DNA from: Dehalococcoidia bacterium
Lineage (GTDB): Bacteria; Chloroflexota; Dehalococcoidia; Lucifugimonadales; UBA3495
Reading direction: 5' to 3'
Assembly: GCA_965237775.1 (NCBI GenBank)
Contig: OZ250155.1
Coordinates: forward strand, 4,703,814-4,767,813
DNA: 64,000 bases
Shown one piece after another: positions 1 through 64,000 of the stretch (position 1 is the first letter of the stretch; each line of letters starts with the position of its first letter). The translations under genes and the position numbers were made by a program. The notes under the pieces are model-generated. The model searched no databases. It had not been told where the DNA came from and saw only the letters and a program-made list of their open reading frames with translations.

Positions 1-352
1 CGATCTTACGCCACCCGGCCCTGGGCACCCCGTGGGCTTGGGCATAAAACTCCAGGTACTCCCGCACCGTCAGGTCGTCGTACACGCCGAAGAAGTCAGG
101 CATGTAACCGATGTGTCTTCGGGCCTCGGTGGGATGGCGCGTTACATCCTCGCCGGCAACCCAAGCCTGACCTTGAGTAGGCAAAAGCAGGGTTGCCAGG
201 ATACGCAGAGTGGTCGTCTTTCCCGCACCGTTTGGCCCCAGGAAGCCGTAAATGCTGCCCCTGGTCACGGAGAAGCTCAAACCGTCCAGGGCGGTGGACC
301 CGCCGTACCGCTTCACCAGTCCCTCTACGGTGATCGCGTGTTCGCTACTCAC
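1..352 (-). CDS. ABC transporter ATP-binding protein, N-terminal 117 codons (3' part lies beyond the window start)
   Basis: Not in the ORF track because it runs off the window. The reverse complement of 352..1 starts with GTG a few nt after GGAGGGGG. It reads VSSEHAITVEGLVKRYGGSTALDGLSFSVTRGSIYGFLGPNGAGKTTTLRILATLLLPTQG...; GPNGAGKT is an ABC-type Walker A. Confidence 0.8.
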   Translation of the reverse strand, partial: MSSEHAITVEGLVKRYGGSTALDGLSFSVTRGSIYGFLGPNGAGKTTTLRILATLLLPTQGQAWVAGEDVTRHPTEARRHIGYMPDFFGVYDDLTVREYLEFYAQAHGVPRAGWRKI

Positions 353-466
353 GGACCACCCCCTCCAATATCAAAGACGGTATCCCGACCTGTCCGTCCC
401 TGATCACGAGTTGGATTCGCACTAAGCCGCTGGCAGAGACATAATTGTCTAGTCCTCTTTCGTCCC

Positions 467-2950
467 CTAATTCTCCTTCCAGCGCACCCGTGGCCGGGAG
501 CCCGTATGGTGTCGAGTTAAAGATAGCCAAGCCCGGGCCCGGCTGTGGAAACGTTCCCCGGTTTGAGAGAGATGCGCCCCCGGAAGAGATGACTGCATTG
601 GGAAGGAAACTCGCGTCAAGGCCAGCGGTTTCCACGCGCTGTCTCCCCAATGGTACATCATGGCGTCTACGCTCTGTTCCGCCACAGCGGCGCCGTTGAA
701 GGGTACATGGAGGGACGCGGTCCGCATGTCCTGGACCTTAATGGGCGCTTCAAACTGGAAGGTAATGGCTCCCCCTTCACTGATTGCGATATCCGGGATC
801 GCGATATCCGAAGATCCAGGGTCTCCGGTCTGACCTTCAAAGTCCACCACGCGGCCCATGAGCACGCCACTGGGCAGGGAGAAGTTTCCTTCCATTCTGG
901 GTGTTACCGGCTGCACAAACACAGTGAAGGATGGGCCATTGGGCTGCTCATTGTTGACCGAGATTCCGATAGGGCTCTCGTCGGTCCAAGCCACGATAGG
1001 GAAGTACAGGCCGGAAGACGGACCGGCGTAGAAGGACTCTAGGGCTGCCTCGGCCACGGCCTGGAGTTGCTGCTGCTCTCTCTGCTCCCTGGGGCTGTCC
1101 GGTGGAGAGCCGCTGGAGAAACGCAGTCGTTGCCGCCATTGGCGCTGCCCTTCGGAAGAGCCCACCAACCTGATGTCCACGGCGGCGGTATGGCCCGGCT
1201 TCAGGGCGCCCAAGTCCTCTGATGCGCCTCCCGCCATCAGCCAGACCTGCTTCAACGATTCAGGGCTTTGGTTGGTCACCGTGCCCTTCATTCGGTCTCC
1301 CTCTATGTAGAGATCGTAGGACAACACTTCTTCGATCCTTTGGACGCTGTCTGTCAAGAGGTTGCTCATGGTCCACATTCCCATATCCAGCAGCTCTAGT
1401 TCGCTGCTCTCTTCGCCATTGCGGACCCTGATTCCTAAGCCGCCGCGTTCCGCCATCGAACGCGGGCGACCGCGGTCCCAGGACGCAACCAGGGCGCTGC
1501 CGGGGGACTCCGCCCGGTAGTCACCTTGGCGAGGAGCTACAACGCCTACCATACGCCGGACCCGCGCCCAGTCCGTACCGTGTGTTTGTTGGATGATGCT
1601 AACGGCGCTGCCCTGGACGTCACTTCCCTTGGCTCCCACAGCCAGGAAGTAAGCGCTGCTGGAGAACAGGACCGCCAGCGCGGGGATAGTGACCCACGTC
1701 AGCCCTGGGCGCCCGATCCGTCGCAGAACGATGTAGTTAACCGGCCCTGCCAGTAGGATATACCCGCCGATGAGTCCCAATAGAACGTTGATGGATGGAG
1801 GTTCCAAGGCGGGCAGGTTGGACATGGCTTGATGCAGTTGGTGAGGCCACTGGGGGATGCCTCCGCCAGGATAAGTCCGAGGAGCTTGGGTTGGGATTAT
1901 CACGGAGGGCGGCAATGACTGGAACAACAACTCCCTCCACACCCGAGGCATCCCCGCCCAACCGGCCAGGGGCTGTGCCGCTGGATCGAAGGCTAGGAAC
2001 AGCACGCTACCCTGTCCGAGGCGGCTCAGTACGGCCAGAGGCACTCCCCCCTCTTCGGCTAGAATGTGCCCCGACACGACCTGAGAGTCACTCACGCTGA
2101 GATGATATGTCGTCGGGAAGGGTTCATTGCCCAACCGCTCCAGTGCAGAAGCGCTCTCCAGTTCTATGGCGTTTCCGGCAATAACGGGCATGAGCTGTGC
2201 GGGCAGACCCTTCAGATTGACCCCGATGTTCGGGCCCCCGGGTAGAATAAGAACACCTCCGCCAGCCACCCAACCCTCCATAGCCTCCAGCATTCCAGGA
2301 GAGAGCGCCTGGACCTGGACGTCGCCCAGGACAATTACGTCAAAAGATTCCAACACCTCGGGGCGATCGGGGAACGTTTCGGGAGAGATGGGCGCCACCA
2401 CTACCTCCCGTCTCTGGCCGGGAATCTCCAGAGTAGTCAGCAGGTTCCAAGGGCCGGCCCGCTGTCCAACAACACCCACGAAAATGTCGTCCACGCTGAC
2501 GAGACTAATCCGCGGCTCTCGGTTGGCCACCACCTTTCCATCTGAGACTAACTCTACGTTTAGCCTGGATTCAAAGCTCTGGTGGGGCGCATATAGGGTG
2601 AGACGCTTCCGGCTGCCCTTGGGGAGAACGACTTCGTCGATGTACCGGGTGGACTGGCCGCGTGTGTCGATCACGTGGACCTCTCCAACGAAGTCGGGGC
2701 CATGGTTCTCCAGCAGGGCGATTACAGGCGTCCAACTGCCCACCCGCGCTTTGCCGTCAAAACCGACTTCCACCTGGACACTGATGGGGGAGAGTTCCTG
2801 AGCCAAGGCCGCTGGGGGGATGCTCAAGAGCAGAGTTGCGGCCAGAAAGGCGAACATAAACACTATGGACGCTGCCCATATTTTCGAAAGGACCCTACTC
2901 ACACAGGATTTCGCTATCATCCCCGTTAGATCATGGGACATGTCCCCCAC
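467..2950 (-). CDS. Large hypothetical membrane-anchored protein (827 aa), probably co-transcribed with the downstream ABC ATPase
   Basis: Track ORF. It has an N-terminal hydrophobic signal/anchor (IVFMFAFLAATLLLSIPPAALA) and two internal hydrophobic helices (LLGLIGGYILLAGPVNYIVL, WVTIPALAVLFSSSAYFLAV). The stop lies ~115 nt upstream of the ABC ATPase start on the same strand. No family recognised. Confidence 0.6.
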   Translation of the reverse strand: MGDMSHDLTGMIAKSCVSRVLSKIWAASIVFMFAFLAATLLLSIPPAALAQELSPISVQVEVGFDGKARVGSWTPVIALLENHGPDFVGEVHVIDTRGQSTRYIDEVVLPKGSRKRLTLYAPHQSFESRLNVELVSDGKVVANREPRISLVSVDDIFVGVVGQRAGPWNLLTTLEIPGQRREVVVAPISPETFPDRPEVLESFDVIVLGDVQVQALSPGMLEAMEGWVAGGGVLILPGGPNIGVNLKGLPAQLMPVIAGNAIELESASALERLGNEPFPTTYHLSVSDSQVVSGHILAEEGGVPLAVLSRLGQGSVLFLAFDPAAQPLAGWAGMPRVWRELLFQSLPPSVIIPTQAPRTYPGGGIPQWPHQLHQAMSNLPALEPPSINVLLGLIGGYILLAGPVNYIVLRRIGRPGLTWVTIPALAVLFSSSAYFLAVGAKGSDVQGSAVSIIQQTHGTDWARVRRMVGVVAPRQGDYRAESPGSALVASWDRGRPRSMAERGGLGIRVRNGEESSELELLDMGMWTMSNLLTDSVQRIEEVLSYDLYIEGDRMKGTVTNQSPESLKQVWLMAGGASEDLGALKPGHTAAVDIRLVGSSEGQRQWRQRLRFSSGSPPDSPREQREQQQLQAVAEAALESFYAGPSSGLYFPIVAWTDESPIGISVNNEQPNGPSFTVFVQPVTPRMEGNFSLPSGVLMGRVVDFEGQTGDPGSSDIAIPDIAISEGGAITFQFEAPIKVQDMRTASLHVPFNGAAVAEQSVDAMMYHWGDSAWKPLALTRVSFPMQSSLPGAHLSQTGERFHSRARAWLSLTRHHTGSRPRVRWKEN

Positions 2951-3165
2951 ACCACTCGCCGGACTGCGTCGGTCTTTAGACTACGTCTACCGTTGCAGGG
3001 TCCTCTTATTATTCATCTAAATTGTACTATGGCCCCGGAGGGGAGTACCAAGCACAGACAGAAGTTCTTTGATGGAATTGCTACCTCCACTCCCGAGGGT
3101 GACGTGCCCTTGGTGGGAATTGATCCGGCAACCTCGGTAACGTAGAAACGTCGGGTTACTACCGG

Positions 3166-4416
3166 TCAGGGTAGTCCCTGTAATTCCAACGCTTTAACTA
3201 CCCTTTCCACTGCGATCGTGAGCGCGGCATCCCGATAAGACGAGTTGGTCAACTTCGCCTGGGCATTCATCCTCTGGTAGGCGTTTACCAGGATTTCTTC
3301 CAGGGCGCTGTTGACCCGGCCGATATCCCAAGGAAACTGCTGGATGTTCTGGACCCATTCGAAGTAAGAAACGGTGACGCCTCCAGCGTTTACCAAAAGG
3401 TCGGGCAGGGAAGCTATTCCACGGTCGATGAGGTCGGCCTCCGCTTCCGGCGTGACCGGATGATTGGCCGCCTCGATGACTGTTCGCGCCTTGATGTTCG
3501 ACACGTTATTGGCGTGAATCGCTTCTCCCAATGCCGCGGGAATGAGGAAATCGCATTGTAGGGCCAGCAGCTCCTCGTTTGTGACCGGCTCGCCTCCCGG
3601 AAACCCCTGGACCGTTAGCGCCTCCGCTACATGGGCCGTCAACTGGTCCAGGTCCAGCCCAGACTGGTTGAAAACGCCGCCGTTGACATCGCTAACCGCT
3701 ATCACCTTACATCCCATGCCGGACAAGAACCGGGCGGTCCAAGAACCGACGTTGCCAAAGCCCTGGATCACAACCGTGGTTCCTTCAATTGGTTGAAACG
3801 TATCCTTCCAAAACTCCCGGATGATGAGGGATACGCCTCTCCCGGTCGCCTCTTCCCGTCCGGCGGACCCTCCCAGCTCAACCGGCTTTCCGGTTACCAC
3901 CCCGGGCGTGTAGCCGTGCTCTTCTGAATATGCCGACATCATCCAAGCCATCGTCTGGGCGTTTGTCCCAACGTCAGGGGCGGGAATGTCACGGTTGGCG
4001 CCTATCATGTGGCTTATCGAACGGGTGAATACCCGTGTCATGGTCTGTTTCTCGCGGGCGCTCATTGCCGAAGGATCGCATTGCACCCCGCCTTTGGCCC
4101 CACCGAAAGGGATGCCCACGAGAGCTGTCTTCCATGTCATAAGCGCAGCCAGGGCGCGGACCTCCTCCTCGTGCGCTTCCGGATGATAGCGGATACCGCC
4201 CTTGTACGGCCCTCTGGTCCCATTGTGCTGGATGCGGTACCCGATGAATACCTCAAGGCTACCATCGTCCATGCGGACCGGGACCTCTACCCGCAACTCC
4301 TTATCGGGAGTCCGGATCAGGTCTCGAATATCATCCGCGACTCCGAATTGGTCGCAGATCCGATCGAAATTCTGGCACACCGCCTGAAACGGCGTGATGT
4401 TTTCGGAGTTCGCCAC
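3166..4416 (-). CDS. gdhA: Glutamate dehydrogenase (Glu/Leu/Phe/Val dehydrogenase family)
   Basis: 416-aa track ORF with KGGIRYHP, the catalytic glycine-rich loop GIPFGGAKGGV and the dinucleotide-binding GFGNVG motif. Confidence 0.9.
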   Translation of the reverse strand: MANSENITPFQAVCQNFDRICDQFGVADDIRDLIRTPDKELRVEVPVRMDDGSLEVFIGYRIQHNGTRGPYKGGIRYHPEAHEEEVRALAALMTWKTALVGIPFGGAKGGVQCDPSAMSAREKQTMTRVFTRSISHMIGANRDIPAPDVGTNAQTMAWMMSAYSEEHGYTPGVVTGKPVELGGSAGREEATGRGVSLIIREFWKDTFQPIEGTTVVIQGFGNVGSWTARFLSGMGCKVIAVSDVNGGVFNQSGLDLDQLTAHVAEALTVQGFPGGEPVTNEELLALQCDFLIPAALGEAIHANNVSNIKARTVIEAANHPVTPEAEADLIDRGIASLPDLLVNAGGVTVSYFEWVQNIQQFPWDIGRVNSALEEILVNAYQRMNAQAKLTNSSYRDAALTIAVERVVKALELQGLP

Positions 4417-4754
4417 TTAGTCTCCTTCAGGATCACCCAGGTGTTTGGCCGGCATAAAAATAGGGGAGCCGGATGCGGTAGACTTGGGAATGCGCTGAAA
4501 GTTCGGAGAAATCTCTGCGGCTCTCCCCGGATTCCACCTTGTCACCGCATTCTAACGGATTCAGGTATCGGGCGGGCCGTCGCCCTGACATAGCATTAAT
4601 TCGCACCCCGTTGACTGCATGCGTGGATTCTTCCCGTGCCGCTTACGCTACCTACCTGTGGCCATCGTCGCCCGTATGCTCCTAGGAGTTGGTCAACTAG
4701 GTATTGGGATTTGTTTAAGAAAGGGGCCAATTGGGGTATCCTGCCTAGTGGAAA

Positions 4755-5249
4755 GTGTTGATGGCGGGGGTGGCAGTGATGGTCAGGGACAAATACGCGG
4801 TGCGGCTGGCACAGGAACAACGGGAAGAGCTCCAGCATTTGATTCGGGTTGGCAAAAACTCAGCCCGAGTGACCGCTAGAGCGCGGATTCTCCTAAAGAG
4901 CGACGACGGTTGGGCGGCGCCCCAAGTGGCCGAAGCTTTGGATGTGGCCCTGAGCAGCGTATACCGGGTCAAGCAGCGCTTTGCCGAAGAAGGGTTGGAG
5001 AGGGTTTTGCAGGACCGTCCCCAGGCCAACCGGCCCCGGAAGTTGGACGACCGGGGCGAAGCCCACCTGATTGCCTTGGCCTGCAGCCCAGCGCCGGAGG
5101 GCCATGACCACTGGACACTGCGCCTGCTGGCCGGGAAGGTGGTGGAGTTGGGGTTGGCGTCCTCCATGTCCCATGAGGGAGTGCGTAAGCGGCTCAAAAA
5201 AACACTCTCAAGCCGTGGCAGAAGAAGGAGTGGTGCATCCCCAAGGTGA
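4755..5249 (+). CDS. IS630 type-1 transposase orfA (HTH domains)
   Basis: Track ORF ...RLAQEQREELQHLIRVGKNSARVTARARILLKSDDGWAAPQVAEALDVALSSVYRVKQRFAEEGL... Near-identical ORFs occur at 5978..6496, 27856..28374 and 62176..62694(-). Confidence 0.85.
   Translation: MLMAGVAVMVRDKYAVRLAQEQREELQHLIRVGKNSARVTARARILLKSDDGWAAPQVAEALDVALSSVYRVKQRFAEEGLERVLQDRPQANRPRKLDDRGEAHLIALACSPAPEGHDHWTLRLLAGKVVELGLASSMSHEGVRKRLKKTLSSRGRRRSGASPR
5196..5202 (+). promoter_or_regulatory. A7 slippery run, putative -1 frameshift site joining orfA to orfB
   Basis: The sequence is CTC AAA AAA ACA in the orfA frame. The -1 frame continues ...KKNTLKPWQKKEWCIPKVSAEFVANMED, the conserved start of the DDE part. orfA (frame 0) and orfB (frame 2) differ by -1. 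The same run occurs at 6443-6449, 28321-28327 and 62223-62229 (as T7). Confidence 0.6.
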
Positions 5250-5925
5250 GCGCCGAGTTCGTGGCCAACATGGAGGATGTCCTGGATCTCTACGCCGAAC
5301 CCTATGACCCCCAAAGGCCGGTAGTCTGCTTTGACGAGACCTCCACCCAGTTGTTGGCGGAGACCCGGCCCCCGATGCCGCCCCGGCCGGGACTTCCGCT
5401 GCGGCAGGACTACGAATACCGCAGGGAGGGTACCCGCAACGTGTTCTTGGCCTGCGAGCCCTTGGCGGGTTGGCGAGAGGTGGCGGTGACCCAGCGGCGC
5501 ACGATGCAAGACTTCGCCCATCAGATGCGCTGGCTGGCGGATGAAGCCTACCCGGAAGCCGAGGTGGTAAGGGTTGTCTTGGACAATCTGAACACCCATC
5601 GCCGGGCATCGCTGTACGAGACTTTCCCGGCTGAGGAAGCCCGGAGGATTGCCAGGCGGCTGGAGTTCCACTATACCCCCAAGCATGGAAGTTGGTTGAA
5701 TCCTGTCCTGAGCTTGTCGAAGGGATGGCGGAGATCGAGTTCAGCGTCCTGTCCCGCTCCTGCCTGAAGCAGCGGCTCTCCAGCGAGGAGGCCCTCAGGA
5801 GGGAAGTCGATGCTCTGGTCACGGAGCGCAACGCCGCCAGAGCAACCATCAACTGGCGGTTCAATACCCGGGACGCACGAACCAAACTTCACCGCCTTTA
5901 CCCTTTCGATTTTACGATTGACTGA
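5246..5925 (+). CDS. IS630 type-1 transposase orfB (DDE part), split into two frames by a 23-nt insert at 5702-5724
   Basis: VVCFDETSTQL, VVLDNLNTH and FHYTPKHGSWLN lie in ORF 5246..5767. MAEIEFSVLSRSCL..., carrying the catalytic E region, lies in ORF 5692..5925, one further -1 frame away. Confidence 0.75.
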
Positions 5926-5931
5926 GTACTA

Positions 5932-6920
5932 GTACTCAGTCAACTTGGGCTTGGGATTTGTTTAAGAAAGGGGCCAATTGAGCTATCCTGGCTGGTGGGA
6001 AGTGTTGATGGCGGGGGTAGAAGTGATGGTCAGGGACAAATACGCGGTGCGGCTGGCACAGGAACAACGGGAAGAGCTCCAACGACTGGTCCGGGTTGGC
6101 AAAAACTCAGCCCGAGTGACCGCTAGAGGGCGGATTCTCCTAAAGAGCGGCGACGGTTGGGCCGCGCCCCAAGTGGCCGAAGCTTTGGATGTGGCTCTGA
6201 GCACGGTATACCGGGTCAAGCAGCGCTTTGCCGAAGAAGGGTTGGAGAAGGTTTTGCGGGACCGTCCCCAGGCCAACCGGCCCCGGAAGCTGGACGACCG
6301 GGGCGAAGCCCACCTAATTGCCTTGGCCTGCAGCCCGCCGCCGGAAGGACATGACCACTGGACCCTGCGTCTGCTGGCCGGGAAGGTGGTGGAGTTGGGG
6401 CTGGCGTCCTCCATGTCCCATGAGGGGGTCCGAAAGCGTCTCAAAAAAACACTCTCAAGCCGTGGCAGAAGAAGGAGTGGTGCATCCCTAAGGTGAGCGC
6501 GGAATTTGTGGCTAACATGGAGGATGTCCTGGATCTGTACGAGGAACCTCATGATCCCCAACGTCCGGTGGTCTGCTTTGACGAGACCTCCACCCAGTTG
6601 CTGGCCGAGACCCGGCCGCCGCTCCCGCCCCGGCCGGGACGTCCGCTGCGGCAGGACTACGAATACCGCAGGGAGGGTACCCGCAACCTCTTCCTGTCCT
6701 GACCTTGTCGAAGGGATGGCGGAGATCGAGTTCAGCGTGCTGTCCCGCTCCTGCCTGAAGCAGCGGCTCTCCGGCGAGGAGGCCCTAAGGAGGGAAGTGG
6801 ACGCTCTGGTCACGGAGCGCAACAACGCCAGAGCCACCATCAACTGGCGGTTCAACACCCGGGACGCACGAACCAAACTTCACCGCCTTTACCCTTCCGA
6901 TTTTACCGTTGACTGAGTAC
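5932..6920 (+). mobile_element. IS630 type 1, copy 2, internally deleted, head-to-tail with copy 1
   Basis: It starts GTACTCAGTCAACTTGGGCTTGGGATTTG directly after the TA shared with copy 1 and ends GTTGACTGAGTAC plus TA (6921-6922). orfA (5978..6496) is intact. orfB stops after ...EGTRNLFLS because ~250 bp (ACEPLAGW...HGSWLN) are missing relative to copies 1, 3 and 4. Confidence 0.85.
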
Positions 6921-7154
6921 TAGGAGTCGGTCAAATCATCGCCAGGGAGTGAGAAATATCAGTGAATTCCGGCCTGCATCTCAGCATAATGGGGTCCACC
7001 GAATTCCAGATAGTTGTCTGGCCTGTGCCTTTTCGTAGAATTTTCGCGGCGCTACGATAGTCTCCCGAAATGAGGATTCCGCACGTGGAAAGATTCGACT
7101 GCGAATCGGAGGCCCATATCTGGGACATCGACCGAGCCCGGAGGGTTCACGGTT

Positions 7155-10100
7155 GTGCCTGACGAAAGCTCCCTACTCCTAGCCCGTTGCCTCTCGTTGG
7201 ACCTTGAAGTCGGGGTCAAGGACCGCCGCATCCATGCCCTCGCTGGAGTACGCGCGGATACCGGTCAATCCCTGACTCTATCCGTAGCGGGCGGCCGCTT
7301 GGCTTCGGCGTTGGCCAAGCTGGACGACCTTGCCGAAGGCGCGGACTTCGTTCTGGGCCACAATCTCATCGATTTCGACCTCCCCCAATTGCAAGCCGTG
7401 AATCCAGGTTTGCGCCTGTTGCGGCTGCCGGCGGTGGATACACTCAGGCTCAACCCCCTGGCGTTCCCCCGCAACCCCTATCACCACTTGGTCAAGCATT
7501 ACCAAGACGGGCAACTCAAACGCGGGCGCATCAATGACCCGGAACTCGACGCCAGACTTGCGCTGGAGGTTTTCCAGGACCAGCAAAAGGCTCTGAAGAC
7601 TGCGCCGGCCGGCCTGTTAGCAGCCTGGCACTGGCTGACCGCGGCGGATGATGGCGAGGGCTTCGATAGGGTTTTCGAGTACCTTCGTAACTCACCAAGG
7701 CCGTCCGACGCCGAGGGGCGTGACGCGATTTACAGGGTATTGGATGGAAGTTCCTGCCAGACCCATGCCCGCGAGGCCACGGCGGATGCGGCTCGGCGCG
7801 GTTGGGGGGTGGCCTATGCCCTGGCTTGGCTGTCGGTGTCCGGGGGCAACTCGGTCATGCCTCCCTGGGTCCGGCATCAATTTCCGGAGGCGGGGAAGTT
7901 GGTCCGCCGGTTGCGCGACACCGCTTGCGTTGACCCCGGCTGCGGCTGGTGCCGGCAACGTCACGACGCCCGCAAGGAACTGACCCGTTGGTTCGGTTTT
8001 GACGACTTCCGGCCTGAGCCGATGGACGAAGCCGGGCGGCCCTTGCAGCAGTCCATCGTCGAAGCGGTGATGGCTGGGGAACATGTGCTCGGAATCTTGC
8101 CCACCGGCGCAGGCAAGTCCCTTTGCTATCAGGTACCGGCCCTGTCCCGCTACGACAAGACCGGCGCCCTGACGGTGGTGGTCTCGCCCTTGGTCGCGCT
8201 CATGGCCGACCAGGTGGAAGGACTCGAGGCGCGGGGCATCGGTTCTTGCGTAACCATCAATGGGTTCCTCTCCATGCCCGAACGAGCCGATGCGTTGGAC
8301 CGGGTGCGGCTGGGGGACGCCAGCATTCTCATTGTGTCGCCGGAGCAGCTTCGCAATGTCTCCCTGCGCCGTGTCTTGGACCAACGGGAGATCGGGGCAT
8401 GGGTGCTGGACGAGGCCCACTGCCTTTCCAGTTGGGGGCACGACTTCCGGCCCGATTACCGCTACGTGGGCCGCTTCATCCGCGAGAAGGCAGGGGAGGA
8501 GTCTGCGCCTCCGGTGCTGTGCCTGACCGCTACCGCCAAGCCCGATGTGAAGTCTGACATAGTTAATTACTTTGAGAAAGAGCTCGGCGTCAAGCTGAAG
8601 GTCTTCGACGGCGGGGCCCAACGCACCAACCTGGATTTTGTGGTGGTGCAGACGACCAGCGGGCAAAAGTTCGCTCACGTCCACCAGATTTTAACAGCCG
8701 ACCTTCCCACGGATGGACCGGGCGGTGCCATTGTCTATTGCGCCACCCGACGCCAGACCGAAGAGCTGGCGGAGTTCTTGCAGTCAGCAGGATTGGAATC
8801 GGCCCACTTCCACGCGGGACTGCCGCCGGAGACCAAGAAGAACGTCCAGCAAAGCTTCATTCGAGGCGACCTGCGTGCCATCGTAGCCACCAACGCCTTT
8901 GGCATGGGTATCGACAAGCCGGACGTGCGGCTGGTAATCCACGCCGACATACCCGGTTCCCTGGAGAACTACATGCAGGAGGCGGGACGCGCTGGACGGG
9001 ACCAGCAGTCGGCGCGTTGCGTTCTGCTCTACACCCCGGACGACGTGGAGCGTCAATTCGGCATGTCTGCCCGTTCACGGCTTACGCGGCGTGAGATACA
9101 TGGCGTTCTCAGGGCGCTGCGGAATCTGGACCGGAAGAACCGCCTGAACGGCGAGGTGGTGGCCACCGCCGGTGAGATTCTTGGCGAGGACGAAGACAAA
9201 GTATTCGAGCGCGATTCAGCCACCGACGACACCCGCGTGCGGACCGCGGTGGCCTGGCTGGAGGATGCGGTGCTGCTGACCCGCGAGGAGAACCGGGTGC
9301 AGGTCTTTCCGTCCTCGCTGCGGGTGGGTTCAATAGAGGAGGCACGTGCCAAACTCGCAAATGCCCGCATCGCCGATGCCTACCGCCGCCAACTCCTGGC
9401 TATTTCCGCTTCGCTCATCGAGGCGGACCCGGACGAGGGCATCTCCACCGACGAGTTGATGACCGTTTCGGGCCTGACCCCGGAGCGCGTGCGGGGCGCG
9501 CTTCACGATCTGGAAGGCTTGGGCATCGCCAGCAACGATACCGCGTTGACCGCCTTCGTCCACGCGGGAGTTGACCGCAACTCGAAGAAGCGTTTCGACG
9601 AGGCGGCGGAGCTTGAGAAGGGCCTTATCGACCTTCTGCGTGAGGCGGCTCCCGATATGGGCAGGGGTGATACGTCCATGCTCCATCTCCGCCTCGCCAC
9701 CCAACAGCTCAAGGACGAAGGCCATACCTACGCCCTGCCTGAACGCCTGGGGCGCATTGTACGGAGCATCGCCGCCGATGGACGGGGTGACGGCGGCAGT
9801 GGGGGAAGCCTTGGGATTAGGGGCCGCGACCCCGAGACCTTGCAGGTGACGTTGCAACGCGAGTGGGGAGCGTTGGAAAAAACTGCGGAACTCCGCCGCG
9901 CAGCCGCCTCGCGCCTGCTGGACCACCTGCTCGCCTGCCTGCCGCCGGGAAGCCGGGGCACCGACCTACTGGCCGAGACGACACTGGGCAAGCTGCTGGC
10001 GGCGATCAAGGCCGACATGGTCCTAACCAGCGAAGTCAGGGAACCCGCAAAGCTGATGGACCGTGCATTGTTGTGGCTGCACGAGCAGGAGGTCGTCCGG

Positions 10101-12266
10101 CTGAATAAGGGTTTGACGGTGTTTCGCCCAGCCATGACCATTCGCCTGGAGCCAGAAAGGCGGGGATTCGCCCAGTCGGACTTCGCATCTCTCAAGCTGC
10201 ATTACGACGAACAGGTTCGACAGATCCACGTGATGGCGGAATACGTGCAGCGGGGCCTTGAATCCATGGCCAACGCGCTCCGCCTAGCCCTAGACTACTT
10301 TACGCTTCGGGAAGAGCAATTTCTGCAAAGATGGCTGCCAAACCGGGACAGCGAGATTTCGCGGCAGACCACGCCGGAATCGTGGCAGACGATCGTCGAG
10401 AGCCTGAACAACCCCGTCCAGCGCCGCATCGTGGTAGACGACCGGGAGCAGACCAACGTCCTTGTGCTCGCTGGCCCCGGCTCTGGCAAAACCAGAGTGC
10501 TGGTGCACCGGATCGCCTATCTGATACGGGTGAAGCGCGAGGACCCTCGCGGAATTCTGGCTCTCGCCTACAACCGCCACTCGGCGGCGGAGATCCGCCG
10601 CCGTCTTGCGGACCTCATCGGCGACGACGCCCGTGGTGTGATGGTGCTCACTTGCCACGCCCTCGCCATGAGAATGGTTGGCGCGAGTTTCTCGGGCCGC
10701 GCGAACCGCTTGGACGAAGGTGAATTCCAGCAAGTGCTTCGACAGGCGGCTGACCTGCTGCGTGGGAAAGGACTGCCGCCCGATGAAGCGGACGAGTACC
10801 GGGCGCGTTTGCTGGCGGGTTTCCGCTGGATTTTGGTGGACGAGTACCAGGACATCGGTCCGGACCAATACGAGCTGATCTCCGGTCTGGCGGGCAGGAC
10901 TCTTTCCGAAGAAGACGACAAGCTCAGCCTCTTCGCGGTGGGAGACGACGATCAGAACATCTACGCTTTTAACGGCTCGTCGGTGGAGTTTATCCACCGG
11001 TTCGAGGCGGACTACGGGGCCAAACCTACCTTCCTCACCGACAACTACCGCTCCACGGGCCATATCATCGACGCCTCAAATGCGGTGATCGAGCCGGCGC
11101 GGCAACGGATGAAGGCTGGACACCCGATCAGCATCAACCGGGCGCGAGCTAGGGAATTACCCGGCGGTGTCTGGTCTCAAAGGGACCCCGTCTCGCGCGG
11201 TCAAGTACAGATATTGCCAGCCGGCGACACCCCTATCACTCAAGCTCAGATGGTCGTCGCCGAGCTGAAGCGGCTGTCCGGCCTCACTCCGGATTGGTCC
11301 TGGTCTACCTGCGCGGTGGTGGCGCGGGAATGGAGCTTCCTGGACCCGGTGCGCAGCCTCTGTGAGCTTGAGGGAATTCCGGTGCAGATGGCGAACGAAG
11401 AGTTCTCGGGCATCTGGCATTTGCGGGAGACCCGGGCGCTACTGAACTGGCTGCGCGGGCGAGACTCCAACTTGGTGAAGAGCGCGGACCTAGACGAATG
11501 GCTGACTGGGCAACCCTCAAATCCTTGGAACGAGCTGTTGGGAGAAGCCGTCGCGGAGTTCGAGTTGGAGACTAGCGACTTGGAAACGCCGGTGGACTAC
11601 TTTATCGAATGGTTAGCCGAGTGGGGACGGGAAGTACGCCGCCGCCAGCGCGGGTTGATGTTGCTGACCGCCCACCGGGCCAAAGGCTTGGAGTTCGACC
11701 ACGTGGTGGTGCTGGACGGAGGTTGGGACCGCCTTTCACGCGGCGAAGATGCGGACGCCCCGCGCCGCCTTTACTACGTGGCCATGACCCGCGCGCGGCA
11801 GACGCTCATCCTCGCTCGTTTTCCCGGACCGCATCGGCTTCAGGATGCCTTGGTGGACCGTCCCTCGGCGCTGCGCCGGGCGGACTCCGTCAAACTCCCA
11901 CCGGCGTCGCCTGGACTCGAACGCCGCTATCGGCGCCTCAGTCTACGCGACGTCTTTCTCAGCTTCGCTGGATACAGGCAGCCTGGCCATCCGGTGCATC
12001 GCGCCATTGCCGCCCTCTCACCCGGAGATCCGCTGCAATTGCGGGTTGGGTCGAGGCGCTGGGATCTTTTGGATAGCAACGGTACTGTCGTAGGACAACT
12101 TGCCAGTGGTTTCGAGCCGCCCACCGGCCTTCGCTGCTCCTTTGCCACGGTCATGGCCATCGCCACCTGGGATAGGGAGCGTTCGGAGCCGGAGTTTCAG
12201 GACGGCCTTCGGTGCGACACTTGGGAAGAGGTCGTTCCGGAGTTGGTCTTCGAGCCGGATTCGTGA
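7155..12266 (+). CDS. Exonuclease-like / RecQ helicase / UvrD-type helicase triple fusion (1703 aa)
   Basis: GTG start ~10 nt after GGAGGG. The N-terminus has DnaQ-like Exo I/II motifs (LSLDLEV, LGHNLIDFDLPQL). The RecQ core has ILPTGAGKSLCYQVPAL, VLDEAHCLSSWGHDFRPDY, LCLTATA, IVATNAFGMGIDKPDVRLVIH and QEAGRAGRD. The C-terminal UvrD/PcrA core has VLAGPGSGKTRVLVHRIAYL, ILVDEYQDIGPDQYELI, VGDDDQNIYAFNGS, TDNYRST, LLTAHRAKGLEFDHVVVLD and YVAMTRARQTLIL. Confidence 0.85.
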   Translation: MPDESSLLLARCLSLDLEVGVKDRRIHALAGVRADTGQSLTLSVAGGRLASALAKLDDLAEGADFVLGHNLIDFDLPQLQAVNPGLRLLRLPAVDTLRLNPLAFPRNPYHHLVKHYQDGQLKRGRINDPELDARLALEVFQDQQKALKTAPAGLLAAWHWLTAADDGEGFDRVFEYLRNSPRPSDAEGRDAIYRVLDGSSCQTHAREATADAARRGWGVAYALAWLSVSGGNSVMPPWVRHQFPEAGKLVRRLRDTACVDPGCGWCRQRHDARKELTRWFGFDDFRPEPMDEAGRPLQQSIVEAVMAGEHVLGILPTGAGKSLCYQVPALSRYDKTGALTVVVSPLVALMADQVEGLEARGIGSCVTINGFLSMPERADALDRVRLGDASILIVSPEQLRNVSLRRVLDQREIGAWVLDEAHCLSSWGHDFRPDYRYVGRFIREKAGEESAPPVLCLTATAKPDVKSDIVNYFEKELGVKLKVFDGGAQRTNLDFVVVQTTSGQKFAHVHQILTADLPTDGPGGAIVYCATRRQTEELAEFLQSAGLESAHFHAGLPPETKKNVQQSFIRGDLRAIVATNAFGMGIDKPDVRLVIHADIPGSLENYMQEAGRAGRDQQSARCVLLYTPDDVERQFGMSARSRLTRREIHGVLRALRNLDRKNRLNGEVVATAGEILGEDEDKVFERDSATDDTRVRTAVAWLEDAVLLTREENRVQVFPSSLRVGSIEEARAKLANARIADAYRRQLLAISASLIEADPDEGISTDELMTVSGLTPERVRGALHDLEGLGIASNDTALTAFVHAGVDRNSKKRFDEAAELEKGLIDLLREAAPDMGRGDTSMLHLRLATQQLKDEGHTYALPERLGRIVRSIAADGRGDGGSGGSLGIRGRDPETLQVTLQREWGALEKTAELRRAAASRLLDHLLACLPPGSRGTDLLAETTLGKLLAAIKADMVLTSEVREPAKLMDRALLWLHEQEVVRLNKGLTVFRPAMTIRLEPERRGFAQSDFASLKLHYDEQVRQIHVMAEYVQRGLESMANALRLALDYFTLREEQFLQRWLPNRDSEISRQTTPESWQTIVESLNNPVQRRIVVDDREQTNVLVLAGPGSGKTRVLVHRIAYLIRVKREDPRGILALAYNRHSAAEIRRRLADLIGDDARGVMVLTCHALAMRMVGASFSGRANRLDEGEFQQVLRQAADLLRGKGLPPDEADEYRARLLAGFRWILVDEYQDIGPDQYELISGLAGRTLSEEDDKLSLFAVGDDDQNIYAFNGSSVEFIHRFEADYGAKPTFLTDNYRSTGHIIDASNAVIEPARQRMKAGHPISINRARARELPGGVWSQRDPVSRGQVQILPAGDTPITQAQMVVAELKRLSGLTPDWSWSTCAVVAREWSFLDPVRSLCELEGIPVQMANEEFSGIWHLRETRALLNWLRGRDSNLVKSADLDEWLTGQPSNPWNELLGEAVAEFELETSDLETPVDYFIEWLAEWGREVRRRQRGLMLLTAHRAKGLEFDHVVVLDGGWDRLSRGEDADAPRRLYYVAMTRARQTLILARFPGPHRLQDALVDRPSALRRADSVKLPPASPGLERRYRRLSLRDVFLSFAGYRQPGHPVHRAIAALSPGDPLQLRVGSRRWDLLDSNGTVVGQLASGFEPPTGLRCSFATVMAIATWDRERSEPEFQDGLRCDTWEEVVPELVFEPDS

Positions 12267-12961
12267 TTGCGCCGGAAGCTCCATGCGGCATTATCCAGAG
12301 GTAATATCGGGGTGTCTGGTCCGGTTGACTTCTTGGGACCTCCAGGAAGCGGTCAGAGTGGCCGGAGATCACCGTGATTGCGCCCGTGTCAGCAGTGCCA
12401 GCACTCTCACTCAAATCGGCGCATGTCATGTTCAATTAAAGGGTCCACTTCAGTTACATGTATTGGGTGAGTGTTCTTCGTCCATTACCACCAGAAACCT
12501 ACAACTATGCTTGTACTGGGTCAAGTGTACGCTATATGAGGTGAATGGACTGGGGTAAAATATAAGTTTTTGAAGGATTAGATATCCTGGTCAAGCGAGG
12601 ATCGACCCACTCGGGACTCGGGTTTCCCGACCCCTGGGAACGTTGTTTCAAGATCGGACATGGACATACTTGCGGTCGCGCACGGCTTCCATAGTGGGCC
12701 GGGGCGGGTGTACGGAGCAGACCGTAAGCTGTCGGCTCGTGAGTCTGTCCGGGTTCAGGTAGCAGCTATCCCAGGGAGGTGGTGCTGGCTGTGGAGGGAC
12801 AACTTCTCAGAGGGGGCAGACCGCCAACCTGAAGACAAGAAAATTAGTGCCCAGATATTGGCTCGGAAGACAGTCTATGGTACGAGACACGGACGAGGGA
12901 GCCACTGGAGGTGGCCCCGTCGCACGCCCCCGATGTCCTCGGCTGCCCGAGAGAATGCCGG

Positions 12962-13609
12962 TTACTCGTCCCAGGTGTCGTCCAGAATCCGAGCGAGCGA
13001 AGCGTGATCCCTCAGGTCCGCCCGCTTGGTGGGGTTGAGCTTGGTGAAGATGTGGCGGATGTGGTTTCGGACCGAATTCGGGCTAATGCCTAGCTTGGCC
13101 CCAATCTCCTGGTTGGTCTGCCCATCGTCCACCAGGATAAGGACCTGCCGCTCCCTTCTGGTCAGACCACCCATGTTCATTACCTCCTTGTTGAACCGCA
13201 TGGAGCAGAGGGAGATTGCGGCCACCGGCGGAATGATATACAATGCTCCTACGGCATTGGCCCGGATGGTCATTACCACGTCAGACCAAGGAGTGTCCTT
13301 CAGCAGGTAGCCCATCGATCCGGCCTTCATCGCGGTAACGATATGCTCGTGGACCAACTCCGGCGACATTAAGATGACCCGGGCGTCTGGCGCCGCGTCG
13401 ACGATTCGCCGACAAGCCTCGAAACTGTTCATGTCGGGCATGTTTACGTTCAACAGGACTATCCGGGGATTGATTGCCCCAGCCTCCGTTATCGCCGAGG
13501 CAGCATCCCCGTAATGCCGGACCACTTCGATGTCCTCTTCGTTCTCCAAGGATAGTTTCAGCCCCAATCTCGGAAACTCGTTGCCGTCAACGATCATCAC
13601 TCTGATCAA
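12962..13609 (-). CDS. LuxR/NarL-type regulator with atypical (pseudo-)receiver domain
   Basis: 215 aa. The C-terminal LuxR HTH reads LTRRERQVLILVDDGQTNQEIGAKLGISPNSVRNHIRHIFTKL. The receiver-like N-terminus has MIVDGNEF in place of the usual DD pair, and LLNVNMPDMN where the phospho-acceptor Asp is expected (Asn instead). Confidence 0.75.
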   Translation of the reverse strand: MIRVMIVDGNEFPRLGLKLSLENEEDIEVVRHYGDAASAITEAGAINPRIVLLNVNMPDMNSFEACRRIVDAAPDARVILMSPELVHEHIVTAMKAGSMGYLLKDTPWSDVVMTIRANAVGALYIIPPVAAISLCSMRFNKEVMNMGGLTRRERQVLILVDDGQTNQEIGAKLGISPNSVRNHIRHIFTKLNPTKRADLRDHASLARILDDTWDE

Positions 13610-13810
13610 AACTGAAATCTTCCATAGAAAAGAGCCGGCCCTTAGAGTCCGGGCTAGAGATGGGCGGGGTGATTTTTCTATTGGGCGATGTGAAAGTACC
13701 AGTACAAAACGCGCCAGTATAATAGGACCATATGCAATATCGGAAGATATCGGCGAATCGCCAAACGAGAGATCAATGCGCGGAGGCGGTGGAAAAGTAG
13801 CCGGGAGCCT

Positions 13811-14456
13811 TCAGTGGCGCCCAGAGTCATCCAGAATACCCAACCGAGCGGCGTACGCGCCGAGTTGCGCCCGCTTGGAAAGTTCAAGCTTAGTGAAGAC
13901 GCGGCTGACGTGATTTCGGACGGTGAACGCGCTTAGGCCGAGCCTGGCCGCAATCTCTTTGTTGCTTTGGCCCGCGGCAACCAGGACCAAGACCTCGTTC
14001 TCCCGGTCTGTCAGGCGGGCTGCACCGGCTCCCGGCTCTGGACCAGGCAGGACGCTCAGGGTTCGCTCGACTACCCCCGTTGCCAAGAACAATTCTCCGG
14101 CGCGGCTGGAGCGAACGGCGCGGACCAGGTCGGCCAGTGGGGCGTTCTTCGGCAGGTATCCCGACGCTCCGGCCCTTATCGCCTCGATGGCCTCTTCGTC
14201 GGTCGGCTTCGATGCCAACATCACAACTCTAGAGCCAGTGGCCGCACCGGTGATCTGACGGCAGGCCTCCAATCCGTTCATGTCAGGCTTGCTGACGCTA
14301 AGGAGCGCCACGCCGGGATTGAGTCCTTCCACCTCGGCCACGGCTGCGGCCGCCTCTCCGAAGAGTCCGGCCACTTCGATGTCGTTTTAGCTCTCGAGAG
14401 CTGACTCCAGCCCCACTCGCAGGAACTCGTTATCGTCAACGATTATCACCCTGATC
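13811..14456 (-). pseudogene. Paralogous LuxR-type regulator with an in-frame TAA
   Basis: The minus strand from TTG 14456 reads LIRVIIVDDNEFLRVGLESALES*NDIEVAGLFGEAAAAV..., with the TAA at 14387-14389. This aligns with MIRVMIVDGNEFPRLGLKLSLENEEDIEVV of the neighbour. The acceptor position is LLSVSKPDMN (Ser). The C-terminal HTH is LTDRENEVLVLVAAGQSNKEIAARLGLSAFTVRNHVSRVFTKL. Confidence 0.7.
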
Positions 14457-14883
14457 AATTCCGAACATTCACCCCTAATGATCCTGAACCCATCTCTTTG
14501 TCCTACGTTGGGCTGGGTAATTTAGCCTTATCGGTGTGCGGAGTAACCCGCCTGTGAGAGGGGTCTCCGCGGCACGGCCGCGCCTGGTCTGCCTCAGGTT
14601 CGGTCCTTAAGCGTACTAAACCAAAGCCAAGGTGGGATGTGCATTTACAATACATCGGTGATTGGGCTGGGATTCTCGCAGAAATCCTTCGGCCTTTGAT
14701 TGCAGGACGGTGCGGCAGCGGTCCTTGACCTCGTCTTTCCGGATGGACAGCCCGCAGAGGAAATTCCCGACCCTCTCCTTTACCAGGGCCTTGGTTCCCA
14801 AGCACAGGTTTCCGGTGGCTTCCTCTCTCGCCCAGCCCCAGATGGCCTCATCGGCGCCTCCGTCCGGGCTGTAGCCCGGCAGA

Positions 14884-14906
14884 GCCTGCCCTCGTGAAAA
14901 CGGGGG
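14884..14906 (-). repeat. 23-nt micro-insert (CCCCCGTTTTCACGAGGGCAGGC), site 2 of the type-2 transposase
   Basis: Absent from the same position in copy B: LRLVNLPGYSPDFNADE there versus LRLMNPRFHEGRLC... here. Confidence 0.85.
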
Positions 14907-15106
14907 TTCATCAGCCGCAGCCCCAAGCCCGGCGTCCGCAGATACTCACGCACCGCCTCGCCGCGGTGCGCCGGCGCGTTGTCCCAAATCACGTTGAGCG
15001 GCCCGGAGTGCCTCTGCCGCAACCGCTCCAGGAAGGCAGCCGAGGTTCCGGAGTTGCTGTTCCCCTCCAGGTCCATCCACTCCACCTCACCGGTCTCCAG
15101 GCACAC

Positions 15107-15189
15107 TGCCGAGTAGTAGCTGGGCCGAGTAGTAGCTGGGCCGAGTAGTAGCTGGGCCGAGTAGTAGCTGGGCCGAGTAGTAGCTGGCC
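15107..15189 (-). repeat. 16-nt tandem repeat (TGGGCCGAGTAGTAGC; five copies of the core versus one in copy B)
   Basis: Read directly from the sequence: four full units at 15121-15184 plus a partial first and last unit. Copy B and copy C have a single CCAGCTACTACTCGG. Confidence 0.9.
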
Positions 15190-15225
15190 TTTTCGCCATA
15201 GCTCGGGCTGGTCGAGTCCACCAAA

Positions 15226-15248
15226 GCCTGCCCCCGTGAAAACGGGGG
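15226..15248 (-). repeat. 23-nt micro-insert (CCCCCGTTTTCACGGGGGCAGGC), site 1 of the type-2 transposase
   Basis: Perfect hairpin CCCCCG-TTTTCA-CGGGGG. Absent in copy B: GESALVDSSSPRYGEKASYYS there versus GEPAPRFHGGRLWW... here. Confidence 0.85.
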
Positions 15249-16208
15249 GCCGGCTCTCCCTTTAGCACCCATTTGCCTCTCAGTTCGGCATCGGCCCGGA
15301 AATGGGCCTCGTCGGCTATGAATATCTTCGCTCCCGTACGCCACGCCTCGTCCGACAGGGTGGCGTACTCCGCCACGAAGGCCTCCCGCTTCTGCTCATC
15401 TGCCTTGACCAGACGCTTCTTGGGACGCTTCAGGACAAACCCCAAGCGGTGCAGATAGTTCAGGCAAGTGCTGCGGCTCAGGCCAATGCCGAAACGCTTC
15501 GAGACAAACTGCCGCACCACTTTCCTCCTGAGCCTGCCGAAGGGTCCAGTTGGCCATTTCTATGCCCGACATCCCGGGCAACTCCCGCACTGCCCCCGTC
15601 AACTCCGCCTGTTGCGTCTCGCCAAGTGCGGGGGGAACCCCCGGTCTGCTCGAATATCAAGGCTGCAGGCCCTCCCTCGCCGAAGGCGGCGGCCCATCTG
15701 CCGATGGTGTGAGCATCCCGGCCCAGTGCCCGGGCGGTGCCCGAGGCGGTCAGGCCCCGGCACAGGAGCCACAGTGCGTGCCACCGTTCTCTCTCCCGGG
15801 GTGTCGGCGCTAGGTACATCCTGCTGCGCACACTAGCCAAGTCCAACTGCCACCCCTCCAAGTCCGGCCTTATCCCCCTCATACCCATCACCATCCCCAC
15901 TCAGTCTGCTCCCAGTCCCGACGCCATGCCTCCCTGATTCTAGCCGACGCAAATGCGGATTTCACCTTGGCTTTGGTTTAGTACTATAGCGCCATTATTT
16001 CCAAACCTAAATCCCGTCCTCTCTAGATTCTGACTGGCTTGAGCCAGCCCCCTTGGGCCGTCCGGTGACATGGGCAAGTTTCTATTGGAAGCCAGTTGGA
16101 TCGTCCGACGGACCGCTAGGTCCTCGCAAGCCTCCGCCCCCATATTGGCGTGGACCGCAGGTCTGAAGTGAGCGGTTGCCCATTAATTAGAGCAGCACTA
16201 TTGTCCTA

Positions 16209-17444
16209 AACCAAAGCTAAGGTGAAATGCGCAGAGTCATGGGGTAAATTTGTGGGGAGAACCGAGTTAACTGGTCTTTGAAGATGCGAGGGGTTGGTGA
16301 TGGGCGTGAGGGAGATGGAGCGGTTTCTGGAACAATGGCAGATGGATGCCAAGGGCTTGCGCCGCCGGATGATTCTGGCGCCAACGCCCAGGGAACGGGA
16401 GCGGTGGTACGCCATCTTGCTGCTGGCACAGGGCTGGACAGCATCAGGGACGGCGGAGGCGCTGGAACGGGACCCACACACCATAGGACGGTGGGCCGCC
16501 GCCTTCGGCGAGGGAGGGCCTGCAGCCTTGATATTCGAGCAGACCGGTGGTTCCCCCCCGCCCTTGGTGAGACGCAACAGGCGGAGTTGAAGGCAGCGGT
16601 GGAGGAGTTACCGGAGCAGGCGGGCATCGAACTGTCCAACTGGTATTGGAAGGTGGTGCGGCAGTTCGTTTCGGAGCGGTTTGACGTCAGTTTGAGCCGC
16701 AGCAGTTGCCTGAACTATCTGCACCGCTTGGGATTTGCCTTCAAGCGCCCCAAGAAGCATCTGCTCAAGGCGGATGAGGCCAAGCGGGAGGCTTTCGTAG
16801 CGCAGTACGCCGCCCTGTCGGAGGAGGCCATACGGTCCGGGGCCAAGATATTCTTCGCCGACGAGGCCCACTTCCGGGCGGACGCCGAACTGCGGGGCAA
16901 ATGGGTGCTCAGGGGAGAGTCGGCCTTGGTGGACTCCAGCAGCCCACGCTATGGGGAGAAGGCCAGCTACTACTCGGCGGTTTGCCTGGAGACCGGCGAG
17001 GTGGAATGGATGGAACTGGAGGGGAACAGCAACTCCGGAACCTCAGCCGTCTTCCTGGCACAACTGAGGGAGAGGCACTCTGGGCCGCTCAACGTGATCT
17101 GGGACAACGCGCCGGCACACCGTGGCGAGGCGGTGAGGGAGTATCTGCGGACGCCGGGGCTGGCGTTGAGGCTGGTGAATCTGCCGGGCTACAGTCCGGA
17201 CTTCAACGCCGATGAGGCCATCTGGGGCTGGGCCAGAGAGGAGGCGACGGGAAACCTGTGCTTGGGCAGCAAGGTCAAGGTGCAGGAGAGGGTCGATCAC
17301 TTCCTCGATGGGCTAGCCAAGCGGAAGGATGAGGTGAAGCGGCGCTGCCGCACCGTCCTGCAATCATGGGCCGAAAGTCTCCCGCGACACTCGCAGCCCG
17401 ATTCCGGGCTCACCCTAATTGCACATCCCACCTTGGCTTTAGTT
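16209..17444 (+). mobile_element. IS630 type 2, copy B, the only apparently intact copy
   Basis: Termini are AACCAAAGCTAAGGTGAAATG ... CATCCCACCTTGGCTTTAGTT with C-TA...TA-G flanks. It has no 23-nt inserts and no tandem expansion. Confidence 0.85.
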
Positions 17445-17447
17445 TAG
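16294..17447 (+). CDS. IS630 type-2 transposase (orfA plus orfB joined by a -1 shift in a C7 run)
   Basis: orfA reads ...RWAAAFGEGGPAALIFEQTGGSPP. The C7 run is at 16553-16559. The -1 frame continues ALGETQQAELKAAVEELPEQAGIELSNW... (track ORF 16278..17447). DDE residues lie in FADEAHF, IWDNAPAH and SPDFNADEAIW. Confidence 0.8.
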
Positions 17448-17540
17448 CTCTCTTCCTCAAAATGTCGGACGGCACTATATACATGCCACCGGGAGTTGTG
17501 AACACACTTGGTCTAGTGACAGGCGATGGCTCTAATATCA

Positions 17541-18628
17541 ATGACATAGGAGTTACGCAGTTGGATGGAGAGTGTACTTGGGATAAGCCAGGTAATCTCG
17601 TAGGGCCGAGCGGATGATGTTGGCTTTGGAGTCGTACCAGGAGACTCCGGCGCTCAAGCGGTGGGCTTCCAGCCGCAGGAAGGCTTGGAGGGACAGGCGG
17701 ATGTGATTCCGCTGTCCCTCTGCCGTACGCACTTGGCATTTCTCCACGCCACAACATTGTTTGAGACCCCGGTGGTACGTTTCGATTCCCCCGGCTTGGC
17801 GCGCCAGGCTTTCCCGTTGTTGCTCCGTCATTTCCAGGTCATTGGTGGCCCAGTGTTCCACGTCCCCGTCTTTGGAGACCGTCCGAAACACTCGGATAAA
17901 CCCATAGCCTCGCAGATGCACCTGCCGGCCTCCCTGGGGTATCGCCACGGTGGCCAAGGGCAAGTTCCCCGCTCCCTCTGGATTCACCCGCCGGTTGGAC
18001 CGCAATTGGCTCAGCCAGAACCATCCCTTATCCCTGATGGCTTTCAAATTCTCCAAGCTGGTATACCAACTGTCGAACAGCACCCACCGGGGCTGAAAGC
18101 CCCGCCCCTCCGCCACCTCCAGCATCCGCCGGAAGTGGTCGTTCTTGGTCAGACCGCTTAGGGGACGGTCATAGGCCCGGAAATCGCAGGGTATCAGCGC
18201 ATTGCCATCAGTCCACAACAAGGTCAGCAGGTTGATGCCCCATACCACTCGCTTGTGCTTGCCGCTCCAATGTCGGAACACCAGTTCCATCCGCTTGGCG
18301 TAGGGCTTGTCCAGGGTGGTGTCGTCCAGCACCAGCACCCCCTCCTCCCGTCGCACCAGTCCCTGGGTTTCCTGCCACAGCGCCTCCGTGTCGGGGGGCT
18401 GTCTCCGCAGCAGACGGGTGAATGCGTCATGGGCTGGAGCTTGCGGTGATTCCGGTTGACACCGCGCCGCTTCGCTGCAGGTAAATCTCCTCTGGGCTGC
18501 CACCAAGAACTGAATGTAGTCCACCGCATCACATTTGGCCGGGTTCATCTCCCCCACCTCCGCCTCACTCCTTCTATCTTATCCCATCCCCAGCCTTAGC
18601 TCTCTCAACTGCGTAACTCCTATGACAT
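17541..18628 (-). mobile_element. IS701/IS4-like insertion sequence with 23-bp terminal inverted repeats
   Basis: ATGACATAGGAGTTACGCAGTTG (17541-17563) matches the reverse complement of CAACTGCGTAACTCCTATGACAT (18606-18628) at 22 of 23 positions. Confidence 0.8.
17553..18557 (-). CDS. DDE transposase (IS701/IS4-like), 334 aa
   Basis: Track ORF with VLVLDDTTLDKPYAK, VLFDSWYTS and GGIETYHRGLKQCCGVEKCQ, which look like DDE-type motifs. Confidence 0.75.
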   Translation of the reverse strand: MGEMNPAKCDAVDYIQFLVAAQRRFTCSEAARCQPESPQAPAHDAFTRLLRRQPPDTEALWQETQGLVRREEGVLVLDDTTLDKPYAKRMELVFRHWSGKHKRVVWGINLLTLLWTDGNALIPCDFRAYDRPLSGLTKNDHFRRMLEVAEGRGFQPRWVLFDSWYTSLENLKAIRDKGWFWLSQLRSNRRVNPEGAGNLPLATVAIPQGGRQVHLRGYGFIRVFRTVSKDGDVEHWATNDLEMTEQQRESLARQAGGIETYHRGLKQCCGVEKCQVRTAEGQRNHIRLSLQAFLRLEAHRLSAGVSWYDSKANIIRSALRDYLAYPKYTLHPTA

Positions 18629-18912
18629 TAGGTTCGCCGATAATATATGGCAGTTAACGAAACGGATTGAAGGGTGGATAGTCAATAACTACCCGCAAGT
18701 ATATGAAAATGCCGGACAACTGGGCTATCATTTCAAAGAACCCATCTCATTCGTGCTTTCAGCAACCCAACCGGGTGTCTATTGGGACATTTCGGAACCT
18801 AACAGTCATTTTCGGTTCCGCATATGGCAAGATGATGTATCCAAGGCAGGCTCAGACAACGCGGCATCCTCAGCCTGATGATATCTATTGAATCGCTTTC
18901 GGACTAGAGAAC

Positions 18913-21900
18913 ATGGCTAGGATAGGCAAGTCGAAGAAGAGGAAGAAATCTGGAATGCGCAAGAGGCCTCACGCTCTCCTGGGTACCGCTTCATCGGGCA
19001 GCGGCACATATTCCCAATTCGGAACCGAGGCGCTTGGAGAGTGGGAGGCCTGGTACTCATCCGAGTGGCAAGGATCGCGCTCCGGCTCGCGCGCGAGTCG
19101 GGGTTTCCATTTCCAAGATGTCGTAGGAGCTTGGTTCGCTTCCCGGCTAGCGTCCGGAGAACTTGAGGTGGACCGCATCGTACCTGAGGGATTCGACGAT
19201 CTACAGCTCGACGCAGATGGGCCGGTTCAAGTCGAGGTCAAGTCGCGCCAAGGTCGCCTGGGTCCGTTTCCGGTCGGGGTAGCTGCCAGGCATATCGTAG
19301 ACGCTTGGCTGCGACACGTGGATCGATTCGGAACAGATAGACGCCTCATTGTCGTACTAGAACGGGGTCTAGAGGGTTGGGAGAATGGCTTTGAACGGCC
19401 GGTGACCGAAATCCCGCTCTCGCGCCTCATCGAAGGCGTGAGTGGCCTTGAGGCCACGCTCGCTGCTGATGTTGAATCGCGTGGGTGGCCTCCAACGGTC
19501 GCAAGGGACATGCGGCTTGGCACCACGCTTCTAACCTATTCCTGGGACGGGCTGATTGCCGATACAGAGCGCCACCTCGGATTCGTAGTGAATCTACCAA
19601 CTGCGGCGCTTGGGGTTGTTGCGCGGGCACTCCAAGTAATGGTTGCAAATGCAGTTGATACGAACGCCGAAGCTAAGTTTGAAGACAGAAGCAGCCTCGA
19701 CCGCACTAGTGTGGTCGAGGATATCAACAGGATTGCGGAACTCATCGACCTAGAGTCGATGGAGCATGCTTTGACTCAAGGCATCTGTAGCCCCATTGAC
19801 AAGGAACCGCTCGAAATCGGTGATTACTACTACGAGGGTGTGTCGACACAGCCAGGCCATGTTGGGGCTGGACTTGTTGTTCCGCGTACAGATCTTGTTT
19901 CCCAGACGATAGCTAGCTTGGATATGAGCCAAGCAGTGTTGCTAGTCGGCCCATCGGGTGTTGGGAAGTCCGCCGTGTTGTGGACCTTACCATTCGCTCT
20001 TCCAGGCGTCCTGTGGTTTCGTGTGCATCGAATGTCCGATGACGATGTTCCGCAAGTAGTGCGATTGCTGCGGTCATACCGTGTTTCCCCCGAGGCTCCT
20101 GTGGGTCTTCTGGTCGACGCAGTTGGCAACGGTGACCTGGCAGGGTGGTCGCGCCTACGAAAAGCGGTAGCTTCGATCCCAGGTGCCCTACTTATAGGTA
20201 CTGCCCGCAGCGAAGACCTACCTACTCTTGGAGACCTTGCAGATTGCAGGACAGTAGGCGTTTCACTGGACGAAGATGCCGCAGAGGCGATTCATGCCGG
20301 CCTTACCCGGCGCTGTGCGACGAGTGTCCCTCACTGGCGAGAGGCCTTTGAACAGTCTCACGGGCTAACACTTGAATTCACTCATTTGCTAACTCAAGGG
20401 ACACGGCTCTATGACATCCTTGCTGACCAAGTTGCCAAGCGTGTTATTGAGAACCGTGCCCTTGAACTCCAGATCCTCGCCCTTGTGACAGCTGCTGACC
20501 GTTGGTCCGTATCCATACCGGCCGAAGCGTTGACTGCTGCCTTGAACTCTGGACCCACGGAACTGCGAGCCGCCCTCGCACGGTTAGTGGAGGAGCATCT
20601 TGTTGTTGAACGCGACGGATTATTTGCTGGTATTCACCAGATTCGATCGCGGAACATCGTAGATGTGATCCACCGTGTCCCCCCGCCCCCGCTGGAGGCA
20701 ACCGTCGTATCAGTCCTCGAAATGCTGCATGGCCCTGCGCTGTCACGTTTCCTTTACGAGGTTCTGAGAGAGGCGCCTGGCCTTGAGAAACCAGTGCTCC
20801 AGGCTTTAGGTGGGCTGGTGCGAGACGACGTTGAGCGTCTCTTGGCATGCCTCCGGGGGCTTGAGTTGGTTGACTTCTACAGACAGGCAATGGCTTGGGC
20901 GCAGATAGCGGAGCGACATGGTGTCCCACTTGCTCACCGACCCTTCGTCCTGCAATTCGCGGTCACCGGTATTGAGATTCCCGATTTCTTTGCTGTCCAG
21001 ATTCGAAGTGCCATAGCTGAGATGGCGTCCATTCCGGAGCAAAGTGAGACAAGAAATGGGCTACTCTGGGCGGTAGGTACCGACAAAATCGCCTCAGAGC
21101 TTGCTGAGGCGACAAGCGCCGATGCGTGTCTGCGACTGCTCGGACCATTTGGCCGGACATCTATCGACTGGCGGCTACTACTGGCTGCTCTGCAACCTGG
21201 TTCCCCCTTCGGTAACTTCCTGAGGAGCTGCTCTCTTTCAGCCTTTGGCGACTGTGTTTCTTCAGCACGAGGCGTGTCGGTTGACCTTGCTAGAGCATTT
21301 GTGGATGCCGTCGGCGGGACTGAGGTCTTGCTTGAGCGTTTCCGCAACAGTGACCCGTGGCTTCAGGAACTGAAGACTGTTTCCAAGGACGGTGAACTCA
21401 TTGGCGTTGCGAGATTCTTGTACGTGTCGGAACCTGATCAAGGCGATGCACGCGAGTATGCCGTTGAGACTGGGAGACAACTTCTTCGGACTCTGCCCGA
21501 TATAAGCAGCGTAGACGTCAAGGCGGTGATGGCTGGTGGGCGCTCATTGGAAGTTGACGGTTTCGAGTATGGGTCTTCAGGGCTCCTGCGTCAGTATGAT
21601 CATCACCCCGCCACTGTCGGATGGAATCAGGATCGGATACGCCTTGCACAGACCCTCTTCGGCGCAAGCGAAACAGAACGACTATCGGAAGCCGCTGGAT
21701 TGCTCGCCGAGGCCGCAGAGCTCGTCCGCGATACCGGCAATGCGTTTGTACAATCGCGCGGGCGACTGGCCGAAGCCTTGGACAGACGACGCATAGCGTT
21801 AACCACTAGAGGTCAATCGCTTCCTCCCCGGCTTGGAATTAACCCCCTCTCGGAAGAGGGCGGAATAGAGTTGAATGACCCTCTCTCGGGAATAATTACT

Positions 21901-22944
21901 GACATCTGCGGGAACATGTTGCCACGGCTTACCAACCCCGACGGGTACGCAGCACTTTCGGCATTCGTCAATCAGACAGTGCTCGGAAAGGACATACCGG
22001 CGGTGAAAGAACAGCCTTGGAGGCTCATTGGTTTCGAGGGTACTCCACCTGTCCTAGACGAACTCTCGACAGGGCTCTCCGACATTGCCGCTGTACTGAC
22101 CGAACTACGTGCAGATGCGCGCTCTGCGAGCAAGATAGTGAGTGCTGGCCGACGCGGCACCGTACGGGGTGCCCTCGACCGTGCGGCCAAACTGTCGCGG
22201 CAACTCACTCACAGGAGGATTCAGAAACAACGAGCAGGGATGAGAGCGGCCCTTCAATCGACAGGATGGGCGGTCGATGTGTGCTGGTCTGATGGCGATC
22301 CAGCGAAAGGCGAGTTCTCCAACTGTGCCGTGATGGTCACTCTCGATTCTCTGGCTGACTGGCCGGCCGCTTATGAGGGCCTCATTCCGAAACTGCAAGA
22401 GCTTAGCACCCTCGGGGAGTCACCCTTGCTAGTGCCGGTGGTGAACGACCGGAGTGTTCCGCGCTTTACGGTGCGAGCTGGTTCGAAAGTCTGGGCAGTG
22501 GGCAACTTGGGTGAGTTCGAGCACTTGCTACCAGAGCAACTGGACCAACGTTTGACCAGTCCATTTATTGCTGCCCGCTCGGCGCTGGAGGTCTACTCGG
22601 CTCTCTCGGTCCTCCGCCGCGATGGAGGACTCCATCATAGCGTGCGGCAACTGCTTGAGCGTACACTATTGGACTACGACCAGGCGGTCACCGCGATTCG
22701 GGCCGTCGGTGAAGACGTTGTGGTCGGCGCGCTCACCGAGTGGCTGGGAGAGATCCATGGGCGGGTGGAAAAGGAATGGAACGGCGAAATCGCAGCTGGC
22801 GCTTTCGCCACAAGTATGGTGGAAGGAGTGCTGCAACCAGGATCCCCGGAGGCCATTAGACAAGGCGTTGCTCTACTCTTGTCGCTCCAATGGGACTCAG
22901 ACCCTGCTCGCGCCATTGCTTGGTTAGAGTCGTTGGAGGAGTAG
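18913..22944 (+). CDS. Nuclease / P-loop NTPase / long helical C-terminal region (1343 aa), STAND/Avs-like plan
   Basis: The N-terminus resembles Cap4/DUF4297-type PD-(D/E)xK nucleases (GFHFQDVVGAWFASRL ... PEGFDDLQLDADGPVQVEVKSRQ). It has Walker A LLVGPSGVGKSAVLW, Walker B-like VGLLVDAVGNGD, and then LLIGTARSED. About 800 further residues are helical-looking with no motif I recognise. The gene is AT-richer than the window average. Confidence 0.7.
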   Translation: MARIGKSKKRKKSGMRKRPHALLGTASSGSGTYSQFGTEALGEWEAWYSSEWQGSRSGSRASRGFHFQDVVGAWFASRLASGELEVDRIVPEGFDDLQLDADGPVQVEVKSRQGRLGPFPVGVAARHIVDAWLRHVDRFGTDRRLIVVLERGLEGWENGFERPVTEIPLSRLIEGVSGLEATLAADVESRGWPPTVARDMRLGTTLLTYSWDGLIADTERHLGFVVNLPTAALGVVARALQVMVANAVDTNAEAKFEDRSSLDRTSVVEDINRIAELIDLESMEHALTQGICSPIDKEPLEIGDYYYEGVSTQPGHVGAGLVVPRTDLVSQTIASLDMSQAVLLVGPSGVGKSAVLWTLPFALPGVLWFRVHRMSDDDVPQVVRLLRSYRVSPEAPVGLLVDAVGNGDLAGWSRLRKAVASIPGALLIGTARSEDLPTLGDLADCRTVGVSLDEDAAEAIHAGLTRRCATSVPHWREAFEQSHGLTLEFTHLLTQGTRLYDILADQVAKRVIENRALELQILALVTAADRWSVSIPAEALTAALNSGPTELRAALARLVEEHLVVERDGLFAGIHQIRSRNIVDVIHRVPPPPLEATVVSVLEMLHGPALSRFLYEVLREAPGLEKPVLQALGGLVRDDVERLLACLRGLELVDFYRQAMAWAQIAERHGVPLAHRPFVLQFAVTGIEIPDFFAVQIRSAIAEMASIPEQSETRNGLLWAVGTDKIASELAEATSADACLRLLGPFGRTSIDWRLLLAALQPGSPFGNFLRSCSLSAFGDCVSSARGVSVDLARAFVDAVGGTEVLLERFRNSDPWLQELKTVSKDGELIGVARFLYVSEPDQGDAREYAVETGRQLLRTLPDISSVDVKAVMAGGRSLEVDGFEYGSSGLLRQYDHHPATVGWNQDRIRLAQTLFGASETERLSEAAGLLAEAAELVRDTGNAFVQSRGRLAEALDRRRIALTTRGQSLPPRLGINPLSEEGGIELNDPLSGIITDICGNMLPRLTNPDGYAALSAFVNQTVLGKDIPAVKEQPWRLIGFEGTPPVLDELSTGLSDIAAVLTELRADARSASKIVSAGRRGTVRGALDRAAKLSRQLTHRRIQKQRAGMRAALQSTGWAVDVCWSDGDPAKGEFSNCAVMVTLDSLADWPAAYEGLIPKLQELSTLGESPLLVPVVNDRSVPRFTVRAGSKVWAVGNLGEFEHLLPEQLDQRLTSPFIAARSALEVYSALSVLRRDGGLHHSVRQLLERTLLDYDQAVTAIRAVGEDVVVGALTEWLGEIHGRVEKEWNGEIAAGAFATSMVEGVLQPGSPEAIRQGVALLLSLQWDSDPARAIAWLESLEE

Positions 22945-23151
22945 CTGGAGCCGATTGACTACAGCCACTTCGCCCGAAGCCTGACTTGGCGGACGCAGCT
23001 TGGTATCCCGCATCTCACCGGGACAGCCATGTAGGGTCCAGAGGAGAGAAGGTTACGCGAAAAGGCTTGAAGCTGTAGGCGGTCGGCTGACCTGTTCTTC
23101 GATGCAGTGATGATGGGAGTTCTTTAGCCTTATTCGACTCCAGTTCCATCC

Positions 23152-23205
23152 AAGCCGACCGCCCAAGAGTACCTAAGGTTTTTGTGTCGATTGGAAGACA
23201 GAGAA
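23152..23205 (+). repeat. About 50-nt element R1 upstream of the SIR2 gene
   Basis: CCGACCGCCCAAGAGTACCTAAGGTTTTTGTGTCGATTGGAAGACAGAGAA is an imperfect direct repeat of 24577-24632. The first 26 nt match at 21 positions. An inverted 11-mer GGCGGTCGGCT lies at 23078-23088. Confidence 0.7.
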
Positions 23206-23303
23206 CTCCGTCTGCGTCTAGCCAACTCGCCGGAATTGCTGGTTTTCTCGACGGCTGGGTAAACTTGTTACGCAATTTCGGACAAACGGGAGACTACATC
23301 GAT

Positions 23304-24317
23304 ATGAGCGATACGTTCCTGTTAGGAGCCGGTTTCTCCAAAGCAATCTGCAAGACGATGCCGACGATGAAAGAAATCTACGAGCTCCTAGAACCGTTAA
23401 TCGGTAGGGCGGACGGTTTCAGCAGAGAGGCGTACGACTACGCATCTGGCAACGTTGAGACACTGCTCTCGTACTACGCAATACCCAATCCACATGACGA
23501 CACCGTTGAGCTGTTACGTAAACAGCGAGTAACGACTCTGTTAGAAATCGGGATAGGAGCGCTTCTCCAAGAGCGTGAACGCGAGGGAGCAGAACAGGGA
23601 CTAAACCCCAACGGCTCAAAGCTCGTCTCGAAATGGCACGATCAACGAAGTCACATACTGACAACGAACTACGATACACTAGTGGAAAGAATCGCTGCGG
23701 AAAAGGAATACACAACAGCCAACGGAAGCAAGGATAAGCTATATTACACGGATCTGTATCCGATACCTGTCAGCTCGGCCCTATCACGAGATGGAGGAAT
23801 GATATTTGGCTCCAATTATCCAGATACCCTCACTCTATATAAGCTTCATGGTTCAACGACTTGGTTCAAGTCAACAAGCGAAACAAACTTCGACCCAATA
23901 TACGGTCTTTCACACGAGCAGTTCGACAATCCCCGGCACCAAAAGTTCATTGCCGACAAGCGTCGTTTTATTGTGCCTCCAGTATATGACAAGTCTTCAC
24001 TGCTGAACCATGAAAGCATTCGTAACTTATGGTGGCAAGCCAGGAACAACGCCCTAAGACAAGCGGATAATCTATATGTAATTGGCTACTCACTCCCAGA
24101 AACTGACGCAGCCATGCACATCCTATTGTGGGAGGGAACGCGAACCGAGACGCCTGCTACGAACGGTAGGAAATCACTTTATGTAGTCGATGTGGATAAA
24201 ACGGTCAGCCAACGCTACACAGAGAAATTAGGTTCCTATTACGACGTCAAGGATTATTACGCAGGCAATGCAGATGCGTTTGACATTTTTGTCGAGGAGT
24301 ATGTCAAAGATACATAA
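23304..24317 (+). CDS. SIR2-family (SIR2_2-like) protein with no extra domain, 337 aa
   Basis: ATG 23304 lies ~10 nt after GGGAGA. Motifs are FLLGAGFSKA, ILTTNYDTLVE and LYKLHGS. This is the visibly most AT-rich gene in the window. The upstream part of the track ORF (from 23184) was not counted. Confidence 0.75.
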   Translation: MSDTFLLGAGFSKAICKTMPTMKEIYELLEPLIGRADGFSREAYDYASGNVETLLSYYAIPNPHDDTVELLRKQRVTTLLEIGIGALLQEREREGAEQGLNPNGSKLVSKWHDQRSHILTTNYDTLVERIAAEKEYTTANGSKDKLYYTDLYPIPVSSALSRDGGMIFGSNYPDTLTLYKLHGSTTWFKSTSETNFDPIYGLSHEQFDNPRHQKFIADKRRFIVPPVYDKSSLLNHESIRNLWWQARNNALRQADNLYVIGYSLPETDAAMHILLWEGTRTETPATNGRKSLYVVDVDKTVSQRYTEKLGSYYDVKDYYAGNADAFDIFVEEYVKDT

Positions 24318-24425
24318 GGTGCGTTTGGATAGTCCAATGATGGGGTTTTCGGTGGACCTCTCCGCTTGCTGGGGATCGAACTACACGCCATTCCCTGAAC
24401 TACCTTCCTAATCAACTGCCTCCTA

Positions 24426-24572
24426 AACCGATACCAAGGTGGGATGTGCATTTCGCGGGTCTTGACGATGACCGAAGGGACGCCACGGCACCTCATATCA
24501 CCTTTAGGCCCCAACTGGGTGGGTACCGACAGTGCGGTCTAGCGGTATGTACATCTCACCTTGGCTTTAGTT
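24426..24572. mobile_element. MITE derived from IS630 type 2 (~150 bp)
   Basis: C-TA-AACCGATACCAAGGTGGGATGTGCAT ... ATGTACATCTCACCTTGGCTTTAGTT-TA-G. The termini match IS630 type 2, there is no ORF, and the flanks are CTAG/TA. Confidence 0.8.
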
Positions 24573-24576
24573 TAGT

Positions 24577-24632
24577 CCGACCGCCCACGAGTATCCGAGT
24601 TTTCCGTTGCTATTGTGTCTGACAGATGAAGG
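24577..24632 (+). repeat. About 50-nt element R2 downstream of the SIR2 gene
   Basis: CCGACCGCCCACGAGTATCCGAGTTTTCCGTTGCTATTGTGTCTGACAGATGAA is the second copy of R1. It lies directly after the MITE and before the IS110 copy. Confidence 0.7.
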
Positions 24633-24849
24633 TTCTTGATTTTGTCCGCTACCGCCCAAGGATGACGGGACGGCATGGGTGGCGGCAACGCCGTCCAAGC
24701 TCTAACTCTCAAGACAGAGAGACTTCCCCAAGCCAGACACTGCCGCATCCACCGGCCCTCTGCCGACTGTAGAGGTCCGATTCGGCCTCTTCCTTCAGAA
24801 ATAAACTATCCGGTGGCTACTAAGCTGGACTCCCGACTAACACGGTTTT

Positions 24850-26272
24850 TCAAGCGACCGCCGCCGGGTTGAGGGGTACGCCCGGAATATGGCCCGGCGC
24901 ATCGGACATAGGCACCAGTTGATAGCCCAGTTGATGCGCCCGCCGTTTCGCAGCGCGCAGCGCCCGTTGCTGATACTGACTCTCATAGTATTCGGCGCCG
25001 GCATCTACGTAGTCCTGCCCGAAGCGCAGCATGGAGTAGATGAGTCTCGCCAGCTTGTGAGCCGTGGCGGTGATGGCCTTGGGTGCTCCCAAGTGTGCTT
25101 TCTTCCGGCGCAGGAAGGCCCCCGGGGCGCTGTTGGAGCGGTGCAGTCCATGGGCAGCCAGGCGCAATGCCGCCGCGGTCCGGTTGGCGCTGGGCTTGGT
25201 CTTTGAGCTCATGACCTTACCACCGGTGATGCGGTTGTCGGGGCTCAGCCCCAGCCAGGACGCGAAGTGCTTGGCGCTGGGCCATTTCGTCATGTCGGCG
25301 CCAATCTCGCTGATCACCTTCAAGGCCGTGAAGCCGTCTATCCCATCGATCCGGGTCAGGTCCACCCCGGTCATCCGATACAGGTGTGTCCTGATATCGA
25401 AGCTGGGCGCGTTGCCCTGGCTGCGCCGCCGGCCATTCCCGGCAGGAGTCCCGCCGTCGGTGACGTCCTCAAACCGTTCCAACTGGGCTTCAATCTTCCC
25501 GTCGCACTCATCAATCTTGGCGTGATACATCCGGTATAGTTCCAGAGCTTGGGTCAGCTCGAAGATGTGCTCTTCGAGCCAGTGCCCCTGTAACGACTTG
25601 GCGATGGTCTCCTCGTCCGCCCTGATCCGGTGGTCGCGGAGTTGCGCCAGCTGCCACGGGTCCCGTTCTCCGCTCACGATGGCTTCAATAATCGCCATGC
25701 CAGTCTGGCCAGTGATGTTGCTGATGACGTGCTGGAGCTTCACGTTCATCTGGGTCAGCGCCTTCTGCATGTGCTGAATGTGATGGGACGCGTACTCAAC
25801 CAGCATGGCCCGCTGCCGCAGGTAGCTCCGCAAGCGTCGTATCTCCGGCTCGGGCCGGAAGGCTCCCGACAACAGGCCGTAGGTGTGCAACTGTTGCAGC
25901 CACTGGCAGTCCTGCACGTCGGTCTTGCGCCCAGGCACGTTCTTGATGCGCCTGGGGTCTACCAGCATCACCTCGAACCCCCGCTCTTCCAGCACCCCGA
26001 ACAGCGGTATCCAATACACCCCAGTCGACTCCATGACCACGGTCCCCACTCCGCACTCCGACAGCCAGGCGATACAAGTCTGCCGTGAAGGCTTCAAACT
26101 CGCGCACCGGCTGGTCGCGACGGTCTTGGGGCACCGCGACGAAATGGCTGCTGGCCCCCACGTCAATACCAGCCGCATCCAGGTTTACCTGAGACAGCTG
26201 CGCGGGCAGACGCTCCCGCCTCCGGGTCGTCTGGCGCGCCGGTTTTGCGCTCCTCTGGCGAGTCGTCATCAT
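24850..26272 (-). pseudogene. IS110-family transposase with a 1-nt frameshift
   Basis: The N-terminal part MMTTRQ...AAGIDVGASSHFVAV...FTADLYRLA (ORF 25796..26272) is out of frame with ...AWLSECGVGTVVMESTGVYWIPLF...HKLARLIYSMLRFGQDYV (ORF 24850..26178). The shift is near 26075. Confidence 0.8.
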
Positions 26273-26540
26273 CTCCTCCTATCACGTCAGTGTCGGCGCG
26301 TCGCCGGAGGAAGTCCCTGACAGTTGCCATTCTCCCGAACGGGATCGTCCTGGTGGGGACGTCACCAATGATGCCGCCGTAAGACTCCCAGACCATGCTT
26401 TGTACCGGGCAATATGCGCCAAAGTCTAGTCGGTCTTGGTCCAGACGATACGCCTCAACAGGAGATTACACCTCCGGCGCGGTCTCGTCTGTTAGTCTCC
26501 TTTGCCCAGTCAGGAACGCGGGCCTAACGGTGCTTTGTAC
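26273..26540 (-). ncRNA. Candidate bridge-RNA region of IS110 copy 1
   Basis: About 260 nt of non-coding DNA lie between the transposase start and the element end. This is where IS110-group elements are known to encode their bridge RNA. The terminal 10-mer GTACAAAGCA recurs 125 nt inside (reverse complement of 26406-26415). No structure was computed. Confidence 0.35.
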
Positions 26541-26542
26541 AT

Positions 26543-29162
26543 TCAGGCGGCGTAGGCCAGCGAGCCGATGAGGCGGTTGAACAATAGCGTGGGGACTTTT
26601 GTGATTTCAGGTTCGGCTTCCGACATGGAAAAACTTCCAGAGGCCTGCCACAGGTCCCTTCGGACCAAGGCGATGGCATCCGCAAACGTGGGGAGCGGCT
26701 TGGCATACCAAGCGGCCGGCCGGGGAATGGGCGGGCCTTCTTTGTGGGACAGGTGTCCTGCCAGAGATACCCAGGAGAAGAGTCCAAGAAGCGCCGGTGT
26801 TGTACGGGCGATGGCTCGGTCGGACCACTGACGCTGGGTCTCCACTCCCAAATGAGCGCGTACTTCTTGGAATGTCACCTCCAATTGCCAGCGCAACACG
26901 AACCACTCCACGATCTGGACCGGGGTGGCCGCGAGGTCGGTGGAGAGCAACGCTTGGGGACGGAATTGCCCCAAGGGGTCTCGAATCAGGACCCATCGAA
27001 TAGGCACTGGATGCTTGCCCGAGTGGTACCAGAGGGCGGTTTGGGAAGCGACTTCCACGGTACGGCTAGTACCGTCATACCAAGCTGGCGAGGCCTCGGC
27101 CCAGCACGTATCCGGAGAGTCAAGGAGTTCCTTCAGCGTGGGCAACCGTTTACCCTTGACCCTGGGGCGGCCGTTCTGACCGGGCTGGCGAGGCGGCGCC
27201 GGCTCATAGAGCGCGGCATCCAGCCGCAACCTGGTGATTAGGGTAACGGGTTGAGCCAGGGCTTGGCAGAAGTGGAGCAAGTCCAAGACAGCGTAGCTGC
27301 TGTCGGCCACCAGCACCAGGGGCCGGTGGGGCAGCCATCGGCGCAGTTGGAGGATGATCTGGCGAGCCCAGTCGGTGAGCTTCTGGTGAGTTTCTTGGGA
27401 GTGCGCCCCCTTTTCCGGTAGTATCGTTCCGAGGGCGCCAGAACCGTCAGAAAAGGCAACGCCCAAGTCCGGTGGGCCCAGGGTATCGTGGTCAGCCACA
27501 TCAAGCTTATCCAGCGCAGACCGCTGGCTTTCACGAAATGGCTACCGCTGGAGCGCACTCCGTCGCGATAAATTCCTTTTGCCTTGATACGCCCGCCCCG
27601 CCTCCGTTCCAGAGTCTCATCGATGCCGAACACTAAGGGGCCATCCCCTTGGTCCAAGTGTTGGAGCAAGAGCCACAGCAGGGTCCGGCCCAATTGCAGA
27701 GGCTGCCACACCGCCCGGCTGAGTACATGATGGTACCTTGCAAAGTTCCGGTCATCCTCCAGTCCCATCACGCGCAACGCCGATATCACGGTTCGCTTGC
27801 CAGGGGCTAGTACTCAGTCAACTTGGGCTTGGGATTTGTTTAAGAAAGGGGCCAATTGAGCTATCCTGGCTGGTGGGAAGTGTTGATGGCGGGGGTAGGA
27901 GTGATGGTCAGGGACAAATACGCGGTGCGGCTGGCACAGGAACAACGGGAAGAGCTCCAACGACTGGTCCGGGTTGGCAAAAACTCAGCCCGAGTGACCG
28001 CTAGAGCGCGGATTCTCCTAAAGAGCGACGGCGGTTGGGCCGCGCCCCAAGTGGCCGAAGCTTTGGATGTGGCCCTGAGCACGGTATACCGGGTCAAGCA
28101 GCGCTTTGCCGAAGAAGGGTTGGAGAAGGTTTTGCGGGACCGTCCCCAGGCCAACCGGCCCCGGAAGTTGGACGACCGGGGCGAGGCCCACCTGATTGCC
28201 TTGGCCTGCAGCCCGCCGCCGGAAGGGCATGACCACTGGACCCTGCGTCTGCTGGCCGGGAAGGTGGTCGAATTGGGGTTGGCGTCCTCCATGTCCCATG
28301 AGGGAATCCGAAAGCGTCTCAAAAAAACACTCTCAAGCCGTGGCAGAAGAAGGAGTGGTGCATTCCCAAGGTGAGCGCGGAATTTGTGGCTAACATGGAG
28401 GATGTCCTGGATCTCTACGCCGAACCTCATGATCCCCAACGTCCGGTGGTCTGCTTTGACGAGACCTCCACCCAGTTGTTGGCGGAGACCCGGCCGCCGC
28501 TCCCGCCCCGGCCGGGACGTCCGCTGCGCCAGGACTACGAATACCGCAGGGAGGGTACCCGCAACCTCTTCTTGGCCTGTGAGCCGTTGGCGGGCTGGCG
28601 GCATGTGGCAGTGACCGAGCGGCGCACGATGCAAGACTTCGCCCGCCGGATGCGCTGGCTGGTGGATGAAGCCTACCCCGAAGCCGAGGTGGTAAGGGTC
28701 GTCTTGGACAATCTGAACACCCATCGCCGGGCATCGCTGTACGAGACTTTCCCGGCTGAGGAAGCCCGGAGGATTGCCAGGCGGCTGGAGTTCCACTACA
28801 CCCCCAAGCACGGGAGTTGGCTGAATCCTGTCCTGAGCTTGTCGAAGGGATGGCGGAGATCGAGTTCAGCGTACTGTCCCGCTCCTGCCTGAAGCAGCGG
28901 CTCTCCGGCGAGGAGGCCCTAAGGAGGGAAGTAGACGCTCTGGTCACGGAGCGCAACAACGCCAGAGCCACCATCAACTGGCGGTTCAACACCCGGGACG
29001 CACGGACCAAACTACACCGCCTTTACCCTTCCGATTTTACCGTTGACTGAGTACTAGGATGGCGCCAACCAGCAGCAGTTGGGATTTCAACCAGGTTCTG
29101 CGATGGAACAGCGTCGAAAAGGGTGTGAGTAGAGATATAATGGTATTCGGCAGGGTAAGCAT
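26543..29162 (-). pseudogene. Second IS701-like transposase gene, interrupted by IS630 type-1 copy 3 and frameshifted
   Basis: From ATG 29162 it reads MLTLPNTIISLLTPFSTLFHRRTWLKSQLLLVGAIL. Removing 27810-29056 restores ...LLLVGAILAPGKRTVISALRVMGL... across a CTAG. There is a further frameshift between ORFs 27238..27789 and 26543..27499. Confidence 0.8.
27810..29054 (+). mobile_element. IS630 type 1, copy 3 (nested in the IS701-like element)
   Basis: GTACTCAGTCAAC...GTTGACTGAGTAC, flanked by TA (27808-27809 and 29055-29056). orfA is 27856..28374, orfB 28371..28892 and the C-terminal piece 28817..29050. The 23-nt insert is at 28827-28849. Confidence 0.9.
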
Positions 29163-29340
29163 AACTTGTCCTTTCATAAGGAGTAGACCAAGTTAGCTTA
29201 CCCTGTTCTTTTATTTTGTCTAGTTTTTGTACAAAGTCCAGCTAAGTAACTATCTCAAAAGTCCCTTCTCCCCGTGCGGGAGAAGATTAGGATGCGGGGG
29301 ATCGTATCCGTCACCCTCACCTCAATCCTCTCCCATCCAG

Positions 29341-30743
29341 GGCTGACAGGGGTATGTAAAGTCTTAAAATAGTTTGAGAACTTGGAAAGCGCACGGGAAT
29401 CTGGCATCTTGGTTGCAATCACGAAACCGGATGCCGGAGGTCTCCCATGCGCCTTCCCAGCGAATGCTACCAGATGAAGCAGGCTGATGAAGCAGGCTAT
29501 TGAAACGCATATGCCCCACCTCAGCCGGCCGCAATTGACCGGGCTGGTTCTATGGGTGTGCGGGACTATTCTGACCGGGAGCGCCTGCCAGAACGCCGTC
29601 GCCGCCGCTCTCTCGACCCGGGGCAGTTGGAACAACATGCGGCAGTACCTCCGGGAGTGGCTGTACGACGGCGCCGACCGGGCGCGCCCCTGCGGGACGG
29701 AACTGGACGTAAGCCTCTGCTTCGCACCGCTGCTGAGATGGGTCCTTTCGTGGTGGCGTTCCGACAGGCTGGCGTTGGCGATAGACCCGACGCTGAAAGG
29801 GAAAGAGACCACCGCCATAGTCATAAGCGTGGTCTACCGCGGCTGTGCTATTCCGGTGGCGTGGCGCATCATGCGGGCCAACAAGCCGGGTGCGTGGATG
29901 GATCCGATAGTCGAGCTGCTGCAGGCGCTGGCCCCGGCGGCGCCGGAGGGGATGAACGTGATTGTGCTGTGCGACCGGGGCCTGACCAGTCCGAAATTGT
30001 GGGAACAGATACGCGCCCAGAGCCTGCCCCCGGCCACGACCGGGGGGCTGGCATCCGTACATGAGGTACCCTAAAAACACGACTTTCTGCGCCGAGGGAG
30101 GCCGCCGTCTTCCGGCGCGGACCTTCCTTTCCCGTCCGGATACCGCCGGATACCGCGTGGATTGGCGGCGGGACCGCGTGGATTGGCGGCGGGACCGCGT
30201 TCAGCGACGCAACCGTGAAACGCCGCTGCACCCTGATCGTGGTCTGGTACGCTGAGCAGGAGGAGCCGTGGATCATACTGACCGACCACCCACCCGGAGA
30301 AGCGGGAGCGAGTTGGTACGCGCTCCGTTTCTGGATAGAACTGGGCTTCAAGATGCTCAAGAGCGTCGGCTGGCAATGGCAGAGGACCCGGAGGACCAGC
30401 CCGGAGCGGAATTCCCGGCATTGGCTCGTGCTATCGGTAACTACCCTGATGGCCCTGGCCTATGGGACCAGGGTGGAAGACGCCTTTGACCGTAAGATCG
30501 CCCCCGGCAGCCTGAGAGCGCCTCCGAAATGCCTGGCGTCCACTCACCTCGATAGTAGGAGTAGGCCGGGACGGACCGTCAGCCTGGTCCGCCACGGCAT
30601 CGGCTGGCTGAGGCGGTTGATGCACCGGGGCAGGCTCTGGAGCCGGGTGTGGCTGCTGCCCGAACCGTGGCCGGAACTTAAGCCCGGCCTGGAGATCCAC
30701 TGCCTCGCCCCCGCTTGAAACTCAATACATACCCCTGTCAGCC
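29341..30743 (+). mobile_element. IS4-family element with a decayed transposase
   Basis: The inverted repeats are GGCTGACAGGGGTATGTAAAG (left) and ATACATACCCCTGTCAGCC (right). Confidence 0.75.
29487..30718 (+). pseudogene. IS4-family transposase in at least two frames
   Basis: ORFs 29487..30074 (...LAIDPTLKGKETTAIVISVVYRGCAIPVAWRIM...VIVLCDRGLTSPKLW) and 30215..30718 (...WYALRFWIELGFKMLKSVGWQWQRTR...) are separated by a frameshifted gap. The gap contains a 21-nt x2 tandem duplication (30153-30194). Confidence 0.7.
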
Positions 30744-30897
30744 CCGGCGGGGGGTCGGTCGGCCCGGTCAGGGGCTTCCCTTGGCCGGGCCGACCGACCA
30801 GGTCCCGGACCGCAGACCGCGCGCATCAGACTGATGCCAACCAGCCGACGCCCGTGTCCCTGAGACGGTGGGCGCCGGCTCCTGCGTTCCCGGCGAG

Positions 30898-30939
30898 CAG
30901 ACGGTCTCAGACCGTCTGTGGGACACCTGCAGGTGTCCC
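30898..30939. repeat. Two adjacent perfect palindromes
   Basis: CAGACGGTCT-C-AGACCGTCTG (30898-30918) and GGGACACCTGCAGGTGTCCC (30920-30939). They sit in the ~420-nt leader upstream of the Zn-ribbon-HTH gene. Confidence 0.9.
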
Positions 30940-31192
30940 CGGAGTCCCTTCGGATCCGGGCAACGGCAACCACCTCCTTGATGTCGCCGTTCCGGCGGCA
31001 ACCAGTCCCACGACGCCGTCCCTGCCCCCCGGCGTCCGGGCCTCCGCCACATCATCCGGGACAACCAGCCGGGCTGGACCTGTCCCTCAGGGCGCCTCCC
31101 ACCTCGGGTGCCATCACCCGGCCTGTTGCCAGGGAGCGACGGCCACACCCCCCCAGACCCACGGGCAAGACCCCGGTACCCGGAGATACGAC

Positions 31193-31573
31193 ATGGAACC
31201 AGAACAACCGGCCAGGAAACCCGGTCCCTGCCCCAAGTGCGGCGGCACCCTGGCCTACAGCGAGGACCGGTACGGCCCCTACGTCACGTGCCTGCACTGC
31301 GGGAAGCTCATCGACCTGCTCGCCACCGCGCATGACGTGCCTGCGGGGGAACGGGACAACCCTTCATCCCCGATAGTACGAAACCGCGGGAGGCTGAAGG
31401 GGCCCATGACACGGGAGTGCCGGGAGATGTACCGGGAGTGGTGCGCCATCATCCGGAACGAGGGGCTGACGGTCACTCAGGCCGCCCGGAGGTTCGGCGT
31501 CAGCTACCGTACCATCTACCGGATCCTCCACCGGTACAAGCCCGAGCCCGGTCAACTGGGGGAACCCGGCTAG
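31193..31573 (+). CDS. Small Zn-ribbon plus HTH protein (126 aa)
   Basis: GGAGA lies ~7 nt before ATG 31193. CPKCGG...CLHCG forms a four-Cys ribbon, and the HTH is LTVTQAARRFGVSYRTIYRIL. It is a paralogue of the N-terminus of 38251..39264. The Pro/Arg-rich upstream part of the track ORF was rejected. Confidence 0.65.
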   Translation: MEPEQPARKPGPCPKCGGTLAYSEDRYGPYVTCLHCGKLIDLLATAHDVPAGERDNPSSPIVRNRGRLKGPMTRECREMYREWCAIIRNEGLTVTQAARRFGVSYRTIYRILHRYKPEPGQLGEPG

Positions 31574-32017
31574 GCGAATGGCATCTACACCAGAAGAGAC
31601 ATGGGCCGCCTCAGCAGCGCCGCCGCGTTCACGGGCCACGATGATGAGTATGGAAACCTTCGGATCTGGGCCGGCGCCACTCCACAATCGTGGACAGCAC
31701 CGTGTCCGCGCGTCATGGCTTCCCGAAGCGGCCCCTGAAGGTCCAAAGCCTGGCGGAGGTCCGGTCAGACATCGCTCTCCAGGCGTCCTCCGGCGAGCGC
31801 GTATGAGTCGCCTATCCGGCAGGCAGATGCCAACCCGGATCGTTTTCACCACCTCCGTATGCTCAACTCACCATGCGGGCAAATCATGACTTGTGACAGA
31901 CCGCCTGTTCTGCTTTGCTATTGATCAATGACCGGACCGGCACTTCATGGCCTCACGGATCTTCACGCGAGACCCGGCCGCACGGACCTTCCGGGGACTT
32001 CATTGTTGGAGGGACAC

Positions 32018-32164
32018 ATGAGAACACGAAATCCGGACCCTCTGGCCGTGATTGTGGCAGGGGAACTCCACCAGCGGTACAGGCCGCTGGCCGCCATCCT
32101 CTTCGGCTCACGAGCCAGGGGCGACCACCGCGAGGACAGCTCTGTCGATTTCCAAGGTCTTTGA
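32018..32164 (+). pseudogene. Nucleotidyltransferase (MNT/KNTase-type) N-terminal fragment
   Basis: GGAGGGA lies upstream of ATG 32018. It reads MRTRNPDPLAVIVAGELHQRYRPLAAILFGSRARGDHREDSSVD and then stops after 48 codons. Confidence 0.5.
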
Positions 32165-32238
32165 TCCAGGGATTTACACGGTCATTGACCCACCCTGGGG
32201 CATGTTGATCTGAGTATTATCCGGTTGCCGCTTGCCGG

Positions 32239-32871
32239 TCAATCACCCCCATCTCGTCCTGGGCCAAGCAGGGCTCGGTGGGGCGACTGACGTTCCCGGT
32301 AGCTGTTGCCCTCGATGACGATCTGGTAGCTGGCGTTGGCCAGCCGGTCGAGAGCGCTGTTTGCTAGGACGGGGTCCTCGAAGAGGCCCAGCCATTCGTC
32401 CACGGACCGGTTGCTGGTGATGACGAAGCTGGACACGCGGTGGCGGTTGAGGATCAGCTCATAAAGGTCAGCCGACTGCTGGGCCGTGAAGCGGTGCAGG
32501 CCGAGGTCGTCCAGGATGAGCAGGTCAGGAGACAGGAAGGACCGGAAGGTGCGCTCCACCGAGTTGTCCGCCCTGGCCTGGTTCATGACTCTAAAGAAGT
32601 GGTCGGCATGAATGAAGCGGACGGTGTGCCCGGCCCTGACGGCGGAGTAGCCGAGGGCTTGGGACATGAAGCTCTTGCCGACGCCGGCGGGTCCCACCAG
32701 CAGGACGTGCTCGTGCTTGTCCAGGAACTCCAGGGAGAAGACGGCATCCAGCAGCCGGCGGTCGAGCGTGATCAACGCCGACCAGTCGAAGTCCTCCAGG
32801 CGGCAGATCTCCGGGAAGCCGGCGGCCTGCAGGCGCATCTCGATGCGGCGGTGGGCCCGGCGGAGTGTACA
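32239..32871 (-). pseudogene. IS21-family IstB helper ATPase, 5'-truncated (no istA)
   Basis: ...RRIEMRLQAAGFPEICRLEDFDW...LLVGPAGVGKSFMSQALG...LLILDDLG...ITSNRSVDEW. The first ~50 codons are missing. Confidence 0.75.
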
Positions 32872-33589
32872 GGTCGACGTCGCCGGCACCGGCCAGGACC
32901 GACATGCCCAGGGCAACGTCACCCACGGTGCGGGCAATGGGTCCCACGTGGATGGCCCGGAGCAGGGTCTGGGGTTGAATGCGGGTGTAGGATATGCGGC
33001 CCAGAGTGGGTTTGATGCCCATGACGCCGCACAGGCTGGCAGGCGCGCGGATGGACCCGCCCAGGTCCGTTCCCAGACCGAACGGCGAAAGACCCGCGGC
33101 GATGGCGGCGGCCTCACCGCCGCTGGAGCCTCCCGCAGTCCTGTCCAGGTTCCAGGGATTGCGCGTCTTCCCGAAAACCTCGTTGTCGGTTTCCCACCAC
33201 AGGGCGAACTCCGGCATGTTGGTCTTCCCCAGCAGAATCCCGCCGGCCGCCTTCAGCCGGGTATACACCTCCGCGTCCTGACGGGATACGTAGCCGTCGT
33301 AAACCTTCGATCCCATGGACATTCGCAACCCTGCAGTTTCGATGCAGTCCTTGAGTGTGTAGGGCACACCGTGGAAGGGGCCCAGGCCGTCGCCCCGCAT
33401 TACCGCTTCCTCGGCTTCCCTGGCCTGCTCCAGCGGGTCGCCGGTGAAGAAGACGATGGCGTTCAGCGTGGGGTTGAGCTGCTCGATATGTTCCAGGTGG
33501 GCCTGGACCACCTCCACTGGGGACAGCACTTTCTGGCGTATCTTTGCCGCCAATTCTGTAGCAGGAGCGTAGTAGATCTCTTCACTCAT
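32872..33589 (-). pseudogene. Amidase (amidase-signature family), 3'-truncated, abutting the IstB fragment
   Basis: It starts MSEEIYYAPATELA... and has the signature GGSSGGEAAAIAAGLSPFGLGTDLGGSIRAPA. Amidase-like sequence ends after ...LAGAGDVD near 32872. Confidence 0.7.
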
Positions 33590-34408
33590 GGCTTTCCTCC
33601 GCAGGGCAGATGGTGGAGTCTACCATCGATAGCTCCAGGTTTGGCCGCTCCGGCGCCGGCACTTCCCAGGCATCGCAGGGAAATCATTCCCGGCACCTCG
33701 CTCGGGACGCTCCCGGTTTCAGGTGACGATGGCCATGGCCGTGGCAGGGGCACGGGGGACCCAGGCCGGAGCATCGAAACCACCAGCAAGGTGCCGCATC
33801 ACCACTCTGTTCCCGCCTGCAAGCTCCGGGCATCTTCCACTACTCTCACATCAAGCGGGTTGCCGGGCAAGGGAACCGGCGATGGCGCGGTGAGGGGAGT
33901 CATCCATCCTCCGGCGCCCGGCAAAGCCCGGAAACGCGTCCATCAGGCTGGGCTGGCGATGGCCGCAGGGGATCTCGACCCTGAGCGTGGCAGTCCCGGT
34001 GAACTTTTGCTGGCAGGTAGCTGATGGAGCACCAGGCAGGACGTCACGGGGCCGACCAACCCCCGCCAGGGGGTCAGGATGTGGGTCCGCCGGGCCCCGG
34101 GCATTGCCGCACAGTACAGGCTGCCGTGGGGCCTCGGCGTCCTCGCACCGGCCCACCTGGTCTAACTCCGAGGCTTGCCCTGGAGCGCCGTCAGCGCCAA
34201 CAACCGGCGTCGTCCGGGCGCGTCCCTGCCCCACTCGACCGGCCGCTCCCCGGAGCGGCACACCGCCATCCCGGCGCTGCGTCCTTCCCTGATCTGCCTG
34301 GAGCAGCGCAAATGTGTGCCCCCAATGTTCAACGAAAATGCTAAAACGCCAGACCGCCCTCCTCCACTACCATGGATGGTACCAACGCACTGGAGGACGA
34401 TACATACC

Positions 34409-35794
34409 ATGAGCACGCCAATACAGTGGTTCCCGTTCAGTCACCTGGCCTTTTTGTTCCCTCCCATGAACCCGGCTGAGTTCGCCGCGCTGGTGGACAG
34501 CATCAGCAAGCACGGCCAGCAGGACCTCATCGCGGTCTGGCGCAAACAGATCATCGACGGGAGGCACTGCTGCCTGGCCTGCATCAAAGCGGGAGTCGAG
34601 CCGCAGTATGTGCACCTGCCCGATGACATCGACCCACGGGAGTACGTCCTGGACATGAACCTGGCTCGCCGGGACATGAGCGCCAGCCAGAGGGCCGTCA
34701 GTGCCTCCAGGGTCTTGTCCCCGTCCGGTCCCGGCCGGCCGCGGACGGAGGACCGTGACGACCCGGAACGCCCATACACCCAGCGGGAAGCGGCAGAGCG
34801 CTTTCGCGTGAGCAGGTCGGAGCTGAACCTCGCCATCAAGGCGATGTCCGAGGACAGCGGCGCGCACGCCGCGGTGCGCCGGGGTGTCGAACAGGGGCGG
34901 ATCACCCTGAACGACGCCAGGAGCGTGATGGGGGAACCGCAGGAGATACAGCGGGAAGCCATGGTCCGGGTGATCAGGAGAAAAAAGGGCACCGCCGCCA
35001 ACGAGGTGAGGCGGGTTAAGCGGGAGATCGCACGGAGGGAAGATGCCGCGGCCCTCGAAGCTGCGCTGGCCAGGCCAATCGGGGAGGAGGTCACCCTGCA
35101 CCACTCGGCGGTGGCAGACCTCCATAGGCTGGTTGCGCCCGAAACGGTGGACGCCATCATCACCCACCCTCCCGCTGTGGATGAGGGGTCGCAGGCATTG
35201 TTCTCCGACCTGGCAGCCTTTGCCGCCCACGCGCTCAGGCCGGGCGGCGTGTTGGCGGTCGTGGCCAGCTCCCCGAGCCTGCCGCGGTTCCTCGATGGCC
35301 TGAAGCACCCGGAGCTGCACTGGGTCCTCGAGATGGACCTCCAGTTCAGCAAGCCGCAGGGCAGGTCGGGCCGGCCCCACTTCATAAGTCTCCGCCGCCG
35401 GCCGTTGCTGGTCTACGGCCGGCCAGGCTACACTCTCAACGGCGGAGACGACGTCATATCCGTGCCGGCCCCCGGGGAACTCGCTGAAGGACAGGAGCGG
35501 TGGCACCCGGTTGAGGTCGGGATGTCGATGATGGTCGAGAGGTTCACCCGTCCCGGCGACGTGGTGTGCGACCCCTTTCTCCTGGGATGGCGCGGCACCG
35601 CGCTGGGGGCCAGGAGGCACGGCCGCATCTTCATCGGAGCGGACAGGGACAGGGGCTGCGTTGACCGCACCCGGCGGTTCCTCTCGGAGGCCGACCACGT
35701 GACTGTCACGACAGCGCCGGGGTCCCGGGCCGCGCCACCGCGTAACCCTCCGTTGGGTCCCGCTCACCCGCCGATAGCCCGCGTGTCCGGCTGA
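34409..35794 (+). CDS. ParB-like N-terminal domain fused to a DNA-methyltransferase-like domain (461 aa)
   Basis: GGAGGA lies ~10 nt before ATG 34409. The ParB/Srx-like part is DLIAVWRKQIIDGRHCCLACIKAG. The methylase-like part has DAIITHPPAVDEG where D/N/S-PP-Y/F is expected, and VVCDPFLLGWRGTALGARRHGRIFIGADRD where DPFxGSGTT is expected. Confidence 0.65.
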   Translation: MSTPIQWFPFSHLAFLFPPMNPAEFAALVDSISKHGQQDLIAVWRKQIIDGRHCCLACIKAGVEPQYVHLPDDIDPREYVLDMNLARRDMSASQRAVSASRVLSPSGPGRPRTEDRDDPERPYTQREAAERFRVSRSELNLAIKAMSEDSGAHAAVRRGVEQGRITLNDARSVMGEPQEIQREAMVRVIRRKKGTAANEVRRVKREIARREDAAALEAALARPIGEEVTLHHSAVADLHRLVAPETVDAIITHPPAVDEGSQALFSDLAAFAAHALRPGGVLAVVASSPSLPRFLDGLKHPELHWVLEMDLQFSKPQGRSGRPHFISLRRRPLLVYGRPGYTLNGGDDVISVPAPGELAEGQERWHPVEVGMSMMVERFTRPGDVVCDPFLLGWRGTALGARRHGRIFIGADRDRGCVDRTRRFLSEADHVTVTTAPGSRAAPPRNPPLGPAHPPIARVSG

Positions 35795-36380
35795 CCTGAA
35801 CTCCCTCGGCGCCCGGACACGCCCGTACTGCACATTTCCCCCATGCCGGCCCTGTAATATCGCAGTCGCCCGGAGACAGGAGGATGTTCGGCTTTCCGGG
35901 AAATTGTCCGAATTTGGACAATTTCCCCTCAGGAGAGACGTGACCCAGGCCGGCCGTCCTGAGCGGCAATCCCTCCAGACCCGCCCGTGCCGGTCCCAGC
36001 TGAGCCTCTCCGGTCTGCGTAGTCCGCCAGGTAGCCCGGGTTGCACAGGGGGAGCACCCGATCGGGGACGGCGGCGAGTCCCGAAGTTCCGGCAGACCTG
36101 ACCGGGCCGGACGCTCATTTCCGGGGCCGGGAAACCTCAGGGTCGTGCGCGTCAGCGCAAGCCGGGACAGTCCAAACCAGCCGGCGCCCGCGTCTCCGAG
36201 ACGGTGGGCGCCAGTTTTGCCGTCTACGGCATTGAGCCTCGCCCGGCGCAGCGGAGGGAGATCGCCAGCCGCCAACAGGCTCCAGGTGTGCCGGGGACAC
36301 GGTATCCACAGTTCTTCAACCACATTTCCCGCCTGAAGCCGTTCCAGTACGCCGGCGCGCGGGGGACGGCGTACTGGGCT

Positions 36381-37900
36381 GGTGCAAAGCATATCTATGC
36401 CCGCTTTAGGGCCGTGCAACAGCGACTAACTGGCGTGGCCCTTGGGGAGGTGTAAGATCGAGGGTGGCGTGCCGGCGGACCAAGGCCGACGGGGCATTGG
36501 TGCGTAACGCCCGGTGCAAAGCATGGTCCGGGAGCCTTACGGCTGCATCATTGGTGACGCCTCCAGCAGGACGTTCCCGTTCGATAGATTGTGCGCTTTC
36601 AGTAGCTCCCTCCGGCGGCGCGCCTATGCAGCAACGAGGGGCGGGTGGAGACCGTGGCGATGGAGTCCACCGGGGTTTACTGGATACCCCTGTTTGGGGT
36701 GCTGGAGGAGCGGGGGTTTGAGGTGATGCTGGTGGACCCCAGCCGCATCAAGAACGTGCCCGGCCGCAAGACGGACGTGCTGGACTGTCAGTGGCTGCAG
36801 CAGTTGCACACCTACGGGTTGCTGTCGGGAAGCTTCCGGCCGGAGGGTGAGATACGCTGCCTGCGCAGTTACCTGCGCCAGCGAGCCATGCTGGTGGAGT
36901 ATGCCTCCCATCACATCCAGCACATGCAGAAGGCGCTGACCCAAATGAACGTCAAGCTGCAGCACGTCATCAGCAACATCACGGGCAAGACCGGGATGAC
37001 CATCATCGAAGCTATCGTGGGCGGCGAACGGAATCCGCGGAAGCTGGCCGCGCTGCGCGACCCCAGGACCAGGGCGAACGAGGAAATCATCGCCCGGTCG
37101 CTCCAGGGACACTGGCGGGAGGAGCACATCTTTGAACTGACCCAGGCCCTGGAACTGTACCGGACCTATCAGGACAAGATCGCCCAGTGCGACCGGGAGA
37201 TAGAAAGGCAATTGGGGCGGTTTGAGGACCGCAGCAATGGCGAACCGCCAGCTGGGGATGCCGGCAAGCGCAGCCAGGGGAACGCACCCCGCTTCGACCT
37301 TCGGAACCACCTGCACCGGATGACGGGAGTGGATCTTACCCGCATTGACGGAGTGGACGCTTTCACCGCACTGAAAGTGGTCGGCGAAATCGGCACGGAC
37401 ATGACCCGGTGGCCCAGCGCCAAGCACTTCGCCTCCTGGCTGGGACTGAGCCCCAACAACCGTATCACGGGAGGGAAGGTCATCAGCTCCCGGACCAAGG
37501 CCAACGCCAACCGGGCGGCTGCGGCATTGCGGCTGGCGGCCAATGCCCTGCATCGCTCCAACAGCGCCCTCGGCGCCTTCCTGCGCCGCAAGAAGACCCA
37601 TTTGGGAGCGCCCAAGGCCATCACGGCCACGGCGCACAAGCTGGCCCGAATCATTTACTCCATGCTGCGCTACGGCCAAGGCTATGTGGATGCCGGAGCC
37701 CAATACTACGAGAGTCAGTACCGGGAAAGGGCGCTGCGGGCCGCAAGGCAGAGAGCGGCGCAACTGGGCTACCAGCTGGTGCCCGTGTCCGATGGTCAGG
37801 GCCAGGCATCGAGTGCCTCCCAAGCACCAGTCCCCACTGGCGCATGACAACCTCAGTTAGTCGATAGGCTCTCCAGGGACTCCTGGCCATAGCCCCTGCC
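36381..37900 (+). mobile_element. IS110-family element, copy 2, with ~200-bp 5' internal deletion (ends approximate)
   Basis: It starts GGTGCAAAGCAT (36381-36392), and the same 12-mer recurs at 36513-36524. The sequence equivalent to copy 1 from its start codon to ...FTADL is missing. Confidence 0.7.
36645..37847 (+). pseudogene. IS110-family transposase lacking the N-terminal ~70 codons
   Basis: METVAMESTGVYWIPLFGVLEERGFEVMLVDP... is about 85-90% identical by eye to copy 1. It lacks the GIDVG catalytic-Asp region. Confidence 0.8.
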
Positions 37901-38250
37901 CAGGCAACTCCGGTTCTCCCGGTCTACTGTGCCATCTTCAAGGGTGACGCCGCCCCCACCGGTCAGATTGTGGAAGACCGTCTCCCGACACGTCCGGGGA
38001 TAGCGGCAACTCGCCATTTGGCGGACTGCCGGCGAAGCAGGCAACCGCCAGAGTGAGCCCATGCCATTGATACCGGCGGCCGCCGCGTCAGGGCGGACCG
38101 CACCGGAACGCCGGACCGGCGGGACCATGGCGCGTGACTCCTGAACTGCTCCAGAACTCCCACTACAGCACACGGCGCGTCCCTTCGCAGCGGAGAAATA
38201 TGCCTGCGCCCTGGAGCGCAACACCCACACCAAGACATGGAGACCAATTC

Positions 38251-39264
38251 GTGACGCAAGAACGCCCGAACAGGAACATGGACCCCTGCCCCAGGTGCCA
38301 GGGGACTGTGGAAATTTCCCAAGACCATCACGGCCCGTACATCCACTGCCTCAACTGCGGCCACACGATCGACCTGCAGCTCCCGGAAGACCCACCCGGG
38401 CAGCCTCCCGGCAGGCCCGGAGTCCGCCCGGACAGAGTTGGCCGTCACCACGGGCCGAGAGGCCAGGACCTCCGGGAGAGGAACAGGCGCTGGGCCGAAA
38501 TAATCGAGCGGGAAGGGCTGTCGGTCAGAGAGGCCGAAGCACGGTTCGGAATCGGCTACAGGACTCTCTACCGCGCCCTGGCGGAGAACCGGCGAAGGCC
38601 CACCAGGCCGGGTGATCCCGGCTGGACACACCGCATCAGCACGAGGACGGCCACCTACAGGTCCGGCGAGGTCGCCAAGTTCGAGGACCCTGCCGGACGG
38701 CACGGGGACCTCTCCAACAGTGCCGAGGGATATCCCCTGACGGTGAACGGCATCGAGTTCCAGGGGCCCGAAAGCCTCTACCAGGCCCTGAAGTTCTTCC
38801 GGCTTCCCGATGTCCAGAGGCACATTGCCTCCAGGCAGTCTACGGATGAGGCCGTCAGGGCCGCCTATGAGGCATCCGGCTTCAGGGAGGGTTCGTGGAG
38901 GAGGGTCAGAGTGCGGGCGATGACGTACACCCAGGCGGTCCGGCTGCGTCAGCACCCCGCCAGGTTCTCCAGGGCGCTGATGGCCACCGGGGACCTGCCG
39001 ATAGTGGAGGTCTCCAGCCGGGACCCCCAGAAGGGGTCCCGGCCCGAACCCGGCGACGGTTCCCTTCTGAAGGGCGCAAACGTGATGGGAAAAGTACTAG
39101 CCGAACTTCGTGATGAGCTACGGCGGCAGGGCGGGGACGCGGCCAGGGTCGCCGCCATCTTCATGGAGGGAGCCGACACAGGCGGCCTCCTCATCGACGG
39201 AAAGGCCCTGCCACGTCCGGACCAAGCGGCTGACGGCCCAGACTCGATGGGCGGGACCGTTTGA
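38251..39264 (+). CDS. Zn-ribbon / HTH / NADAR (DUF1768, YbiA-like) fusion protein
   Basis: The start was taken as GTG 38251 by alignment with the paralogue (VTQERPNRNMDPCPRCQG versus MEPEQPARKPGPCPKCGG); ATG 38278 is the alternative. The Zn ribbon is CPRCQG...CLNCG and the HTH is LSVREAEARFGIGYRTLYRAL. The NADAR-like part is GDLSNSAEGYPLTVNGIEFQGPESLYQALKF...GANVMGKVLAELRDEL. Confidence 0.65.
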   Translation: MTQERPNRNMDPCPRCQGTVEISQDHHGPYIHCLNCGHTIDLQLPEDPPGQPPGRPGVRPDRVGRHHGPRGQDLRERNRRWAEIIEREGLSVREAEARFGIGYRTLYRALAENRRRPTRPGDPGWTHRISTRTATYRSGEVAKFEDPAGRHGDLSNSAEGYPLTVNGIEFQGPESLYQALKFFRLPDVQRHIASRQSTDEAVRAAYEASGFREGSWRRVRVRAMTYTQAVRLRQHPARFSRALMATGDLPIVEVSSRDPQKGSRPEPGDGSLLKGANVMGKVLAELRDELRRQGGDAARVAAIFMEGADTGGLLIDGKALPRPDQAADGPDSMGGTV

Positions 39265-39506
39265 TCCCCCGGTCGAGGTCCCGCCCGGGCAGAGGATGCG
39301 CCGGCTACCGAAGCTCTCGAAGTGCCGCAAAGGCTGCTCGCGACCTCCCAGACGCTCAGTGCCGGGAGCACATAGGTGACACACCCAGCCACGAGATGTG
39401 CCCGGTCTCCGCCGCCTGCTACAGGTGACTCCCGGGAGGGTGGACCGTGGGATCATCGGGATTAGGCGGCTCCACTTCCTTGCGGCCCAACCGCGCCATG
39501 CTGGGC

Positions 39507-39989
39507 CTACAGACTGTCCATCTCCTCCTCGTCTTCCGAGGCCACGTCCCACGCTGCGCCGCACGTGCACTCGTAGACCGAGCCATCCCTTCGCTGGAAC
39601 CGCCTGCCCTCCCGCTCCACCGGGCAGAAAAGCTGCAACTCGTAAAGCAGAATCGGCTCCTCCTGGCAAAGCGCGTCCGGGTAGAGGTGCATCACATTCT
39701 CGTTATGTTCGTCCACCTCCACCATCACCGGCGCGCCGGTCTCCACATAGTCCGGGAGATGTTCCAGCTCCAGCGACAAATAGACCTCCCCCGTGTCGTC
39801 GTAGGTCAAGGTCCTCAGCGGCGTCAGGTCACGGACCACCTCGATCTGCTCCAGGTCGCGGACGGCGAAGGTGGCCCTGGTGGACCAGACCACCAGGAGG
39901 TATCCGCCTCCCGGACCCGTCGATATGCTTGTGACCCTGCCGGGGTGCACCCATGACATCCGCTGTTCCTCCACGTTTTCCTCCTTCAA
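39507..39989 (-). CDS. Hypothetical acidic protein (150-160 aa)
   Basis: The track ORF has ordinary amino-acid composition. The start is more likely ATG 39959 (MSWVHPGRV), preceded by GGAGGAA. No family recognised. Confidence 0.5.
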   Translation of the reverse strand: MKEENVEEQRMSWVHPGRVTSISTGPGGGYLLVVWSTRATFAVRDLEQIEVVRDLTPLRTLTYDDTGEVYLSLELEHLPDYVETGAPVMVEVDEHNENVMHLYPDALCQEEPILLYELQLFCPVEREGRRFQRRDGSVYECTCGAAWDVASEDEEEMDSL

Positions 39990-40793
39990 CCGCCTCGGTG
40001 TGACACTCCCAAAGTAGGCGGCGTGCCTGTCGCCCTAACCTTAGAGGATCACTTTGACAAAAGCCCGGAAGAACGACACCATCAGGCGGGACAAGTGGGT
40101 TTGCCGAGAAAGCCGGAGGTTGGGTCGGAGGGGGTATTCGAAGTGGTGCAGGGGCCGTTGGCGCGAGGATGCCCTGCCACCGAAGGAGATGATTCTCGTG
40201 TGCACACACCGGGCCAGGCCCACAGTACCGGGCGCGATGCATAACGCCCAGCGTGGGACGGGACCTCTTTCCATCACCGCCGCGCCCTCCTCGCCCGTGT
40301 GCGCGGCCAGGCTCAAGCCCAGGACTTTTCAGCAGCCTCGGGTCCGCGCCGCGGGGGCTGTGCCCCCCGCCGCGGCGCGACGGGAGGGGTAGGACGGACA
40401 CACAAGCCCCGCACGGACGGGGATCCGCCCGCGTGCAAGGACAAACGGATGTTTTGCTTCCTGACTTCCCCGCCAGACGGGGGTTCACCGGCTTCACTCT
40501 GCGCTTCCAAGCTGGCCAAGCGCACCGCCCCGCGCAGGCGGGGGCACGCCTCACGGACCGGCGGACCGGTGTGCGCACACCGGGCCGGGACACACCGCCG
40601 CCAGGCGCGATGCGCAACCTGCGCGTACCGGAAAACGCCCATTCGCGCGACTGGTAGCAACGGGTTGAACACCCACCAGCCGGCCGCTTCTGCCTGGCGG
40701 GTTTGAATTACGGAAAGAGGGTGCCGGCGCGTTGGCGCAGTACGGTGCCCCGCCGCAGGCCGGACACGCGGCCGCGGCAAGGAGAGTTCTCTC

Positions 40794-41171
40794 ATGAAGG
40801 ACCACGACGGCAACCAACTCCCCCTGGCGGAGCACATCCGCAGCATCCTACCCAGCCCGATCCCGAACGGGGTCACCGAGGGCATCTATCAGGCGCTCTT
40901 CGAGATGGCGGGGCTCGCGGACCTCCCCACCGGGAGGTGGCGGGAGTTCCACCTGCGCCGGGCTGTGGAGTTCTTGGAGAAGGCGGTGGACTCCCTCCGT
41001 TGCCCGGAGGACCCCGGCCAGGTTGACGAGGGGGACCGCCCCTCTCCCTGTGCCTGCTGCTACGCCGGCGAGGGCGTCGCCGGCTGCTGGGACCAGGCTT
41101 TTGACTCGGGATTTGACAAGGGCTACCGGGAGGCCGCCGAGTACCTGCCCCGTTTCCGGGCCGGCGACTGA
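40794..41171 (+). CDS. Hypothetical protein (125 aa)
   Basis: AAGGAGAG lies 7 nt before the ATG. It has ordinary composition (MKDHDGNQLPLAEHIRSILPSPIPNGVTEGIYQALFEMAG...). No family recognised. Confidence 0.45.
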   Translation: MKDHDGNQLPLAEHIRSILPSPIPNGVTEGIYQALFEMAGLADLPTGRWREFHLRRAVEFLEKAVDSLRCPEDPGQVDEGDRPSPCACCYAGEGVAGCWDQAFDSGFDKGYREAAEYLPRFRAGD

Positions 41172-41883
41172 TGGACGGAGGCAGTCTGTCCATGGGAGCG
41201 TACGCTCCGCCCTCTTGGGGTTGAGCGTACGGGACCCGGCCTTCGACGCCTTCAAGGTCCGGTGAACACAGGTCGGCGCTGCCGCGCGGCAGCTGATTCT
41301 AGGACGGCAACTGCGGACCGGAGAGGGATATGGCGGCCCCGGGGCGGGCCACCATCACACACGTCCAGACCGCCGAGGGCCTTTCCGCCGGGGCGTAGTA
41401 GCCCGGCGCGGACAGGGGCGCACCGGCGTGGACGGTAGGTAGCGTGCTGTTCGTCCCGGCCACCACGCTACCGCGGAGGTAACAGGCCCGACGGGCCAGA
41501 GGCCAGGGCCAAGTTTGCACACACCGGGTATGGCCCGACGCGTCAGAACTGTCCGAACCCAGACGCCAGTTGAGACATCCCGATCGGTCGGAGACCCCGG
41601 ACTGCGATGTGCCTCCGTCATGATTCAGGGTCAGGATCGCTGAGAAAGCTGGCCGTTGCGGCGGCGGGCCCGGCCGGCCCGGGGCCTTTGGTCAGTTGAG
41701 TCTGTCCTGGAAGATACCGTGGCGGCGTGGATGAGTTCCGCGCGACATCGGCCAGAGTGTTCTCTGAATCCGCGGTCGCGGCGACGGTTTGTAACGCCGG
41801 GCCGGAAGGCCGACACCGTGGCCCAGCTTGCGCAACAGTTAGCAGGTTGTGGGCCAGAACGGCCATGTGTTCCTAGCTGTCCA

Positions 41884-41906
41884 CCCCCGTTTTCCCGGGG
41901 GCAGGC
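41884..41906 (+). repeat. 23-nt micro-insert-type sequence outside any IS630 copy (CCCCCGTTTTCCCGGGGGCAGGC)
   Basis: It differs at only 1-2 positions from the copies at 14884, 15226, 53030, 53298 and 58570. It has the hairpin CCCCCG-TTTTCC-CGGGGG. Confidence 0.8.
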
Positions 41907-42183
41907 CCTTCCACAACCCACGTGACCGGGAGCGCTCCAGCGCCGATGCGCCTCGCCAATGACGGACTGCACGCCCATTGCAACCCGGGAGTCATCCGGA
42001 CCTGCCTTCAAGCCGGCCTATTCGGCAAAACCTTCCGCCGGCGTTGACAAGGCCGGCGCAACGCGGCAACAACCACCATAAACCGGGGGTACATTGCCAG
42101 AGAGCCCTCCCCGGCCGCGACCGGGGGACTCCAGTGCCAAACCGCGCTGCCTCCGTCCCTCCCGCCCCAGCTTCGGCTGAACG

Positions 42184-44220
42184 CTAGCGCCGCGGATTCG
42201 GAGGGGGCACCACCTCAGGCGTCACAAAATCCCCGACCGGTTCCAGGAATCTGGTAAGGCGGGCGTCCCGCTCGGGCCCGCTCCGGGTGGCGTGGCAGAA
42301 GGTCAGGACATCCCGGGCCCGGGTGGACCACACATAGAAGAGGCTCTGGGCTGCCCGCATCCGGCCCTGGTCCGTGGCGGGTACGTTCCCGGGCAGGATA
42401 TGATCGCTGACGCCCACCGCCCAGACGACCGGCCACTCGAGCCCCCGGGAGGCGGCGACGGTGGTGAGAGTCAGCCCGCGGGAGGGGCCGCAGGGGTCGG
42501 CATTTTCCCCGGAGAGCGGGTCCCCGTTGATCTCCGGGTGGACGCTGTCCAGGAACTCGCGCAGCGCCTCCCTGGCCTCTTGCGGTCCCGGCTGTGGATC
42601 GGACAAGACGGGTTCCCGCCCCGCCAGGGCCAGCAGCCGCTGCACCTGGAATTTGGACCGCACCGGGTGGGCCGCACCCTGGGCATCCTCCAGGAGAGAG
42701 ACGGCTCTGCGGCAGATGTCATCGACGCCGGTGGACGGGCCGCCCAGCATCCGGTCCAGGTTGTGCCAGGCGTCGACGAAACACTCGAGGCCGCGGCGCA
42801 GTTCGGGATCGATCAGCGGATTGCGGCAATACCTTCCGGCCGCCTGGACCAGGTCCGCACCCAGGTTCCTGGCCATTCCCGCGATCCGCACAGCAACCGC
42901 CGGGTCCAGCCATGTAGGTTCGGCGTGGGGGTCGAGGCAGGCGCCGATGCGGAAGGCGGCAAGGTCGTGGGGGTTGAGGAGGGATGCCAGGAGCCCGGTG
43001 ATGCGCCTGGCGTCCCGGTCCCACGCCCTCGGTTCTCCTCCCAGTACAGTGTAGGGCAGACCGCGGCTGACGGCCAGCAACCGCAGGTGGTCCAGGACCG
43101 AAGGGTCCTGGTAGACACATGCGATGTGTTCAAGGGCGTATCCCTGGTCGACGAACTGCTCGGTCCGGTCGAAGATGTACCGGTACATGTCTGCGGGCCG
43201 GCCTTCGAACACCAGCAGCGCCGGAGGGACCATGGGCAGAGATTTCGTACCCACCCGCCGGTTCGTACGGAAATACCGGTGTCGATCTCCACTCAGCCCT
43301 CCCATGACCGGGTCGTGGCTCATGAGGTTGGCCGCTTTGCCGATGGCAGCCGTACTGCGGAGGTTCATCCTGAGCAGGTAGACGCACTCATCCACTTCCG
43401 GGAAATCGTTCTGGAAGGCCTCCAGGACCCGGTAGTCGGTGTAATCCCCGGTGAGGACGCACGCATTCTGATTGGCCGCCACGGTGATGGAACGCTCCGG
43501 GCCCGCCAGCAGGCTCAGCATCCTGTACTCGGCCAAGGCAAGGTCCTGAAGACCGTCGATGAGGAGATGACGACATTCGCTCCATGCCACCCCTTCACGG
43601 AAGACCCGGTCCCGCTCCACGGCCAGGGTGGCCAGGGGGGCCAGGTCACCCTGGTCCACGACGTTCTGGCGCTCCTTCTCCGCCTGGTACATCGCGGCCA
43701 GGTCCGGCCAGTCCGGCGAGCCGGGAGGGATGCCCTCACCGGTAAACCCCGCCCGGTTGAGCCGGTGCCACTCTAGCATCCGCCGGGCCTCGGGGTCGAT
43801 CCGCCCGCGCTTCCGTCCGTTCGCGGCCAGCAGCTCGGCGAGGAGCGCCAGGGCCTCATCACGTTGCCAGACCGTGAAGTCGCCAGACCGCCCCAGGACC
43901 TCCATGCCCCCCAGCCTGAGCAGGTACAGGGCCAGCTGCTGGGGGGTGCCGGTGTAGATCCCCAGGGAGGGGCCCTCATCCGGCAGGAAATCTCGGACAC
44001 GTCGCCTGATGTCATCGCCGCCCCCCGCGCTATGGGTCAGGCAGGTGATCTGCGATGGGTCCACACCCTGCTTGAGCCAGACCGCGATGCGGGCGGCAAC
44101 GGTGTGGGTCGCCCCGGCGCCCGCGCCGCCGAGGATGAGCACAGGCCCGACGCGGGCGGTGGCGGGTTCCAACTGGTCCGGGCGCAACGGCGTCACCGGA
44201 AGTATCGGGGGAGTCGTCAT
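42184..44220 (-). CDS. UvrD/Rep-like protein with degenerate ATPase motifs (678 aa from ATG 44220)
   Basis: PVLILGGAGAGATHTVAARIAVWL occupies the position of the Walker A GxGSGKT, with Ala in place of Lys. LLIDGLQDLALAEY replaces DExQD, with Gly in place of Glu. The C-terminal UvrD-like motifs are retained: LTLTTVAASRGLEWPVVWAVG and LFYVWSTRARDVLTF. The Arg-rich 57 upstream codons of the track ORF were rejected. Confidence 0.65.
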   Translation of the reverse strand: MTTPPILPVTPLRPDQLEPATARVGPVLILGGAGAGATHTVAARIAVWLKQGVDPSQITCLTHSAGGGDDIRRRVRDFLPDEGPSLGIYTGTPQQLALYLLRLGGMEVLGRSGDFTVWQRDEALALLAELLAANGRKRGRIDPEARRMLEWHRLNRAGFTGEGIPPGSPDWPDLAAMYQAEKERQNVVDQGDLAPLATLAVERDRVFREGVAWSECRHLLIDGLQDLALAEYRMLSLLAGPERSITVAANQNACVLTGDYTDYRVLEAFQNDFPEVDECVYLLRMNLRSTAAIGKAANLMSHDPVMGGLSGDRHRYFRTNRRVGTKSLPMVPPALLVFEGRPADMYRYIFDRTEQFVDQGYALEHIACVYQDPSVLDHLRLLAVSRGLPYTVLGGEPRAWDRDARRITGLLASLLNPHDLAAFRIGACLDPHAEPTWLDPAVAVRIAGMARNLGADLVQAAGRYCRNPLIDPELRRGLECFVDAWHNLDRMLGGPSTGVDDICRRAVSLLEDAQGAAHPVRSKFQVQRLLALAGREPVLSDPQPGPQEAREALREFLDSVHPEINGDPLSGENADPCGPSRGLTLTTVAASRGLEWPVVWAVGVSDHILPGNVPATDQGRMRAAQSLFYVWSTRARDVLTFCHATRSGPERDARLTRFLEPVGDFVTPEVVPPPNPRR

Positions 44221-44344
44221 CGCATGGCGCCTCTGCAACAGATGGACTGCGGGTCCCTGGACTCCATGGCCATGGCCGGGAGGGCAGTCACGGGCGGACC
44301 GTGCGCCACCCGCCGTTGCCCTAACCGAGACTGACCGTCTCCCC

Positions 44345-45880
44345 CTACATCGACCAGCACCCGGAGTGGCCGTGCTCGCGGAGACGCTCAAGGGTCGTGG
44401 TCACCATGGCCAGACCCAGTTCCCGGCCCAGATCCCGGAAGGCGTCCTCGGCCTTGCCGTCCCAGCAGACCAAAACCACCGGGTAGCGGTCCCGGCGCCT
44501 CGGGGAGCCATACCCCCTCAGCTTGTCCTCCACCCTTGACCTCCGCCTTGCGCTGAGCTCGTACTCTGCGTAGTGCCACCCCCGGCCGTAGGGGCTCACC
44601 GTCAGGCGGACCATCGCATCCGGGGCCAGACCCCCCTGCGCCCCCAGGTGCTCCGTGTACCTGGGGCCGTTGGCCACGGGGCAGCCAGCGGTAATGAAGT
44701 CCCGCAGGAGGTCCTCCCTCAGGCCGTCCTCATGGGGAGAGGACACCGTGTGCCGCAGCGGCCTGGACGAGGCTTCCTGCCACTGGGACAACCCGGTCCG
44801 TGTCCTGGCATCCGAGTAGTGGACCCGGTCCTGGTCGGCCCGCAATCTCAGGCCGCTGGGGGCCGCGAAATACCGGGCATCGCGCCCTTCTCCGGCCTGC
44901 AGGACCGACCCCGCGCGGACCAACCGGCGGCACGTTCCCCGGGCCCGGTTCTGGTCCTCTCCCTCCTTCAGGACGGCCTTGAGAAACCGGAGATGGCTGC
45001 CGGGCCACTCCACCAGCGCCTCCAGTAACCTCCACGATTCGAGTCCGCCGGCCCCCGACCACGGAGAGGCCGCCAGCGATCTTTCCCAGGAACCCTCGCC
45101 GGACCGCTTTCGGAGCGTCTGGTACACCCAGCCCCGGCCTTCACCGGCATGGGTGGGACCCGTGACCGAGCCGTCGGCAACGCAGTGCACGGACGCCTGC
45201 CCCTCCAACCCAAGGTCCTCCAGGACCCGGACCGCAAGCTCCTTCCCCCACTCGTCCGCCACCACCAGGAGCAGCCGGTTGGGCCACGGCCGGAGCGCCC
45301 CCACGGCCAGCGCCTGGCAGTCCACGGGGAACCGGAGCAGACGCTCGGTTAGGATGGCCTCGGACATGAAGGAGCCGCACCAGAACAGCGCCGCCCAGCC
45401 GCCCTCGAAGCGGACCGCCGCGTCACAGCTCGGGCCGCCCGCGCCCAGGGCGTCGAGCCACTGGAACTCCCTGAAGTCTCCCATCGTCCGCACGGCGGCC
45501 ACGGCCGGGTAGAACCGCTCCAGCGCCGGGAGGAGATCCAGCAGCCGGCACCGGGCGGCCTCGTCATGCCAGGTGGCGCCGGACAGGCCGGTCCGGGCCA
45601 GGCACTCGCCGGCGAGGTGCCAGCGCTGGCGCTGGCCCATGGTGCACCCCAGTTGGGCCGACTCCACCAGACGGGCCTCCCGCAGACGGCGCAGCGCCTT
45701 CAGCACGTTGGGCGCGGAACGGGACAGAATCCCGGCGATGTCATCGGCAGATGCCAGGGGGAGCCAGAACAGCAGCCGGAGGACGTCCGCAACTCCCTTC
45801 GACAGGCCCAGGTGACTGGACAGCTGCATCATGGGGTCCGGCCAGGTATCCGGGGGGCCGCTGTGCGCCATCATGGTCAT
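44345..45880 (-). CDS. Winged-helix protein resembling the replication-relaxation (Replic_Relax) family
   Basis: The start is ATG 45880 or 45874, after TAGGAGGT. The wHTH-like parts are ADDIAGILSRSAPNVLKALRRLREARLVES and a second one near RLLEALVEWPGSHLRFLKAVL. The C-terminal part is HEDGLREDLL...LAPDAMVRL...WHYAEYELSARRRSRVEDKLRGY. The family call is from memory only. Confidence 0.5.
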   Translation of the reverse strand: MTMMAHSGPPDTWPDPMMQLSSHLGLSKGVADVLRLLFWLPLASADDIAGILSRSAPNVLKALRRLREARLVESAQLGCTMGQRQRWHLAGECLARTGLSGATWHDEAARCRLLDLLPALERFYPAVAAVRTMGDFREFQWLDALGAGGPSCDAAVRFEGGWAALFWCGSFMSEAILTERLLRFPVDCQALAVGALRPWPNRLLLVVADEWGKELAVRVLEDLGLEGQASVHCVADGSVTGPTHAGEGRGWVYQTLRKRSGEGSWERSLAASPWSGAGGLESWRLLEALVEWPGSHLRFLKAVLKEGEDQNRARGTCRRLVRAGSVLQAGEGRDARYFAAPSGLRLRADQDRVHYSDARTRTGLSQWQEASSRPLRHTVSSPHEDGLREDLLRDFITAGCPVANGPRYTEHLGAQGGLAPDAMVRLTVSPYGRGWHYAEYELSARRRSRVEDKLRGYGSPRRRDRYPVVLVCWDGKAEDAFRDLGRELGLAMVTTTLERLREHGHSGCWSM

Positions 45881-45940
45881 ACCTCCTACCAGGAACTCGT
45901 GATCCACCGGCTGGGTACGGCCGGAGAGATGGCCCCGTAC

Positions 45941-45976
45941 GGGCCGACGGACGGGCCGACGGACGGGCCGACGGAC
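45941..45976. repeat. 12-nt tandem repeat GGGCCGACGGAC x3 (plus partial flanks) just upstream of the 44345..45880 gene
   Basis: Read directly from the sequence. It lies 60-100 nt upstream of the likely start codon, and it accounts for the PVRRPVRRPVRR stretch of the over-extended track ORF. Confidence 0.9.
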
Positions 45977-46660
45977 GGGCTGATGGGGACAGCCATGGCC
46001 GGACAACGAAAGTACCCCATGCACCTAGTCACACCCCACGGCTCTGTAATAACCACCCCACCGCCGGACGCCTCTCCGCCACTGGACAATAACAGTACCC
46101 CTTCCACATTGGGAGTCAGACGTGAAACACTTTTTTAGACGTGGACAATAAAGAAACCACTATTGAGCGTAGCATCGTGCCTGCACACGTTTCCAATCTT
46201 ACGGACAATGGAAATACAATATGGGTGCCAGTGGACGATTGTCGTGAATGCAGTGCCTGACCGGCAGGGCCGGGGCTGCGGGCATGCTGGCCGCACCCTG
46301 ACCGGCCCATCGGGTCCGGTCAACGCCGGTTGTCCTCTCCGCCGCAGTCAGGGACTCGACCACGTCCACGCGCCCTCTTCCCATCAACGGGGCTCCCTGG
46401 CGGCCAGCGCTGCGGCCACACCCTCGGCCTCCCCGGCGAGGCCTGTTCCATGAAGTCCAATTGAAAGTCCAATTGGAAGTCGCGCTCGTGTAACGGAGCC
46501 GTGCCGGTATGGTCCGGGCGGCCGCCGTGGGCTCCGGGCGGCGTCCGGGGCAAACCTGGAGGGCTGTGGTCCGGTCCGGCCCACCTGCAGTATCGACCAG
46601 ACATGGGGCGCGTTCCGGCGATGTGTGGGTACGACGCCGTCCCTGGTCTGGGTCTGTGCG

Positions 46661-46873
46661 TTAGCGGCGGTCGGTCTCGGGTGTCCAGGGCCGGGATTCG
46701 ACCCATGCCCACACATCGCACTCCCTCCACGCGACGGCGCGGGGGCCGATGTCCACGGAGGATGGGAAAAGGCCGCGCTTCTGCAGAACATAGAGGCGGG
46801 ACTTGGAGAGAGCGGTGATTCGTAGGACCTCTGGCAACCGCACAAGGCGAAACTTGATACACATAGGACGCAC
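46661..46873 (-). CDS. AlpA-family HTH regulator/excisionase-like protein
   Basis: ...FRLVRLPEVLRITALSKSRLYVLQKRGLFPSSVDIGPRAVAWRECDVWAWVESR matches the AlpA/phage-regulatory pattern. Confidence 0.7.
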   Translation of the reverse strand: MRPMCIKFRLVRLPEVLRITALSKSRLYVLQKRGLFPSSVDIGPRAVAWRECDVWAWVESRPWTPETDRR

Positions 46874-46953
46874 ACCATACCTAACCTGCCACCAGCCGGG
46901 GTTGTGTAGTGTTTCAGCCTGGATAGGCTAGTATGATGTGCCGTAGGAGGGAA

Positions 46954-46971
46954 CCCTCAGTATACTGAGGG
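46954..46971. promoter_or_regulatory. Perfect 18-bp palindrome CCCTCAGTATACTGAGGG upstream of the AlpA-like gene (possible operator)
   Basis: Read directly from the sequence, 81-98 nt upstream of the start at 46873. The function is inferred only. Confidence 0.4.
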
Positions 46972-47388
46972 TCGAGGTGTAATTTCGGGGCTTACTGCCC
47001 GTTGTGGTTGGCGGGCCTGGGCCCGCTCGTAGGTGCGGCTGGGTATCGGCAAGATTTATAACCTACGCGGTTACTTTACCATGTTATGGGGGCACGTCAA
47101 GTCCGATATCGGTAGTCCCAATGTGTGTCGGCGTTGACAATCTTCTGGCTCGCTGGTGCAACTGGTCCAATCGCCTTGGCATCCCCGTGCCCGACCGCGC
47201 CCCATCCATCCGGCATTTTAGTCCGGCGTTCTACGCTCATGACGTCCATGCAGTCTTCTTCAACAGCCCATCCGACTTGCTGTTGACACATCTGTGGCCC
47301 GGCTCGTTGAAGTGCGACAACCCCGCCACGGCCACCGGACCTGTGGACACAACCGGGCGTTAAATGCGTAAAGTGCGTAAAGACTGGG

Positions 47389-49021
47389 TCACACCACGTC
47401 CCCTATCCTGGGGTGAACCTCGAATCGGCCCCGCCCCCCTCCGGGTCTGATGTAACCGTACTCCACCAGGATGCCTATTACGGTGCGCCGGAGGTCAGGA
47501 TTGCCTCGGATATCGAGGTGCCCCAGGTGATTGGCAACCGTGTTGACGGCCAGACCGTGGCCGGTAAGCAACGGGTGCCTGCCCTCCGCGGATGCCGGGG
47601 CAACCACCACCCGTGCGATTACCTGGGCCAGGTGACTGGCGTGGCGGGCATTGTCTGTGGCCCCCGACTGGCCCGCCAACCGGGAGACCTCGCCCTGGTG
47701 CCATCCGATCAGGCGGATGGCGCGGGACATCGTATCCTCACCGGTGTACAGCGTCTCGTGCACAGACCCACCGGTGCGGTAGGCCTCCCAACCCGTCAAA
47801 AGAGCGGCCACCCTTGCGGATTGCTCCGGCGCTCTCTCCGCCCAGGTGCTCTCGTGGCGCCGCCCGTCTGCCCGCAGGCCGGCGGCCAGTGATCGCTGGC
47901 GGACGTAGAATTGATGCAGCAGGCCACGGGCGCCCTCGGACAGTACAATGAGGGTCCGCTCCCGGGGCGGCTCGCCCGGCCGGGATGCGAACTCCATCTC
48001 GCGGTCCTGCCGCTCCCGATGCCTCACCACGACCCGATTGAACGCCTGAACCCGGTCCCGGTCGTGGGCGCGTGCTCTGCCGGGGTCGGGGTAGGCATCG
48101 TCACGGGAGATAAGGCAGCGGGCGAGCAGACCGTTCAACGCCATTGCGCCGAAAAGCACGGGCGTGAGGATATCCGGCTGTCCGGCCCAGACCATTGACA
48201 TGGAGTATGTATCCACACTGATGTGGACCTGGCTGCCGTCGCGGGCCCGGATCTTCGACAACTGGCCGCTTTCCCAGCCTGAGTTCAGATACGAGACCGT
48301 GCGCGGCGCCTGATTTCTGCCGAAGGAGTGGTTGATCTGCGTCCCTGCCTCCGCCGTCCACATGGCGATGGACGGCCTCCCTCCCTGCAGCTGCTGCAGC
48401 AGGCCGTCCGTGGTGAAGTCCTGCAGAAGGGACACCGGAGTGGACGGACGGGGTCGACGTGTTCCCGGTTCGGAACCCCACTCCCAGCCGCCGTCGCCCC
48501 CTTCATGATCGCGCCGGTGGTATAGTTCCTGGGCCACGTTCCATCGAGCTTCGAGCAGGGTGTCCGCCTCCTGGTGTGAAGCAGGCTGTGGTCTTGTGGG
48601 AGCCCGACTCCGAGAGTGCAACCAGGTACAGGCTGGGCGGTGATGGGTCCGGAGCCAGGGTCTCAACCCTATAATCCTCCTGGGCCAGGAGCGCCAGCGC
48701 CCCCAGCAGGGCGGCGCCCGCCGTGGCCGCCGGGCACTGCGCCAGACGCTGCACCGCCCGGAGTACCTCTTCCAGGTCTGCCGGGAGGTAGTCCTCCGGA
48801 TATGGCGCCTGGGGGGCCGGCTCCGCCATGATCGGGGCCGGCAGGTCCGGCCATCCGGACCCGGGAGGCATGCCCTGCGTCGCTGCTCCTCCTGGAGTCG
48901 AGGCCGTGGGGTGGACCACCCCCTCGGGTCCGCTCTCCGGGCCGACGTCGAATAACGGTAGTTCCTTCGATTCCCGGGGCTCAAGATGATCGCTTGCCAT
49001 CGTCATATTCCACTCCGTCAA
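47389..49021 (-). pseudogene. DUF3987/YfjI-like island protein, frameshifted near 48.58 kb
   Basis: The N-terminal frame (48503..49021) reads ...YPEDYLPADLEEVLRAVQRLAQCPAATAGAALLGALALLAQ...LYLVALSESGSHKTTA. The C-terminal frame (47389..48984) reads sensibly only from ...HQEADTLLEARW...DFTTDGLLQQLQGGRPSIAMWTAEAGTQINHSF... onward. Confidence 0.6.
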
Positions 49022-50059
49022 CGGCAGTTGCCGGGGTCCTTGCTATGGGTCTGGCCCGGACTCCTGAGAGGCCTGCGCCGGATGCCCATGCTGGGCAACC
49101 ACGTGCGGCCACGTCCCCACGAGGACATCATAGTCGGCGTGGTTGACTTCGCGTTTTAACACAAAATGCGCATACAGGGATCACGTCCGGGGAACGCAAC
49201 GAACACGGCGGCGGGAAGGATGCGCGCGGACCCTCATCCTTCTCCCATGTCCAGTTGGCGCCAAATGCCCAGCAGGTGAGTCGGAAGACCTTGGACGGCA
49301 CCGGTGCTCGCCGGCTACCGTGTATGGGGGCCCGCCGCATCCGCCGGCCCTGTCTCAAAAACCGGCAGGAATGCTGGAGCGTAAGCTTTGGGGAAGTTGA
49401 AAAGGGAAACGAGAAGTTCCCCCTGGAGACATGGGCCGGGAGCAGAGGGGGCTGTTGTCACTGTCCCTCAACGAACTGTCTCCTCTGGACTGTCCGTCCA
49501 GCTTCGCGGCTGAGTTCGTCGACACTCTGGACGGTGACACCTGGACGGAGCTTGGGGTGGAGATAGAAGGGACCCGTTGTGAGCGCCGGCCCACCATCTC
49601 CGGGCGCCGTTCAGAGCGTGCCCGGCTGGGTGGCAGCGTCCGGGTCACCGATCCTTGCCGAGCTGCAACCGTGTTGGGCCCGTGGTTTCCATGGTCCGCA
49701 GTTCACCCTCGCCGAGGGTCTGGTTGTCGGCAGGGCGGACCCTGGAGTGAGGCAGGTGTTGAGACCGAGTGCGGCGCTTATCGGACCGATATGGCCAATG
49801 GTGGCAAACACCGGGAGCGGGCCAGCCTGACGTGTGAAATAGTCCCAGGTAGTCCCGTAAGTTCCAAAAGGTTGTGTGGGAATAACTGTGGGAATATTTC
49901 GGGATGCAGGGCATTAATTCCCGCGATTAGCTACAAATATGAAGTTGCTTATACTCCCATTCCCTCCGCCAGTTACACCTTTCTACCGTGTCTCAATAAC
50001 TTCCCTTCCTCCCCCTTCTTAGGTATTAATGTGTATCAATAAACCCCTTTCTTTGGCCA

Positions 50060-51430
50060 GTGAAGGCCTGGATAGTCCGGGGTAGTCCAGGAAAAACTGG
50101 TACATATATTGGTACGCGCGGCGGGAGTGACCGGGTGACGACGAGTCTCAAGGGCCAAGCCCTGTCGGCGGCTTTGGTGCGCACTGTCAAGGCTCCAGGC
50201 CAGTACGCCGATCTAAATGGATTGAATCTGCGGGTCGCCGACTCCGGAGCCAAATACTGGATTCAAAGGGTGACCATCGCTGGCAAACGCCGCAACATTG
50301 GCTTGGGCGGGTACCCAGCGGTGTCCTCGGCCGAGGCCAGGGCGGTGGCGGCAGCCAATCTCAGAGTAATCCGGGAAGGCCGCGACCCCATCGCCGAGAA
50401 ACGTCAGGCGGCAGAGGAACAGCGCAGGCTACCCACTCCCACTTTCGCCCATGCGGCCCAGTCGGTGATCGCCCTGCGCCGCCCAACGTGGAGCAACGCC
50501 AAGCACGCGACCCAATGGGAGAATACCCTCGCAACCTACGTTCACCCGGCCCTCGGCAAGAAGTTGGTATCAGACATTACCAGTGCCGATGTGCTGACGG
50601 TCCTAACACCAATCTGGACCACCAAGTCGGAGACGGCCAGCCGTGTCCGTCAACGCATTGAGACCGTGCTAGACTGGGCCATCGCCCAGGGCTACCGGTA
50701 CGACAATCCAGCGAGGAAGGCGATTACCAAGGTCTTGCCCCGGCAACCAAGGGTAAAAGCTCACCATTCGGCCCTGCCTTACGAAGAGGTTTCGACGGCC
50801 CTGGAGCAGGTCCGTGAGTCCACCGCCGGGGCATCGACCAAGCTCGCCTTCGAGTTCCTGGTCCTCACTGCGGCAAGGTCCGGCGAAGTGCGGCTAGCCA
50901 CGTGGCCGGAGGTCGACTGGAAGTCCAAGACTTGGACGGTCCCAGCGGCGCGCATGAAGACACGGCGAGACCACCGGGTCCCCCTGTCGGAAAGGGCATT
51001 GGCAATCCTAATCCGAGCGCAAGACCTCAGGGTCGTAGGCAGCGACTTGGTGTTTCCGGGCCGAAGTGACCGCTCACTGTCGGACATGGTCCACACCGCC
51101 CTGCTTCGGAGACTGGGCATTCCCGCGGTCTCCCACGGCTTTCGATCAAGCTTCAAGGACTGTTGCATCGAATGCACTGATACGCCTTGGGCGGTGGGAG
51201 GAGCGGCTTTGTCCCACACATTGGGCAATAGCACCGAGGCCGCCTATGCCAGGAGCGACCTTTTCGAGAGGCGCCGGGGACTGATGGAAGCTTGGGCCGA
51301 ATACTTGGATACCGGCTCCCCGGAAGCTGGACTACCAACGGAACTGGCACGTTTAGACCCAATGACCTCTACCGGGGGCCCGGCGCCTCCCTGTCAACGA
51401 GTCCTCTTAGGTCCTGACTCAGGTGGCTGA
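50060..51430 (+). CDS. Tyrosine recombinase, P4-type integrase (likely start GTG 50135)
   Basis: The arm-binding N-terminus is ALVRTVKAPGQYADLNGLNLRVADSGAKYWIQRVTIAGKRRNIGLGGYP. Catalytic residues lie in LTAARSGEVRLATW, HGFRSSFKDC and EAAYARSDLF. Confidence 0.85.
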   Translation: MKAWIVRGSPGKTGTYIGTRGGSDRVTTSLKGQALSAALVRTVKAPGQYADLNGLNLRVADSGAKYWIQRVTIAGKRRNIGLGGYPAVSSAEARAVAAANLRVIREGRDPIAEKRQAAEEQRRLPTPTFAHAAQSVIALRRPTWSNAKHATQWENTLATYVHPALGKKLVSDITSADVLTVLTPIWTTKSETASRVRQRIETVLDWAIAQGYRYDNPARKAITKVLPRQPRVKAHHSALPYEEVSTALEQVRESTAGASTKLAFEFLVLTAARSGEVRLATWPEVDWKSKTWTVPAARMKTRRDHRVPLSERALAILIRAQDLRVVGSDLVFPGRSDRSLSDMVHTALLRRLGIPAVSHGFRSSFKDCCIECTDTPWAVGGAALSHTLGNSTEAAYARSDLFERRRGLMEAWAEYLDTGSPEAGLPTELARLDPMTSTGGPAPPCQRVLLGPDSGG

Positions 51431-51617
51431 GGACCTCATCCACTTGGTCCAATGCGACGGTGGGGAAACAATCGAGGAATTCCATTGCCGTGTCGCCAGC
51501 CTGCAAGTACTCGAACAGTAGGTACACTGAGACTCGGGTGCCGCAGAACACCAATGTTCCGCCCAATATTTCGGGCCCGCTGTTGACCGCAGGGCAGGTA
51601 TCCCAGTCCATCGTCAC
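51369..51617 (-). CDS. DUF433-like small protein
   Basis: EILGGTLVFCGTRVSVYLLFEYLQAGDTAMEFLDCFP. Its 3' end overlaps the integrase 3' end by 62 nt, convergently. Confidence 0.55.
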   Translation of the reverse strand: MTMDWDTCPAVNSGPEILGGTLVFCGTRVSVYLLFEYLQAGDTAMEFLDCFPTVALDQVDEVLSHLSQDLRGLVDREAPGPR

Positions 51618-51937
51618 CGTGACTCCTATAATAATTTTTGCCCGTCTTATGCTGGTCCCGGCGCTCGCAGTATCTCAGACAATTCCTTAAGACCAAATCG
51701 GTACAGCCGGCGTGGGTGACCTCGGCCACCCACCTCTTGTCCACGAGACCCCATGTCGTTTATCTCACCTAGAATACCCCTTATAACGGCCTCGTGTAGG
51801 TTTTGGCCCTAGGTGAGGAGGACAGCACCTTGTCCTTCAGGCAAGACTCGAATGGACCGGGACATTGACGAGCCGGCAAGTTCCCGAGCAACACGCCCTT
51901 GCCTTAGCCTGGGTGGTGCAAGAGAAAGACCCCGAAC

Positions 51938-52089
51938 ATGGTAATCGTGTTCGGCTCCAGGGCAACCGGACGCCAATAGGAAGACTCTGACCTGGGCCTC
52001 ATGGTGGTGACTCGCCCGGTGTACTCGCCCGCCTTCAGGGTTGGCGCTTCCCGCACCGCCCGCAATTATTTGGAGGACAACCCGCCGAC
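51938..52089 (+). pseudogene. Nucleotidyltransferase fragment with an in-frame TAG, cut by IS630 type-2 copy C
   Basis: MVIVFGSRATGRQ*EDSDLGLMVVTRPVYSPAFRV...EDNPPT runs straight into the IS terminus. Confidence 0.45.
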
Positions 52090-52092
52090 CTA

Positions 52093-53585
52093 AACCAAAG
52101 CCAAGGTGAAACCCGCATTTGCGTCGGCTAGAATCAGGGAGGCATAGCGTCAGGACTGGGAGCAGACTGAGTGGGGATGGTGATGGGTATGAGGGGGATA
52201 AGGCCGGACTTGGAGGGGTGGCAGTTGGACTTGGCTAGTGTGCGCAGCAGGATGTACCTAGCGCCGACACCCCGGGAGAGAGAACGGTGGCACGCACTGT
52301 GGCTCCTGTGCCGGGGCCTGACCGCCTCGGGCACCGCCCAGGCACTGGGCCGGGATGCTCACACCATCGGCAGATGGGCCGCCGCCTTCGGCGAGGGAGG
52401 GCCTGCAGCCTTGATATTCGAGCAGACCGGGGGTTCCCCCCCTGAGAGGGGTAGGTAAAAAGTGAAATCAGCTACAAAACTCTGGAATGCACAGGACTCA
52501 GCCGCCGACTCCTCGCAGCGCTTAGATCGCTCCAAATCCGAGTTTTCAGGTTTGTAAACCATAGAACGAACCACCATCCTGCATGATGTTTATCAGCATG
52601 ACGCGAAAATACCTACCCCTGTCAGGTCCCCCCCCCCCGCACTTGGCGAGACGCAACAGGCGGAGTTGACGGGGGCAGTCCAGGAGTTGCCCGAGATGTC
52701 GGGGATAGAAATGGCCAACTGGACCCTTCGGCAGGCTCAGGAGGAAAGTGGTGCGGCAGTTTGTCTCGAAGCGTTTCGGCATTGGCCTGAGCCGCAGCGC
52801 TTGCCTGAACTATCTGCACCGCTTGGGGTTTGTCCTGAAGCGTCCCAAGAAGCGTCTGGTCAAGGCAGATGAGCGGAAGCGGGAGGCCTTCGTGGCGGAG
52901 TACGCCACCCTGTCGGACGAGGCGTGGCGTACGGGAGCGAAGATATTCTTCGCCGACGAGGCCCATTTCCGGGCCGATGCCGAACTGAGAGGCAAATGGA
53001 TGCTAAAGGGAGAGCCGGCCCCCCGTTTCCACGAGGGCAGGCTTTGGTGGACTCGACCAGCCCGAGCTATGGCGAAAAGGCCAGCTACTACTCGGCAGTG
53101 TGCCTGGAGACCGGTGAGGTGGAGTGGATGGACCTGGAGGGGAACAGCAACTCCGGAACCTCGGCTGCCTTCCTGGAGCGGTTGCGGCAGAGGCACTCCG
53201 GGCCGCTAGGCGTGATTTGGGACAACGCGCCGGCGCACCGCGGCGAGGCGGTGCGTGAGTATCTGCGGACGCCGGGCTTGGGGCTGCGGCTGATGAACCC
53301 CCGTTTTCACGAGGGCAGGCTCTGCCGGGCTACAGCCCGGACGGAGGCGCCGATGAGGCCATCTGGGGCTGGGCGAGAGAGGAAGCCACCGGAAACCTGT
53401 GCTTGGGAACCAAGGCCCTGGTAAAGGAGAGGGTCGGGAATTTCCTCTGCGGGCTGTCCATCCGGAAAGACGAGGTCAAGGGCCGCTGCCGCACCGTCCT
53501 GCAATCAAAGGCCGAAGGATTTCTGCGAGAATCCCAGCCCAATCACCGATGTATTGTAAATGCACTTCCCACCTTGGCTTTGGTT
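52093..53585 (+). mobile_element. IS630 type 2, copy C (two 23-nt inserts plus a MITE in the frameshift site)
   Basis: It has the same termini and C-TA...TA-G flanks as the other type-2 copies. orfA is 52171..52458. The orfB pieces are 52748..53209, 52924..53424 and 53403..53588. The inserts are at 53030-53052 and 53298-53320. Confidence 0.85.
52442..52625. mobile_element. MITE (~184 bp) related to the IS4-family element at 29341-30743
   Basis: The terminal inverted repeats are CTGAGAGGGGTAGGTA and TACCTACCCCTGTCAG. The reverse complement of the right end, CTGACAGGGGTAGGTA, matches the IS4-family terminus CTGACAGGGGTATGTA at 15 of 16 positions. It is inserted inside the poly-C frameshift run of the IS630 type-2 transposase. 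Confidence 0.75.
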
Positions 53586-53940
53586 TAGGAGGTCAATGTC
53601 ATCCAGATGTCCAGACGGGAGTTCGACTATTGCCGGGACGCATCACAGCCTATCGCGGGTCAGACAGCCCACCAAAGGACCAGCATGAACCGGTCCGACC
53701 CCTCTGCTTTGTTCTCCACGAGGCGGTCAAACATATGGTCCAAGTCCCTGCAGTACTCGTTGTTGTTATCGTTTTTGTGGTCTATCTTTCCGTCAACGGG
53801 CTGTTCCTGTTCATTGGAAAAGTCGTCCTAAGAGCTCTCATCCCCTGGGGCGTGCTGAGCCGCGCCCTCGAGCTGTTTCGCGCCCCTCAGGACCGCCTGA
53901 GCCTTCCTCCGGTTGTCATCCCGCAGGGCGTCGGCTGCCA

Positions 53941-54510
53941 TCATTTCATCCAGCCCTCAGCGGAGACGATCCTGGCGGCGTTCCCGGACTGTTCCTGGAA
54001 CTTCTCGGCTGCTGCCATGTTTTCGACAACCATGAATATCTCGCCGGGGTCATCGCCCTGGTTCCCGCCGTTGTAGGAAACGTCTTTCACCCCGGCATCG
54101 CGTGCCGCGGCAACGATGTTTGGGTCTAGGTTGAACTGGGCCTCGGCCTGGTCCAGGGATACGAAGACTGGTTGGTATAGCGCTTCTGCCAACTCCTCGG
54201 CGGCCTCGACCCGTTCCTTCCCCTCGTAGTCCAGTTTGTTGAACCCGGCGACGAGGTCGTGACGGGCTTCCTTCCGCTCAGCCGAGTTGTACTCGTTCAG
54301 TTTATTTTTTCCCTTGAATACAGCGATGGCCTTCTCGTCCGTACCTTCTAGGGCATTCTTGAAATCTGTCTTGAACGTGTCGTTGCCCTCATTCTGGCTT
54401 TTGCCATCGACTATTTCACAGAGGTCGTGTTCAATCGAGGGACTCAGCGCCGCGTGTTCGTTGCGCTCTCCAACATGCTCGAGTTTTTCTCCTTTGGCTG
54501 CTTGGACCAT
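53941..54510 (-). CDS. Hypothetical acidic protein (189 aa)
   Basis: The track ORF has ordinary composition. No family recognised. A 38-codon ORF overlaps its stop (ATGA) at 53829-53944. Confidence 0.45.
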   Translation of the reverse strand: MVQAAKGEKLEHVGERNEHAALSPSIEHDLCEIVDGKSQNEGNDTFKTDFKNALEGTDEKAIAVFKGKNKLNEYNSAERKEARHDLVAGFNKLDYEGKERVEAAEELAEALYQPVFVSLDQAEAQFNLDPNIVAAARDAGVKDVSYNGGNQGDDPGEIFMVVENMAAAEKFQEQSGNAARIVSAEGWMK

Positions 54511-54808
54511 TGCGTGATCTACTCGTTTTTGACGATGATTTTTTGGGCCGTTCTTACGGGGATTTTCGCTCCGGTTTCGGTACCGTTTTTGCGCCGGTTC
54601 CCGGTGATTGTCGCTTTGTTCTTCGCGTCAGTTTTTCAGTGATTTTCGGTTCTGTTTCTGCACCGATTTTCGTGTCGGTTTTTGCCCCGGGTTTCCGGCG
54701 ATTCCTGCACCGCTTCGAAATGATTTTTATGCCGCCTTTTGCGGCGCTGTCATAACGGTTTTGTTGGTTCTGCTATCGCACCATTTCCGCGTTTATTCTG
54801 GTCTGGCC

Positions 54809-55850
54809 TCAGGCCAAGGAGATTCGGCGGGGGTGCATCAGGTATTTGATCTGGTCCGCTATCTCAGCGTAGCGCTGGGCTGATCCGGAGGGCCTCCACG
54901 TCAGCTCTTTGTCAATTTCAATGAGGAATTTATAGTAATGTCGTAGATCATATAATGCTGGCATCCTTCCGCTGAATTCGATCCCTTCGGAAATGTTCCT
55001 GTCTTGTTCCGCCAATTCGAATGCGGCTATCCGCTCATCAAGCGTGTCGGCCCATAGACCTGCCTCTGTTAAATTTTGGAAGACGGTTGGAGGCTGCAGG
55101 TTGACCTACAGGTTGAACTCGGCACTTTCGCGCGCCATATGTTCGATGATCGAATCTTACCGTTGCCCGTCCCATTCTTTGATTGCGCGTTGTATGAAAC
55201 CGCAGTAATTCTGAAACACTTTATACGTCGCATTGGCGGCTGCGACCCTAACGGGGTCCCGCGAGGCGCGGGCGTCGTCGATGTTTTCTAGCATATCGCC
55301 GAGGTGAAACTCCAGCAGGTTGGACGTCTCGATCTTCTCCAGTTCTTTCCTGAAGTAATCGTGGTTGCGGAGGTCCTCCCTCCACAGGTCCATCAAGTAC
55401 TCCCGGAGTTCATTGCTCCTGTCCTTCGGACCGATGAAATCGTTTTCATTCCCGGTCTGTTCTTGGCTCTGGGGAAAGTACCGAATGCGGAATAGTTCAG
55501 GATATTGTTCAAACGCAGCGCCCCGATTTCCCCGTCGTGGTCACTCTTGAACACGGTCGTGGCGAATGATTCTTTATAGTTGGCTGACGCCGCGGCCGGG
55601 ATGGCATTATTGGCCGGCTCGTAGGCCTCTCCTATCTCCCGGTTCCCGCGCAGGGGATGGAATATGGACTGGGCTATCTCCAAGGCTGCCTCTTTTCTCT
55701 CCGCGTCCGTGCCGAAGTCTAGCTAGTTGAATCCAGTGACCAGGCCGGCTAATAACTCTGCCCGGTAACCCGGGTTGTAGTCCGCAAGATTCGTCCGCTG
55801 CCGGAAGACGAGGGCGGTCTCTTCGCCCGCGCTCCACTACACTCAGGCAA
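54809..55850 (-). pseudogene. Decayed coding region downstream of (perhaps once part of) the SNF2 helicase gene
   Basis: Pieces 55393..55683, 55157..55396 and 54809..55015 read as normal protein. The last two are in one frame, separated by in-frame TAA (55157-55159) and TAG (55106-55108). The first piece extends upstream through an in-frame TAG (55723-55725), and at least one frameshift lies near 55.40 kb. Confidence 0.6.
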
Positions 55851-57833
55851 GACGTTCCCGGATGTGGGCAGCACCTCACCCACGACGTTGAAGACGGCGT
55901 CGTCGTCCAGCGCGTTCCGGATCTCCTGCAGCTTTTCCTGGAGTCTGTTGAGCACCCGCCCCTCGATGGTGTTCGTGGCCATGAAGTTGAATATCATGCA
56001 ATCGAAGAGTTGGCCGTAACGGTGGATCCGCCCCATGCGTTGTTCCAGCCGGTTCGGGTTCCAGGGGATGTCGTAGTTGAAGAGAATGTTGCAGCACTGG
56101 AGGTTGATGCCCTCCCCGGCTGCTTCGGTGGCGACGAGGACCTGTATGTTCCCGTCCCTGACCTGCTGTTCCATGTAGAGCCGGGTACCCGGCTCGTCCC
56201 GCGACCCCGGTCTCATCCCTCCGTGGATCTGTCCTGTGCTGAACCCCCATGACTTCAGGTGTTCCAGGAGGTGGTCGAGAGTGTCCCGGAACCCTGTGAA
56301 GATCAGCAGGCGCTGCTTAGGGTTGTCGAAGAACCCCTCATCGTGGAGGATGGCGTTGAGCTTGTTGAGCTTCGCCTCGTTGGCGGCTGCCTCGACGTCC
56401 CTGGCCCTCTTGGAAAGTTCCTGGAGCTCCTCTATCTCCCTCCGGACTTCGTCGGCATTGCCAGCCAGCGTCACCGCCTCCACTATGCGTTCCAGGCGTT
56501 CGCGGTCTCCCTCGTCCATCTCCTCCAGGTCGGGGAGGTCAGGAGGAGCGTTTCCCGCCAGGTCCTGGGCTTGCTTGAGCCCTTCTTCCAGTCGGCGGGC
56601 CCGGTTTTCCAGGGACCGGAGCATGGCGTGGGTGCTGGATGCCAGGCGCCGTTGGTACAGGGCCATCAAGAATCCGACGGCCCGGGCCCGCCGGTCGTCG
56701 CCCATCTGGTAGGCCCGCGTGCTCTGTCTTTTGACGAAGGCGGTGACCTCTTCGTAGAGATCGAATTCCTCCCCGTCGATGGTGAAATCGGCGGTCCGGG
56801 GGATCCTCTTGGTGAACACCGGTCTGGAGACCCAGGCGCCGTCGGGTTGCAGCTCCGGGAAGTGGACCATGGCCTCCTTGGTCCGGCGCATGTAGAAGGG
56901 AGCGCGCCTCTGCTCCATCGCCCTGCGGATGGAGGTGACGTCGGCGTAGGCGTCCTGGTCGAGCAGCTGCAGGAACAGGGTGGAGTTCTGGGCATCGCCC
57001 TTGTAGGGCGTGGCCGTCATGAGCAGGATGTTGTCTGTGCTGTCCCGGAGTTTCTCGCCGAGGCGGTAGCGCAGGCTCTTGTGGGTCTCGTCGCTGGCGG
57101 ACATACGGTGCGCCTCGTCGATGATCACCAGGTCCCAGTGGACCTGTTCCAGGCCCGCGAGGATGTCCTGCCGCTTGGCCAGGTCCAAGGAGGTGATCAC
57201 CTGCTTCTGGTCCAGCCACTGGTTCATGCCGAACTGGTTGTGGATGTCGCTGCCCTTCATCACGAAGAACTGCTGGTCGAACTTCTCTAGTAGTTCCCGC
57301 TGCCACTGGAAGGTGAGGTTGTCGGGGCAGACGATGAGCATCCGGTCAACCAGCCCCCGGAGCTTGAGCTCCCGTATCAGGAGGCCGGCCATGATGGTCT
57401 TGCCGGCGCCGGCGTCGTCCGCGAGCAAGAACCGGATGCTGGGCAGCTTCATGAAGTACTCGTAGACCGCTTCAAGCTGGTGGGCCAGCGGGTCCACGCG
57501 TGATATGGAAAGCCCGAACTCGGGGTCGAACTCGTGGGCGATGCCCAGGGAATAGGCCTGCAGTGCGAGTTTGAGGAGTTCCCCGTCACCGTCGTACGAG
57601 GCGTTGGGGTCTATCGTGTGAAGGCTGGCTATGTCCCCGGCGGTGAGGGTCACCTCCCGGAATTGCCCGGAACTCTGTCCCACCAGTCCGGCGATCACGG
57701 CCCCTGCGCCGCTCTGCCTCGTGGTGACGACCCTCATGGGCTCGTTGAACATAACCCCGGTCAGGGTCTGGCCCTCGGTGATTGTCCCTTCGCTCACGTG
57801 GTCTCGTCCCTCTCTGTTGCTTCGGGTCGGCAT
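55749..57833 (-). CDS. SNF2/RAD54-family helicase (core intact, 3' end apparently decayed)
   Basis: FLLADDAGAGKTIMAG, DLVIIDEAHRMSA, LLMTATPYKGD, VLVATEAAGEGINLQ and WNPNRLEQRMGRIHRYGQ. The last ~40 codons (PTSGNVLPECSGARAKRPPSSSG...) look out of frame. GTG 57797 is an alternative start. Confidence 0.8.
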   Translation of the reverse strand: MPTRSNREGRDHVSEGTITEGQTLTGVMFNEPMRVVTTRQSGAGAVIAGLVGQSSGQFREVTLTAGDIASLHTIDPNASYDGDGELLKLALQAYSLGIAHEFDPEFGLSISRVDPLAHQLEAVYEYFMKLPSIRFLLADDAGAGKTIMAGLLIRELKLRGLVDRMLIVCPDNLTFQWQRELLEKFDQQFFVMKGSDIHNQFGMNQWLDQKQVITSLDLAKRQDILAGLEQVHWDLVIIDEAHRMSASDETHKSLRYRLGEKLRDSTDNILLMTATPYKGDAQNSTLFLQLLDQDAYADVTSIRRAMEQRRAPFYMRRTKEAMVHFPELQPDGAWVSRPVFTKRIPRTADFTIDGEEFDLYEEVTAFVKRQSTRAYQMGDDRRARAVGFLMALYQRRLASSTHAMLRSLENRARRLEEGLKQAQDLAGNAPPDLPDLEEMDEGDRERLERIVEAVTLAGNADEVRREIEELQELSKRARDVEAAANEAKLNKLNAILHDEGFFDNPKQRLLIFTGFRDTLDHLLEHLKSWGFSTGQIHGGMRPGSRDEPGTRLYMEQQVRDGNIQVLVATEAAGEGINLQCCNILFNYDIPWNPNRLEQRMGRIHRYGQLFDCMIFNFMATNTIEGRVLNRLQEKLQEIRNALDDDAVFNVVGEVLPTSGNVLPECSGARAKRPPSSSGSGRILRTTTRVTGQSY

Positions 57834-57881
57834 ATATCGATCTGATCCGAGTTCGTGTTCGATGGAGTGTTTAGGTGTAGT

Positions 57882-58061
57882 TCACCCTCCTCCTCTTGCC
57901 ATGACAGCTCCTATGCCTGCTGTTATGAGTCCCAGTGCCATGCTCCAACCGCCGAAGCTGATAATGAACCCGGGTATTTCTCCGAATGCGGCTATGAATA
58001 TCATCAGGACGAGGGGGATCATGAACATGAGGCCGCCTACGGAAATAATCGTTCCGCTCAT
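57882..58061 (-). CDS. Small two-helix membrane protein (59 aa, below the track threshold)
   Basis: Translated by hand: MSGTIISVGGLMFMIPLVLMIFIAAFGEIPGFIISFGGWSMALGLITAGIGAVMARGGG*. Its start overlaps the stop of the upstream ORF (ATGA). Confidence 0.55.
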   Translation of the reverse strand: MSGTIISVGGLMFMIPLVLMIFIAAFGEIPGFIISFGGWSMALGLITAGIGAVMARGGG

Positions 58062-58270
58062 TTCTGTTGTTCCTCCCCTAGCGTCTCGGTTGTGTGGGAC
58101 ACTGCACGGGCTTCCCAGAGTATCTCTATTTGGTTGCCGTTGGCCTCCATCCGGGCTGCGTTTTCTCTTGATGATGCGAGGATCTCGGGGTATGCGACTA
58201 CGATCGCGAATATCGTCGCGATTGCTGCCCCAGCTAGGAGCATCAGTATGTCTCTTCTTATCCTCTCCAT
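58058..58270 (-). CDS. Small membrane protein (70 aa)
   Basis: GGAGGGGA lies before the ATG. It has one hydrophobic helix (ILMLLAGAAIATIFAIVVAY) and is translationally coupled to the next small ORF. Confidence 0.5.
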   Translation of the reverse strand: MERIRRDILMLLAGAAIATIFAIVVAYPEILASSRENAARMEANGNQIEILWEARAVSHTTETLGEEQQK

Positions 58271-58384
58271 TCCCCTCCGTTCTCTTTTGTCGGCAGGTGG
58301 AACGCCATTCTGTTTTCTACCGCCGTTATCCTGAGATCATGGGACCTGTCGGCCTGGCAAATTCTGACTCCCCGGCCGTCTCCA

Positions 58385-58700
58385 TCAGCAGTGGTTGCTC
58401 CTCTCATAATTCTTCCGACAGGCCAACCCGGCGAGGAAGCCGCTCATCCTCTCTTGCACTAGGGACTTGGTTCTCAGGCGCTGGTTTCCTGTCGCCTCCT
58501 GTCTTGCCCAGCTCCATACCGCCTCATCGGCGTTGAAGTCCGGGCTGTAGCCCGGCAGAGCCTGTCCTCGTGAAAACGGGGGTTCACCAGCCCAAGTCCC
58601 AAGCCTGGTGTCCGCAGGCACTCCCTTAGCATGTTTCCACGGTGCGCCGGCTGATGCTTCCTGTCTGACTCGGAGCAACCTACGGTGGGAGCCTTGCGGC
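58385..58700 (-). pseudogene. Remnant of the IS630 type-2 transposase C-terminal region, with a 23-nt insert at 58570-58592
   Basis: ...LPGYSPDFNADEAVWSWARQEATGN... and ...LRTPGLGLGLVNPRFHEDRLC... occur in two frames. No IS termini are present. Confidence 0.7.
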
Positions 58701-58798
58701 AGTACGTCGCCAGATTCAATTTCGCCTCAAGATTCACCTTGCCAGATAATCCGTTGTTGTAATAATGGTCGGCTGGTCTGTATTTGTGGCGGCTCCGG

Positions 58799-58966
58799 CT
58801 AGTTGCTTTGTGGTCCTGGTTCCCGTGCCGCGTCCTTTTCGAGTTCCTTCCCGATAACCCTTTGACAGTAGTCCTTCATGCTCACGCCCTGCATGGCGGC
58901 TGTGGCTTTCAGCCTTCTCTGGAACTCTTCTTCCACCTCGATGATTATCCTCTTTCTGGTTGCCAT
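58799..58966 (-). CDS. Ribbon-helix-helix (CopG/antitoxin-like) protein, 55 aa
   Basis: GAGGAG lies ~9 nt before ATG 58966. It reads MATRKRIIIEVEEEFQRRLKATAAMQGVSMKDYCQRVIGKEL. No toxin partner remains downstream. Confidence 0.5.
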   Translation of the reverse strand: MATRKRIIIEVEEEFQRRLKATAAMQGVSMKDYCQRVIGKELEKDAAREPGPQSN

Positions 58967-60130
58967 GCGAGTGTTCTCCTCGAGCTGAATGTCGGTATGG
59001 ACATTACACAAGAATATACATTGAGTGCAACCCTCCGGGCATCCGGACGTCGTGAGGTTCGGCATCTGCCGAACCTCGGTGTCACAGTCTTGGGGATTCG
59101 AGTGCCGTGCGTTCTCGGGGCTGAGTGCAGTTGGGACAGGGGTTCACGCCTGTTCCGCCAAGCCTCTCCGCTTGACATCTCCGGGCCTGCGGGACTCCCG
59201 GTTCTTCGACATCAACTTGGAGTTGATCTCTGAGGGTTGTCTCTCTGGGGGTGCACACGTTGGTGGCAGGGGCGAATTTCACTAATTTTCAATTGCTGGA
59301 ATCCGTAATGGCCTCTTCCGATATTATATTAATAATACTGTAAACACCCCTGACGAGGGTCATCATCAACAGGTACGCAATGCCCCGGATTAGTTCGGGA
59401 CATCCATACCAATGTGTCGGTATCCGCTTTGGGGGGTGTGATACTTGGTCTTGAATCCCTGTGCGCCTGTTGACGATAATTGACTTGTAGCGTTTCTTGA
59501 TGGCTCCGCAAGGCCGGACTCCCGTGAGAGCATAGTCGGTTCTGGTGAGCCGCCATCACCGGTTCCGGGGAGTTTTCTGAAGGCTGGGCCGAGAGGTGGA
59601 AGGGAACGTCGAAAATCGTAACCGATCAATGATTCTGTAGGAGGGAAGTTCGGAAAACAGCCCTTTTTGATTGAGATTTGTACCTGAAAATGGTGCGATC
59701 GCTCTAACAATCGGACAAAGTTTTGGGCCGCAGGAGGTACGAACTCCAACGGCCCGGAATCACGAGAACGGCCACCCCGAACGGACATTTTCGCTGTCTT
59801 GGCCTATCTTCCCACCCGGGGCACCCGGCGGAATCCCCTGTGGCGATGGTGAGGGCATACTTCTTCTCCAGTTATCCCGGTTCGGAGCGCTCGTCGAACG
59901 TCGCAAGTTTTCGACGCCGCTTCGATGACGAAAGCGATCCGCTCCGTCTCCTCTGCGGTTTCTCCGGTACGGTGCTCGTCCGGTCCACTTTCAGCAGAGC
60001 GTTCCGGCGTTTGGACGCCCAAGGCGATTCCGTCGACGATGTGTCCCGCAGACTCCCCCAACTGCTGCTGGACCGCCCTTGGGTGGTGACACCTGAGCCA
60101 GCTCAACCCAAAAGGTCGGCTCTGCGGGGT

Positions 60131-60300
60131 ATGTCCGATGATTACCGGCGGATCCGGGAACGTGTCGGATTAGGTTTCGAGGACTTCGTTGATTTGATTC
60201 CTGATGATGCGGCTGCCGAGGCCCGGTTAATCAAGCAGCGCTGGCCGCACGGTGTCCGTTGTCCTGATCGCTCGTCTGGTGGACCAGCGGAACATCTCCC
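60131..60300 (+). pseudogene. Possible IS1595-type transposase N-terminal remnant
   Basis: ...IPDDAAAEARLIKQRWPHGVRCPD... resembles the Zn-ribbon N-terminus of IS1595-family transposases. The cysteines are lost after that point. Confidence 0.35.
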
Positions 60301-60845
60301 GGACCTGCCCCGATTCTGCCCAACTAATGGTGTCCACCTCATATCAGCAGACGCAACGGGCCCAGCCGGGGGGCTGAATGCGCAAGGTGCTGCTTCAGCG
60401 GTGATGCCGATTATGTCGCGGCCGTGAACATTCGTCGCGGTCAACTTGCCCGACGCGGCGGCCGGTGGCGTTTCCGATGGGGGTTCTTATGAACTCTTCT
60501 GGAACGAAGGGAACTTTCTCCTGTGCACCTGTATTGCCCTTGGATCGGAGCCAATCACCCAGGGAAACCCTGATTGGCACCACGAGCTCGTCGCCGGAGG
60601 CGAAGACTAAAGAGGTTGCAAAAGCGATGTAAAGTCGCGGGTCGAAGAGAAGGATCGGTTGCCAAGTGCCGAGTGGCCCGACATCGGGGAGTTAATAGAG
60701 CCTCCCTACGTGTCGCTGACGACGACAGAGCGGACCGTGGTCCGGGGCGGGAAAGAGGATTATGCCTGTTGTCAGGAATCGCTCTCCCAGCTTTTCGCGA
60801 GATGGTGGGCCCCGATGCGGGAAAACAGGCCCACCTCACATCTCA

Positions 60846-61286
60846 TCATAGAGTCTGGGCGCCGGACTGTACTTCTATGATTGCAGTCGTCCTTGGTGAT
60901 CCTGCGTCCCGGTGATACCGTTCTCTAAAGTCATCTCGGATGGAGGACAAGTCATCACGGTTAGTAGGCACGAGGCGATTCGATGGACCATCGATGTTAC
61001 GTTCAGGGTCCAAGTGTATAGATATCAGCGAACCGCCGCTGTCGGTTCCCCTAATGGTGAAGGGGTTGCCATCCCTGCGGAGCACCATAGGCACTGTCGG
61101 GTGATAGCAAGTTGTTGGGTCAAACAAAGGCGAAATATCAGTTACTTGCGCTGGGCTTTTCCTTCTTGCCATGGCTTCCAGCGAAAGCTGCACCATGGGA
61201 CACGAGATCAGGCATCGCCAGGGCAGGGTGCTCGTCTTGCTATGAATGCTCTTGAAGTTCTTGGCACCCCATTCATATATCGCCAT
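60846..61286 (-). CDS. Hypothetical protein (146 aa from ATG 61286)
   Basis: Track ORF. The frame stays open upstream to the IS630 boundary at 61485 (…LTQSNSNGSQIDLLEQYGRLNRAAPLYCLYNFTEEADQCRDYHCGDGQP…) with no start codon. The gene may therefore be 5'-truncated. Confidence 0.4.
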   Translation of the reverse strand: MAIYEWGAKNFKSIHSKTSTLPWRCLISCPMVQLSLEAMARRKSPAQVTDISPLFDPTTCYHPTVPMVLRRDGNPFTIRGTDSGGSLISIHLDPERNIDGPSNRLVPTNRDDLSSIRDDFRERYHRDAGSPRTTAIIEVQSGAQTL

Positions 61287-61485
61287 GCGGATGTTCGATG
61301 AAGGGGTGACAGTGCAGCCCAGGTCCTTAAGTGCCGGCTGGCCATCCCCGCAATGATAGTCTCGGCACTGGTCGGCTTCCTCCGTAAAGTTGTAGAGACA
61401 GTATAGAGGGGCGGCACGGTTGAGTCGTCCGTACTGTTCGAGAAGGTCTATCTGCGACCCATTGCTGTTGGATTGCGTCAGGCTA

Positions 61486-62740
61486 GTACTCAGTCAATCG
61501 TAAAATCGGAAGGGTAAAGGCGGTGTAGTTTGGTTCGTGCGTCCCGGGTGTTGAAGCGCCAGTTGATGGTGGCTCTGGCGTTGTTGCGCTCCGTGACCAG
61601 GGCGTCCACTTCCCTCCTTAGGGCCTCCTCGCCGGAGAGCCGCTGCTTCAGGCAGGAGCGGGACAGTACGCTGAACTCGATCTCCGCCATCCCTTCGACA
61701 AGCTCAGGACAGGATTCAGCCAACTCCCGTGCTTGGGGGTGTAGTGGAACTCCAGCCGCCTGGCAATCCTCCGGGCTTCCTCAGCCGGGAAAGTCTCGTA
61801 CAGCGATGCCCGGCGATGGGTGTTCAGATTGTCCAAGACGACCCTTACCACCTCGGCTTCGGGGTAGGCTTCATCCACCAGCCAGCGCATCCGGCGGGCG
61901 AAGTCTTGCATCGTGCGCCGCTCGGTCACTGCCACATGCCGCCAGCCCGCCAACGGCTCACAGGCCAAGAAGAGGTTGCGGGTACCCTCCCTGCGGTATT
62001 CGTAGTCCTGCCGCAGCGGACGTCCCGGCCGGGGCGGGAGCGGCGGCCGGGTCTCGGCCAGCAACTGGGTGGATGTCTCGTCAAAGCAGACCACCGGACG
62101 TTGGGGATCATGAGGTTCGGCGTAGAGATCCAGGACATCCTCCATGTTAGCCACAGTTAGCCACAAATTCCGCGCTCACCTTGGGAATGCACCACTCCTT
62201 CTTCTGCCACGGCTTGAGAGTGTTTTTTTGAGACGCTTTCGGACCCCCTCATGGGACATGGAGGGCGCCAACCCCAACTCCACCACCTTCCCGGCCAACA
62301 GCCGCAAAGTCCAGTGGCTGTGCCCCTCCGGCGGCGGGCTGCAGGCCAGGGCGATGAGGTGGGCTTCGCCCCGATCGTCCAGCTTCCGGGGCCGGTTGGC
62401 CTGGGGACGGTCCTGCAAAACCTTCTCCAACCCTTCTTCGGCAAAGCGCTGCTTGACCCGGTATACCGTGCTCAGGGCCACATCCAAAGCTTCGGCCACT
62501 TGGGGCGCGGCCCAACCGTCGCCGCTCTTTAGGAGAATCCGCGCTCTAGCGGTCACTCGGGCTGAGTTTTTGCCAACCCGGACCAGTCGTTGGAGCTCTT
62601 CCCGTTGTTCCTGTGCCAGCCGCACCGCGTATTTGTCCCTGACCATCACTTCTACCCCCGCCATCAACACTTCCCACCAGCCAGGATAGCTCAATTGGCC
62701 CCTTTCTTAAACAAATCCCAAGCCTAAGTTGACTGAGTAC
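61486..62740 (-). mobile_element. IS630 type 1, copy 4
   Basis: GTACTCAGTCAATCG... ...AAGTTGACTGAGTAC, flanked by TA (61484-61485 and 62741-62742) within a CTAG. The 23-nt insert is at 61691-61713. There is a 10-nt tandem duplication GTTAGCCACA at 62146-62165. Confidence 0.9.
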
Positions 62741-62780
62741 TAGTACCGCGTCCGGCTATTTTTGACGGATACTAGAAAGT

Positions 62781-63554
62781 ATGTGTATGCAATCGAGGCA
62801 CCGTCTACCACCGATGCCCGGCACAAGCGTCGCCGTACCTACCCATCGAATTCACCCTGACGCGGTACTAGTGCTTTTTACTCCTGATGATGAAGTGCGC
62901 CTGAAAGAGGCATTTCGTGACTCCAGCGATCCAGATTATGAGGCTGAACTTACCGAGCAAGCAAGGCCCAATGTGTTATTTGAAGCGGGAATGGCTATGG
63001 GGCGGAACGCAGACCAAACGGTCCTAGTGGAACTCGGAGAATTGCGTCCGTTTAGCGACGTTGCCGGGCGTCACGTAGTGCGCCTCGATAACAGCGTGGG
63101 ACAACGTCAAGATTTGGCGCAACGGCTCCGGACTGCTGGCTGCTCCGTAAACTTGGACGGGACCGACTGGCATGCGATTGGTGACTTTGAAGCTGCAGTA
63201 GATTCAATAATGTCGCCATCAGAGCCACCTGGTTGTCGGGACCTGGCGGAGACCCACTCAGCAATCGGGCCAACTCCCGGACTCTCCCCAGACGCAAGGA
63301 GCCTTCTCTTGGAGGCAGTGGCCTCAGAGGACAGGACAATCCTGGTAATAAGGACTCTACGGGGTATGGCCATGAGGGTTAATCATAAGCATTTTGGGGA
63401 GATAGGGGACTCGCGTTCAGAAGCGCGATGGGAAGGTGCGCTCGAGGAACTTGTCGTCTCCGGATTGGTCCATGATCGCTCCAACGACGGAAAATTGTTT
63501 GAAGTTACGCACCGAGGTTTCGTCGTTGCTGACCACATGGAAGACCAGCCCTAG
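62781..63554 (+). pseudogene. TIR-like (CAP12-type nucleotide-binding) protein lacking its N-terminal part
   Basis: AVLVLFTPDDE...ARPNVLFEAGMAMGRNADQTVLVELGELRPFSDVAGRHVVRLD matches the second half of the bacterial TIR-like domain. The first strand (VFIVHG-type) is absent, and the 30 N-terminal codons look non-native. Confidence 0.5.
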
Positions 63555-63869
63555 ATGGCGCACTTCAATCCGAAGGAATCCAGCACAGAGACCCGTGTTG
63601 GCATTGAGTGTCTTGCGGGTGGGCACGTATACCAATCCGTAACCGGTCAATGGGCTGTCTAGCAAGGATGATTGGAAGTTTCAAGTCTTGAATTCCTTCG
63701 GGTTTGACGCCGATGGTACCTTCCCCTAATCTCAGCTACTTCGGTCAGAAGCCAACCGGCATGGTGTGTTCGGCTTCAGTTCCTTCCTTTCGCCTCTGGA
63801 GTATAGTTGGGCTCTAGGGGCCAGGACAATACAATGCTTTCTGTATAGATGACGGAGAACCCCATGGTC

Positions 63870-63904
63870 TGCCGGTCCTCCGGTTGTTGATCGGAGGACC
63901 GGCA
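63870..63904. repeat. 13-bp-stem inverted repeat (TGCCGGTCCTCCG - 9 nt - CGGAGGACCGGCA)
   Basis: Read directly from the sequence. There is no adjacent T-run on either strand, so a terminator role is unproven. Confidence 0.6.
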
Positions 63905-64000
63905 CCCATCTCAATCCCTCCAGCGCATATGCGAGGCGAGTGGTATGGCGACAAGCGGGACGTAGTCAAGTGGATCAGTCTGGCAAAATTGGCGAAATTC

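Follow-up and report, generated by a model that had tools for sequence, protein, structure and literature searches.

A 23-nt hairpin with a tail on one side, present in six copies in the window (the whole 64,000-nt stretch of Dehalococcoidia DNA that was analysed), is a discrete structured unit that has recently been gained, or precisely lost, at many sites, and it probably belongs, as a non-autonomous mobile DNA repeat of only 22-24 nt, to the REP or "very small dispersed repeat" type. Matches to CCCCCGTTTYCMCGRGGRCAGGC in the window number six, each with at most one mismatch, and none is expected from 100 dinucleotide-preserving shuffles, which bears out the claim of the earlier note that a real family of 23-nt inserts is present.

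Copies in the window

The window was searched with the pattern CCCCCGTTTTCACGRGGGCAGGC, allowing up to three mismatches, and the six copies listed here were found and no further ones. Four of them lie exactly where the earlier note had placed them, and the two that it had started at 53030 and 58570 were each given 10 nt too high. A hairpin of a sibling family is listed last.

14884-14906, minus strand: 23-mer at site 2 of IS630 copy A, between the DxxD...NADE parts of the DDE domain (0 mismatches, alignment)
15226-15248, minus strand: 23-mer at site 1 of IS630 copy A (pattern match and alignment)
53020-53042, plus strand: 23-mer at site 1 of IS630 copy C, with the loop variant TTTC to TTCC (1 mismatch)
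53298-53320, plus strand: 23-mer at site 2 of IS630 copy C (pattern match)
58560-58582, minus strand: 23-mer at site 2 of the IS630 remnant (pattern match and alignment)
41884-41906, plus strand: 23-mer in the decayed remnant of an ISAs1-like transposase; loci L007, L019 and L090 have it at this site too (match and comparison)
30021-30046, minus strand: sibling-family hairpin CCCCCGG-TCGTGG-CCGGGGG-CAGGCT, with the same stem foot and tail as the 23-mer

All six 23-mers lie inside IS genes or IS remnants. The copy at 41884 is outside IS630, as had been reported, but still within an IS, and the suspicion that it might be one more remnant of the same IS630 site is not borne out, the ISAs1 copies of the three loci named above sharing its orientation as well as its site. 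The sibling hairpin at 30021-30046 keeps its sequence in an 84%-identical relative (L101), and its in-silico deletion does not merge the two surrounding ORFs; it is a candidate insertion and not a proven one.

The IS630 copies were delimited by repeat search and alignments, and their features are the following, in which a caret marks the insertion point.

14616-15981, minus strand: IS630 copy A, from TIR to TIR, a pseudogene with a C6 tract, a 16-nt extra segment, two 23-mers and a 64-nt tandem expansion
15108-15187, minus strand: 16-nt tandem repeat of copy A, in five units; a single unit in B and C
15530-15545, minus strand, in copy A and 52723-52738 in copy C: 16-nt segment ACCCTTCGGCAGGCTC, found only in A and C among the family members
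16206-17447, plus strand: IS630 copy B, empty at all five family sites, 99% identical to the copy of L058, in which site 1 is filled
16925/16926, plus strand: empty site 1 of copy B, GCC^TTGGTGG
17179/17180, plus strand: empty site 2 of copy B, GAA^TCTGCC
52090-53588, plus strand: IS630 copy C, with two 23-mers and a 185-bp MITE-like insert, 97.6% identical to A
52443-52626: the 185-bp MITE-like insert of copy C, in a poly-C tract
About 58402-58651: IS630 remnant, filled at site 2

Copy B, which is about 78% identical to A by alignment, is empty at both positions as first described, and the earlier point that each insert shifts the frame also stands, the unit being 23 nt long. In copy A the 64-nt expansion and the first 23-mer together make 87 nt, by which the frame is restored and a 246-aa ORF spans the region, and the second 23-mer shifts the frame ahead of the NADE motif. 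The copy L109b has neither the site-1 insert nor the 64-nt expansion of copy A. Copies A and C are pseudogenes, and besides the 23-mers they carry further lesions (the 16-nt segment in both, the 64-nt expansion in A and the MITE-like insert in C). The 16-nt segment may itself be a collapsed copy of the element, an uncertain reading that is suggested by the GGCAGGCTC tail present in it. L058 was considered as an orthologue of the locus of copy B and was rejected on its flanks, which mismatch.

Hairpin structure and sibling families

The unit had been described as a hairpin CCCCCG-TTTTCA-CGGGGG with a GCAGGC tail; a hairpin with a tail it is, and folding divides it better into a 7-bp stem with a tetraloop, CCCCCGT/TTTC/ACGGGGG, followed by unpaired CAGGC. 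The consensus is CCCCCGT-TTTC-ACGRGGG with the tail CAGGC(T), the stem being GC-rich; a T comes next after CAGGC in 57 of the 71 contexts. Among the copies with at most four mismatches, 131 have T-A at pair 7/12, 13 have C-G and 3 have a single change, which is compensatory variation. The element is asymmetric, with its tail on a single side. An A at position 15, which occurs in about half of the copies, breaks the stem on the written strand, and the full stem of this variant forms only on the complementary strand, through a G.T pair and with the loop GAAA; this hints that the complementary strand may be the one that folds, a weak hint, as the genome-scan pattern allowed variation solely at the positions that vary in the window.

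Sibling families retain the foot CCCCCG...CGGGGG and the tail CAGGCT(C), a shared pattern that can be written CCCCCG...CGGGGGCAGGCT, and differ in the inner pairs and loops:

Sibling family 1: CCCCCGC-YTTC-GCGGGGG
Sibling family 2: CCCCCGG-TCGTGG-CCGGGGG
Sibling family 3: CCCCCGA-TCGCAG-TCGGGGG

By definition a REP has a GC-rich basal stem, paired throughout and no shorter than 7 bp, and a loop of 2-5 nt (bioRxiv 10.1101/279083), and REPs measure 21-65 nt, a 23-nt REP of Stenotrophomonas maltophilia included (PMC8266576; bioRxiv 10.1101/279083). The 23-mer, with its 23 nt, its predicted 7-bp stem and its 4-nt loop, falls within these limits, and the impression that it is shorter than any known mobile repeat has to be given up. 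No Rfam 15 model matches at the element at the gathering threshold, in the window or in 19 other loci.

Distribution and genomic context

A scan of 185,579 species-representative genomes gives at least 110 loci with the 23-mer, and the instances from the genome scan alone, at least 121, have flanks of at least 71 unrelated kinds. Such a count had been proposed for this repeat; the 23-mer is not confined to the IS copies of the window. The matches listed are all from MAGs, and they include Dehalococcoidia, Poribacteria, Atribacterota, Planctomycetota, Omnitrophota and Parcubacteria, as well as alpha-, beta-, gamma- and deltaproteobacteria, Oligoflexia, Brocadia, Caldithrix and Chlorobiota. The records that carry the identical 23-mer span more than 10 phyla, and many of the Dehalococcoidia matches are chromosome-scale assemblies. 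At least 120 additional metagenome contigs carry it. The loci were retrieved by exact match to the 23-mer, which makes them a sample selected for filled, intact copies from which genome-wide filled and empty frequencies are not derivable.

A collection of 72,556 plasmids (7.3 Gb) gave chance-level partial matches only, and among 2.9 million viral contigs (IMG/VR) the element occurs on one. Metagenomes were also scanned for IS630 site 2, filled or empty, with a gap of variable length, and none matched. A text search of the literature with both strands of the 23-mer gave chance matches only, and a search for a description of the element found nothing nearer than the papers on REPs.

The hosts in Dehalococcoidia loci are overwhelmingly transposase genes, of IS630, IS5, two ISAs1 families, IS4-like elements, IS701, IS3 and IS110. 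In other phyla the 23-mer is intergenic, beside or within CGTC-type hairpins (cgtcATTCCCGC…GCGGGAATcca) and GTAG-type REPs, two repeat classes that were described by Di Nocera et al. (PMC3733652). Copies that are read through in frame are found in CarB (L077), in a UvrD-like helicase (L108), in a 2.6-kb ORF of Poribacteria (L042) and in IS3 OrfB (L084), the last of which holds two tandem units, 60 nt in all, in frame. The CarB copy, 24 nt long and in the opposite orientation, reads …WDL-EPAPVKTG-GDD…; it sits in a hypervariable linker, and the segment is present in none of 120 CarB homologues. In such ordinary genes an insert that is in frame is translated as about 8 extra residues. Inserts in IS genes recur in one codon phase, with the encoded peptide …PRFHGGRL…, which requires no special cause because the target reads NN^T CTG and CTG is the commonest codon.

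Filled and empty sites

Thirteen IS630 copies, from the window and from eight of the retrieved loci (L numbers), were compared, and five insertion sites are filled in a mosaic pattern:

Site 1: filled in A, C, L003, L022, L033, L058, L074 and L107; empty in B, L009, L109a and L109b
Site 2: filled in A, C, the remnant, L009, L022, L033, L074, L107 and L109b; empty in B, L058 and L109a
Site 3: filled in L009 and L022 only
Fourth site: a sibling in reverse orientation in L033
Site 5: filled in L074 only

Copy B and L058 share 99% identity over 1154 nt, and the site-1 insert sets them apart. IS5 copies inside single genomes, 98-99.6% identical, differ by 23-nt or 25-nt sibling inserts, and in the ISAs1 family a sibling insert is present in L090 and absent from L007. 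In AT-rich Atribacteria-like contigs, the GTAG-tagged REP GTAGGACAGGCG-TCT-CGCCTGTC is empty in L021, L073 and L180, and elsewhere the same REP carries a net 22-nt insert in its loop. The empty junctions are:

IS630 site 1: GCC^TTGGTGG
IS630 site 2: GAA^TCTGCC
IS630 site 3: GGGC^CTGCAG
IS630 site 5: CTA^TCTGCAC
IS630 fourth site (L033): CCACC^TCACC
IS5, 23-nt sibling: GGAC^TTTGGC
IS5, 25-nt sibling: CACC^TTGGCC
ISAs1, L090 against L007: TCCC^CTGGAT
Atribacterial REP loop: GTC^TCGCC

In these nine filled/empty comparisons the insertion point follows a C, or sometimes an A, and directly precedes the T of a T(C/T)TG-like motif; the unit has one orientation with respect to its target, and no target-site duplication accompanies any of the nine. 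The inserted length is 22-25 nt, and both junctions wobble by about 1 nt, with 4-6 C's at the 5' foot. Seven of the nine empty sites are C^T or C^C, and the 5' junction is not C^T. Across the 71 contexts, the first four downstream bases agree with T, C, T and G 57, 41, 41 and 34 times respectively. Pairing of the tail with the target (GGCAG with CTGCC) was considered as a guide; it fits site 2 and fails for targets of the TTGG type. The unit is not a MITE either, being 22-25 nt long (MITEs have about 70-300 bp) and having neither a duplication nor IS-like inverted repeats.

Mechanism of movement

The comparisons show that the 23-mer inserts into DNA at C/A^T of a T(C/T)TG-like motif, with a fixed target orientation and no duplication. 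In the window it has landed in IS630 copies A and C, in the IS630 remnant and in the ISAs1 remnant, where it breaks the frame and where the copies are dead or dying pseudogenes. Movement would take place in trans, through a nuclease-ligase of the HUH/Y1 type that acts on single-stranded DNA in a structure-specific way and reads the stem foot and the tail. This enzymatic step is put forward tentatively, as possible rather than probable. It is suggested because the parts that stay invariant among siblings are exactly the foot and the tail, because most insertion points are C^T, the dinucleotide cut by TnpA_REP, and because REPs and the ends of IS200/IS605 are read as a hairpin with an adjoining short guide. 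TnpA_REP enzymes cleave single-stranded DNA at C^T beside REP hairpins (PMC8266576).

The idea of a REP-like mini-element mobilised in trans, which was among the explanations first offered, is the one favoured by the structured repeat, the many independent sites, the polymorphism between near-identical IS copies and the nesting in REP loops; on the other side, a cognate RAYT was not found and the unit has no GTAG or CGTC tag. A RAYT-type gene was sought by tblastn in 1.6 Mb of DNA surrounding about 240 copies, with RAYT and IS200 sequences and the RAYT of L092 as queries. Three Y1-like genes only were found, none linked to the 23-mer: the L092 RAYT has its own REP, unlike the 23-mer, on its flanks, the L180 gene is RAYT-like and has GTAG REPs nearby, and the gene in L181 is IS200-like. 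Inside the window, no Y1_Tnp domain (Pfam) is present among the 20 large ORFs scanned, and tblastn gave no significant match. The GT[AG]G or CGTC tag is missing from the foot of the 23-mer, where the upstream flank is variable, and GCCTG is its 5' neighbour on the other strand; the only GTAG tag belongs to the outer REP around the 23-mer in Atribacteria-like contigs. Along the Poribacteria chromosome the orientation of copies alternates without a replichore pattern (n=12; IS-internal copies are uninformative), and strict lagging-strand targeting therefore does not fit. The absence of the GTAG tag, the failure to find a REPtron, the cross-phylum identity and these mixed orientations all count against a classical RAYT.

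Spread without a dedicated transposase is unlikely, although it survives best among the alternatives. In such a copy-choice process a nascent DNA strand, or a reverse transcript primed on the target, would pair with a donor copy by way of the short T(C/T)TG microhomology, be extended on it as far as the hairpin foot and then return. This would account for a 3' junction that keeps a constant register with a T(C/T)TG-type motif and a 5' junction at the hairpin foot with 1-nt variation (4-6 C's; 22, 23, 24 and 25 nt), for the asymmetry of an element with a one-sided tail, and for the lack of a linked mobilising gene in the 1.6 Mb of loci. The return step, however, finds no microhomology at the 5' junction as its guide, the run-length wobble can arise after insertion, and the identity across phyla, together with the conservation of foot and tail among siblings, resembles protein recognition.

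The IS630 mosaic could also be ascribed to recombination or gene conversion between IS copies instead of repeated insertion, as the IS copies are numerous and recombining and the same three IS630 sites recur across lineages that are 75-99% identical. Gene conversion is unable to create the first insert at any site, and it leaves unaccounted for the many unrelated flanks of the genome and metagenome scans (at least 71 clusters in the genome scan alone), the sites in REP loops and the sibling polymorphisms in other IS families, which makes this explanation very improbable.

It is harder still to believe that the filled transposases are functional through mRNA removal, a programmed frameshift or a ribosome hop, a possibility raised when the inserts were first noticed. 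Seven of nine filled IS5 copies give perfect 318-331-aa ORFs after in-silico deletion of their mini-elements, and the IS630 copy of L058 likewise becomes fully intact, but the filled copies sampled had been chosen for an intact 23-mer. Filled IS5 copies that are 99.6% identical in one genome indicate that filled copies have multiplied; against this, there are abundant intact transposases without the insert, at 99% identity, that can supply the activity in trans. Filled IS5 copies can be young and mobilised in trans because an intact empty IS5 transposase 99% identical to them exists in a cluster of 125 sequences. Among the best 120 IS630 homologues, 119 are free of the element-encoded peptide and most are intact, at about 382 aa; the exception (P0087) has a garbled stretch over the catalytic E, after which the frame resumes. 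The frame of copy A is regained after 87 nt, yet A and C are broken otherwise. Copies in housekeeping genes are in frame and translated, with no frameshifting copy seen there, and element copies at one site shrink to 21-22 nt or lengthen to 24 nt. The insert splits a codon (NN^T CTG), and inspection of the sequence found neither a take-off codon that matches a landing codon, nor a stop behind a take-off codon, nor a canonical slippery X XXY YYZ heptamer. A comparison of stop-free spans across the inserts, with and without deletion, proved too noisy in GC-rich DNA, and family-by-family checks were used instead. The 23-mer is best read as an insertion at the level of DNA, for which neither RNA removal nor bypass is needed, and not as a recoding signal.

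That the 23-mer is the excision footprint of a larger element or the scar of a site-specific recombination system, as had also been considered, is scarcely credible, for the lack of target duplication and the constant short palindrome, which would suit it, are outweighed by the identical 23 nt at unrelated targets, by orphan heads that number 6 of 130 and are all decayed full copies, by orphan tails that all come from sibling hairpin families, by the lack of any long element bounded by both halves (CCCCCGT... and ...ACGGGGGCAGGC), and by the nesting in REP loops and the in-frame presence in genes.

Relation to known repeats

The REP and RAYT system resembles the 23-mer in size, in its GC-rich perfect stem, and in its dispersed copies with occasional genic ones (PMC3733652); most insertion points of the 23-mer are C^T, the dinucleotide that TnpA_REP cuts, and the AT-rich Atribacteria-like contigs have the 23-mer as the apex of a GTAG-tagged REP. 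It differs in that the 23-mer has a 3' CAGGC(T) tail in place of a GT[AG]G guide at its foot, that no REPtron was found for it, that its copies in the window are all in IS genes, and that one identical sequence occurs in different phyla, REPs being as a rule species-specific (bioRxiv 10.1101/279083).

REPs do occur within genes, and those of the CGTC type span five phyla without a dedicated transposase (PMC3733652). These CGTC REPs (Neisseria dRS3, Rickettsia RPE-4 and RPE-6) are like the 23-mer in being spread over several phyla, in having no dedicated transposase known and in their in-frame genic copies, UvrD-type helicases included (PMC3733652), and the 23-mer often adjoins or is nested in cgtcATTCCCGC..GCGGGAATcca hairpins. 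Their stem, loop and tail sequences are different, and the 23-mer behaves as a unit apart, one that inserts into CGTC hairpins. The subterminal hairpins of IS200/IS605 share single-strand, orientation-specific insertion by a short motif, the absence of duplication and recognition of a hairpin with a guide (PMC8266576); an IS200/IS605 element has two different ends and genes, whereas a single hairpin is the whole of the 23-mer unit.

Two other groups are close in kind. The cyanobacterial SDRs of heterocystous hosts, from the work of Elhai et al. in 2008, are reportedly hairpin-forming repeats of 21-27 nt that have recently inserted into otherwise identical sequences and into other repeats, by a mechanism that is not known to have been described; they have different sequences and different hosts. 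Mobile GC clusters of fungal mitochondria, double-hairpin elements and "byp" elements are short GC-rich palindromes that insert in coding regions, the byp elements being translationally bypassed. These are organellar, and the 23-mer shows nothing that indicates bypass.

Very small palindromic dispersed repeats are thus a known kind, represented by REPs (those of 23 nt included), CGTC REPs, genic RPEs and cyanobacterial SDRs. What sets the 23-mer family apart is its tail, the absence of known tags, its target rule, its identity across phyla, and the fact that it enters transposase genes and the loops of REPs. It is quite conceivable, if short of probable, that the 23-mer and its siblings (CCCCCG..loop..CGGGGG-CAGGCT) form an undescribed cross-phylum superfamily of 22-28-nt hairpin transposable elements, now active in uncultured lineages, that insert at C^T(C/T)TG without duplication, with REP loops and transposase genes among their targets, and that owe their movement to an enzyme other than the classical REP-flanking RAYT. 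If so, they would be among the smallest bacterial mobile DNAs with insertion junctions resolved to the nucleotide.

Significance

The movement of REP-like repeats is unsettled and fresh insertions are seldom caught, and this family gives many natural filled/empty pairs resolved to the single nucleotide, some of them 98-99.6% identical; in vitro assays can thus directly test the target rule, C^T before T(C/T)TG, as well as the stem foot and the tail as the parts that are recognised. The identity across phyla raises the question of which conserved machinery reads the 23-mer. For annotation the element is a trap, which produces frameshifted "pseudogenes", split ORFs and spurious PRFHGGRL or PPFSRGQAL peptides. 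In IS-rich symbiont genomes this tiny repeat is a frequent killer of transposase genes, and in ordinary proteins it is a source of insertions of about 8 residues.

Gene content of the window

The window (1-64000) is an island dense in insertion sequences (IS), with defence-like genes interspersed among them.

Genes of the island
14616-15981 (-), 16206-17447 (+) and 52090-53588 (+): IS630 copies A, B and C; one further IS630 remnant in the window
4682-6925, 27807-29082 and 61458-62746: second DDE_3 family, three copies
17556-18578 and 26546-27541: IS701-like DDE_5 genes
24853-26184 and 36606-37844: two IS110-family genes
32242-33252: IstB
7074-12263: DEAD+UvrD fusion helicase (1730 aa), defence-like
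23184-24317: SIR2_2, defence-like
38071-39261: NADAR, defence-like
42187-44400: UvrD, defence-like
47392-49002: DUF3987, defence-like
55752-57881: SNF2, defence-like

Poly-C tract and extra segments in the IS630 copies

IS630 has, between its HTH part and its DDE part, a poly-C tract (~15630 in A, ~16550 in B, ~52435/52630 in C), whose length differs among copies, being C6 in A and in locus L074 (L-numbers denote loci from public genomes and metagenomes that carry the 23-mer), C7 in B, L003, L009, L058 and L109a, and C10-11 in L109b and copy C. At this tract copy B has two overlapping ORFs, while most database homologues form a single ORF of 382 aa, and slippage or frameshifting may take place here. 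Copy C carries in it, at the HTH/catalytic junction, a MITE-like insertion of 185 bp (52443-52626), which has imperfect terminal inverted repeats (TGAGAGGGGTAGGTA and TACCTACCCCTGTCAGG) and is flanked on both sides by C runs. The 16-nt segment ACCCTTCGGCAGGCTC, limited to copies A (15530-15545) and C (52723-52738), includes the mini-element tail GGCAGGCTC and may be a collapsed mini-element copy at a sixth site.

Copy A also contains five perfect tandem repeats of the 16-nt unit GCCGAGTAGTAGCTGG (15108-15187), present as a single unit in B and in C, and the 64 bases added by this array exactly offset the shift in reading frame that the adjacent 23-mer causes (sum 87 nt). Short tandem duplications are also seen close to inserts in other filled relatives, a 12-nt unit repeated three times in L074 and a 17-nt duplication in L009.

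REP systems found alongside the 23-mer

In a Caldithrix MAG (L092), a classical REPtron (2700-3700) is preceded upstream by a 34-nt tandem array (970-1520). Its RAYT has 149 aa and HVH...Y motifs, and is flanked on both sides by its own REP, GGAGGGGGGAC-TTTA-GTCCCCCCT, in ~12 copies. In AT-rich Atribacteria-like contigs (31-37% GC; among L112-L231, e.g. L114, L128, L141 and L155), the composite GTAGGACAGGCG-T-[23-mer]-YCGCCTGTCTA is itself repeated, with copies at dozens of loci; the 3' part of the 23-mer, CGAGGACAGGC, nearly duplicates the REP 5' arm, GTAGGACAGGC.

Several mini-elements in one IS gene

The conceptual ISAs1 transposase of L007 (ORF on the opposite strand of 5346) contains more short in-frame segments, with …VSGTGQAL… occurring twice, which look like extra hairpin-tail units. 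One IS gene can gather several mini-elements, as in L074, where three lie within one IS630.

What the first reader, a model, noticed from the sequence alone, without database searches (positions are those of the whole stretch)
18913..24317. Nuclease-STAND giant protein followed by a bare SIR2 gene on an AT-richer islet: candidate undescribed defence module
Two same-strand genes sit between an IS701-like element (17541-18628) and a MITE/IS110 cluster (24426-26540). They are visibly AT-richer than the rest of the window. Gene 1 (1343 aa) has an N-terminus laid out like Cap4/DUF4297-type PD-(D/E)xK nucleases (GFHFQDVVGAWF...PEGFDDLQLDADGPVQVEVKSRQ). A P-loop NTPase follows (GPSGVGKS; VGLLVDAVGNGD), then ~800 helical residues with no motif I recognise. 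That is the effector-NTPase-sensor plan of STAND/Avs immune proteins. Gene 2 (337 aa) has the SIR2_2 NADase signature (GAGFSKA, TTNYDTLVE, KLHGS) but none of the partner domains seen in named SIR2 systems: no SLOG, HerA, pAgo, TIR or fused STAND. I cannot assign this pairing to a named system. It may be one system with two effectors (DNA cleavage plus NAD depletion), or two adjacent single-gene systems.
Basis: partly seen in the sequence, partly recalled or inferred. Interest (0 to 1): 0.8.

Follow-up and report, generated by a model that had tools for sequence, protein, structure and literature searches.

The report
Two unrelated defence genes, side by side
The two genes are real and look like anti-phage genes: an Avs-like nuclease-STAND sensor protein and a bare SIR2 enzyme. 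They are independent mobile cassettes that ended up adjacent only in this genome, not one new two-gene system.

Summary
Both ORFs exist as described: gene 1 at 18913-22944 (1343 aa) and SIR2 at 23304-24317 (337 aa).

- **Gene 1, N-terminal half:** the model (pLDDT 85) best matches Avs3, then Cap4, LmuA nuclease, Avs5, SAMD9, CED-4 and NLRs. The nuclease, Walker A/B, sensor-1 Arg and winged-helix His residues are essentially invariant in 89 relatives.
- **Gene 1, C-terminal 744 aa:** it folds confidently (pLDDT 91) but matches nothing in PDB or BFVD. It occurs only in this fixed architecture.
- **SIR2:** it passes Pfam SIR2_2, and the catalytic Asn and His are invariant.

The pairing is incidental.
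- None of 42 loci with a gene-1 relative (27-98% identity) holds a SIR2.
- None of the SIR2 contexts (54-98%) holds a gene-1 relative, and neither family has any conserved neighbour.
- Nucleotide homology to other genomes falls into two separate blocks (about 18738-22944 and 23147-24647). A unique 195-bp junction lies between them, and GC differs (57.5% vs 47.4%).
- Both families sit in defence-island or IS-rich contexts.

Verdict: two adjacent single-gene defence candidates. One is a new, uncharacterised family of the known Avs kind, and the other is an unnamed bare SIR2. Interest is moderate to low.

The parts
17553..18557 (-). IS701-type (DDE_5/DDE_Tnp_1) transposase, on the left flank of the islet
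   Evidence: Pfam DDE_5 at 8.8e-13 and DDE_Tnp_1 at 8.8e-12
18738..18912 (+). Upstream region that travels with gene 1. It is the 5' part of the gene-1 cassette and is presumed to hold the promoter and RBS.
   Evidence: Nucleotide homology to L059 (97.6%) starts at 18738, to L051/52 (91%) at 18723 and to L053 (94%) at 18888. One weak sigma-70-like site lies at 18703-18731.
18913..22944 (+). Gene 1: a 1343-aa Avs-like nuclease-STAND protein. The true start may be M15, since P0001 is 1329 aa.
   Evidence: ORF. There are 275 full-length unnamed homologues. No significant Pfam, PADLOC or NCBIfam hit.
19099..19542 (+). Cap4-like PD-(D/E)xK nuclease domain (aa ~63-210). Conserved residues are E92, D96, [E/Q]108-x-K110 and E150.
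   Evidence: Foldseek on the N-terminal model gives Avs3 8dgc E=5e-11, Cap4 6vm5/6wam ~4e-5 to 4e-4, and LmuA nuclease 9hr5 4e-4. E92, D96, K110 and E150 are conserved in 88-89 of 89 relatives; position 108 is E in 55 and Q in 33. Pfam Cap4_nuclease hits are sub-threshold and seen in 3 of 31 members.
19888..20670 (+). STAND NTPase module (aa ~326-586). NBD: Walker A GPSGVGKS 346-353, Walker B D402, sensor-1 R432. It is followed by a helical domain and a winged helix (H562, H575).
   Evidence: Foldseek matches Avs3, SAMD9, EfAvs5, MalT, CED-4, RPP1, Dark and NLRP7. Motifs are invariant in 89 of 89 relatives. Sub-threshold hits across 31 members: AAA_16 in 30, nSTAND1 in 16, nSTAND5 in 11, GntR-type wHTH in 11.
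20680..22941 (+). C-terminal ~750-aa putative sensor domain. It is mostly alpha-helical, with beta-containing inserts at aa ~817-872 and ~1120-1195, and its fold is unmatched.
   Evidence: AF2 model has pLDDT 90.7. Best PDB E is 0.13 and best BFVD E is 0.008 at TM 0.09. phmmer against 1.84e9 representatives finds 283 hits. All 75 full-length hits carry the same nuclease and NTPase.
22952..23146 (.). Unique junction between the two cassettes. It has no homology to the loci of either gene's relatives.
   Evidence: blastn breakpoints. No terminator-like or promoter-like site was found here.
23147..24647 (+). SIR2 cassette: a block shared at 93-98% nucleotide identity with contigs where SIR2 follows a SEC-C gene instead of gene 1
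   Evidence: L040, L041 and L060 match 23147-24432 at 97.9% and 24428-24647 at 93%.
23304..24317 (+). Gene 2: a 337-aa bare SIR2_2 protein. It has the GAGFS NAD loop, catalytic N122 (23667-23669) and H182 (23847-23849).
   Evidence: Pfam SIR2_2 scores 29 bits against a cut-off of 24.5. PADLOC SIR2 PDLC04087 scores 1e-13. N122 and H182 are invariant in 26 relatives. The closest PDB entry is the SIR2 of SIR2-HerA, 8j4u, at E=2e-7.
24423..24575 (.). MITE with IS630-type terminal inverted repeats
   Evidence: Inverted and direct repeat families D2, D3, I10 and I11 are shared with the IS630 copies at 14611-15984 and 16201-17447.
24850..26178 (-). IS110-family transposase, on the right flank
   Evidence: Pfam DEDD_Tnp_IS110 at 5e-16 and Transposase_20 at 5.5e-11

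Best explanation
The region holds two independent single-gene cassettes. IS-driven rearrangement of a variable, defence-island-like region placed them next to each other.

**Gene 1** is a member of the antiviral STAND (Avs/bacterial NLR-like) kind.
- Shown: the fold, the conserved motifs, the fixed architecture, and the defence-island context.
- Inferred by analogy with Avs3 and Avs7: the ~750-aa C-terminal domain binds a phage-derived ligand, probably a protein. Binding releases autoinhibition and promotes ADP-to-ATP exchange in the NTPase. The protein then oligomerises, which assembles the N-terminal Cap4-like PD-(D/E)xK domains into an active DNA nuclease. DNA cleavage aborts the infection.

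**Gene 2** is a free-standing SIR2_2 enzyme with an intact NAD-binding loop and catalytic Asn/His.
- Inferred: it is an NAD+-consuming effector used in defence. Its trigger or partner is not encoded beside it and is unknown.

The two genes do not form a conserved system.
For: **Independence of the two genes**
- tblastn and profile-HMM searches find no SIR2 in 42 loci encoding gene-1 relatives. Of these, 38 have at least 2 kb of downstream sequence.
- No gene-1 module is found in 9 SIR2 loci.
- Neither family has any conserved neighbour.
- Relatives at 89-98% identity sit in other contexts.
- In the >=90% clusters of the two genes, the only contig length in common is the window's own 5.12-Mb contig.
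- Homology falls into separate blocks, 18738-22944 and 23147-24647, with a unique 195-bp junction. GC is 57.5% vs 47.4%.

**Gene 1 is Avs-like**
- Foldseek's top hit is Avs3 at 5e-11. Cap4, LmuA, Avs5, SAMD9, CED-4 and NLRs follow.
- Nuclease and NTPase motifs are invariant.
- All 75 full-length bearers of the sensor have the same architecture.
- Neighbours of relatives include type I, IIG, III and ISP R-M systems, MADS, PbeA, PtuA, LmuB, MkoA, Mrr, GmrSD, DruA, patatin, integrases and a relaxase.
- The mechanism template comes from Lee et al. 2026, PMC13581612.

**SIR2**
- It scores above the Pfam cut-off, and N122 and H182 are invariant.
- The listed family members are bare, at about 240-370 aa.
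- Its neighbours in other genomes include PDC-M01A/B and a TIR (PDC-S35) protein, and one copy sits in a phage-like block.
Against: - No experimental data exist for either family.
- All sequence-profile hits for gene 1 are sub-threshold. PADLOC, including any Avs models it holds, finds nothing, so the Avs assignment rests on predicted structure.
- The sensor is not TPR-like, unlike most characterised Avs sensors.
- Walker B has a single acidic residue, D402 followed by A/G/S, so NTP hydrolysis may be weak.
- The two genes are co-directional and 359 bp apart, with no predicted terminator between them. Read-through co-transcription in this genome cannot be excluded.
- A bare SIR2 with no regulator is hard to reconcile with a toxic NADase, and its defence role is inferred from context in only a handful of loci.
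Confidence: 0.72

Rival explanations
1. The two genes form one two-gene defence system with two effectors. The STAND protein senses infection and activates both its own nuclease and the downstream SIR2 NADase.
For: The genes are on the same strand, 359 bp apart, with no predicted terminator between them. Both are lower in GC than the window. SIR2-STAND fusions (Avs5) exist as precedent.
Against: - Adjacency is never seen elsewhere: 0 of 42 gene-1 loci and 0 of 9 SIR2 loci, including relatives at 89-98% identity.
- The two genes lie on separate homology blocks with a unique junction, and their GC differs by 10 points.
- Gene 1's architecture is complete and fixed on its own.
Confidence: 0.04
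2. The SIR2 is a promiscuous effector cassette that inserts behind varied same-strand upstream 'sensor' genes and works with whichever one it lands behind. In this genome the partner would be the STAND protein.
For: In all 7 distinct SIR2 contexts the upstream gene is co-directional, and the gap is 30-93 bp in four of them. The upstream proteins are all different and mostly uncharacterised. A bare SIR2 needs some regulator.
Against: - Seven of seven co-directional is only weakly unusual: about 0.08 if 70% of neighbouring genes are co-directional (my estimate, not computed).
- The upstream proteins share no domain and range from 121 to 1343 aa.
- The cassette carries its own 157-bp upstream region.
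- No mechanism is known by which unrelated proteins could all gate one enzyme.
Confidence: 0.1
3. One or both genes are not defence genes. Gene 1 could be a STAND-type regulator or a selfish mobile-element function, and SIR2 a regulatory or metabolic sirtuin-like enzyme or an ADP-ribosyltransferase carried by mobile elements.
For: - STAND clades switch often between defence and non-defence roles (PMC13581612).
- Gene 1 has no HMM-level match to any defence model.
- SIR2 contexts are few, and some contain no recognisable defence genes.
Against: - A conserved nuclease active site fused to a STAND is an immune-effector signature.
- The neighbourhoods of gene-1 relatives are dense in defence systems.
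- SIR2_2-type proteins with the N/H dyad are NADases in every characterised defence system (established knowledge: ThsA, DSR1/2, SIR2-HerA, SPARSA, Avs5).
- The taxonomic distribution is patchy, spanning Chloroflexota, Actinomycetota, Acidobacteriota and one alphaproteobacterium.
Confidence: 0.12

Closest known systems
Avs3 and Avs7 (antiviral STAND proteins with an N-terminal Cap4-like nuclease; Gao et al. 2022; Lee et al. 2026, PMC13581612)
   Same: Both share the order Cap4-like PD-(D/E)xK nuclease, then STAND NTPase (NBD-HD-WHD), then a large C-terminal domain. Both are single-gene units found in defence islands. Avs3 is the best structural match for residues 45-640 (E=5e-11).
   Different: PADLOC returns no family at all for gene 1, so none of its Avs models matches. 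The C-terminal domain is not TPR-like and matches no solved structure, Avs3 and Avs5 entries included. Walker B has a single acidic residue. The family lives in Chloroflexota and Actinomycetota rather than Enterobacteria. Its trigger is unknown.
Cap4 (CBASS effector) and Lamassu LmuA Cap4-type nucleases; DUF4297-HerA
   Same: The N-terminal nuclease fold and the E/D...(E/Q)xK motif layout are shared. Structural hits are 6vm5, 6wam, 9hr5 and 9c1m.
   Different: There is no SAVED domain, CD-NTase, LmuB/SMC or HerA partner. Activation would come through a fused STAND rather than a cyclic nucleotide or an SMC complex.
SIR2 subunit of SIR2-HerA (Nezha) systems
   Same: This is the closest solved relative of gene 2 by profile search (8j4u, E=2e-7). 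It has the same SIR2_2 core with catalytic Asn and His, and a similar size (337 vs 381-415 aa).
   Different: The match covers only residues ~64-193. No HerA is present in the ORFs scanned across the window or in the called genes of the 8 other SIR2-family loci examined.
Avs5 (SIR2-STAND), ThsA (SIR2-SLOG), DSR1/DSR2, SPARSA SIR2-APAZ
   Same: All use a SIR2_2-type NADase as the effector of abortive infection.
   Different: In each of these the SIR2 is fused to, or obligatorily paired with, a sensor or regulator. Here it is a stand-alone 337-aa protein, and the listed members of its family are equally bare at about 240-370 aa.

Membership tests
Avs / antiviral STAND (bacterial NLR-like) | N-terminal effector domain of a defence type (here a Cap4-like PD-(D/E)xK nuclease) | tested here: met
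   Foldseek matches Avs3, Cap4 and LmuA. E92, D96, K110 and E150 are conserved in 88-89 of 89 relatives, and position 108 is E or Q. The Pfam Cap4_nuclease match is only sub-threshold.
Avs / antiviral STAND (bacterial NLR-like) | Central STAND NTPase: P-loop NBD with Walker A/B and sensor-1 Arg, followed by a helical domain and a winged helix with a conserved His | tested here: met
   The model shows NBD-HD-WHD topology. Structural hits include Avs3, Avs5, SAMD9, MalT, CED-4, RPP1, Dark and NLRP7. GPSGxGKS, D402, R432, H562 and H575 are invariant.
Avs / antiviral STAND (bacterial NLR-like) | Large C-terminal sensor domain (>=400 aa), usually TPR-like repeats | tested here: inconclusive
   A ~750-aa, confidently folded C-terminal domain is present. 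It is not TPR-like and matches nothing in PDB or BFVD. Non-TPR sensors are known in the superfamily (PMC13581612).
Avs / antiviral STAND (bacterial NLR-like) | Association with defence islands or mobile elements | tested here: met
   Neighbours of relatives include R-M systems, MADS, PbeA, PtuA, LmuB, MkoA, Mrr, GmrSD, DruA and patatin. No formal enrichment statistic was computed.
Avs families held in PADLOC-DB v2.0.0 | Sequence match to a PADLOC Avs family model | tested here: not met
   PADLOC v2.0.0 returns 0 families at E<=1, and NCBIfam returns none. Which Avs types that release covers is my recollection, not something the output shows.
Avs / antiviral STAND (bacterial NLR-like) | Oligomerisation and nuclease activation triggered by a phage protein; protection against phage | not testable with these tools
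   This needs plaque assays, co-expression toxicity screens and biochemistry.
Defence-associated SIR2 (SIR2_2) NADases | SIR2_2 domain above the curated threshold, with an NAD-binding Gly-rich loop and the catalytic Asn/His dyad | tested here: met
   Pfam SIR2_2 scores 29 bits against a cut-off of 24.5. GAGFS, N122 and H182 are invariant in 26 relatives.
Defence-associated SIR2 (SIR2_2) NADases | A fused or adjacent sensor or regulator (SLOG, HerA, pAgo/APAZ, STAND, DSR C-terminal domain) | tested here: not met
   Listed family members are about 240-370 aa. No neighbour is conserved across 7 contexts.
SIR2-HerA (Nezha) | Adjacent HerA ATPase gene | tested here: not met
   No HerA/DUF87 hit appears in the window ORFs scanned or in the called genes of the SIR2 loci.
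Proposed two-gene STAND + SIR2 system | Adjacency of the two gene families conserved across genomes | tested here: not met
   Adjacency is seen in 0 of 42 gene-1 loci and 0 of 9 SIR2 loci. The two genes lie on separate homology blocks.
Cap4 (CBASS effector) | Nuclease fused to a SAVED/CARF sensor, with a CD-NTase operon | tested here: not met
   The nuclease is followed by a STAND NTPase, not a SAVED domain. No CD-NTase was seen among the neighbours.

The most novel reading that the evidence does not exclude
The 337-aa SIR2 family may be a free-standing effector cassette that is functional on its own or that couples to whatever co-directional gene it lands behind. In this genome that gene is the Avs-like protein, which would make an ad hoc nuclease-plus-NADase pair. 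Separately, gene 1's C-terminal domain may be a structurally new class of Avs sensor that recognises a trigger specific to phages of Chloroflexota and Actinomycetota.
Probability: 0.12. Interest if true: 0.65.

Novelty: new member of a known kind. Interest (0 to 1): 0.33.

Why it matters
The practical value is mainly negative. It stops a chance juxtaposition in an IS-scrambled defence island from being reported as a new two-effector system.

Two modest leads remain.
- **An uncharacterised Avs-like family.** It comprises about 280 clusters at 50% identity, mostly in Chloroflexota and Actinomycetota, which are under-studied for phage defence. Its 750-aa sensor is confidently predicted yet matches no known structure. 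Identifying its trigger would add to the map of phage components that STAND receptors monitor.
- **A uniformly bare SIR2 family.** How a potentially lethal NADase is held in check without a fused or adjacent regulator is an open mechanistic question.

Tried and rejected
- **Sequence profiles for gene 1** (Pfam, PADLOC, NCBIfam, PHROGs, and an A1 profile against PDB sequences) gave only P-loop-level or sub-threshold hits. The domain assignment therefore had to come from structure prediction.
- **Metagenome and viral scans for SIR2 relatives** returned only distant relatives (7 loci at <=30% identity) or none. SIR2 contexts came from exact look-ups instead.
- **Look-up of P0001**, the window's own gene-1 product, found no record. 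The source organism was not identified beyond a 5.12-Mb NCBI/ENA contig.
- **Search for a conserved neighbour of gene 1.** The top 'cluster' turned out to be N-terminal extensions of gene 1 itself.
- **A HerA partner for the SIR2** was considered and rejected, since none is present.
- **The SEC-C protein upstream of the 97%-identical SIR2** (L040, L041, L060) was considered as a partner. It was rejected because the window's homology begins after that gene, and other SIR2 contexts lack it.
- **Literature searches** for a named system, by key terms and by the accession numbers of relatives, found nothing specific. The supplementary tables of Lee et al. 2026, which could assign a clade or sensor cluster, are not held.
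Full report
**1. Observation**

The two same-strand ORFs are present as described. Gene 1 is 18913-22944 (1343 aa). Gene 2 is an ORF at 23184-24317 whose biologically supported start is the ATG at 23304 (337 aa). All 25 aligned relatives begin at that position with MSD.FLLGAGFSKA.

- An IS701-type DDE_5 transposase lies at 17553-18557 (-).
- An IS110 transposase lies at 24850-26178 (-).
- A ~155-bp MITE at 24423-24575 has terminal inverted repeats that match the two IS630 copies at 14.6-17.4 kb.

The islet has lower GC than the window (61.4%). The two genes also differ from each other: gene 1 is 57.5% and SIR2 is 47.4%.

**2. What gene 1 is**

Sequence profiles are almost silent. Pfam gives only P-loop-level hits (AAA_16, E=0.01). 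PADLOC, NCBIfam and PHROGs give nothing. A family profile against PDB sequences finds only guanylate-kinase P-loops.

Scanning 31 relatives individually gives sub-threshold but consistent hints:

| Pfam family | Members hit (of 31) |
|---|---|
| AAA_16 | 30 |
| nSTAND1 | 16 |
| nSTAND5 | 11 |
| GntR-type winged helix (~aa 538-569) | 11 |
| Cap4_nuclease | 3 |

I therefore predicted structures from an 89-sequence alignment.

*N-terminal half.* Residues 45-640 fold with mean pLDDT 84.6. Foldseek against PDB gives these matches:
- Avs3 (8dgc), E=5e-11, aligned over essentially the whole query;
- SAMD9, EfAvs5, MalT, CED-4, RPP1, Dark and NLRP7;
- Cap4 (6vm5, 6wam), the Lamassu LmuA nuclease (9hr5) and a HerA-DUF4297 assembly (9c1m).

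The corresponding motifs are essentially invariant in 89 relatives:
- E92, D96, [E/Q]108-x-K110 and E150 in the nuclease;
- GPSGxGKS (346-353), Walker B D402 and sensor-1 R432 (the GTAR motif, analogous to the STAND 'TTR');
- H562 and H575 in the winged helix.

*C-terminal half.* Residues 600-1343 fold with pLDDT 90.7. The domain is mostly helical, with two beta-containing inserts. It has no significant match in PDB (best E=0.13) or in BFVD (best E=0.008 at TM 0.09).

An exhaustive phmmer search of 1.84 billion representatives finds this domain in only 283 clusters. All 75 full-length hits carry the same nuclease and NTPase modules, and the shorter hits are truncations. The architecture is fixed, and the sensor is specific to this family.

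**3. What gene 2 is**

- It passes the Pfam SIR2_2 threshold (29 vs 24.5 bits) and hits PADLOC SIR2 models at up to 1e-13.
- The Gly-rich NAD loop, N122 (TTNYD) and H182 (KLHGS) are invariant.
- The 120 best relatives listed, of 422 found, are about 240-370 aa long, so the family is bare.
- The closest solved relative is the SIR2 of SIR2-HerA (8j4u, E=2e-7), matching the central region only.
- No HerA is present among the ORFs scanned in the window.

**4. Are the two genes a system?**

This was the decisive test, and the answer is no.

- *Gene-1 loci.* A scan of 185,579 species genomes returned 39 loci with gene-1 relatives. They come from Dehalococcoidia, Acidimicrobiia, Streptomyces, Kocuria, Cryobacterium, Kribbella, Acidobacteriota and one alphaproteobacterium. 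Exact look-ups added contexts for relatives at 89%, 92% and about 98% identity.
- *No SIR2 beside gene-1 relatives.* In these 42 loci, 38 with at least 2 kb downstream, neither tblastn nor a SIR2 family HMM finds any SIR2. All-against-all clustering of flanking ORFs finds no conserved neighbour of any kind.
- *No gene-1 relative beside SIR2 relatives.* SIR2 relatives at 54-98% identity sit in six further contexts that share no neighbour and hold no gene-1 module.
- *Cluster membership.* Among members of the two >=90% clusters, the only contig length in common is the window's own 5.12-Mb contig.
- *Nucleotide breakpoints.* Homology to gene-1 loci runs from 18738 (or 18723, or 18888) to 22944-22951. 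It stops 0-7 bp past the stop codon in three unrelated contexts. Homology to SIR2 loci starts at 23147, which is 157 bp before the ATG, and runs to 24647. The segment 22952-23146 is unique.
- *What replaces gene 1.* In the contigs with the 97%-identical SIR2, the upstream gene is a 720-aa SEC-C protein, not gene 1.

**5. Context**

Neighbours of gene-1 relatives include type I, IIG, III and ISP R-M systems, MADS, PbeA, Septu PtuA, Lamassu LmuB, Mokosh MkoA, Mrr, GmrSD, DruA, patatin and caspase. Integrases and a relaxase are also present.

SIR2 relatives lie near PDC-M01A/B, near a TIR (PDC-S35) protein, or inside a phage-like block.

The window itself is a mobile, defence-rich region. It holds IS630, IS701-type and IS110 elements, further DDE_5 fragments, an integrase, DUF3987, a DpdF/GajB-like double helicase, NADAR, an SNF2 helicase and a TIR protein.

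**6. Mechanism**

*Gene 1.* The mechanism is inferred by analogy with Avs3 and Avs7 (PMC13581612).
1. The C-terminal domain binds a phage component.
2. Binding relieves autoinhibition and drives nucleotide exchange.
3. The STAND oligomerises.
4. The Cap4-like domains assemble into an active dsDNA nuclease, and the infection aborts.

What is shown is the fold, the motifs, the architecture and the context. What is inferred is the ligand, oligomerisation and DNA cleavage.

*SIR2.* NAD+ consumption is inferred from the intact dyad. How the enzyme is held inactive without a regulator is unexplained.

**7. Comparison and novelty**

Gene 1 meets the structural definition of an antiviral STAND. It is not detected by any PADLOC model, and its sensor is not TPR-like. 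A 2026 survey already counts 589 STAND clades, 198 of them defence-associated, and 684 sensor clusters. I therefore file gene 1 as a new, uncharacterised member of a known kind, possibly already listed in tables I could not read.

The SIR2 is an unnamed bare member of the SIR2_2 defence-effector kind. The proposed two-effector module is not a real system.

**8. Residual oddities**

- In all seven SIR2 contexts the upstream gene is co-directional, and the gap is 30-93 bp in four of them, yet the upstream proteins are unrelated.
- The 3' boundary of the gene-1 cassette is unusually sharp.

Both are noted as leads, not findings.

Noticed in passing
window 7155-12266 (+): A 1703-aa protein fuses a DEAD/RecQ-like helicase (PADLOC DpdF 1e-117, PsyrT 1e-92) to a UvrD-type helicase (GajB-like 1e-52). 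It may be another defence gene, lying ~7 kb upstream of the islet.
   Followed up: partly
window 38134-39264 (+): A 376-aa protein has a NADAR domain (2.4e-15) and a Lar-type zinc ribbon. NADAR domains reverse ADP-ribosylation, which is of interest in a region that also carries a SIR2.
   Followed up: no
window 62781-63554 (+): A 257-aa protein has a CAP12/Pycsar-type TIR domain (6e-14). This is a further defence-type effector in the window.
   Followed up: no
window 47389-51430: A DUF3987 protein (47389-48984, -) and a tyrosine integrase with an Arm-binding domain (50060-51430, +) suggest an integrative element. ARAGORN finds no tRNA gene in the window.
   Followed up: partly
window 14611-17447: Two IS630-family (DDE_3/HTH_33) copies sit in inverted orientation. 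The left copy is disrupted and holds a perfect 16-bp tandem repeat (GCCGAGTAGTAGCTGG, 5 units, 15108-15187). A MITE with the same terminal repeats lies at 24423-24575.
   Followed up: partly
window 18738-22951 vs L051, L053, L059: Nucleotide homology of the gene-1 cassette ends 0-7 bp after the stop codon in three unrelated genomic contexts. This is a very sharp 3' boundary with no obvious repeat or att site, and how the gene moves is unclear.
   Followed up: partly
L040, L041, L060 (about 1-6700 in L040): The 97%-identical SIR2 follows a conserved four-gene cluster of 576, 666-691, 157-175 and 720 aa, the last with a C-terminal SEC-C motif. None of the four has a known function. The cluster is absent from the window.
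   Followed up: partly
L054 2134-9402: A 73%-identical SIR2 is embedded between three paralogous repeat-protein genes of 1221, 342 and 290 aa (44-61% identical repeats), as if it had inserted into a gene array.
   Followed up: no
L043 (whole locus): A 56%-identical SIR2 lies inside a block of many short co-directional genes (DUF6197 in several copies, ORF11_beta, PIN_3, guanylate kinase). The block looks like a prophage or phage-like element.
   Followed up: no
window 54001-59000: AT skew is strongly negative (-0.19 to -0.39) and GC is lower around an SNF2-family helicase (55749-57833, -). The composition is distinct from the rest of the window.
   Followed up: no
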